This document shows, one piece after another, positions 1 through 21,886 of a stretch of 21,886 bases of DNA. The translations under genes and the position numbers were made by a program. Origin of the DNA: Rhodospirillales bacterium (GTDB lineage Bacteria; Pseudomonadota; Alphaproteobacteria; Bin95). Each line of letters opens with the position of its first letter. The first letter of the stretch is position 1. The stretch spans positions 1 to 21,886 of the forward strand of contig JAYQLI010000006.1 in NCBI GenBank assembly GCA_038143065.1, given 5' to 3'. The notes below the pieces were generated by a model. That model had not been told where the DNA came from. It saw only the letters and a program-made list of their open reading frames with translations, and searched no databases.

Positions 1-62
1 ATGTGATTGAAACACTTTTCGTCTTCATTATCTCTTCACCATATCTAAAAAGGAGACTTGAT

Positions 63-195
63 ATGGCTGAATGTGGTTGTGGGCGTAGCCCAACAGGTAA
101 ATGCGTCGGGTGGCATGGTTTAACTGAGGAACAGTACCAAGAAAAAGAAAGCGCTCTATGATGCAAAACAAGCTTCTAAATCTGCGGCAGAGTAA
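63..195 (+). CDS. Small Cys/His-rich protein, CDGSH-like metal or Fe-S binding motif (about 43 aa after one indel correction)
   Basis: AGGAG RBS at 51-55 and ATG at 63. Reads MAECGCGRSPTGKCVGWHGLTEEQYQEK and stops at 159-161 as sequenced. Removing one A from the run near 142-146 gives ...KKALYDAKQASKSAAE* ending at TAA 193-195, directly before a hairpin. The C-x-C-x7-C-x3-H spacing resembles CDGSH-type ligands. Not in the ORF track. Confidence 0.65.
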
Positions 196-202
196 ACAAC
201 AG

Positions 203-227
203 TGGGGCTGCTATGAATGTAGCCCCA
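203..227. terminator. Hairpin between convergent small genes, possible terminator
   Basis: TGGGGCTGC (203-211) pairs with GTAGCCCCA (219-227), one G-U pair. It lies between the + gene ending at 195 and the - gene ending at 244. No clear U-tail. Confidence 0.45.
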
Positions 228-243
228 TGCAAATACGAACACA

Positions 244-444
244 TCAACCACATTTCCAATACAGCCTAAACTCTTTGTTACCCTTGCGTCCACATACTGT
301 GCATCGGGCCTTATCGGCGACCTGGTTAACCGTTGTATCGGGCTGTAAACGTTTCAGCAATTCTTGCACACTGAAGGCACTGTCATGACCGCATTGGCAG
401 AACAGAGAGATGTGATGCTTGTTTATGAGGTGAAGCTGGGTCAT
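244..444 (-). CDS. Small zinc-ribbon-like hypothetical protein (66 aa)
   Basis: CQCGH ... RCTVCG pair of Cys knuckles typical of Zn ribbons. No clear RBS. Confidence 0.6.
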   Translation of the reverse strand: MTQLHLINKHHISLFCQCGHDSAFSVQELLKRLQPDTTVNQVADKARCTVCGRKGNKEFRLYWKCG

Positions 445-453
445 GTTTGTTAA

Positions 454-720
454 GTGAAAAGTTATGTCATCATAGGTCTGTGCGTTGCTATCTTGGCAAT
501 AATTCTATCTGCTGTTGTCTATGTACCTCCATACTTGAAAGAGCAGCAGCGGCTACGTGATGGCTCAATGGGGTGTGCCAAGTATCGTCGTATGTATCGA
601 GACGCTCTGACGACGTACCAAGAGAACCCTAATGGCAAAAAGCACATCAGAGAATTTATTGCCGCTGAAAGTCTAATGAACAAGCACCGCTGCACATCTA
701 TTGACGAGACAGACAGCTAA
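454..720 (+). CDS. Hypothetical protein with N-terminal membrane anchor (88 aa)
   Basis: Hydrophobic stretch VIIGLCVAILAIILSAVVYV followed by a helical-looking domain with two Cys. Start uncertain: only 9 bp from the divergent ORF. Confidence 0.5.
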   Translation: MKSYVIIGLCVAILAIILSAVVYVPPYLKEQQRLRDGSMGCAKYRRMYRDALTTYQENPNGKKHIREFIAAESLMNKHRCTSIDETDS

Positions 721-786
721 CTTCCACCCAAACTCTTGGCTTAGACCGTCTGAACAACATAGCTTCTAATGCGCCAGCAGGACCTG

Positions 787-864
787 TTAAGTCGCAATGG
801 CAGCTACTACAATTATTGATAGAAGTGTTCCCCACTTCAGGAGTGGGATTACTCTCTTGATCAT
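787..864 (-). CDS. Hydrophobic micropeptide copy 1, MIKRVIPLLKWGTLLSIIVVAAIAT (25 aa)
   Basis: Translated by hand. ATG at 864-862, AGAGG SD 8 nt upstream, TAA at 789-787. Paralog at 1473-1538 shares IPLLKW with synonymous changes. Confidence 0.55.
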   Translation of the reverse strand: MIKRVIPLLKWGTLLSIIVVAAIAT

Positions 865-920
865 TTGCCGTGCCTCTGTCTTTACCGATCTTTTTGTCGG
901 TTGTTAGTGCACGGTAACAT
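831..920. repeat. 90-bp duplicated module, copy 1 (leader plus start of micropeptide)
   Basis: Ungapped match to 1505-1594, 75/90 identical by hand count, offset 674 bp. Contains the inverted repeat ACCGAT-N6-GTCGGT at 884-901. Confidence 0.95.
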
Positions 921-944
921 GAAACATAGGAACAATAATATCCT

Positions 945-1140
945 AAAAAAACAGGTGTAGCTGGCAGGGAATAGCTACACCTGTAGTCAGAGAATGGGAG
1001 TTACGTACGAACGCAACTGTTGCGTCAGATTTCAGCAAATGAAACTGGTTTACAGGAGTTCTGCTACGGATCGGTATCAAGTGATTCAGATACTGATTTG
1101 CGTAATCTTTTCAGGGTGACGTTAAGGCAACCTCTGAACT
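945..1140 (-). ncRNA. Candidate sRNA ending in CUCCC-N7-GACU, hairpin and U-tail (alpha-r8/suhB-like 3' end)
   Basis: Perfect 12-bp inverted repeat ACAGGTGTAGCT (951-962 / 973-984) followed on the - strand by a T run. It is preceded by CTCCCATTCTCTGACT and further hairpins at about 1011-1025, 1026-1047, 1065-1104 and 1110-1138. No ORF. The 5' end and the strand of the upstream hairpins are uncertain. Confidence 0.45.
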
Positions 1141-1252
1141 AATGTCATCTCGCTTAAATTATGTGCATCCTTTAGCAGCAGATTGCTGAAGTTTTTAATT
1201 TTACTTGGACACATTATTAGTGGTGCCGACAAAGCAAGCAATTGATCAATAT

Positions 1253-1441
1253 CTACATTAAAGATGGTGGTGTCTCTGACATTTTAGCCATGCGCTGCTT
1301 GAGTTCTTTTTCGATTTTGTTTGCTTCGTATGGTTTCATCTTTTTCCATCCGGCACTTTCAGCACGAGTGCGACCACATCCTGTGCACCAGCCACTTGGG
1401 CCAGTAAACGGACATATATCCACGCAAGGACTTTTACGCAT
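1253..1441 (-). CDS. DUF1289 family small Cys-rich (predicted Fe-S) protein
   Basis: SPCxxxC...WCxGCGRTxxE...W signature of DUF1289. Confidence 0.85.
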   Translation of the reverse strand: MRKSPCVDICPFTGPSGWCTGCGRTRAESAGWKKMKPYEANKIEKELKQRMAKMSETPPSLM

Positions 1442-1472
1442 TTTTTCATCGTTTTTTGATCCTTGGATGGCC

Positions 1473-1538
1473 CTACGTCGCTGTCACAATAAATAATACA
1501 GATGCCCACTTCAGTAGCGGGATAAACCTTCTGCTCAT
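1473..1538 (-). CDS. Hydrophobic micropeptide copy 2, MSRRFIPLLKWASVLFIVTAT (21 aa)
   Basis: Translated by hand. ATG at 1538-1536 with the same AGAGG SD spacing as copy 1, TAG at 1475-1473. Confidence 0.55.
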   Translation of the reverse strand: MSRRFIPLLKWASVLFIVTAT

Positions 1539-1594
1539 TTGCCTTGCCTCTGTCTTTACCGATCTTCTTATCGGTTATGAGTGCAGGTTAACAT
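1505..1594. repeat. 90-bp duplicated module, copy 2
   Basis: Matches 831-920. Perfect inverted repeat ACCGAT-N6-ATCGGT at 1558-1575. Confidence 0.95.
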
Positions 1595-1628
1595 AGAAAG
1601 GTGTTTCAAAATTGATTATCTCTGTTTC

Positions 1629-1707
1629 AAGAAGAAAACGGCTCAACGCTAGATTACCTTTGAACCCTGCGGAGCCGTTTCCCGTTCTCCTCCCTGAAGA
1701 ACTTTGT
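1629..1707 (-). ncRNA. Candidate ~80-nt two-hairpin sRNA carrying GGGAGGAG (strand not certain)
   Basis: On the - strand: GUUCUUC-AGGGA-GGAGAAC hairpin (1702-1684), then an AAACGGCUC/GAGCCGUUU stem (1680-1636) with a UUUUCUUCUU tail. A promoter-like site sits directly upstream. Read on +, it is a cuckoo-like hairpin with a CCUCCC loop. Confidence 0.5.
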
Positions 1708-1713
1708 GCAGCG

Positions 1714-1741
1714 AGTTTGATCATTTATTGCAATGAGTCAA
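1714..1741 (-). promoter_or_regulatory. Sigma70-like promoter TTGACT-N16-CAAACT
   Basis: -35 at 1741-1736 and -10 at 1719-1714, placed just before the hairpin RNA at 1707-1629. Confidence 0.4.
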
Positions 1742-1779
1742 GGATTTGATGGCTAAGTCTAATTGTCAGAGCAAACAGC

Positions 1780-1850
1780 AAAAAAAAGACCCCGCAAAAA
1801 GCGGGGCCAGTCCAACAGGGAGTGTGGACAGTAGCCACTGTCGTGAGATA
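1780..1850 (-). ncRNA. alpha-r8/suhB-family-like sRNA (MmgR/GsrN/StsR type)
   Basis: On the - strand: CUCCCUGUUGGACU directly followed by GGCCCCGC-UUUUU-GCGGGGUC and U8, the typical 3' architecture of this family as I recall it. Promoter-like TTGACA (1883-1878)-N15-TAAGCT (1862-1857) upstream. Confidence 0.6.
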
Positions 1851-1881
1851 GAGTCCAGCTTAGTTTTGGCAAGACCGTGTC

Positions 1882-2100
1882 AAAAAAAAGAAAAGGTCGG
1901 CCCAATTGACTACAAGAGGAGTGGCCGACCAGTAGCACTGACTTCGAATATAGGGAGGTGAAGTCAGGCCCCTCACATTTCGCAAGGCAACCAATGGGAA
2001 GAGAACAATGTGCCTTGCTCGTCGAAGAGCAAGCCCCTTGTGTTTATTTGTTTTCAAAGAGGAAAGAGGCTGCTCTTCTAATGACTGTTTCGCCAGTCTA
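1882..2100 (-). ncRNA. Multi-hairpin sRNA with anti-SD loops (cuckoo/alpha-r14-like)
   Basis: Three consecutive perfect 8-bp stems (2018-1982, 1967-1938, 1930-1895) with loops containing UCUCUUCCC, CCUCCC and CUCCUC, then a long U-tail. Extra 5' hairpins at 2098-2083 and 2033-2014. Confidence 0.65.
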
Positions 2101-2107
2101 TACCCAC

Positions 2108-2137
2108 ATCATGTCTCATGTTGCGACAATCTGTCAA
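2108..2137 (-). promoter_or_regulatory. Sigma70-like promoter TTGACA-N18-CATGAT for the 2100-1882 RNA
   Basis: Perfect -35 at 2137-2132 and -10 at 2113-2108. The overlapping TGCGACAATCTGTCA (2122-2136) partly resembles a RegA/PrrA box. Confidence 0.5.
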
Positions 2138-2197
2138 GGCATAACAATATTTTGTTAGTATTCGCAACATATAGCTATGCGATTGTGGTCTTAAACT

Positions 2198-2389
2198 TCA
2201 TTCACACTCAGCAATTGCAGCGGTCATACCCATTCCTGTCGTGGTATTTACAAGCGGGATTGAGGTCGCTGCTGCCACACAATCATCAGTTTTTGTTTGA
2301 GTAGTGTCAGGGCTTACGAAGAAGTAAAGCCCAAAGGAAGCTATCCCAGCAACAAGACATATCATCGTTACAGCTAGTCCGTTGTTCAC
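2198..2389 (-). CDS. Small hypothetical membrane-anchored or exported protein (63 aa)
   Basis: GTG start after GAGGGA, N-terminal hydrophobic helix, two Cys in the soluble part. Confidence 0.5.
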   Translation of the reverse strand: MNNGLAVTMICLVAGIASFGLYFFVSPDTTQTKTDDCVAAATSIPLVNTTTGMGMTAAIAECE

Positions 2390-2489
2390 TGTAGATCCCT
2401 CTCGTAAACTTACGATCCCAAACTGTCACATGAAGTACCATCCGTGAAGAGTATACATACAAGACAAAAAGAACGGCACAGCCAGAGAT

Positions 2490-2676
2490 AGTGAGGCAAT
2501 TGTCGTGCATTCTTTGCGTCATGCGTTTCGGGATAGATTACGTGTAGTCGAGTGCCCGTCAGATCTGGATTGATCATCTTGGTGGATGGTCTCGAAATAG
2601 CATTGGGGACAAGTACGGTCGTAGATACAATCTGGCATCTCTGTTCAAATGGTTGCTTGCGATACGATTGCATTAA
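2490..2676 (+). pseudogene. Tyrosine recombinase/integrase C-terminal remnant
   Basis: Hand translation gives AIVVHSLRHAFRDRLRVVECPSDL, a frameshift near 2568, then IDHLGGWSRNSIGDKYGRRYNLASLFKWLLAIRLH*. It contains the HxxRH, LGGW and catalytic Tyr motifs. No N-terminal part upstream. Confidence 0.85.
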
Positions 2677-2822
2677 CCTATTTGACCATTATCGGAGCGA
2701 GAGTGTCTGATGCAGCAATTGGATGATAATATCCAAACAGCTAGCACACACTATCGGCACATTTTATTGCAAGCCACTTATGCATTTTCCTTGGTCTCCG
2801 ACCCACCATCTTTTGGCTTTGT

Positions 2823-3908
2823 CTATTCCTGCGATTGAACGTAAGCGAGAACTTTAATCAGTCCTAACGGTATTTCGGGGCGTAGACCGCGGGGGTGTGA
2901 GGAGGGAAACTCCCTTTTGGGAGTGTCAATTTCCCTTTTAGGTGCAGGTTTTCGCCAAATAAACTGATAGCTTTCGATTACATTCGATCGGGAAATTGGA
3001 ATTCCCGGCAGGGCGACCCAATCGGGGCAAGGGCGGTTCAAAAAGGACGTTATTGTTGTTCTTGCCGCAACTTCTCCTTGCTGAAAAGGCCGTTGGCCCG
3101 CAATACCTACGACGGAACCACCGCTTGATAGGTCAATTGTTACCTCATTCCCCAGGTCCACAGTCGTGATGGGTAGCTTAAATTCCCGTTGCGAGAATGC
3201 CTTTAGGATTTCCTCGCACGGGGTATCCCACACCGCGAATAATCCCGAAATCTCGGGGTTCTTCTCGACAAGAGCAACAGCTTCGGACCCTGCGGTTTCA
3301 ATGGATGCAAATCGGGCAGTTTTCAGTATGACGTCTGGCCGATTGATCTCGATCCACTGACCAAACGCTATTTCTCGTTCATTGGATGCAAAGAAATCTG
3401 CGTCATACCCGATAACTCCCACAATTGAATTCGGAGGCAGATGTTCCGACAAAAGTTCTGCTGCGATTTTCCCCAACCCGTAATTGTCAGCCGAAACAAG
3501 CGAAATATAGTCCTTACCCGGAAGCATGCCGATCGGGGCATTGTCAATCAACACGAGCTTTATACCCGCTCTTGCAGCAGTAACATAGGCATCGGCGACA
3601 GTCGCGTTATCGACGGGTAACGAAATAATCGCATCTGGGTTTTCAGCGCACATGCGGTTTAAAGCTTCGATTTGCTTTGCTGGGGGAAAAGTCACAATCC
3701 ACAACGTCAATTACAATAGCTCCGCATTCGCCAAGTACACCGACGATCCCTTGGACAAGATGTTGGACCAATCGCTTTCCATCGTATGCATGACGATGGC
3801 AATGCGCAGCTTCTTGACCCGGGCGGACTCTATGTCTTGAGGCAACAAAGTAACCCGCTCTGGTGGTGAGGCGCGTTCGCCATGCGGTCCTAGTCCGACG
3901 ATTGTCAT
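2823..3908 (-). CDS. RbsB/LacI-type sugar-binding domain protein lacking signal peptide and HTH (frameshifted)
   Basis: AAGGAG RBS and ATG at 3908, 11 bp after the ROK stop. ORF pieces 3711-3908, 3643-3912 and 2823-3710 join via frameshifts near 3765 and 3685. Shares IVMH..DWS, VSADNYG, ADFF, AVWDxP, ITTxDLG and QRPFxQG with the binding protein at 6316. The C-terminal end is uncertain. Confidence 0.8.
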
Positions 3909-3919
3909 TCAAGTCTCCT

Positions 3920-5269
3920 TCATATTTCTGGCGGAGGGGGAGGCCCGTCTACAAAGGTTTGCGCCTTGTTGGCTGCATGAGTCAAGCTCTGCACAAATTT
4001 CGGGTGTTTGGTGGGGGCGCCGAGGATAATCCAGTCTTTCAGGAAAACCGGATCGAATAGAGCTTCGATCGCTATGTTGGCGGCCCCCAAAAGAGCGGCG
4101 GAACTGCTCATTTGTGATTTCAGGATGCGCAAATCCCGAGTGACCAGAGGGTGCGATGCGCCATAAACGGCTTCGCGAAAGCTGGCCAACAATATGTCGT
4201 TTGATTGAGAAATTGATCCGGCAAGGACAATGAGTTGCGGATTTAGCATGTTGGCCAAGGTGGCCACGACACCCCCTATCAGGCGTCCGCTTTGTACGAC
4301 AATTTCGGTGCTGGCCGTATCTCCCATTTGGGCGGCCTGACACACATCTATTGCGTTCACGTCGCCAGTGCGGGCCAAAATGTCAGCCAGTTGAGGACAT
4401 GCACCAGATGCGGCGACGGCGGCGCCCTGCGCCTTCATCATGCCGGACCCGGCCATTGCATCCAGTGTGCCTGTCATGTCGTTGTAATGGACCGGAAGTT
4501 GTCCGATCAGGCCGACGGCGCCTGATGAGCCATGATAAAGATGTCCGTCATTGACCAACCCTGCTCCGATGCGTTGCCCGACTTTTACAAATAGCATGGA
4601 CTGCAATCCAACGCCTGCCCCACCGTGGAATTCACCCATTGTCATGGTCTCGACATTCGAACGCATCCAAATCGGAGCTTGAAACCTTTGCGTCAGTGTT
4701 TCGATCAGGCCGGATCTGTCCCAGTTGGGAAGAAAATCAGGTGTCTCTGAAAGAAATGGGGTTTCTGCGTTGGCAAGGACTGGACCCGGGACAGAGATCG
4801 ATATTCCCCATAGATCAACACTACCTGTCTGGCGGGATATCATCCGTTTGATCAAGGCGCTAATTCTGTCGACTGTCATGTTCTGATTAGCGATATCGAT
4901 AAGTTCGTGGTGTTCTGCCAGAATTTTGCCGCTCAGGTCTGCAATCCCTACACCAACGGCCGATTGCTCAAGGTTGACGACCGCCAAGCGCGCTCGGTCT
5001 TTGATAATTTGGACAAGCCTGGGCGCCCTTCCGCCAGTCGCTGCACCTGTGGCGCTTTCGTCGACCAGTCCCAAATCCTTAAGTGTGGCCAGCCTGTCTG
5101 CGACGATGGCACGTCCGTATTCTCCGACGCGTTCCAGTTCCTGACGGGTTGTTGCGCGCCCTAAACGAACAAGGTTCAGGACATCCACAAGGCTTGCGAC
5201 GGCGGACTCGGTATTGCGTGGCCGCCCTTTTCCTTTGGATTGATTCGCGTTTGAAATGCCAGTTTCCAC
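3920..5269 (-). CDS. ROK family transcriptional regulator (NagC/XylR-like)
   Basis: N-terminal HTH with GGRAP, then GISISVPGPV, IGAGLV..G.LYHG..GAVGLIG, LNPQLIVLAG and AALLGAA motifs. Intact 449 aa. Confidence 0.92.
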   Translation of the reverse strand: METGISNANQSKGKGRPRNTESAVASLVDVLNLVRLGRATTRQELERVGEYGRAIVADRLATLKDLGLVDESATGAATGGRAPRLVQIIKDRARLAVVNLEQSAVGVGIADLSGKILAEHHELIDIANQNMTVDRISALIKRMISRQTGSVDLWGISISVPGPVLANAETPFLSETPDFLPNWDRSGLIETLTQRFQAPIWMRSNVETMTMGEFHGGAGVGLQSMLFVKVGQRIGAGLVNDGHLYHGSSGAVGLIGQLPVHYNDMTGTLDAMAGSGMMKAQGAAVAASGACPQLADILARTGDVNAIDVCQAAQMGDTASTEIVVQSGRLIGGVVATLANMLNPQLIVLAGSISQSNDILLASFREAVYGASHPLVTRDLRILKSQMSSSAALLGAANIAIEALFDPVFLKDWIILGAPTKHPKFVQSLTHAANKAQTFVDGPPPPPEI

Positions 5270-5336
5270 GAATTTTCTTCTCTCACAACTCTACTTGCTC
5301 GACAATAGTCGGTCTAATTTTGCATGGCAAGTAACG

Positions 5337-5391
5337 ACTTTTGCATAAAAAAAGCAAAAGATATGATACTTAAGCATAAAAAATGTTGACT
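5337..5391. promoter_or_regulatory. Candidate ROK operator and divergent promoter region
   Basis: Inverted repeat CTTTTGC-N9-GCAAAAG (5338-5360). Direct repeat ACTTnnGCATAAAAAA at 5337 and 5368. TTGACT -35-like hexamer at 5386-5391. Confidence 0.55.
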
Positions 5392-5455
5392 AAGATGTAA
5401 TTATCGACTTATCAACTACCTCGACGGCGCAATCAGCCGACTGGAGGAGAGTGAA

Positions 5456-6268
5456 ATGAGCGAATGGAAGCTGGCTTATCAGGCGAACTGTTGGGGTGAT
5501 CTTGGTGGTAATGCCGAAGGCGTGACATCGATCACACAGCTAAGTTACCGAACCTTTGGCGACATAGATCGTGCCTGCGCCGAAATCGCAGCGGCAGGTT
5601 ACGCTGGCGTTGAATTGTTTGATGGTAACCTGCTGGACTACAGCGCCGCCGACTTTCGCGGCCTGCTGACCAATAACGGTTTGGCGCTTGTGGCTGCCTA
5701 TTCAGGTGCCAACTTCATTTTCGACGATATCCTGCCCGAGGAGTTGGCCCGCATCACCCGTGCCGCTGACCGCGCCGCCGAGTTGGGCGCGCCGCATCTG
5801 GTGGTGGGCGGTGGAGCCAAGCGTTTTGATGGTATCCGCGATACCGACTATGACAAACTGGGCGCTGCATTAGATCGCGTTAAGGCCTTGGCCGAGGAAC
5901 GCAGCCTGACCGCTCATTACCACCCGCATCTTTCAACGATTGTTGAAGGTCCGGCCGATGTGAGCAGAATTTTCGACCTAACAGCGATAGATTTCTGCCC
6001 CGATACCGCACATTTGGCAGCGGCCGGAGGCGACCCGGCGCAACTGATCCGCGATCACGCTGACCGCATATCCTACATTCATCTTAAAGGGCTTCAAAAC
6101 GAACCTTTTGCGTTCACACCGCTGGATCGCGGTGATGTGCCGACCGACCCGATTATCGCCGCCATGCGCGAGACGCAGTTCACCGGATGGGTCTGCACCG
6201 AACTAGATGCCTGGGACGACCCTGCCGAAGGTGCACGTGCCAGCATGGACTACCTAACCCAAGCCTAA
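5456..6268 (+). CDS. Sugar phosphate isomerase/epimerase TIM barrel; candidate 3-keto-levoglucosan beta-eliminase (LgdB-like)
   Basis: GGAGGAG RBS. GYAGVEL, YHPH, PDTAH, YIHLK and ELD metal-ligand motifs of the xylose-isomerase-like barrel. Specific role inferred from the lgdA context. Confidence 0.75.
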   Translation: MSEWKLAYQANCWGDLGGNAEGVTSITQLSYRTFGDIDRACAEIAAAGYAGVELFDGNLLDYSAADFRGLLTNNGLALVAAYSGANFIFDDILPEELARITRAADRAAELGAPHLVVGGGAKRFDGIRDTDYDKLGAALDRVKALAEERSLTAHYHPHLSTIVEGPADVSRIFDLTAIDFCPDTAHLAAAGGDPAQLIRDHADRISYIHLKGLQNEPFAFTPLDRGDVPTDPIIAAMRETQFTGWVCTELDAWDDPAEGARASMDYLTQA

Positions 6269-6315
6269 TCGGTTTATTTTCACGGGGTTCGCCCCATCTT
6301 CTGGGAGGAAGAACA

Positions 6316-7429
6316 ATGTTTACACGTAGAACACTTATGGGATCGGTTGCCGCGATTGCAATTGCTCTTAGCGCTATGCCGGCAGCGGCAGATCCGACCG
6401 CAGCTTTGGCTGCGCTTCAGGAAAGCGTTCTGTCCAAAGGACCGAACGGCGAGGACAAGCCCGGCGGCTGATCTGTCGCTGAGCGGTGCCGAGATCGACC
6501 AGATCAAAGCTATGAATGCAACTGCGGCGATTGTTATGCATTACGGCGGAAACGATTGGTCGCGTGCACAGATCGAAGGTTTGAAATTCCAGTTCGCTGA
6601 AATGGGTATAGACGTTATCGCCGTCACTGACGCTGGCTTTAAGCCAGAAAAGCAGGTGGCAGATATCGAAACTGTCATGGCGCGTCAGCCAGATATTATC
6701 GTATCTGTTCCCACTGATCCGGCAGCAACTGCTGCAGCGTACAAAGCGGCTGCGGAAGCTGGTGTGAAAATCGTGTTCATGGAAAATACTCCTCCGGGCA
6801 TGACTGCCGGCGAGGACTATGTGTCGGTTGTGTCAGCCGACAACTACGGCAACGGTGTTGCGGCAGCCCATCTGATGGCGGACGCCCTTGGCGAGGATGG
6901 CGGTCAGATCGGTCTGGTTTATCACGCCGCGGACTTCTTTGTGACGTCAGCGCTATGACGCATTCAAAGCAACCGTTGAGGCAACTATCCTGAGATCGAA
7001 ATTGTTGCCGAACAGGGTATTGGCGGACCGGACTTCACTGGCGATGCAGAAAAAGTGGCCCGGCCATGCTAACCTCTCGGTCTGATATCGACGGCATTTG
7101 GGCTGTTTGGGATGTCCCTGCCGAAGGTGTAATTTCGGCTGCACGCGTCGCTGGTCGTAACGATCTAATCATCACCACGATCGACTTGGGCGAGAACGTT
7201 GCCATCAACATGGCACAGGGCGGTTTCATCAAAAGGCCTGGGCGCGCAGCGTCCGTTTGATCAGGGTGTCGCCGAAGCGATGCTGGCGGGTTATGGCCTG
7301 CTGGATAAAGCTGCCCCTGCCTTTGTTGCCCTGCCGGCACTTCCGGTCAGCAAAGACAACCTTCTGGAGGCTTGGCAAACAGTTTATCGCACAGAAGCCA
7401 CCAAAAACATCCAAAGCAGCATGAAATAA
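6316..7429 (+). CDS. Sugar ABC transporter substrate-binding protein (RbsB-like, Tat-type signal; frameshifted)
   Basis: GGAGGA RBS and MFTRRTLMGSVAAIAIALSAMPAAA signal. Pieces 6347-6958, 7066-7260 and 7199-7429 join through about five 1-bp indels. Confidence 0.85.
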
Positions 7430-7438
7430 TCATGCACC

Positions 7439-7469
7439 GGTCCTGCGGAGCCTCCCTTGCCGCAGGACC
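7439..7469 (+). other. Intercistronic stem-loop after the binding-protein gene
   Basis: Perfect 10-bp inverted repeat GGTCCTGCGG/CCGCAGGACC with no U-tail. Typical of mRNA-stabilising hairpins in ABC operons. Confidence 0.65.
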
Positions 7470-7500
7470 ACCCCTTACCACATTTTGACGGAGCTTTCCG

Positions 7501-8664
7501 ATGACTAAGACCTTAAACGTTGCCATGATTGGCGGCGGTTTCATGGGCAAGGCGCATGCCATGGCCTATGCCGCAATGCCAATGTTTTTCTGGCCCGCCC
7601 CCGCAATTCCTCACCGCAAAGTGGTGGTCGATCTGACCGAAGGTGCAGCGCAAGATGCCCGTGACCGTTTTGGTTTTGACGAAGCTTCGAGCGACTGGAA
7701 AGCAACCGTCAACCGCACTGACATCGATATAGTGGATATTTGCACGCCCAATAATGCCCATGCTGAGATTGCGATTGAAGCACTGAAGGCGGGCAAACAT
7801 GTAATTTGCGAAAAGCCTTTGGCGTCGACGCTCGAAGAAAGTGTTGCCATGGTCAAAGCGGCCAGGGCCTCGGGCACAACGACGATGGTTGCCTTCAATT
7901 ACCGCCGCACACCTGCGGTAGCGCTGGCCAAAAAGTTCATCGAAGAAGGAAAGATCGGTGACGTGATCAATTTCCGTGGCACTTATTTGCAGGATTGGTC
8001 GGCTGATCCAAATGGTCCGTTGTCGTGGCGCTTTCAGAAAAGCATCGCGGGCTCTGGTGCGGTCGGAGACATTGGGACCCATGTTGTGGATATGGCCCAC
8101 TATCTGGTTGGTCCGATTGACACCGTTCAAGCCATTACCCCAACCTATGTGAAAACCCGCCCTATCCAACAGGGTGGCCTGGACAAGCTGGGTGCATCAG
8201 ACAAATCTTCAGATGCGGAACGCGCCCCAGTTGATGTGGACGATGAAGTTATGTCGATGGTGCGCTTTAAATCGGGGGCGATTGGCAGCATTGAAGCCAC
8301 CCGCAACGCCTGGGGTCGCAACAACTTCCTTACGTTAGAAATACATGGCACCAAGGGGTCAATCCTGTTCAACTATGAACGCCGTGATGAATTGCAGGTG
8401 ATGTTCGCCGACGATACCGGTGAAGCGCGAGGTTTCCGGACTATCTATACCGGTCCAGCGCATCCCTACGGCGAAGGTCTATGGCCAATCCCCCTGCGCT
8501 TGGTATAGGCTATGGCGAAACCAAGATCATCGAATGTTACGATTTCTGCAAAGCCATTGTCGATGGCACCAGCCGTCGCCGAATTTTGAAGAGGCTCTTT
8601 TGACGGAAAAAGTCGCGGATGCCTTGCTGCGGTCGGGTGAAAGTGGCGCGTGGAGTCCATCTGA
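7501..8664 (+). CDS. lgdA: Levoglucosan dehydrogenase homolog (Gfo/Idh/MocA family; 3' end frameshifted)
   Basis: Carries stretches I recognise from Pseudarthrobacter phenanthrenivorans LGDH: [63 protein letters not shown] and [16 protein letters not shown]. After a frameshift at ~8492 it continues [13 protein letters not shown]. Likely stop is TGA 8662-8664 overlapping the next ATG. Confidence 0.85.
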
Positions 8665-10236
8665 TGTCAACTGTTGCCGTCCGCATGACGGGCATTTCCA
8701 AACACTTTGGTGGCGTCAAGGCTCTCGATAACGTGGATTTTGAGGTCTTCGCTGGTGAAGTCCATGCCCTTCTGGGCGGCAACGGTGCTGGCAAATCAAC
8801 CATCCTGAAGGTTCTGAACGGGGTTCATATACCCACCGCCGGAACGATCGAGGTGGCCGGCGTCCCGCTGACCACCCACACACCTCGCTGCATCCCGTGC
8901 CGCAGGAATTGCCATGAACTATCAGGAAATGAGCCTGATACCGACGCTTACAGTGGCGCAGAATGTATTTCTGACACGCGAACCCCTGACAGGCGGGATG
9001 ATCAACGACAAAGAGGCCGAGCGCAAGGCGGCTGAGTTGTTCCGTATGTTAGAGGTCGACATTGACCCTTCCTCGATTGTCGGAGATTTGGGAGCAGGGC
9101 AGAAGCAACTGACCGAGATTGTTAAAGCGATCTCGCAGGATGCGCGGGTTCTGGTACTGGACGAACCCTCGACTGCGTTGGCAGTGTCGGATGAACCGTC
9201 TGTTTACCTTTCTGCGTAAACTGAAATCCCAAGGCGTGGCGATTATCTATGTCAGCCACCGCATGGATGAAATTGCCCGAATTGCCGATCGTGCCACAAT
9301 CCTGCGGGATGGTAAGCATGTGACCACGGCCGATATGGCTGATCTGCAGATTGACACCATGATCGAACATATCGTCGGCAAACGCTCGCTAGGACTGGCG
9401 GATGTCGAACGCAAAGACGTCATACGCGGCGATATTGCGCTGGAGCTGCGCAATGTTTGCGGGCGCGACAAGCCTCAGAACATTTCGTTGAGCATCCACA
9501 AGGGCGAGGTTGTGGGACTTGCAGGTCTTTTGGGATCAGGCCGGACATCTTTGGCAAAGTTGATCGCGGGCATTGAGCCGATCACCTCGGGAGAGATCCT
9601 TATCAACGACCGCCCCGTGAACATTCGCCGTCCAAGCGATGCTATAGCGGCCGGCGTGGCGCTGGTGCCCGAGGCGCGTGCGACCCAAGGCATTATTCCG
9701 GCACACTCGGTTGCCGACAACGCAACTCTTGCGGTGCTCGACGATCTATCCAACGCCGGATTTGTTGATGTCAACAAGTTGCGCCAAACGACTGATGCCC
9801 AGATAAAGAGCTTGTCGATTAAAACCGCCAGTCGAAATCATGCAGTCAGCACTTTGTCCGGCGGTAATCAGCAAAAGGTTGTCATTGGAAAATGGTTAGC
9901 TGCAGACCCCGACGTGTTTGTCTTGGACGAACCGACCGCGGGTATCGACATTGGCTCCAAATCCGAGATCATCCAAATGGTTCGGGATCTGGCGGCCAGC
10001 GGTAAGGCAATCCTGATGATTTCATCCGAGTTATCAGAACTGCTGACCGCCTGCGACCGCATCATCGTGATGGCAGACGGCCGCGTCTATGATGACATCC
10101 CTCATGTCGATCTGGAAGATCCTGCCGAGGTCAATTCCAACGCTGCCCATAGATTGCAGCTCGCCGAACAACGACTGCAAATCGCAATTCAAGAGGCCCT
10201 GACCGCAGGGCAGGAGGTTTCAATGGTCAACGCTGA
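8664..10236 (+). CDS. Sugar ABC transporter ATP-binding protein (RbsA-like, two ATPase domains; frameshifted)
   Basis: GGNGAGKST Walker [16 protein letters not shown], then [17 protein letters not shown] and LDEPTAG. Frameshifts near 8885 and 9195. Probable true stop is TGA 10234-10236. Confidence 0.88.
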
Positions 10237-11191
10237 CACAAATCCAACGTCAAAGGCATTTAACGCGTTTCTGGCAAACTGGCGCCAAAACATCATCTAC
10301 ATTGGCTTTGTTGCGATCTTTGTAATCTTCGCCCTGACGCTGAACGACCGCGGCTTTTTGAACATGAACAATCTACTGAACATCGTGCGCCAGACAACCA
10401 TGATCGCGGTGATGGCTGTTGCAATGACTTTCGTGTTATCGGCAGGTGAGATTGACCTGTCCGTAGGAGCGGTTGCCGGGCTCGCCAGTGTAAGCGTGGC
10501 CATGGCGATATCCGTCGCCGGACCTTTTGGCGGTATAATTGCCGGATTGGCGACCGGGATCGCGATCGGTGTGTTTAACGGCTGGCTGACGACCAAAATA
10601 GGCATCCCATCGTTCCTGACCACGCTTGCCATGATGGGGATCGCAAAAGGCATCGCTATGTGGGTCTCTGATACTGCTGCGGTTCCGATCCTTTCGCAAA
10701 GCTATGCCTGGTGGTTCGGCGGAGGCTCAATAGGGCTTGTGCCGGTTCTGTTGTTTTGGATGCTCATCTTCGGTGCTGTTGGTCACGTCGTGCTGCGCCG
10801 CACCAGCTTCGGTCGCCGCGTTCTGGCAACTGGCGGTGGTGAACAGGCGGCCAGCTATTCCGGCATTAATACCGCCCGCATCAAGTTTCGAGTGCTGGTT
10901 CTTTCATCAACAGCAGCGGCAATTGCGGGAATGCTCTATGCGGGCCGTTTGCAATCGGGTCGGTTCCAGCTGGGAGAGGGCGACGAGCTTTCGGTTATCG
11001 CTGCCGCAGTGCTGGGTGGTACATCTTTGTTCGGTGGTAAAGGCACAGTGATAGGCACCATTGTTGGGGCTTTGATGATCGGTCTGATCAACAACGGTCT
11101 GATCCTGATGGGGCTGGAGTTCAGCCAGCAACTGATCGCCCGTGGTGGCATTATCATCTTAGCCGTTGCGCTAAGTCAGAAAAGGAGCTGA
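10223..11191 (+). CDS. Sugar ABC transporter permease (RbsC-like)
   Basis: Own CAGGAGG RBS before ATG 10223. GEIDLSVG, IPSFLTTL, FGRRVLATGG and IAAAVLGGTSLFGG motifs. Confidence 0.92.
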   Translation: MVNADTNPTSKAFNAFLANWRQNIIYIGFVAIFVIFALTLNDRGFLNMNNLLNIVRQTTMIAVMAVAMTFVLSAGEIDLSVGAVAGLASVSVAMAISVAGPFGGIIAGLATGIAIGVFNGWLTTKIGIPSFLTTLAMMGIAKGIAMWVSDTAAVPILSQSYAWWFGGGSIGLVPVLLFWMLIFGAVGHVVLRRTSFGRRVLATGGGEQAASYSGINTARIKFRVLVLSSTAAAIAGMLYAGRLQSGRFQLGEGDELSVIAAAVLGGTSLFGGKGTVIGTIVGALMIGLINNGLILMGLEFSQQLIARGGIIILAVALSQKRS

Positions 11192-11194
11192 TCC

Positions 11195-11497
11195 ATGACA
11201 CATGTCACCATTATCGGCACCGTTACGGCAAAACCTGACACCCGGGAAGAACTGTATGATCTACTCGCAAGCCAAGTTGACCCAACGCGGGCAGAAGAAG
11301 GCTGCATCAATTATGATTTTCACGTTGATGCAAAAGACCCCTGCTGTTTTGTTTTCTATGAAAACTGGCGAAGTCAGGCAGATTTGGATGCGCATCTGGA
11401 AATGCCACATCTAAAGCCGCTGTTTACACAACTTGACAGGCTGCTGGACTGTCCTGTCGATATCCGCCACCTGAACATGATAAGCGAGATGGCGTGA
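11195..11497 (+). CDS. Antibiotic biosynthesis monooxygenase (ABM)/YgiN-like dimeric barrel protein
   Basis: TRAEEGCINYDFH...FVFYENW.SQADLDAHLEMPH signature, 100 aa. GGAG RBS. Confidence 0.88.
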   Translation: MTHVTIIGTVTAKPDTREELYDLLASQVDPTRAEEGCINYDFHVDAKDPCCFVFYENWRSQADLDAHLEMPHLKPLFTQLDRLLDCPVDIRHLNMISEMA

Positions 11498-12551
11498 TGG
11501 CATCGCAGATCAAAGGCCCCGCACTATTTCTGGCTCAGTTCGCCGGAGATGAGGCGCCGTTTAACAACCTTGAAAACATCACGAAATGGGCGGCGGATCT
11601 GGGTTACAAAGGGGTGCAAGTCCCAACCATCGACGGGCGCCTGTTTGATCTGGAAAAGGCTGTTGCTAGCGATACTTATATTGACGATGTAAAGGGCATT
11701 TGCGCTGAAGCTGGTGTTGAAATCACTGAATTGTCGGTTCACCTGCAAGGTCAGCTGGTGGCGGTTGCGCCCGCGTACAACGAAGCCTTTGACATCTTCG
11801 CTCCGGAAGCGCTACGTGGTAAACCGCAAGAACGGACCGAGTGGGCGGTGGATCAGGTCAAAAGTCGGCAATTGCTTCCGAGCGTCTTGGCCTGAGCAAT
11901 ATAGTCGGTTTCACGGGCTCTCTTGCTTTCCCGTTTCTTTATCCTTGGCCGCAGCGCCCGCAGGGCTTGATAGAAGAAGCCTTTGCCGAACTGGGTCGTC
12001 GCTGGAAGCCCATTCTGGATTTCTATTCGGAACAAGGTCAGGATCTTGGCTTTGAAATCCATCCTGGCGAAGATGTGTTTGATGGTGCGACGTGGGAGAT
12101 GTTCCTGGATGCTGTGGATGGCCACAAGTCCGCTAGGATCACCTATGACCCAAGCCATTTTGTGCTGCAACAGTTGGACTATCTGGCGTTCATCGATCTT
12201 TACCACGACCGGATCAACGCTTTCCATGTCAAAGATGCCGAGTTCAATCCCGATGGCCGTCAGGGCGTGTACTCGGGCTATCAGAACTGGACCAATCGCG
12301 CTGGCCGGTTCCGCAGCCTTGGCGACGGTCAGGTGGATTTCGCGGGAATTTTCTCGAAGCTGACCCATTATGGCTATGACAGTTGGGCTGTCATGGAATG
12401 GGAGTGCTGCATCAAATCACTCGAGCAGGGTGCGGCCGAAGGTGCTCCGTTTATTGCATCACATCTGATCGACGTCACAGACAAAGCCTTTGACGATTTT
12501 GCCGGTGGCGAACGGGACCAAGCACAAATCAATCGGATGCTGGGACTATGA
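11497..12551 (+). CDS. Sugar phosphate isomerase/epimerase TIM barrel; candidate 2-hydroxy-3-keto-glucal hydratase (LgdC-like; one frameshift)
   Basis: KGPALFLAQF, GYKGVQ, FEIHPGED, YDPSH, FHVKDAE and EWECC motifs. ORFs 11494-11895 and 11841-12551 join near 11860. ATG overlaps the ABM stop. Confidence 0.75.
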
Positions 12552-13636
12552 AGAAACTGAAACTCGGAATGGTTGGCGGTGGCCAAGGGGGCTTTATCGG
12601 AGGCGTCCACCGCTTTGCCGCGCGGTTAGACAATCGCTGGGACCTGGTTGCAGGTGCGCTTTCGTCAAATTCGGAACGGGCGGCGGCTTCGGCGACAGAA
12701 TTGGGGCTAAAACGGTCTTATGCATCCTATGAACAAATGGCGGTTGCAGAAGCTGCTATGGGGGATGGCATCGACGCCGTTTCAATTGTTACCCCGAACC
12801 ACATGCACGCTGGTCCGGCGATTACCTTTCTGAACGCAGGCATCCATGTGATTTGCGACAAACCTTTAGCCGCGACGCAAGAGCAAGCAGACGCGATTAA
12901 AAAAGCGGCGGCCAATTCGAGAGCGCAGTTTTTCCTGACCCATAATTACACTGGCTATCCTTTGGTCCGTCAGGCGCGGAAGCTTGTCGAGGCCGGTGAA
13001 TTGGGCACCATTCGCGTTGTTCAGGCAGAATATGCGCAGGACTGGCTGGCGGAAGAAACCCACAATAAGCAAGCCGATTGGCGGACTGACCCGAAGCAAG
13101 CGGGTGCGGGCGCGATTGGTGATATCGGCACCCATGCGTTTAATTTGTTGTCCTATGTCTCGGGACTGAAAACCGAAGCGCTGTCCGCCGAGCTGCATAG
13201 CTTCGTGCCAGGTCGTCTGGTCGACGACAACGCGCATATCCGCTTGCGGTTTAAACGCGGTGCGAAGGGTCAGGTCTGGGCCAGTCAAGTGGCAATCGGC
13301 CACGAAAATGATTTACGTCTAAGCATCTACGGCGACAGGGGCAGCCTTGAATGGCGTCAGGAAAATCCAAATCAGATGCGTTTCGCAAAATTTGGTCAAC
13401 CTCCACAGACCTTGACGCGCGGCTATGGTGGAGACGCCGGTACGCGTATTCCGCCCGGACACCCAGAGGGATATCTTGAGGGCTTTGCAAATATCTACTC
13501 GGACGTCGCCGATGTGATATCCGGTGTGGGAACTGGATCCGAGCTACCCGATTTGAACTCGGGACTGGAAGGCATGTGGTTCATCAAAGCCTGCCTCGAA
13601 AGCTCGGAACAGGATGGAGTTTGGGTGGACCATTGA
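12548..13636 (+). CDS. Gfo/Idh/MocA oxidoreductase; candidate 3-keto-glucose reductase / glucose 3-dehydrogenase (LgdD-like)
   Basis: GMVGGGQGGFIG, VTPNHMH, CDKP, DIGTH and PPGHPEGYLE motifs. ATGA overlap with the upstream gene. Specific role inferred from context. Confidence 0.8.
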   Translation: MKKLKLGMVGGGQGGFIGGVHRFAARLDNRWDLVAGALSSNSERAAASATELGLKRSYASYEQMAVAEAAMGDGIDAVSIVTPNHMHAGPAITFLNAGIHVICDKPLAATQEQADAIKKAAANSRAQFFLTHNYTGYPLVRQARKLVEAGELGTIRVVQAEYAQDWLAEETHNKQADWRTDPKQAGAGAIGDIGTHAFNLLSYVSGLKTEALSAELHSFVPGRLVDDNAHIRLRFKRGAKGQVWASQVAIGHENDLRLSIYGDRGSLEWRQENPNQMRFAKFGQPPQTLTRGYGGDAGTRIPPGHPEGYLEGFANIYSDVADVISGVGTGSELPDLNSGLEGMWFIKACLESSEQDGVWVDH

Positions 13637-13929
13637 CCTATCCCCAGAAAACAAACACCCCTTTGCCACTGGCCTGTTTGTCGAACTCTTTGTAAGCGCG
13701 GTCAGTACCGCCTAACAACAAGCGGTCCGAGAAGATGTTGTTCACTTTCACGCCATGATCAGCGATGAAATACGCGCACTCTTTCAGGCTTTGTCGCAAA
13801 CTTTGTGGGAAGAAGAGACGTCTTTTTGTAATAACGTCGATACCTTGGCCCGTTGAGTGGCCTCCCACGATTGACATGACAGTAAATCGTTGGAAATCAG
13901 TGGTTTAACCTGGAGATAACTTAGAAAAT

Positions 13930-13974
13930 CAGAGAGACGTTGGGCTAAGGACCCAACGTCTCTCTGGGGCACCA
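13930..13974 (+). mobile_element. Candidate att site: 15-bp inverted repeat overlapping a tRNA-3'-end-like fragment
   Basis: CAGAGAGACGTTGGG (13930-13944) / CCCAACGTCTCTCTG (13952-13966), running into CTCTCTGGGGCACCA. That resembles a tRNA acceptor end with CCA (Leu-like). No complete tRNA is present. Confidence 0.55.
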
Positions 13975-14000
13975 CTTTTCACACATACATGTAATTAAAC

Positions 14001-14033
14001 GGTACCATTTTTATTGGGTACGATTTTGGGTAC
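14001..14033 (+). repeat. Short direct repeats resembling integrase arm-type sites
   Basis: TTGGGTAC at 14014-14021 and 14026-14033. GGTACCATTT at 14001-14010 recurs at 14264-14273. Confidence 0.5.
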
Positions 14034-14656
14034 ATTTAGTTTTCACGGTCTGAGCTGGTACTTTGCCTCGTGCCCGCGCGCGACGCTGTGCTTTACTATG
14101 CTCTGGCCTGCCTCTCGCGCCTGCGTGCGCGACTTGATCATCTGCGCTGAAGTTGGGGTCTACGCGTGCGCCCGTGCGCGACCGAGGTGTCAATGCGTAT
14201 TGCTACATCACCAACCCCTTATTCTGTGCATTCCTCAAAAGGTTAGACTTGGGTGGTATTGTTGGTACCATTTATGGCGTTCTCCAGTTTCATCTGCAGT
14301 TATGCACTAACAATTACCATGGACCAGTCAGATGAGGCTGCTCACGGCATTTCTTTTTCAATCTATTGCACGAACGCATTTATTCTGAAGGGTTGTGGGG
14401 TAATTTATCTCACAAAAACTCTGCATTTAATTTGATGGAGAGGAGTGCGGTTCTTGTGTACGCGCATAGAAATTCTACTCGCATTAATCTTTCGCTGCGC
14501 AACCTTTAACAATAATAAATACGAGCTTTACGTTGACCCCTCTCTCATTGATAGGTTATCCGTCGAGCCATCGTATGAAATAAGTTAATTGATCATTGAT
14601 GCTTTGGTTTGATTGTCATGCAGCACCTGGTTGCAAGCATGCCAAAATAGATCCTA

Positions 14657-15175
14657 TCAATCGTTTATATATGAAAACTTTACTGGTTTTGCATCATCTG
14701 CTTTGATAGAGTGCAACATCCTTTCTATGATGTGTTTCACATCTGGAATATCAATAGCGGCCCTTGCTGAGCCACTCTCAGTTGTTGTGATCCTGAAACC
14801 CCTATCGTATTTCTCGATGTATCCTAAGTCTGCAAGATGGTTTAGTTTGTTACTCACTGTAGATTTGGACAGCCCAAGTCTATCTGCAATGGACCTAACT
14901 GAATACCGCGAGATGTCGGACAACCAATTTTCAGGTCGAGGGGCGCTCGATACCAGTGCTTGCTCAAACATTACGATTAAGACTAAAGCACCACTCAAAT
15001 CACCGTCAAGTTTTTTCGTGATAGACCCTACGGTGTCAACACTAGCAGTCGCAAAATACAACCAACTACTTAAGTGTATGTTCATTTCAAAAACATTATT
15101 CGAGCTTGCCACCTTCTTACCTTTCTTACTTAGTCCGCGATATTTTAAATATCCGAAATTTGGACTATACATCAT
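14657..15175 (-). CDS. Winged helix-turn-helix DNA-binding protein
   Basis: SVRSIADRLGLSKSTVSNKLNHLADLGYIEK HTH. Divergent from the giant protein gene. The N-terminus may extend further through frameshifts. Confidence 0.7.
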   Translation of the reverse strand: MMYSPNFGYLKYRGLSKKGKKVASSNNVFEMNIHLSSWLYFATASVDTVGSITKKLDGDLSGALVLIVMFEQALVSSAPRPENWLSDISRYSVRSIADRLGLSKSTVSNKLNHLADLGYIEKYDRGFRITTTESGSARAAIDIPDVKHIIERMLHSIKADDAKPVKFSYIND

Positions 15176-15649
15176 GCCGAGATTATCCTGAGCGTGTTAC
15201 AAGTTGAACGTGTAACTTTGACCACCATACCATCTGCTTTATTCCTAGCAAGCTTATCAAATGACTCAAAAAGTATCACTTGATAAAGTAGATTTCAGAG
15301 CAACTGAAGGGAGTGACGTTGGGTATTTTGTAATTACAAGAGAAGGCTATTTGTCGGTTGCCCTGGAGTGTGTACTAACCTTTTCTCAAACAGCTAAATG
15401 TGATTTCGCGCAAATCACTGTCGAGGCGTGTAGTGACATGACCCACCACATCAACTTTGCCAGTGGTTTCTTTTACGTCTCCTAGCATTTTTTTCCGGTA
15501 TCGTTGTTTGCTAGTATTGAAGTACAATCGTGTCCAAAATTTGGACTTTTGTAAGTTGTTTAATTTTCGATGCTGCTCTAACCGTTGTTAGAGTAAGGTC
15601 TTTAATGCTGCCAATGACAGCCTATAAGACCGCAATTCCGGAGATTAAT

Positions 15650-18600
15650 ATGCTGCCAAAAATCAATGTCTATTCCTCAGATTTTTCGGCTGAGGAGGGA
15701 TCTAATACCGCATCATTTACCTTTACCAGAACAGGTGAACTTCAGAATGAACTGTCATGCGCTGTCGCATTTGCCGGAACGGCTGTAAGTGGTGTTGATT
15801 TCGAATCCTTGAGTGAAACCGTTAATTTCGCAGTTGGTCAAGACACGGTCACACTTCTGATAAACCCAAAATCTGACAGCACATTAGAAGGAGCAGAACT
15901 TGTCACCTGCACTATTCAAGACAATGCTGCATATTTAATAGAAAACGCCTCAGCGACGATTAGCATAAGTGACAAAGGATATGTTGATGACGGTTTCGTC
16001 GCAAAGCTAGATGATACTTTCTTATTACATAGTAAGCCTGATGCCAAGCATACTATTTACCTAGATTTCTTTGGCGGTGATTATTACACCTACAACACAA
16101 TATTGCCTTATAATTCGGATGGCGACGCTTCCAACCTGTCTGATGCTGAAAAGCTAGAAATTCAAAAAATCTGGGCTGGGATAGCGGAAGATTTTGCTCC
16201 TTTCAATATCGATGTCACGACTGAAACGCCGGCAGATGGTGCGCTGGTAAATACAGGCGGTGATGACGACGCGTGGGGTGTTTCTCTTCTGATTGGGGAG
16301 GAAACGACAGGATATGGTTTTGCGTGGTCTGGGAGTGAATTCCCCCTGGATTATGCAGCGCCCGGTTATGTATCAATTAACAGTCAGTTCCAAGATGGTA
16401 TTTATCCTCTAACCGTAATCGCTACGGGTGGAAGCCACGAAATTGCACATACGATGGGCTTGAGCCATGATGGTCCAGGTTCTGGGGGATACTACTCGGG
16501 CCATGACACGACAGTCGGGCACTGGAATACCATTATGGGTCTATCAACCAGTGGTCTTACTCAGTTTAGCAAAGGTGACTACGCAAATGCCGATAACACT
16601 GAAGATGATCTTAGCATCATTGCAAGCGACCTAAATGGGATTTCGTACATCGTTGATGAGCATGCGGATGAGCGTAGTTTTGCGACTGAGCTCGTCAAAT
16701 TAGATGATGGCTATGGATCGCTCTTTGCTCAAGGCATAATCAGCACCAGCGACGATGTGGACTGGTTTTATTTTGATCATTCAGGCGGCTCGATCGTTCT
16801 AAATGTTGATGTCGCAGAGTTCAGCCCGGAATTTACACGCAGGTGCTTGGTTATATGACTCAAATGGAGGTGAGCTGATTGCTTCAACAAGTGAGTCCTC
16901 ATTGTCTGCTGCGATTATTTCCCCCAATCTCTCAGCGGGTCGATACTATTTAAAAGTAGATGGGATCGGAAACGATAGTGGCGGTGGCTACACTGATTAC
17001 GGCAGTCTGGGGCAATATGAAATTTCCAGTGGTGTAGGTGTACTTGCAAGCTACGACCCTGATAATCAGTCTGCCGGGGATAGTATCGCAGGAACCACGC
17101 AGTTCTCCTCTTTGTCGCTTGGTGGATTGAGTGGGGCGAGCGTTGGTAACAGCATGTGGGAGGATGTTTGGGCGTTATGGTGGGATGCACGTAGTCAGAT
17201 TGATACCTCTGAATATATCAGCTTTGCCGTGACGCCCGGAGGTAATGAGGAGCTGGCGCTGTCTAGTTTGAGTGCTTCGTTCTACTCATTTTCCCCTGGC
17301 GAAACTCACGTGACACTACGTTCTAGCCTGGATGATTTTACCAATGACATTGACACTGAAAAGGTCCTCGGCGGCAACTCAGCCACCTTAATTGAGTTTG
17401 ATCTTGAAACATTGCCGCGTGTCGATGCGTCAATTGAGTTTCGTCTACACATGACGAGTGATCGGGCTCCGGTTTCCGTTATTTGACGGGCTCAAACTAC
17501 CAATATGATACGAATGCTCAAGGTATCAAACTTGTGGGGCGTGTCCTCAGTCAAAGTAACGCAGACACTACGCCAAAAATTATGGGGTCATTTGATTTTG
17601 GCTATGAACTAACCAGCACTGAAGTTGCCGTCGATGCTACATTAACAGTGACAACCTCCAATGTCGAAGATGGTCAGTTAGTGACGTTGGCGCTTAATGG
17701 TAAGACGTATACTGGCGAGGTATCGGCAAACCGGGCTCAAATCGTGGTAGAAGCAACTGACTTAATGGAACTAAGTGCTGGTGCTGTCAGTTACACGTTA
17801 TCCGTATCCAACAGCGCTAACATCCCTGCCGCTGATTATGTCTCTGAATTTGTCTATGATCTTGCGGCAGAGCGTCCTGCATCCGCTCAAAGAGCGACGA
17901 ATATTAATGAAAAAGTTCGACTAGATCAGCAATTTAATGAGCTTGTCAATGAATCGAGTAGCGAAGTTGCTCTGATTGAAATTGTCAGTGGACCAGTCCG
18001 TGGATCGCTTGAAAATGACGCTCAAGGCCACTGGTATTACGTGCCTGACCAAAATTACCTAGGGGATGATAGCTTTTCTTTTCGTGCTACCAGCAGTTCT
18101 GGAGAAGTTAGCGAGGTGATGGCCTTCGATTTAATGGTCAAAGATGTGCCAACCATTCAGCCAACTCCAGAAAACCCATTCAGTCCTTCAAGTAGTTCTT
18201 CTGCAACCGGGACGCTGTTGGCAGAGGCAACTGCTCGTCAAATCATGGCGCCAGAATTTGTGACTGCGGACCCAACCGCAGGAGTTTTGTATGGTGCAAT
18301 CGCAGAAGATGCTGCGCGTGTTACCCGTGGGGTGAGCTTGGACGTCGCCGAACAGTTTCTTGACCCTGTTACGGCTCAGTCGAGTACATACTATACAACC
18401 GGACTTTATGCCGCTCCCGGTGAATTAGTTTATATCGAAGTCCCTAGTGAGATGGTGGGCATCGGTGCAAAAATAAGGCTCTCTACATGGAATGATAATC
18501 TCTCTGGTCGAAGTGAGTGGGATCGCGCACCTTATGCAATATCTCGAATTTACGATATTGATGAACCCATCATTAAGGTTGCCGGTGCGTTTGGTGGGCT

Positions 18601-21600
18601 AATCTATCTAGATGTTCCACTTGGCACACAAGCTCAAACGGTTAATCTCATAATCGATGGTGCGATTGAGGCTCCACATTTCATCCTGGGTGAAACAACG
18701 AATGACGAGTGGGTTAATGAGGTTCGCGATAATCCAGCGCCCTTTGGCGTCTTAGCCGCTGATAATATTGAGCTGTATCTACCAAGTAATACCTTGCGTG
18801 AGCTTGATAATCCCACAGAAGTTATGACCTGGTGGAGTCAGGTAATAGATATACTTGACGATCTCTCGGGTAAGGAGCGACTGAGGCCCGAAGCATTTTC
18901 GTTCGATGTAGATACTCAAGCCGGCTACTTGAGCGCGGGTTATCCGAATAAGGCCCCTCTTGATTATGCGGATAACTTTTTAGATCTTCAGTCTCTTAAG
19001 GCTGAGGGATTGTGGGGCGCTTTTCATGAACTTGCTCATTTGCATCAGGACACAGAGTTTACCATCGGGGGCGACTCCGAGGTTAATGTCAATATATTTA
19101 CACTCTACGTATATGACCAGTTGGGTATTTATCACTACAATACGACTGTTGATCGTCGCGTTGAAAAAGCGGACTCGCTCTTTGATAAAAGTCTCACCTA
19201 CCGCGATGGGGACGCATGGCAAAAGCTGACGTTCTATCACCAAATTATTCAAGAGTTTGGCTTTGAGCCGTTTAAAACATTTTTTAGGACTTACTATGAC
19301 GATAGTCCTGAAAGCCTTGCCTGGGGATTTGGCTCAAACCGGCTGGATGATCAGCAAGAAGTATCACAACTGTTTGTGCGCCTCTCGAAGATTATTGGTC
19401 GTGATTTGTCACCTCACTTTGACGCTTGGGATTTCAGGATAAGCACGGTCACAAGATTACCGCAGATGATCGCGGATCCGTGGCGCATCTGGCTAGAGTG
19501 GTCCAGTGATAGATGTATTATTCATTCCGAAGAAATGTTGGTGTTTTTGAAGGAGGTTCAGCGACCAGTATTGATTTTGATTTGTCTGACAATGTCTGGA
19601 ATTTTGGTAGCAATGGTGCGTTAACGTTCACACCTGCTGCTGACTTTTCGAACAGTGAGCTTATTTCCCTGGGTGGCGGGAAGTTTCGGTTTACACCCAA
19701 TGCTGATTTTGATGGTAGCGAAGGGATTACAATTAACGTTGCAAACTCCGATGGCGGATTGGCTACGGTAAGTGTGGTGGCAGCGATTGGTGAAGAGACG
19801 ACATTTACAAAAAGGGCAGGACACATACATAGGTAAAGAGGTTGTAGGCTCTCAGGAGGCTTCAGGAAAAGTATAGTAGTTGATGGACGATGAACCCTGA
19901 CGAGAAGGCAATCCCGCTAATTCAATTTACTGAGATTTTTGGTGATGCACAGGATCAGATTAAGTTACAATCTGAAGTTTTTAAAGCAGTCCTTCAGCTA
20001 AAGACCACCGAGGGATTTGCAGCTTTCGACTTGGTTCCAATTGTATCGAGTGGTCAGCTCAATTACCTGGGAAGGCTCTGATTCACTGCCTTCTAATGTA
20101 TCGCTAGCTCCTGATGCTGAAGATTCGCCAAATTCTTCCACGAGCGCTTCTACGCTATCTTTTGAGCGTTACTGACAGCAAGAAAGCTTGGGTTGCGGGT
20201 GAATCCAACAACTACGGATGGGCGCTGATTCCGAGCACCAACTCAGACGGAACTGGAATACATTCGTTTGAGGCAACTGACGTCTCATTGCGCCCAACAT
20301 TAACGGTTACTTGGTCTGCCTCAACAATGGCAACCCCTATCTCCAACGCCCCTAAATTTGCATTTGAAACGGTAAGTTTAAGTGTTGACGAAAACGATGC
20401 AGGACTACCGGTAATCTACACTGCAGAACTTAGCGATAACTCTGCCTCCCAGATGCAACGCAGCTATTCATTATCCGGGCCCGGATGCGTCACAGTTCAC
20501 AGTTAGTCCAAGCGGCGCTGTTAGTCTTCTTCAGCCTGCAGACTTCGAGGCTAAGCAGAGTTACGACCTCACCCTATCATTGACCGATGGTATAAACCCG
20601 CGAAATAGCCAAACTCTTTCGGTAAGGGTAAACAACCTGAACGATAATGCTCCTACCTTTAATGTTGCAACACAGACCGTCCGAATCGATGAGAACTCAT
20701 CGGCATCTGCTGTAGTGTTTGATGCATCAGCATCTGATGAGGATGGAGATCCTGCTTATACCTTGAGTTAAATTGAGTAAGGATGCGGCGTTAATTGACG
20801 CAGAACTGGTGAGTTAAGATTAACGTCTGTATCTGACTTCGAGGTTAGAGAAGCTACCGCCTTACTGTCACTGCATCTGATGGCGGGACCGCAGTGGCAA
20901 CGCAAGATGTCATAGTTGAGGTCAATGACATCGATGAAACTATGCCAAAGTTTTCCAACAACAAGTTCTAATGGATGTGGCCGAAAATTCGTCTGCAAGG
21001 AATGTCGTTTTTACGGCGCAGGCGACAGATGGTGACGGAAGCGTCCTAGCTATGCGTTAAGCGGAAAAGATGCGGAGCAGTTTGTCATTTAACTCTGCAA
21101 CTGGACAAGTAAGACTCAAGACATCAGCGGATTATGAAACTCAATCATTCTACACTTTCAACGTGATAGCATCAGATGGAGTAAATACTGATGCTGCACA
21201 GCAAGTTATACTCAATGTTATAAATGCAAATGATAATGCCCCCAATTTGCGAACTCTAATGCTACGGGGTTCATCGATGAGAACGCCCCGCTAGGCAAAG
21301 TTGTGTTTAAAGGCGATTGCTCAGGACTTTGACGGTGATAGCTTGTCGTTCTCTCTTAGCGGTACGGATGCTTCATTCTTGAGTATTGATGCAGTAACAG
21401 GAGAGGTCCGTCTTAAACAGGCCGCTACAGCTGCAGATAAGAGCGAATACGTATTCTCTGTAAACGTCAGTGATGGTGAAAATCAGGCGGTGCAGGCTGT
21501 AACGCTTAAAGTTGAACTGCAACAGCATGTGCTAACAATGGATAACTCTGTATCTTTGGTGAAGACAAAAGCTTTTGAGGGCGTGTCAGCGGTCAACCTA

Positions 21601-21886
21601 AATGAAGGGTTTGATGATCGATCGCAACTCTGACGGTACTTTGAAAGGCGGGAACTATGACTATTTATCGACGAAATCCTACACACAGGCTGATGACACG
21701 TCGTTAACAGTACTCTCTTTAATACCGATAAGGCGGCTTACTTGCGTTCTCTCAACAGCAAACAGGCGGACGTGTTGCTCTATTTGCAAACCAAAATTTA
21801 ATGCACAAGGTTTGTACCAAGATCGGGGAATGGCGATTGGGGACATTGTTTTCAATGCCATGAACTGGGCGAGTGGGATCAACAGA
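15650..21886 (+). CDS. Giant multidomain secreted protease/adhesin (Calx-beta, metzincin, PPC-like, Ig-like, M60-like peptidase, DNRLRE-like, cadherin repeats); frameshifted and running off the window
   Basis: GGAG RBS and ATG 15650. Calx-beta-like FTFTRTG..GTAVSGVDF. HEIAHTMGLSHDG (16436-16474) with a TIMG Met-turn. DDVDWFYF..GRYYLKV. TGLYAAPGE and WGAFHELAH..EVNVN (19025-19093). NNYGWAL..RPTLTVTW. Cadherin motifs follow. Consecutive ORF pieces overlap at their frame switches. Confidence 0.8.
20340..21510 (+). repeat. About four tandem cadherin-like domains (~300 bp each)
   Basis: Recurrent NDNAP, xDEN, AxDxDGD, YxLSGxDA, TGxVRL, DFE/DYE and SDG motifs in the ORF fragments from 20114 to 21633. 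Confidence 0.8.

Follow-up and report, generated by a model that had tools for sequence, protein, structure and literature searches.

Two short hydrophobic ORFs in a Rhodospirillales contig probably derive from duplicated 5' ends of a secreted Peptidase_S11 gene

Are the two short hydrophobic ORFs near the start of contig JAYQLI010000006.1 of a Rhodospirillales bacterium (assembly GCA_038143065.1) small genes in their own right, or the beginnings of something longer? Each starts within one copy of a 90-nt repeat, in a stretch of 21,886 nt that was analyzed as a whole (the window), and each encodes a basic N-terminus followed by a hydrophobic tail. The first-pass annotation had proposed that they form a micropeptide family so far missing from annotations, either type I toxin-like or regulated; its alternative was that both ORFs are what is left of the 5' part of a longer gene for an exported protein.

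Our repeat search recovered the two copies as a single two-copy family, ungapped and identical at 75 of 90 positions (83%), in agreement with the first-pass annotation (Table 1). In a BLASTN search against the genome of origin (~47% G+C), the second copy was matched with E = 5.5e-21, while the other 19 of the 21 listed matches covered 14-33 nt at E of at least 0.031. Likewise, a whole-genome profile search returned both copies (E = 3e-30 and 7e-28) and four other matches at E = 2.3-6.1, so that the genome contains no further copy. The earlier observations on the coding part also held: the two differences within the IPLLKW motif are synonymous (CCA/CCG and CTC/CTA), and identity is higher in the leader (49/56 positions) than in codons 2-5 (6/12). 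Past W11 one copy lacks 3 nt relative to the other, which leaves the frame intact, and both remain hydrophobic. An inverted candidate for a third copy, at 2463-2487, was rejected: it is a 25-nt match with no likeness to the leader or ORF by eye, and the profile search missed it.

Table 1. Coordinates of the features discussed in the text (positions in the window; promoter elements, hairpins and truncated signal peptides are predictions).
Feature	Position	Strand	Description
Stub ORF 1	787..864	-	25 aa, MIKRVIPLLKWGTLLSIIVVAAIAT; truncated signal peptide, more diverged
Stub ORF 2	1473..1538	-	21 aa, MSRRFIPLLKWASVLFIVTAT; truncated signal peptide of an S11-like gene
Copy 1 of the 90-nt repeat	831..920	-	87.5% over 72 nt (831-902) to L056; 93.8% over 48 nt to L057
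Copy 2 of the 90-nt repeat	1505..1594	-	Extended -10 box, 5' UTR, first 11 codons
Putative promoter, copy 2	1585..1609	-	TTGAAA (1609-1604), 13-nt spacer, TG (1593-1592), TAACCT (1590-1585)
Putative extended -10 box, copy 1	911..919	-	TG-T-TACCGT; -35 position a poor match; from the alignment
Shine-Dalgarno AGAGG, copy 2	1547..1551	-	8 nt before the ATG at 1538
Shine-Dalgarno AGAGG, copy 1	873..877	-	8 nt before the ATG at 864
5' UTR hairpin, copy 2	1558..1575	-	ACCGAU-AAGAAG-AUCGGU
5' UTR hairpin, copy 1	884..901	-	5 pairs; predicted folds
Hairpin within codons 6-12, copy 2	1505..1521	-	CCCGCU-ACUGA-AGUGGG; Pro CCN pairs with the Trp UGG codon
Same coding hairpin, copy 1	831..847	-	CCCACU-CCUGA-AGUGGG
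DUF1289 gene	1253..1441	-	62 aa; PF06945, E = 1.8e-15; downstream of copy 2
Intrinsic terminator	945..983	-	Stem of ~12 bp and U run; -21.8 kcal/mol, z = -5.25; ends the DUF1289 transcript, directly upstream of copy 1

A scan of metagenome contigs with an 18-base core of the repeat identified 24 loci, nine of which share flanks and are true relatives; the search word includes the Shine-Dalgarno sequence AGAGG and the 3' arm of the 5' UTR hairpin. The same core gave 0 loci in viral contigs. Twelve loci with a 19-base core in genome contigs (10 in Psychrobacter genes, one in Nitrospirota and one in Eubacteriales) have no shared flanks and were rejected. The module had no BLASTN match at E <= 0.01 when 36 further genomes from the family were searched, and positions 1-2800 of the window had none at E 1e-5 against either plasmids or phages. 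The host order comprises only 37 species genomes. No Rfam family covers either copy or any of six related loci. In addition, 23 public runs were listed, each with at most 0.21 of the sampled words; the four that were aligned as contigs inform on arrangement variants in the parts they cover, and not on strand, transcript ends or expression level.

Our analysis of the relatives identified a candidate parent gene. In two loci (L046 and L056), the same leader and MSRRFIPLLKW start read on into a 267-aa Peptidase_S11 protein, the first 11-21 codons being common, and in a third (L043) the same ORF remains open for 46 codons, to the contig end. The 267-aa ORFs match PF00768 (E = 8e-43 and 1e-43) with a domain that begins at residue 28, and their PDB relatives align from residue 24-31 on (4k91_A, E = 7e-31). 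Residues 1 to ~27 would therefore constitute a leader peptide, ending ...TAAVSA/PYAA, and the first ~25 residues of the protein look like a Sec signal peptide. The pattern P[LP]x[KR]W is found within the first 16 residues in 38 of the 120 best homologues, and this N-terminus is native to the family. That copying went from gene to stub is suggested by the wide occurrence of this N-terminus, and not by a tree.

The window copies match the very start of this gene. For copy 2, 102 nt (1477-1578) align with the beginning of the S11 gene of L056 at 91% identity, and the likeness stops at 1477, adjoining the stop codon of the short ORF; at the protein level (tblastn), this ORF aligns with residues 1-21 of the 267-aa protein (81% identical, E = 1.3e-7). 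The ORF of copy 1 aligns with residues 1-22 (54.5% identical, E = 3e-4), and its nucleotide likeness to the relatives stops at ~809-815. Homology with full-length members thus extends over promoter, UTR and signal-peptide start, at both nucleotide and protein level, as in a 5' fragment of a Peptidase_S11 gene. The PF00768 catalytic domain is absent from the window copies, and no remains of the mature domain were found in 1-3000, where every tblastn match besides the two N-terminal ones had E of at least 0.8. Since the likeness to the S11 gene is lost at about codon 18-21 and the mature domain has left no trace, we consider the window copies to be 5' stubs. The remnant alternative of the first-pass annotation is thus supported, with one amendment: the added T at the stop of copy 1 would not bring this gene back, as the mature domain is gone throughout 1-3000.

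The parent gene itself was seen in metagenome contigs only. The 267-aa protein was found in none of the 37 genomes of the order at E <= 1e-60. Of 401 genomes sampled from the class, three had it, as long forms (open frames of 498-565 aa) with 47-50% identity; the genome of origin carries two S11 paralogues only, at 36% identity. Given that the gene is full length in related marine bacteria, the 21- and 25-aa "peptides" can be read as cut-off export signals. In our view, the two copies are probably duplicated 5' ends of a secreted Peptidase_S11 (PBP5/DacA-like) gene that is now absent from the genome, with reuse of its promoter. Each stub would retain an extended -10 sigma-70 promoter (TGnTAnnnT), a 5' UTR of ~40 nt that opens with a hairpin of 5-6 bp and is followed by AGAGG and ATG, and the first 18-21 codons of a Sec signal peptide (its basic n-region, then IPLLKW and some of the hydrophobic core), and would end before the signal-peptidase site. 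The predicted fate of the 21- and 25-aa ORFs follows from the same reading: they would be by-products of the junction with foreign sequence rather than a conserved peptide gene.

The break points vary by locus. In L057 the break follows the Shine-Dalgarno sequence, leaving promoter and UTR but no ORF after them; in L049 it falls at codon 5, and a 22-aa ORF reads on into unrelated sequence; and in the window copies it falls at codon 18-21, while L046 and L056 have none. Beyond codon 5-21 the loci are unrelated in sequence, with DUF1289, S11, another gene (for an exported protein in L049) or none following. Copies of such stubs would thus have reached five or more distinct settings. The short ORFs differ in length (21, 25 and 28 aa), and their C-termini are not conserved even at the orthologous locus.

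This orthologous locus was found in four metagenome contigs (L035, L044, L048 and L051) and shows how copy 2 is placed relative to DUF1289. In the window, the stub ORF ends with TAG and its stop (1473-1475) is separated from the DUF1289 ATG (1441) by a gap of 31 nt, with no overlap. In all four orthologous loci, and in contigs of public runs X1 and X4, a 5-nt difference yields instead a 28-aa ORF whose TGA overlaps the DUF1289 ATG (ATGA). Copy 2 would most likely supply DUF1289 with transcription and an upstream ORF, and in this commoner environmental form the overlap would place the stub ORF for translational coupling to DUF1289. An AAGGA of its own precedes the DUF1289 start, and the gene may therefore be independent of the stub. 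A comparison with L051 gave dN = 0.035 and dS = 0.055 for DUF1289 (5 nonsynonymous and 2 synonymous codons), with no clear sign of constraint. The terminator behind DUF1289 is conserved in L035, L044 and L048.

Copy 1, on the other hand, is missing from the four orthologous loci, in which window positions 704-941 are replaced by ~115 unrelated nt. We considered and rejected a clean insertion of copy 1 with target-site duplication, as the empty site in L035, L044 and L048 has ~238 nt replaced by these ~115 nt. No gene lies downstream of copy 1, which faces a convergent 88-aa ORF at 454-720; it would be a further, more decayed duplicate that, if active, would yield only antisense transcription into that ORF. 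A third arrangement was observed in run X18, where 830 is joined to 1505, which removes the 674 nt between the repeats.

In the predicted promoters, the box TGnTAnnnT is present in seven of eight aligned copies and a TTG lies 16 nt upstream in six of eight; AGAGG is invariant in all eight, though it is part of the search word. Extended -10 (TGn) promoters tolerate a weak -35 element. Nevertheless, the relatives have three more bases in the promoter spacer than copy 2, and given this short spacer and the poor -35 of copy 1 both window promoters may be weak or dead. The stubs could then be inert debris with no effect on DUF1289 or anything else, a reading that we regard as unlikely. It would fit with a consensus promoter scan that called nothing at either copy, with the ORF-less L057, with the absence of copy 1 from the four orthologous loci and with the drift of the ORF ends. 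It is less easily reconciled with the retention of the TGn box, or with the orthologous locus in L051, where 63 aligned nt of the stub ORF are 98% identical to the window (1 nonsynonymous and 0 synonymous changes, plus the 5-nt indel at the stop) vs. 87-88% for the flanking ORFs 244-444 and 454-720. Metatranscriptome contigs of three studies (X1, X4 and X8) over 1505-1594 also weigh against it, although they are not proof of transcription.

Alternatively, the conserved unit might be a cis-regulatory leader RNA (a structured 5' UTR, sRNA target or thermosensor acting on translation) reused as a cassette before different genes, the signal-peptide codons being carried along as part of the structure. 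We find this improbable, although the leader is better conserved than codons 2-5, L049 and L057 retain it without the ORF, and two hairpins recur in the folds of window copies and relatives. The hairpin ACCGAY-N6-RTCGGT, already pointed out by the first-pass annotation, was predicted in every fold of both window copies; four of its six pairs never vary, none is changed on both sides, and the second pair is unpaired in one of eight sequences (L043). The hairpin within codons 6-12 is found in all six copies that share the coding part, with three wobble changes and one two-sided change (U-A to C-G) in L046, where a Leu-to-Pro and Lys-to-Arg double change preserves the base pair. However, this one pair changed on both sides was reached by 241 of 500 shuffles, so that covariation is not above chance, the fold z-scores are modest (-1.4 to -2.4), Rfam has no match in 600-2700 except the sRNA region, and the identity of 80-94% between loci fits recent copying and constraint equally well.

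The long stem proposed by the first-pass annotation (866-873 with 909-916) is predicted for copy 1 if the upstream part is transcribed (z = -3.15, with 0 of 200 shuffles as good) and is weaker in copy 2 and the relatives (z = -0.49 to -2.27). By our own count, copy 2 forms five of its eight pairs on the minus strand, with the 5' arm coinciding with the putative -10 box, and the stem is weak in the two full-length genes in our alignment. When transcripts are folded from the predicted start, the pairing partner of the Shine-Dalgarno sequence differs between copies or is absent. With 15-20 nt more of upstream transcript, a stem over both the Shine-Dalgarno sequence and the AUG is predicted in copy 1, and a weaker one in the others; such an upstream start would count against the promoter-stub interpretation and in favor of a leader under regulation. 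The small RNAs located 200-500 nt upstream, whose CCUCCC loops could pair with AGAGG, are also in line with a leader of this kind.

Finally, the stubs might be functional genes for micropeptides, either type I toxin-like or small membrane proteins, with an orphaned signal peptide as their origin and an antisense or trans-acting RNA to keep them in check. The short ORFs with a good Shine-Dalgarno sequence at the right spacing, their two copies in one genome, the in-frame gap after W11, and the neighboring CCUCCC-loop small RNAs with their putative AGAGG pairing would suit this reading, but it is highly improbable, since the homologues continue as long ORFs into an enzyme-like protein of 267 aa, an outcome that the first-pass annotation had itself named as refuting its proposal, and neither length nor sequence of the short ORF is conserved among relatives (21, 25 or 28 aa, with the break at codon 5 in L049 and ahead of the ATG in L057). 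Both ORFs do have the size (< ~60 aa) and hydrophobicity of small membrane-peptide ORFs, yet their residues are the front of the signal peptide of the 267-aa protein, and an NCBIfam scan (E up to 10) returned nothing for either. As to an antisense RNA, the three promoter-like sites in 1-3000 include none on the plus strand at 780-960 or 1470-1640, and we found no antisense gene, plus-strand terminator or nearby complementary RNA gene. The first-pass annotation had read the leader mismatches as G-U pairs on the plus strand; this applies to copy 1 and to two of three mismatches in copy 2, but across the relatives the one-sided changes in the two conserved hairpins form U-G or G-U pairs when read on the minus strand and favor that strand. 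Folding the plus strand (z = -0.57 and -1.90) brought no improvement over the minus strand. A toxin family formed by these peptides is therefore not supported.

The stubs resemble known cases of promoter reuse and promoter capture. Putative mobile promoters share with them the presence of similar upstream sequence before unrelated downstream sequence, with no known mobile element attached, and were defined by at least 80% identity over at least 50 nt upstream (PMC3575422); the stubs reach 83% across 90-95 nt inside the genome, and 80-94% when loci are compared. They differ in that the reused piece spans the UTR and extends into the first 5-21 codons, and thus leaves a short ORF, and in that the parent gene can be named. 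Because that screen examined positions -150 to -50 and dropped pairs with similar coding starts (PMC3575422), it would have excluded the window case, in which the shared first codons would count as paralogy.

Type I toxin-antitoxin systems include Hok/Sok, Ldr/Rdl, Ibs/Sib and TisB/IstR. Measured against the general features described in two sources (PMC8309996, PMC11228461), the stubs share a short hydrophobic ORF, some leader structure, more than one copy and an island location. They differ in the lack of a detected antisense or nearby complementary RNA gene, in the variable length and C-terminus and in showing no consistent sequestration of the ribosome-binding site in the predicted folds.

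The parent gene belongs with the low-molecular-weight PBPs of the Peptidase_S11 family (PBP5/DacA and DacC; PDB 4k91, 3it9 and 1nzo) and shares their N-terminal export signal. PBP5 is a periplasmic protein exported by such a signal. The stubs differ from this family in lacking the domain, and the parent subfamily in being short (~267 aa), without C-terminal domain or anchor, and in carrying Gly in place of the catalytic Ser of SxxK (112 of the 120 best homologues). Translational coupling of an upstream ORF to the next gene through an ATGA overlap is a general feature of bacterial operons, and all four orthologous metagenome loci with their 28-aa ORF show such an overlap, in contrast to the window with its 31-nt gap and separate AAGGA.

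With this, a false lead is removed, as the toxin-like short ORF would be no more than the truncated export signal of a secreted protein of ordinary appearance. Searches for micropeptides or type I toxins should therefore examine whether the ORF continues in relatives. The locus also offers a clear and datable case of reuse of a promoter, UTR and start codon, with a nameable parent, at least five landing sites and three arrangement variants in nature, and is useful material for how horizontally acquired small genes such as DUF1289 gain expression signals. Translation of the stubs, if it occurs, would illustrate one route to new small membrane proteins. A more speculative extension, to which we give little probability, is that an orphaned signal-peptide stub that brings along a promoter, a leader and a ribosome-binding site serves as raw material for new membrane-peptide genes or upstream ORFs: the stubs would yield membrane-inserting peptides of 21-28 aa, translation of copy 2 would set DUF1289 output, and a CCUCCC-loop small RNA might act on AGAGG and so control every gene that captures the module.

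The surrounding region is fluid, rich in small genes and small RNAs, and adjoins an integrase remnant. Likeness to the orthologous loci ends at 2499, and window positions 2490-2800 match the 3' end of the integrase gene of C41 at 98% identity.

A repeat search of the window (contig C6, one of the 52 in a 4.63-Mb genome of ~47% G+C) found a single 90-nt direct repeat, whose copies at 831-920 (copy 1) and 1505-1594 (copy 2) are 83% identical and ungapped. In a BLASTN search of the genome itself with positions 787-960, copy 2 was recovered at E 5.5e-21 and the second-best among the 21 matches listed had E 0.031; the similarity of the two copies is far above chance. A genome-wide search with a profile from eight copies returned copy 1 and copy 2 alone (E 3e-30 and 7e-28). 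Each copy opens a short minus-strand ORF, hereafter a stub. The first-pass annotation had described the IPLLKW differences between them as synonymous, which the sequence bears out, and it was also right that the leader is kept better than codons 2-5 (49/56 vs 6/12 identical) and that a hairpin, ACCGAY-N6-RTCGGT, lies upstream of the Shine-Dalgarno AGAGG, itself 8 nt 5' of the ATG.

BLASTN found no related copy in 36 other genomes of the family or in plasmids and phages, an 18-base word scan found none in viral contigs, and among 185,579 species genomes a 19-base word had 12 chance matches and zero related copies. Metagenome contigs, scanned with an 18-base word, yielded 24 loci, comprising 15 chance matches and nine with common flanks; these relatives were ascertained through that one word, which misses more diverged copies. 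The stub sequence occurs in five contexts, window copy 1 being counted as the fifth.

Two of the metagenome loci (L046 and L056), and a third (L043) up to its contig end, have the promoter region, hairpin, Shine-Dalgarno and start in common with the window copies, and there the ORF reads on as MSRRFIPLLKWASILLILTVTAAVSAPYAAIVID.... In L046 and L056 it encodes a 267-aa Peptidase_S11 protein (PF00768, E 8e-43 and 1e-43), whose domain begins at residue 28 and to which PBP5/DacC-type structures align from residue 24-31 on. The idea that the copies are 5' remnants of a longer exported-protein gene, initially offered as an alternative, is supported; adding one base at the copy-1 stop, proposed to extend that gene, does not restore the S11-like gene. 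Among the best 120 of 2,494 homologues, 38 carry P[LP]x[KR]W within the first 16 residues, and in these a hydrophobic stretch and then ...A-L-S-A|P-Y-A-A come after it. Such an N-terminus has the layout of a Sec signal peptide. By sequence, the stub N-terminus is assigned to the S11 family. The best 120 homologues of the 267-aa protein are from metagenome sources in every case, and the genome itself has only two S11 paralogues, with 36% identity.

Within this ~267-aa parent family, Gly occupies the catalytic Ser position of SxxK. PAG[LI]TK is present in 112 of the best 120 homologues and PASLTK in only 5, all longer forms, and in the PDB alignment the Gly faces the Ser of pASLTK; its members could be PBP5-like binding proteins without catalytic activity.

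In tblastn comparisons, the copy-2 stub matches residues 1-21 only of the 267-aa protein (81% identity, E 1.3e-7) and the copy-1 stub residues 1-22 only (54.5% identity, E 3e-4); no further trace of the protein was found in window 1-3000, the remaining matches having E of at least 0.8. Nucleotide similarity ends at 1477, beside the stop codon, in copy 2; in copy 1 it runs to about 809-815. Since the matches are limited to N-terminal residues and similarity is lost at the ORF ends, both window ORFs are identified as truncated signal peptides that end according to where they were joined to foreign sequence. Of two further metagenome loci, L049 retains the leader plus five codons before diverging, with an exported-protein ORF ~185 nt downstream, and L057 has only the promoter, hairpin and Shine-Dalgarno, before running into a convergent gene at its 3' end.

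Four metagenome loci (L035, L044, L048 and L051) are orthologous to the copy-2 locus; they share 91.6% identity with window 942-2499 and additionally match 422-703; three of them (L044, L048 and L051) also match 244-444. In all four the stub ORF is 28 aa, as a 5-nt difference eliminates the TAG of the window and the frame ends at a TGA overlapping the DUF1289 ATG; identical indels are seen in metatranscriptome contigs of sequencing runs X1 and X4. Copy 1 is missing from the four loci, where ~115 unrelated nt, directly 3' of a conserved terminator, stand in place of window 704-941. Two contigs of run X18 join 830 to 1505, the product expected of recombination between copy 1 and copy 2, and a contig of run X8 spans 439-849 and then proceeds as copy 2 does. 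Together with the loci that lack copy 1, these contigs indicate that two-copy, copy-1-less and recombined one-copy forms all occur.

Promoter and start-site reuse is the best reading of both copies, and one that we consider fairly probable; its homology part is close to certain and its functional part much less certain. Several places would have received a copy of a ~110-140-nt front piece of the S11-like gene. Copy 2, ~30 nt 5' of DUF1289, could lend that gene a promoter as well as a translated upstream ORF, the latter overlapping DUF1289 by ATGA in the common form, and copy 1, which no gene follows, resembles a duplicate that arose later and is decaying. Across the alignment of eight copies, TGnTAnnnT lies immediately upstream of the hairpin in 7/8 copies (the exception, L056, ends in C), with TTG 16 nt upstream of it in 6/8; these elements would form an extended -10 sigma-70 promoter, from which transcription is predicted to start 6-8 nt downstream of the -10, giving a ~40-nt UTR with the hairpin as its first element. 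The promoter spacer is 13 nt in window copy 2 vs 16 in relatives, copy 1 has a poor -35, and a consensus promoter scan calls no promoter at either copy; that both stubs are inert debris is unlikely, if far from negligible.

Reuse of the piece as a cis-regulatory leader RNA is more doubtful still. Two hairpins recur in folds of both window copies, L035, L046 and L056, the fold z-scores being -1.4 to -2.4: the UTR hairpin, and a hairpin of codons 6-12 in which the Pro CCN codon is paired with the Trp UGG codon. Pairing is not above that of shuffles (81.9% of cells paired vs a shuffled mean of 80.0%), a single pair is changed on both sides, a value reached by 241/500 shuffles, and the invariance of the 3' arm of the UTR hairpin, which falls inside the 18-base search word, is by construction. 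Where only one side of a pair has changed, the minus strand keeps a wobble pair. The long leader stem of the first-pass annotation is strong in copy 1 when 15-20 nt more are included upstream (z -3.15) and is weaker elsewhere (z -0.49 to -2.27); by manual count it is poor in both full-length genes. Its 5' arm coincides with the putative -10 box, so whether the stem is present in the RNA depends on the position of the transcription start. That either stub encodes a genuine micropeptide or a type I toxin, as first proposed, is very improbable. Compared with the general features described in PMC8309996 and PMC11228461, the stubs share a small hydrophobic ORF with type I toxin-antitoxin systems, but their ORF is not conserved. 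A promoter scan of 1-3000 called no + strand site at 780-960 or 1470-1640 from which an antisense RNA might start, and in copy 1 the long stem, if transcribed, would cover the Shine-Dalgarno and the AUG.

Promoter and start-site reuse comes closest to the 'putative mobile promoter', a concept of Nijveen et al. (PMC3575422), whose screen excluded coding-start similarity; the copies reach its identity threshold but, unlike putative mobile promoters, have a shared piece that reaches past the start codon. The repeat is genuine yet unremarkable, one more instance of a type of event already known, and it should serve as a caution in scans for micropeptides and toxins.

Features around the two repeat copies (minus strand, 5' to 3') and related features in metagenome loci (L) and other contigs of the genome (C)
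Feature	Coordinates	Strand	Remarks
Small conserved 63-aa hydrophobic ORF	2389-2198	minus	dN 0.09, dS 0.41 vs L051
sRNA-like element	~2020-1885	minus	three stem-loops, CCUCCC-type loops, terminator
SorX (Rfam match)	1849-1782	minus	47.9 bits, threshold 46.6
Copy-2 stub ORF	1538..1473	minus	21 aa
DUF1289	1441-1253	minus	downstream of copy 2
Non-coding sequence		minus	about 270 nt, between DUF1289 and terminator
Terminator	983-945	minus	~12-bp stem; directly upstream of copy 1
Copy-1 stub ORF	864..787	minus	25 aa
88-aa ORF	454-720		convergent with copy 1
66-aa CxxC ORF	444-244	minus	constrained; dN 0.053, dS 0.60 vs L051
Parent S11-like genes	L046:744-1544, L056:716-1516	minus	proteins P0001-P0120 are the best homologues
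Dispersed short segments	L046:339-397, L056:311-369, C1:15797-15853, C1:16234-16295		also C12:80231-81187, C41

Compared with L051, the 66-aa CxxC and 63-aa ORFs show purifying selection, and both are likely to be real genes; no family scored above the curated cut-off for either, the 63-aa ORF having only a sub-threshold Otopetrin match (16.3 vs 27.8 bits). The sRNA-like element has CCUCCC and CUCCUC loops and a strong terminator (-44.6 kcal/mol, z -2.59). No Rfam family was found for it; a weak GcvB match (22.8 bits, 1781-1938) overlaps it in part. Its contig depth is the greatest within the 3 kb compared in three metatranscriptomes, and 1904-2016 is present in run X1 without any difference. 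The SorX match, in tandem with it, has CUCCCUGUUGGA in a single strand and a terminator. Positions 1746-1961 are 97% identical to L051, with indels that are all single-base and within homopolymer runs, and the ORFs drawn over 1746-2304 look non-coding, since in the relative they contain stop codons or indels.

The orthologous metagenome loci resemble the window no further than 2499. On another contig, a Phage_integrase gene has a 3' end (C41:13386-13695) that matches window 2490-2800 (+) at 98% identity; the window stretch is assigned as an integrase remnant marking that limit, and the genome has 46 integrase-family matches. Non-coding segments of 57-120 nt, 80-95% identical, are common to metagenome loci and other contigs of the genome and are further dispersed small elements in these islands.

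A sugar-uptake/oxidoreductase cluster at 2823-3710 (-), 5456-6958 (+) and 9119-11191 (+), of ~54% G+C vs 47% in the genome, looks broken or oddly fused: two ORFs carry incomplete Peripla_BP_4 domains, and one 690-aa frame holds both an ABC ATPase and a permease. Pseudogenes or assembly indels could be the cause. Finally, a low-G+C block at 15530-19624 (+) encodes a Calx-beta/Reprolysin-like protein, with both matches scoring under the curated Pfam cut-off, and an enhancin-like Peptidase_M60 protein of 713 aa that also carries a bacterial Ig domain.

Follow-up and report, generated by a model that had tools for sequence, protein, structure and literature searches.

The block at positions 2823 to 13636 of the window (the whole 21,886-nucleotide stretch of DNA that was analyzed) was read, with a probability of about 0.7, as a ten-gene cassette for the import of levoglucosan, the smoke sugar, and its conversion to glucose. 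It would represent the alphaproteobacterial version of the levoglucosan dehydrogenase (LGDH) pathway known from bacteria, inserted into the genome of an uncultured Roseobacter-group organism from which it differs in composition. The core of the initial annotation, which had proposed a levoglucosan uptake and catabolism cluster of foreign composition in a Roseobacter-group host, held.

Gene content and organization

The gene content and folds described earlier (a dehydrogenase, two TIM barrels, a second Gfo/Idh/MocA oxidoreductase, and an ABC importer) were all found on the plus strand within 5456 to 13636 (Table 1). That extent stands for the plus-strand genes but not for its start, as the conserved unit begins at 2823 and adds the ROK regulator and SBP2. 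Several neighboring plus-strand genes are closely spaced or overlap, by 1 nt at 8664 (TGA/ATG) and by 4 nt at 11494 and 12548, with a gap of 3 nt at 11191/11195. This spacing fits a single operon. The ABM protein had been absent from the earlier description.

Table 1. The ten genes of the block, in order, and the divergent intergenic region
Feature	Position	Strand	Evidence
SBP2, second periplasmic sugar-binding protein	2823-3912	-	Pfam Peripla_BP_4, E 4.2e-26
ROK-family transcriptional regulator, 449 aa, intact	3920-5269	-	Pfam ROK, E 6e-32
Divergent intergenic region, AT-rich	5270-5455		Promoter-like hexamers, both strands
LgdB1-type xylose-isomerase-like TIM barrel, 270 aa, intact	5456-6268	+	Pfam AP_endonuc_2, E 2.2e-30
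ABC-importer periplasmic binding protein (SBP), signal peptide	6316-7429	+	Pfam Peripla_BP_4, E 5.8e-23, middle piece
LgdA, levoglucosan dehydrogenase family, Gfo/Idh/MocA	7501-8664	+	PDB 6A3F, NCBIfam NF052479, tree
Double-domain sugar ABC ATPase, CUT2 type	8664-~10236	+	Two Pfam ABC_tran domains
ABC permease	10223-11191	+	Pfam BPD_transp_2, E 5.4e-36
ABM-domain protein ("quinol monooxygenase YgiN"-like), 100 aa, intact	11195-11497	+	Pfam ABM, E 2.6e-18
AtHYD-type TIM barrel (hydratase), ~351 aa, 1 frameshift	11494-12551	+	C-terminal piece vs PDB 8RO4, E 8.8e-101
Second Gfo/Idh/MocA oxidoreductase (reductase), 362 aa, intact	12548-13636	+	Pfam; best PDB match 3V5N

The ROK regulator, transcribed divergently from the catabolic operon, is NagC/Mlc-like in NCBIfam at scores below the equivalog cutoffs and 58% identical to the ROK protein of Paracoccus plasmid pPZ03; ROK regulators occur among lgdA neighbors (Kaur et al. 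2023). SBP2 is co-oriented with the ROK gene, occupies the same position in loci L001, L081, and L083, and shares 55% identity with the intact pPZ03 protein across 326 of 336 residues. Promoter-like sites between the divergent genes (5340-5367 on the plus strand, 5392-5363 and 5330-5302 on the minus strand) are consensus matches only, of which 14 were found versus 8.9 expected. Upstream of the ATG at 5456 is a ribosome-binding site, GGAGGAG.

Composition, host, and relatives

GC content was 54.0% in 2823 to 13636 and 44 to 47% in the flanks (left flank, 44.4%; 13637 to 15652, 43.5%; flanking M60 gene, 46.6%), in agreement with the initial annotation, whose spot counts (38/60 and 25/60) were exact. 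GC3 was 0.50 to 0.63 in island genes versus 0.38 to 0.41 in flank genes. On the basis of these contrasts and of its plasmid-borne relatives, the island is probably foreign in origin. The borders proposed earlier were not recovered: where an integrase scar had been claimed, none of the 49 stop-to-stop segments of at least 45 aa (1 to 2854 and 13641 to 15560) matched an integrase or recombinase Pfam family at an E value of ≤1, and in place of an att-like site, no flanking direct repeat bracketing the block and no tRNA or tmRNA gene was found. No plasmid or transposon genes are in view in the window. The left flank carries a SorX sRNA (1782 to 1849; Rfam, 47.9 bits versus a gathering score of 46.6), and eight of the nine named relatives of a flanking DUF1289 protein come from Roseobacter-group or Rhodobacteraceae bacteria. 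Together these flank markers point to a (marine) Roseobacter-group host, and the earlier guess to this effect gains support from them.

All ten genes are present, intact and in the same order, on the mobilizable plasmid pPZ03 of Paracoccus zhejiangensis J6 (NZ_CP025433.1) and, beside a Tn3 transposase, on the conjugative plasmid pAtCFBP6626a of A. tumefaciens (CP039918.1). The window shares content and order with both at 55 to 84% amino acid identity; however, those cassettes are intact, plasmid-borne, and 65% GC, whereas the window copy has 54% GC in a context of 44 to 47% GC. The window hydratase and reductase are nearer to the module of Phaeobacter plasmid pGal_D78 (81%, for the C-terminal part, and 67% identity, respectively) than to the two cassettes (64 to 73% and 55%). 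The closest relative in the contig search, chromosomal locus L001 of Pseudoroseicyclus sp. CXY001, is colinear with window positions 2937 to 11185, from SBP2 through the permease (69% nucleotide identity over 5.8 kb; 49 to 85% amino acid identity), but the 7 kb downstream of it contain no counterpart of the window's ABM, hydratase, and second-oxidoreductase genes. An LgdB1-type gene, binding protein, ATPase, and permease accompany LgdA in 11 of the 12 loci in which LgdA is at least 57% identical, the twelfth being a 2.8-kb contig. A cluster of this kind is already known. Of the 265 LgdA sequences in the supplementary list of Kaur et al. (2023), 28 are from Rhodobacteraceae and 2 from Roseobacteraceae, among them those of Planktomarina temperata RCA23 and the pPZ03 gene of the same ten-gene cassette; the novelty implied by the initial annotation is not supported.

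Enzymes, proposed route, and substrate

LgdA matched PDB 6A3F, the solved LGDH, over residues 3 to 332 with an E value of 5.9e-154 (next PDB match, 1.7e-87) and 219 of 330 identical residues (~66%, counted by hand on the printed alignment). Its E104 and H194 align with E103 and H193 of LGDH, named as catalytic by Kaur et al. (2023). Against the NCBIfam equivalog "levoglucosan dehydrogenase" (NF052479; cutoff, 650 bits), the frameshifted window fragment scored 617.8 bits on 330 of 386 positions, an intact and 99% identical 387-aa allele (P0122) scored 702.1 bits, and the pPZ03 and Pseudoroseicyclus orthologues scored 717.9 and 713.5 bits, respectively. Eight further LGDH-clade loci scored 585 to 742 bits, and a gap separated them from the next nine (285 to 448 bits) and from three without a match. 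Since two clade proteins lie below the cutoff (L006, 613.5 bits; L009, 584.7 bits), it is not a sharp clade boundary. In a tree of 87 rows, window LgdA fell inside a 20-row clade (SH-aLRT, 97), in which all 12 rows with a known neighborhood have an LgdB1-type gene near LgdA. Grouping outside the LGDH clade had been named beforehand as a possible refutation; by PDB match, NCBIfam, and tree, 7501 to 8664 groups inside it. The gene is a member of the levoglucosan dehydrogenase family, and from the 66% identity to the crystallized enzyme its product would be expected to have that activity. This divergence equals that between the characterized LGDHs of an actinobacterium and Bacillus smithii, which are only ~70% identical (Kaur et al. 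2023).

From conserved adjacency, the LgdB1-type gene is predicted to encode a 3-keto-levoglucosan beta-eliminase: of 12 LGDH-clade loci, 11 have a homologue of 34 to 74% identity close to lgdA, and identity is 83% to pPZ03, 77% to the Agrobacterium plasmid, and 74% to Pseudoroseicyclus. AtOGE (8BVK) was not among its sequence matches, nor among the fold matches listed. The AtHYD-type gene encodes a predicted 2-hydroxy-3-keto-D-glucal hydratase, given its close homology to 8RO4, which is AtHYD of A. tumefaciens by structure title. Its pPZ03 orthologue, 70.5% identical over 352 residues, matches 8RO4 end to end (E value, 2.8e-151). The hydration of 2-hydroxy-3-keto-D-glucal by AtHYD rests on evidence called preliminary by its authors, in whose account the Gfo oxidoreductase of the operon then yields glucose with NADH (Bitter et al. 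2023, PMC10628242). By analogy with that Gfo, the second oxidoreductase is a predicted NADH-dependent 3-keto-D-glucose reductase. Its best PDB match (3V5N; E value, 3e-127) is an uncharacterized oxidoreductase, and in the tree it forms a long branch outside the LgdA clade. Genes of its type lie directly 3' of the AtHYD-type gene in pPZ03, pAtCFBP6626a, and pGal_D78 and less than about 3 kb from one in three Dyadobacter loci; the window reductase is only 27 to 32% identical to Gfo genes in the LGDH loci of actinobacteria and Firmicutes. The last-step enzyme, taken at first for the canonical B. smithii reductase, is not an LgdC orthologue but the partner of the AtHYD-type hydratase. Hydratase and reductase are a portable "back end," also located beside other oxidoreductase/TIM-barrel/transporter sets, such as those of Phaeobacter plasmids.

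The importer is a CUT2-type ABC system (binding protein, double ATPase, and one permease) for which levoglucosan is the presumed substrate. With frameshifts allowed, its binding protein aligns with 370 of the 373 residues of its pPZ03 counterpart at 75% identity and has no in-frame stop; the ATPase (AraG/XylG/RbsA-like in NCBIfam, below cutoffs) is 70.5% identical to that of pPZ03 over 515 residues, and the permease is 84% identical to pPZ03 and 83 to 85% to L001. ABM proteins occur at the corresponding place in pPZ03 (71% identity) and pAtCFBP6626a (59%), and the exact window sequence is present on 97 contigs.

In the proposed route, control of the divergent promoter would fall to the ROK regulator, perhaps together with the orphan SBP2, and the importer would take up levoglucosan. 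LgdA would oxidize C3 with NAD+ to give 3-keto-levoglucosan; the LgdB1-type barrel would open the 1,6-anhydro ring by beta-elimination, producing 2-hydroxy-3-keto-D-glucal; the AtHYD-type barrel would hydrate this to 3-keto-D-glucose; and the second Gfo/Idh/MocA enzyme would form D-glucose with NADH.

The enzymes of B. smithii S-2701M, named LgdA to LgdD in the initial annotation, are LgdA, LgdB1, LgdB2, and LgdC, with an ABC transporter (Kuritani et al. 2020, PMC7676230). That cluster and the window have in common the four-step logic (oxidation, beta-elimination, hydration, and reduction), two protein superfamilies, an adjacent sugar ABC importer, and an LgdA of the same equivalog family. They differ in regulator (LacI versus ROK in the window), number of permeases (two versus one), and probably hydratase (LgdB2, mainly in Firmicutes according to Kaur et al. 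2023, versus AtHYD-type), in the window reductase (~30% identical to the Firmicute/actinobacterial genes), and in the ABM gene and second binding protein, which are extra in the window. The O-glycoside cleavage operon of A. tumefaciens (GlycDH, AtOGE, AtHYD, and Gfo; Bitter et al. 2023) follows the same pathway logic, with AtHYD, a close homologue of the window hydratase, and then a Gfo/Idh/MocA gene, but it starts with GlycDH, a flavin-type enzyme that has a TAT partner, whereas the first enzyme of the window pathway is the NAD-dependent LgdA.

The same chemistry might serve another natural 1,6-anhydro sugar or glycoside of seawater (cellobiosan-type anhydro-oligosaccharides or an algal glycoside), levoglucosan being only a laboratory proxy. 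We consider this unlikely, even though the back end is generic, standing on pGal_D78 beside a different ABC transporter, TIM barrel, Gfo set, and LacI regulator and serving O-glycoside cleavage in A. tumefaciens (Bitter et al. 2023), a second binding protein in the cassette is an orphan, the levoglucosan specificity of the transporter is a prediction, and none of the papers searched connects levoglucosan with roseobacters. LgdA nevertheless matches demonstrated LGDHs at equivalog level, is no more distant from them than they are from each other, and is accompanied by the front-end genes in more than one phylum.

Frameshifts and automatic gene names

Five of the ten island genes contain frameshifts, at least 13 in all, and the set described earlier as complete is not so as sequenced. 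SBP2 has two (~3763 and ~3672), SBP five (~6460, 6950, 6985, 7065, and 7237), LgdA three near its 3' end (~8495, ~8570, and ~8650; followed through, the stop is TGA at 8662 to 8664), the ATPase two (~8892 and ~9199; as sequenced it is without a stop of its own and reads in frame into the permease), and the hydratase one (~11864). Were these real mutations, the island would be a decaying relic in which levoglucosan catabolism had been lost, perhaps amid genome-wide pseudogenization. Besides the frameshifts and the missing ATPase stop, this improbable reading draws on long gene-poor stretches in the flanks (one DUF1289 gene and one sRNA in 1 to 2800, none in 13637 to 14650) and on the giant flanking M60 gene, which is broken too (1,791 codons, ~18 frameshift calls relative to an intact 83%-identical relative). 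It is opposed by the absence of nonsense codons from ~3,400 island and ~1,790 flank codons, the M60 gene being frameshifted but free of stops just like the island genes, by high amino acid identity to relatives on either side of each break, and by the lack of large deletions, 326 to 384 residues of each guide protein being covered. Moreover, wherever a break can be located exactly, it falls within or next to a homopolymer (in LgdA, two of the three breaks remove one base from a run of three [C3 and G3] and the third abuts a C5 run), and the intact 99%-identical LgdA allele is common, representing a cluster of 239 sequences. Sequencing or assembly errors of the homopolymer type, and not decay, most probably account for the frameshifts, and the pathway in this organism is probably functional.

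In JGI, cluster members of 5456 to 6268 are named "inosose dehydratase." In a fold search with the AF2 model of the LgdB1-type protein (pLDDT, 90.9), IolE was the best match (TMq, 0.81), with IolE, epimerases, and 3-keto-glucoside lyases matching about equally, so that the search does not discriminate. An inositol (iol-type) catabolic cluster, suggested by these matches, by the automatic names (also "myo-inositol 2-dehydrogenase"), and by IolE and IolG as second-best NCBIfam families, is highly improbable, and the family scores already refute it: IolE scored 84 and 60 bits versus a cutoff of 290, and IolG scored 126 bits versus a cutoff of 355, one-fifth of the LGDH model score. IolB, IolC, IolD, and IolA are all absent from the block.

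Gene content and relatives of the cassette

The initial annotation had described positions 5456 to 13636 as an apparently complete island for levoglucosan uptake and catabolism, with a levoglucosan dehydrogenase (LGDH)-like enzyme, two TIM barrels, a second oxidoreductase and an ABC importer. Its list of folds is correct, since the inventory of open reading frames and Pfam matches contains all of them; the gene for a 100-aa ABM protein and two divergently oriented upstream genes had, however, been overlooked. Gene junctions within the eight-gene run are tight or overlapping.

Genes of the cassette, with protein identity to plasmid pPZ03 as determined by frameshift-aware alignment
Feature	Position	Strand	Basis or location	Identity to pPZ03
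Second binding protein (SBP2)	2823-3912	-	Upstream, opposite strand to the 5456-13636 run	55%
ROK regulator	3920-5269	-	Upstream, opposite strand to the 5456-13636 run	58%
Xylose-isomerase-like TIM barrel, 270 aa (LgdB1-type)	5456-6268	+	ORF listing and Pfam	83%
Periplasmic binding protein (SBP)	6316-7429	+	ORF listing and Pfam	75%
Gfo/Idh/MocA oxidoreductase (LgdA)	7501-8664	+	ORF listing and Pfam	81%
Two-domain ABC ATPase	8664 to ~10236	+	ORF listing and Pfam	70.5%
Permease	10223-11191	+	ORF listing and Pfam	84%
ABM protein, 100 aa	11195-11497	+	ORF listing and Pfam	73%
Second, longer TIM barrel (hydratase)	11494-12551	+	ORF listing and Pfam	70.5%
Second Gfo/Idh/MocA oxidoreductase	12548-13636	+	ORF listing and Pfam	57%

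Megablast of the window against plasmids returned nine records, the best of which was pPZ03, a mobilizable plasmid of Paracoccus zhejiangensis J6 on which all ten genes are present and intact, with order and orientation unchanged. All ten genes are likewise present on the conjugative Agrobacterium tumefaciens plasmid pAtCFBP6626a, where genes for a Tn3-family transposase and a recombinase lie directly alongside. Among chromosomal relatives, Pseudoroseicyclus sp. CXY001 is the closest; it has the first seven genes in common with the window but lacks the last three. The ABM ("quinol monooxygenase"-like) gene is kept between permease and hydratase in all three ten-gene cassettes. SBP2 is an orphan binding protein oriented like the ROK gene in the window, in Pseudoroseicyclus and at loci L081 and L083, and might act as a partner in sensing or confer a second specificity; its ORF in the window extends about 35 codons beyond the end of the pPZ03 protein.

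Between positions 2500 and 14400, terminator-like sites were not in excess (11 versus 13.0 in shuffled sequences) and promoter-like sites were in slight excess (14 versus 8.9); operon boundaries were not drawn from these. Positions 13930-13966, 300 nt past the last cassette gene, hold a perfect inverted repeat (15 bp, 7-nt loop) that scores as a minus-strand terminator (16 pairs, followed by a T-rich tail). Further along, at 14657-15175 on the minus strand, where the window is richest in AT (40% GC), a 172-aa winged-helix protein is encoded with a MarR/IclR/ArsR-type helix-turn-helix at residues ~90 to 125.

Assignment of the pathway enzymes

The product of the lgdA gene combines an N-terminal Rossmann domain with a C-terminal alpha/beta domain (PF01408, E = 1.2e-26; PF22725, E = 3.3e-33; PF02894, E = 2.3e-19). 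Its largest open piece (335 aa) matched the crystallized LGDH of Pseudarthrobacter phenanthrenivorans (PDB 6A3F) over residues 3 to 332 (E = 5.9e-154, 515 bits), with about 219 of 330 positions identical by hand count on the printed alignment, and the second-best PDB entry followed at 1.7e-87. The catalytic residues of LGDH, reported as E103 and H193 (Kaur et al. 2023), are conserved and align with E104 and H194 of the window, the numbering offset being inferred from a 20-residue tag. On the NCBIfam equivalog for levoglucosan dehydrogenase (NF052479; curated cut-off, 650 bits), the piece scored 617.8 bits while covering just 330 of the 386 profile positions. An intact 387-aa protein that is 99% identical over this piece and represents a cluster of 239 sequences (P0122) scored 702.1 bits, and the pPZ03 and Pseudoroseicyclus orthologues scored 717.9 and 713.5 bits, respectively. 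When 20 locus proteins were scored on this profile, the 8 from the LGDH clade reached 585 to 742 bits (two of them below the cut-off) and 9 from the next clades 285 to 448 bits, and 3 had no match.

A maximum-likelihood tree of 87 rows was built from 76 of 80 genome_contigs loci (a match of <250 aa or an ORF of <300 aa led to the removal of 4), eight database proteins, the pPZ03 protein and both window oxidoreductases; characterized enzymes were not among the rows. The window LgdA fell inside a clade of 20 rows (SH-aLRT, 97) and, within it, in an alphaproteobacterial subclade of 11 (SH-aLRT, 100). A small TIM barrel is encoded nearby in all 12 rows of the larger clade with a known neighborhood. 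The 6A3F match, the family scores and the tree place the gene in the LGDH clade, as the initial annotation had supposed, and on this sequence evidence it is a predicted levoglucosan dehydrogenase, LgdA. Myo-inositol catabolism was rejected as a role, with 126.4 bits against a cut-off of 355 for IolG and 83.7 and 59.9 bits against 290 for IolE.

The small TIM barrel (PF01261, E = 2.2e-30) is encoded two genes upstream of lgdA. According to Kaur et al. 2023, 253 of 265 LgdA orthologues have LgdB1 (~275 aa) as a neighbor, and ABC transporters and ROK regulators are found alongside. Among the 80 loci retrieved with LgdA, 12 have an LgdA of at least 57% identity, and in 11 of these the small TIM barrel, binding protein, ATPase and permease all have homologues, the twelfth being a 2.8-kb contig; the other 68 yielded a small-TIM-barrel match, and a weak one (25 to 29%), in just 5 cases. 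Because this co-occurrence with LgdA mirrors that described by Kaur et al. 2023, we read the gene as LgdB1, the predicted 3-keto-levoglucosan beta-eliminase. Its product is 43 to 50% identical to those of genes in the LgdB1 position of actinobacterial loci and 34 to 37% identical to those of Lachnospiraceae loci; BsLgdB1 and PnLgdB1 are 55.5% identical to each other (Kaur et al. 2023, Table S4). The PDB fold matches of its confident AF2 model (pLDDT, 90.9) were spread over IolE (TMq, 0.81), epimerases, AtHYD (0.73) and 3-keto-glucoside lyases (0.69 to 0.76), and the fold search did not separate an eliminase from a dehydratase or an epimerase; no LgdB1 structure was among the PDB sequence matches or fold matches listed for this protein.

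The C-terminal piece of the longer TIM barrel matched residues 122 to 349 of AtHYD, the 2-hydroxy-3-keto-glucal hydratase of A. tumefaciens (PDB 8RO4; E = 8.8e-101), and the pPZ03 hydratase matched residues 3 to 348 (E = 2.8e-151). The window gene thus encodes a close AtHYD homologue and a predicted 2-hydroxy-3-keto-glucal hydratase. A Gfo/Idh/MocA oxidoreductase comes next after AtHYD in the operon of A. tumefaciens, and with NADH the two convert the elimination product to glucose, evidence that the authors themselves call preliminary (Bitter et al. 2023, PMC10628242). Immediately downstream of the hydratase gene lies the second oxidoreductase gene, both in the window and on pPZ03, pAtCFBP6626a and the Phaeobacter gallaeciensis plasmid pGal_D78, and the two genes are also neighbors in three Dyadobacter loci. 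On pGal_D78 the pair adjoins a different set of transporter, TIM barrel and Gfo/Idh/MocA genes under a LacI regulator and, unlike in the ten-gene cassettes, is without an ABM gene. Since the pair stays together with differing partner genes on that plasmid, it looks like a portable back end. Identity of the window hydratase and reductase is higher to this Phaeobacter module (81% and 67%) than to the cassettes on pPZ03 and pAtCFBP6626a (64 to 73% and 55%), which hints at a mosaic origin of the cassette.

The second oxidoreductase is only 27 to 32% identical to Gfo/Idh/MocA proteins encoded near lgdA in actinobacterial and Firmicute LGDH loci (L003 to L011, where some of these are LgdA itself), and we refrain from naming it an LgdC orthologue; we propose only that it would do the same job, the reduction of 3-keto-glucose. 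In the tree it was placed outside the LgdA clade on a branch of length 1.35. The reductase alone has matches in 58 Phaeobacter plasmid records. The LacI-controlled set at positions 538 to 10104 of the pGal_D78 locus, with a CUT1-type ABC transporter, a 247-aa TIM barrel, a Gfo/Idh/MocA protein and the AtHYD-type hydratase and reductase, is probably another oxidative glycoside-cleavage pathway.

Reading-frame breaks and foreign composition

Alignment to the intact pPZ03 proteins required 12 frame changes (5 in SBP, 2 each in SBP2, LgdA and the ATPase, and 1 in the hydratase) and revealed no in-frame stop. The intact LgdA with 99% identity exposed one more lgdA break, its third, at the very 3' end, for a total of 13. 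The breaks lie near 3672 and 3763 (SBP2), 6460, 6950, 6985, 7065 and 7237 (SBP), 8495, 8570 and 8650 (lgdA), 8892 and 9199 (ATPase) and 11864 (hydratase). Within lgdA, two breaks reflect the loss of a base, one in a run of three C and the other in a run of three G, and the third abuts a run of five C residues. Once the breaks are followed through, lgdA ends in a TGA at 8662-8664 that overlaps the ATG of the ATPase gene, the same end that the initial annotation had assigned. The ATPase gene has no stop codon of its own and continues in frame into the permease gene (~10200 to 10236); the corresponding genes of both relatives are in different frames and share 8 or 14 nt. A T run immediately upstream of the permease ATG may have lost one base, restoration of which would give the 14-nt overlap seen in Pseudoroseicyclus. 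Outside the cassette, a flanking host gene (15653-21018, plus strand) encodes a giant secreted-type protein with Calx-beta, M12-like, Big_9, cadherin-like and M60 peptidase domains, and its 1,791 codons correspond to 1,791 of the 1,793 residues of a relative that is intact and 83% identical. The host gene is split into many ORFs, with about 18 frame changes and no stop relative to that protein; some of the closely spaced calls near the 3' end are possibly alignment artefacts. Since the breaks are found window-wide, are indels only and lie in homopolymer contexts, and since an intact allele is common (a comparison that covers LgdA only among the five broken cassette genes), sequencing or assembly error is considerably more probable than gene decay as their cause.

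The GC content of the block is 54.0%, versus 43.5 to 46.6% in the flanks, and GC3 is 0.50 to 0.63 in cassette genes versus 0.38 to 0.41 in flank genes, in agreement with the contrast noted initially from spot counts. From this contrast and the presence of relatives on plasmids, horizontal acquisition of the block can fairly be inferred. The relatives of the cassette have a GC content of 65 to 69%, and the 54% of the window copy therefore suggests a different donor or partial amelioration. The borders that had been proposed, an integrase scar and an att-like site, were not recovered: 0 of 49 flank segments matched an integrase or recombinase Pfam family at an E value of ≤1, ARAGORN found no tRNA or tmRNA target in the window, and no direct repeat among the 20 largest of 52 families brackets positions 2823 to 13636.

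Probable host and possible levoglucosan use among roseobacters

A search of the whole window against Rfam gave one match reaching its gathering threshold, a SorX-like small RNA on the minus strand (1782-1849; 47.9 bits against 46.6) that spans the full model length and ends in a terminator hairpin and U tail; overlapping matches to SorY, GcvB and anti-hemB stayed below their thresholds. SorX is a Rhodobacter sRNA, and its presence marks the host as Rhodobacterales-like. Eight of the nine named relatives of the left-flank DUF1289 gene (1256-1483, minus strand; Pfam E = 2.8e-15) belong to the Roseobacter group or Rhodobacteraceae (two from Phaeobacter and one each from Epibacterium, Sulfitobacter, Tateyamaria, Thalassobius, Shimia and a "Rhodobacteraceae bacterium"), and the ninth is labeled as a Gemmatimonadetes metagenome-assembled genome. 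Named LgdA relatives at 79 to 80% identity include Nereida, Donghicola, Marinovum, Planktomarina and Histidinibacterium. All three lines favor the Roseobacter-group host that the initial annotation had raised as a possibility, and a low-GC, uncultured member of this group is the best reading.

Levoglucosan serves as the standard marker of burned biomass and is carried to the sea by deposition; to our knowledge, its marine consumers have been little studied. Work by Arya in 2022 reportedly left the LgdB2 and LgdC steps open in Proteobacteria. The same two steps are left open by Kaur et al. 2023. The pathway itself has been published (Kuritani et al. 2020, PMC7676230; Kaur et al. 2023), and the supplementary list of 265 LgdA orthologues has 28 members from Rhodobacteraceae and 2 from Roseobacteraceae, including Planktomarina temperata RCA23 and the pPZ03 gene (Kaur et al. 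2023). The cassette belongs to a known kind of system; its type, and even Rhodobacteraceae members, already figure in that list. Our literature search found no paper joining levoglucosan and Roseobacter, and those joining levoglucosan and Rhodobacter were unrelated to the question; as far as this search shows, levoglucosan use by roseobacters has not been discussed in print, nor, as far as found, have the AtHYD-type hydratase and its partner reductase been assigned to the proteobacterial LGDH pathway.

What the window contributes is the whole set of LGDH genes within a Roseobacter-group genome, with exact proteins recurring on many metagenome contigs (82 for the LgdB1-type protein and 97 for the ABM protein), and concrete candidates for the hydration and reduction steps in Proteobacteria; the ecological angle is moderate. 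A more far-reaching reading, to which we give a probability of about 0.3, is that an abundant, uncultured, low-GC pelagic Roseobacter lineage would have acquired and kept a plasmid-type ten-gene cassette, that catabolism of pyrogenic anhydrosugars would be widespread and unstudied among marine roseobacters (relatives of Planktomarina, Nereida, Marinovum and Donghicola), that the "missing" LgdB2 and LgdC steps of these Proteobacteria would be carried out by the AtHYD-type hydratase and the reductase, and that the pathway would have a fifth, undescribed component in the conserved ABM protein. A still bolder form of this reading would have an unrecognized biogenic anhydro sugar, not smoke-derived levoglucosan, as the true marine substrate.

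In the left flank, a 90-nt direct repeat (831-920 and 1505-1594, 83% identical) contains, on the minus strand, a Shine-Dalgarno-like stretch, an ATG and the conserved start (M..R..IPLLKW) of two small ORFs. Considered as an RNA, the repeat folded with no covariation (0 of 20 pairs), and it appears to be the common 5' end of the two ORFs. As the DUF1289 gene lies just downstream of the second repeat copy in another frame, it may be joined to the repeat ORF by a further frameshift.
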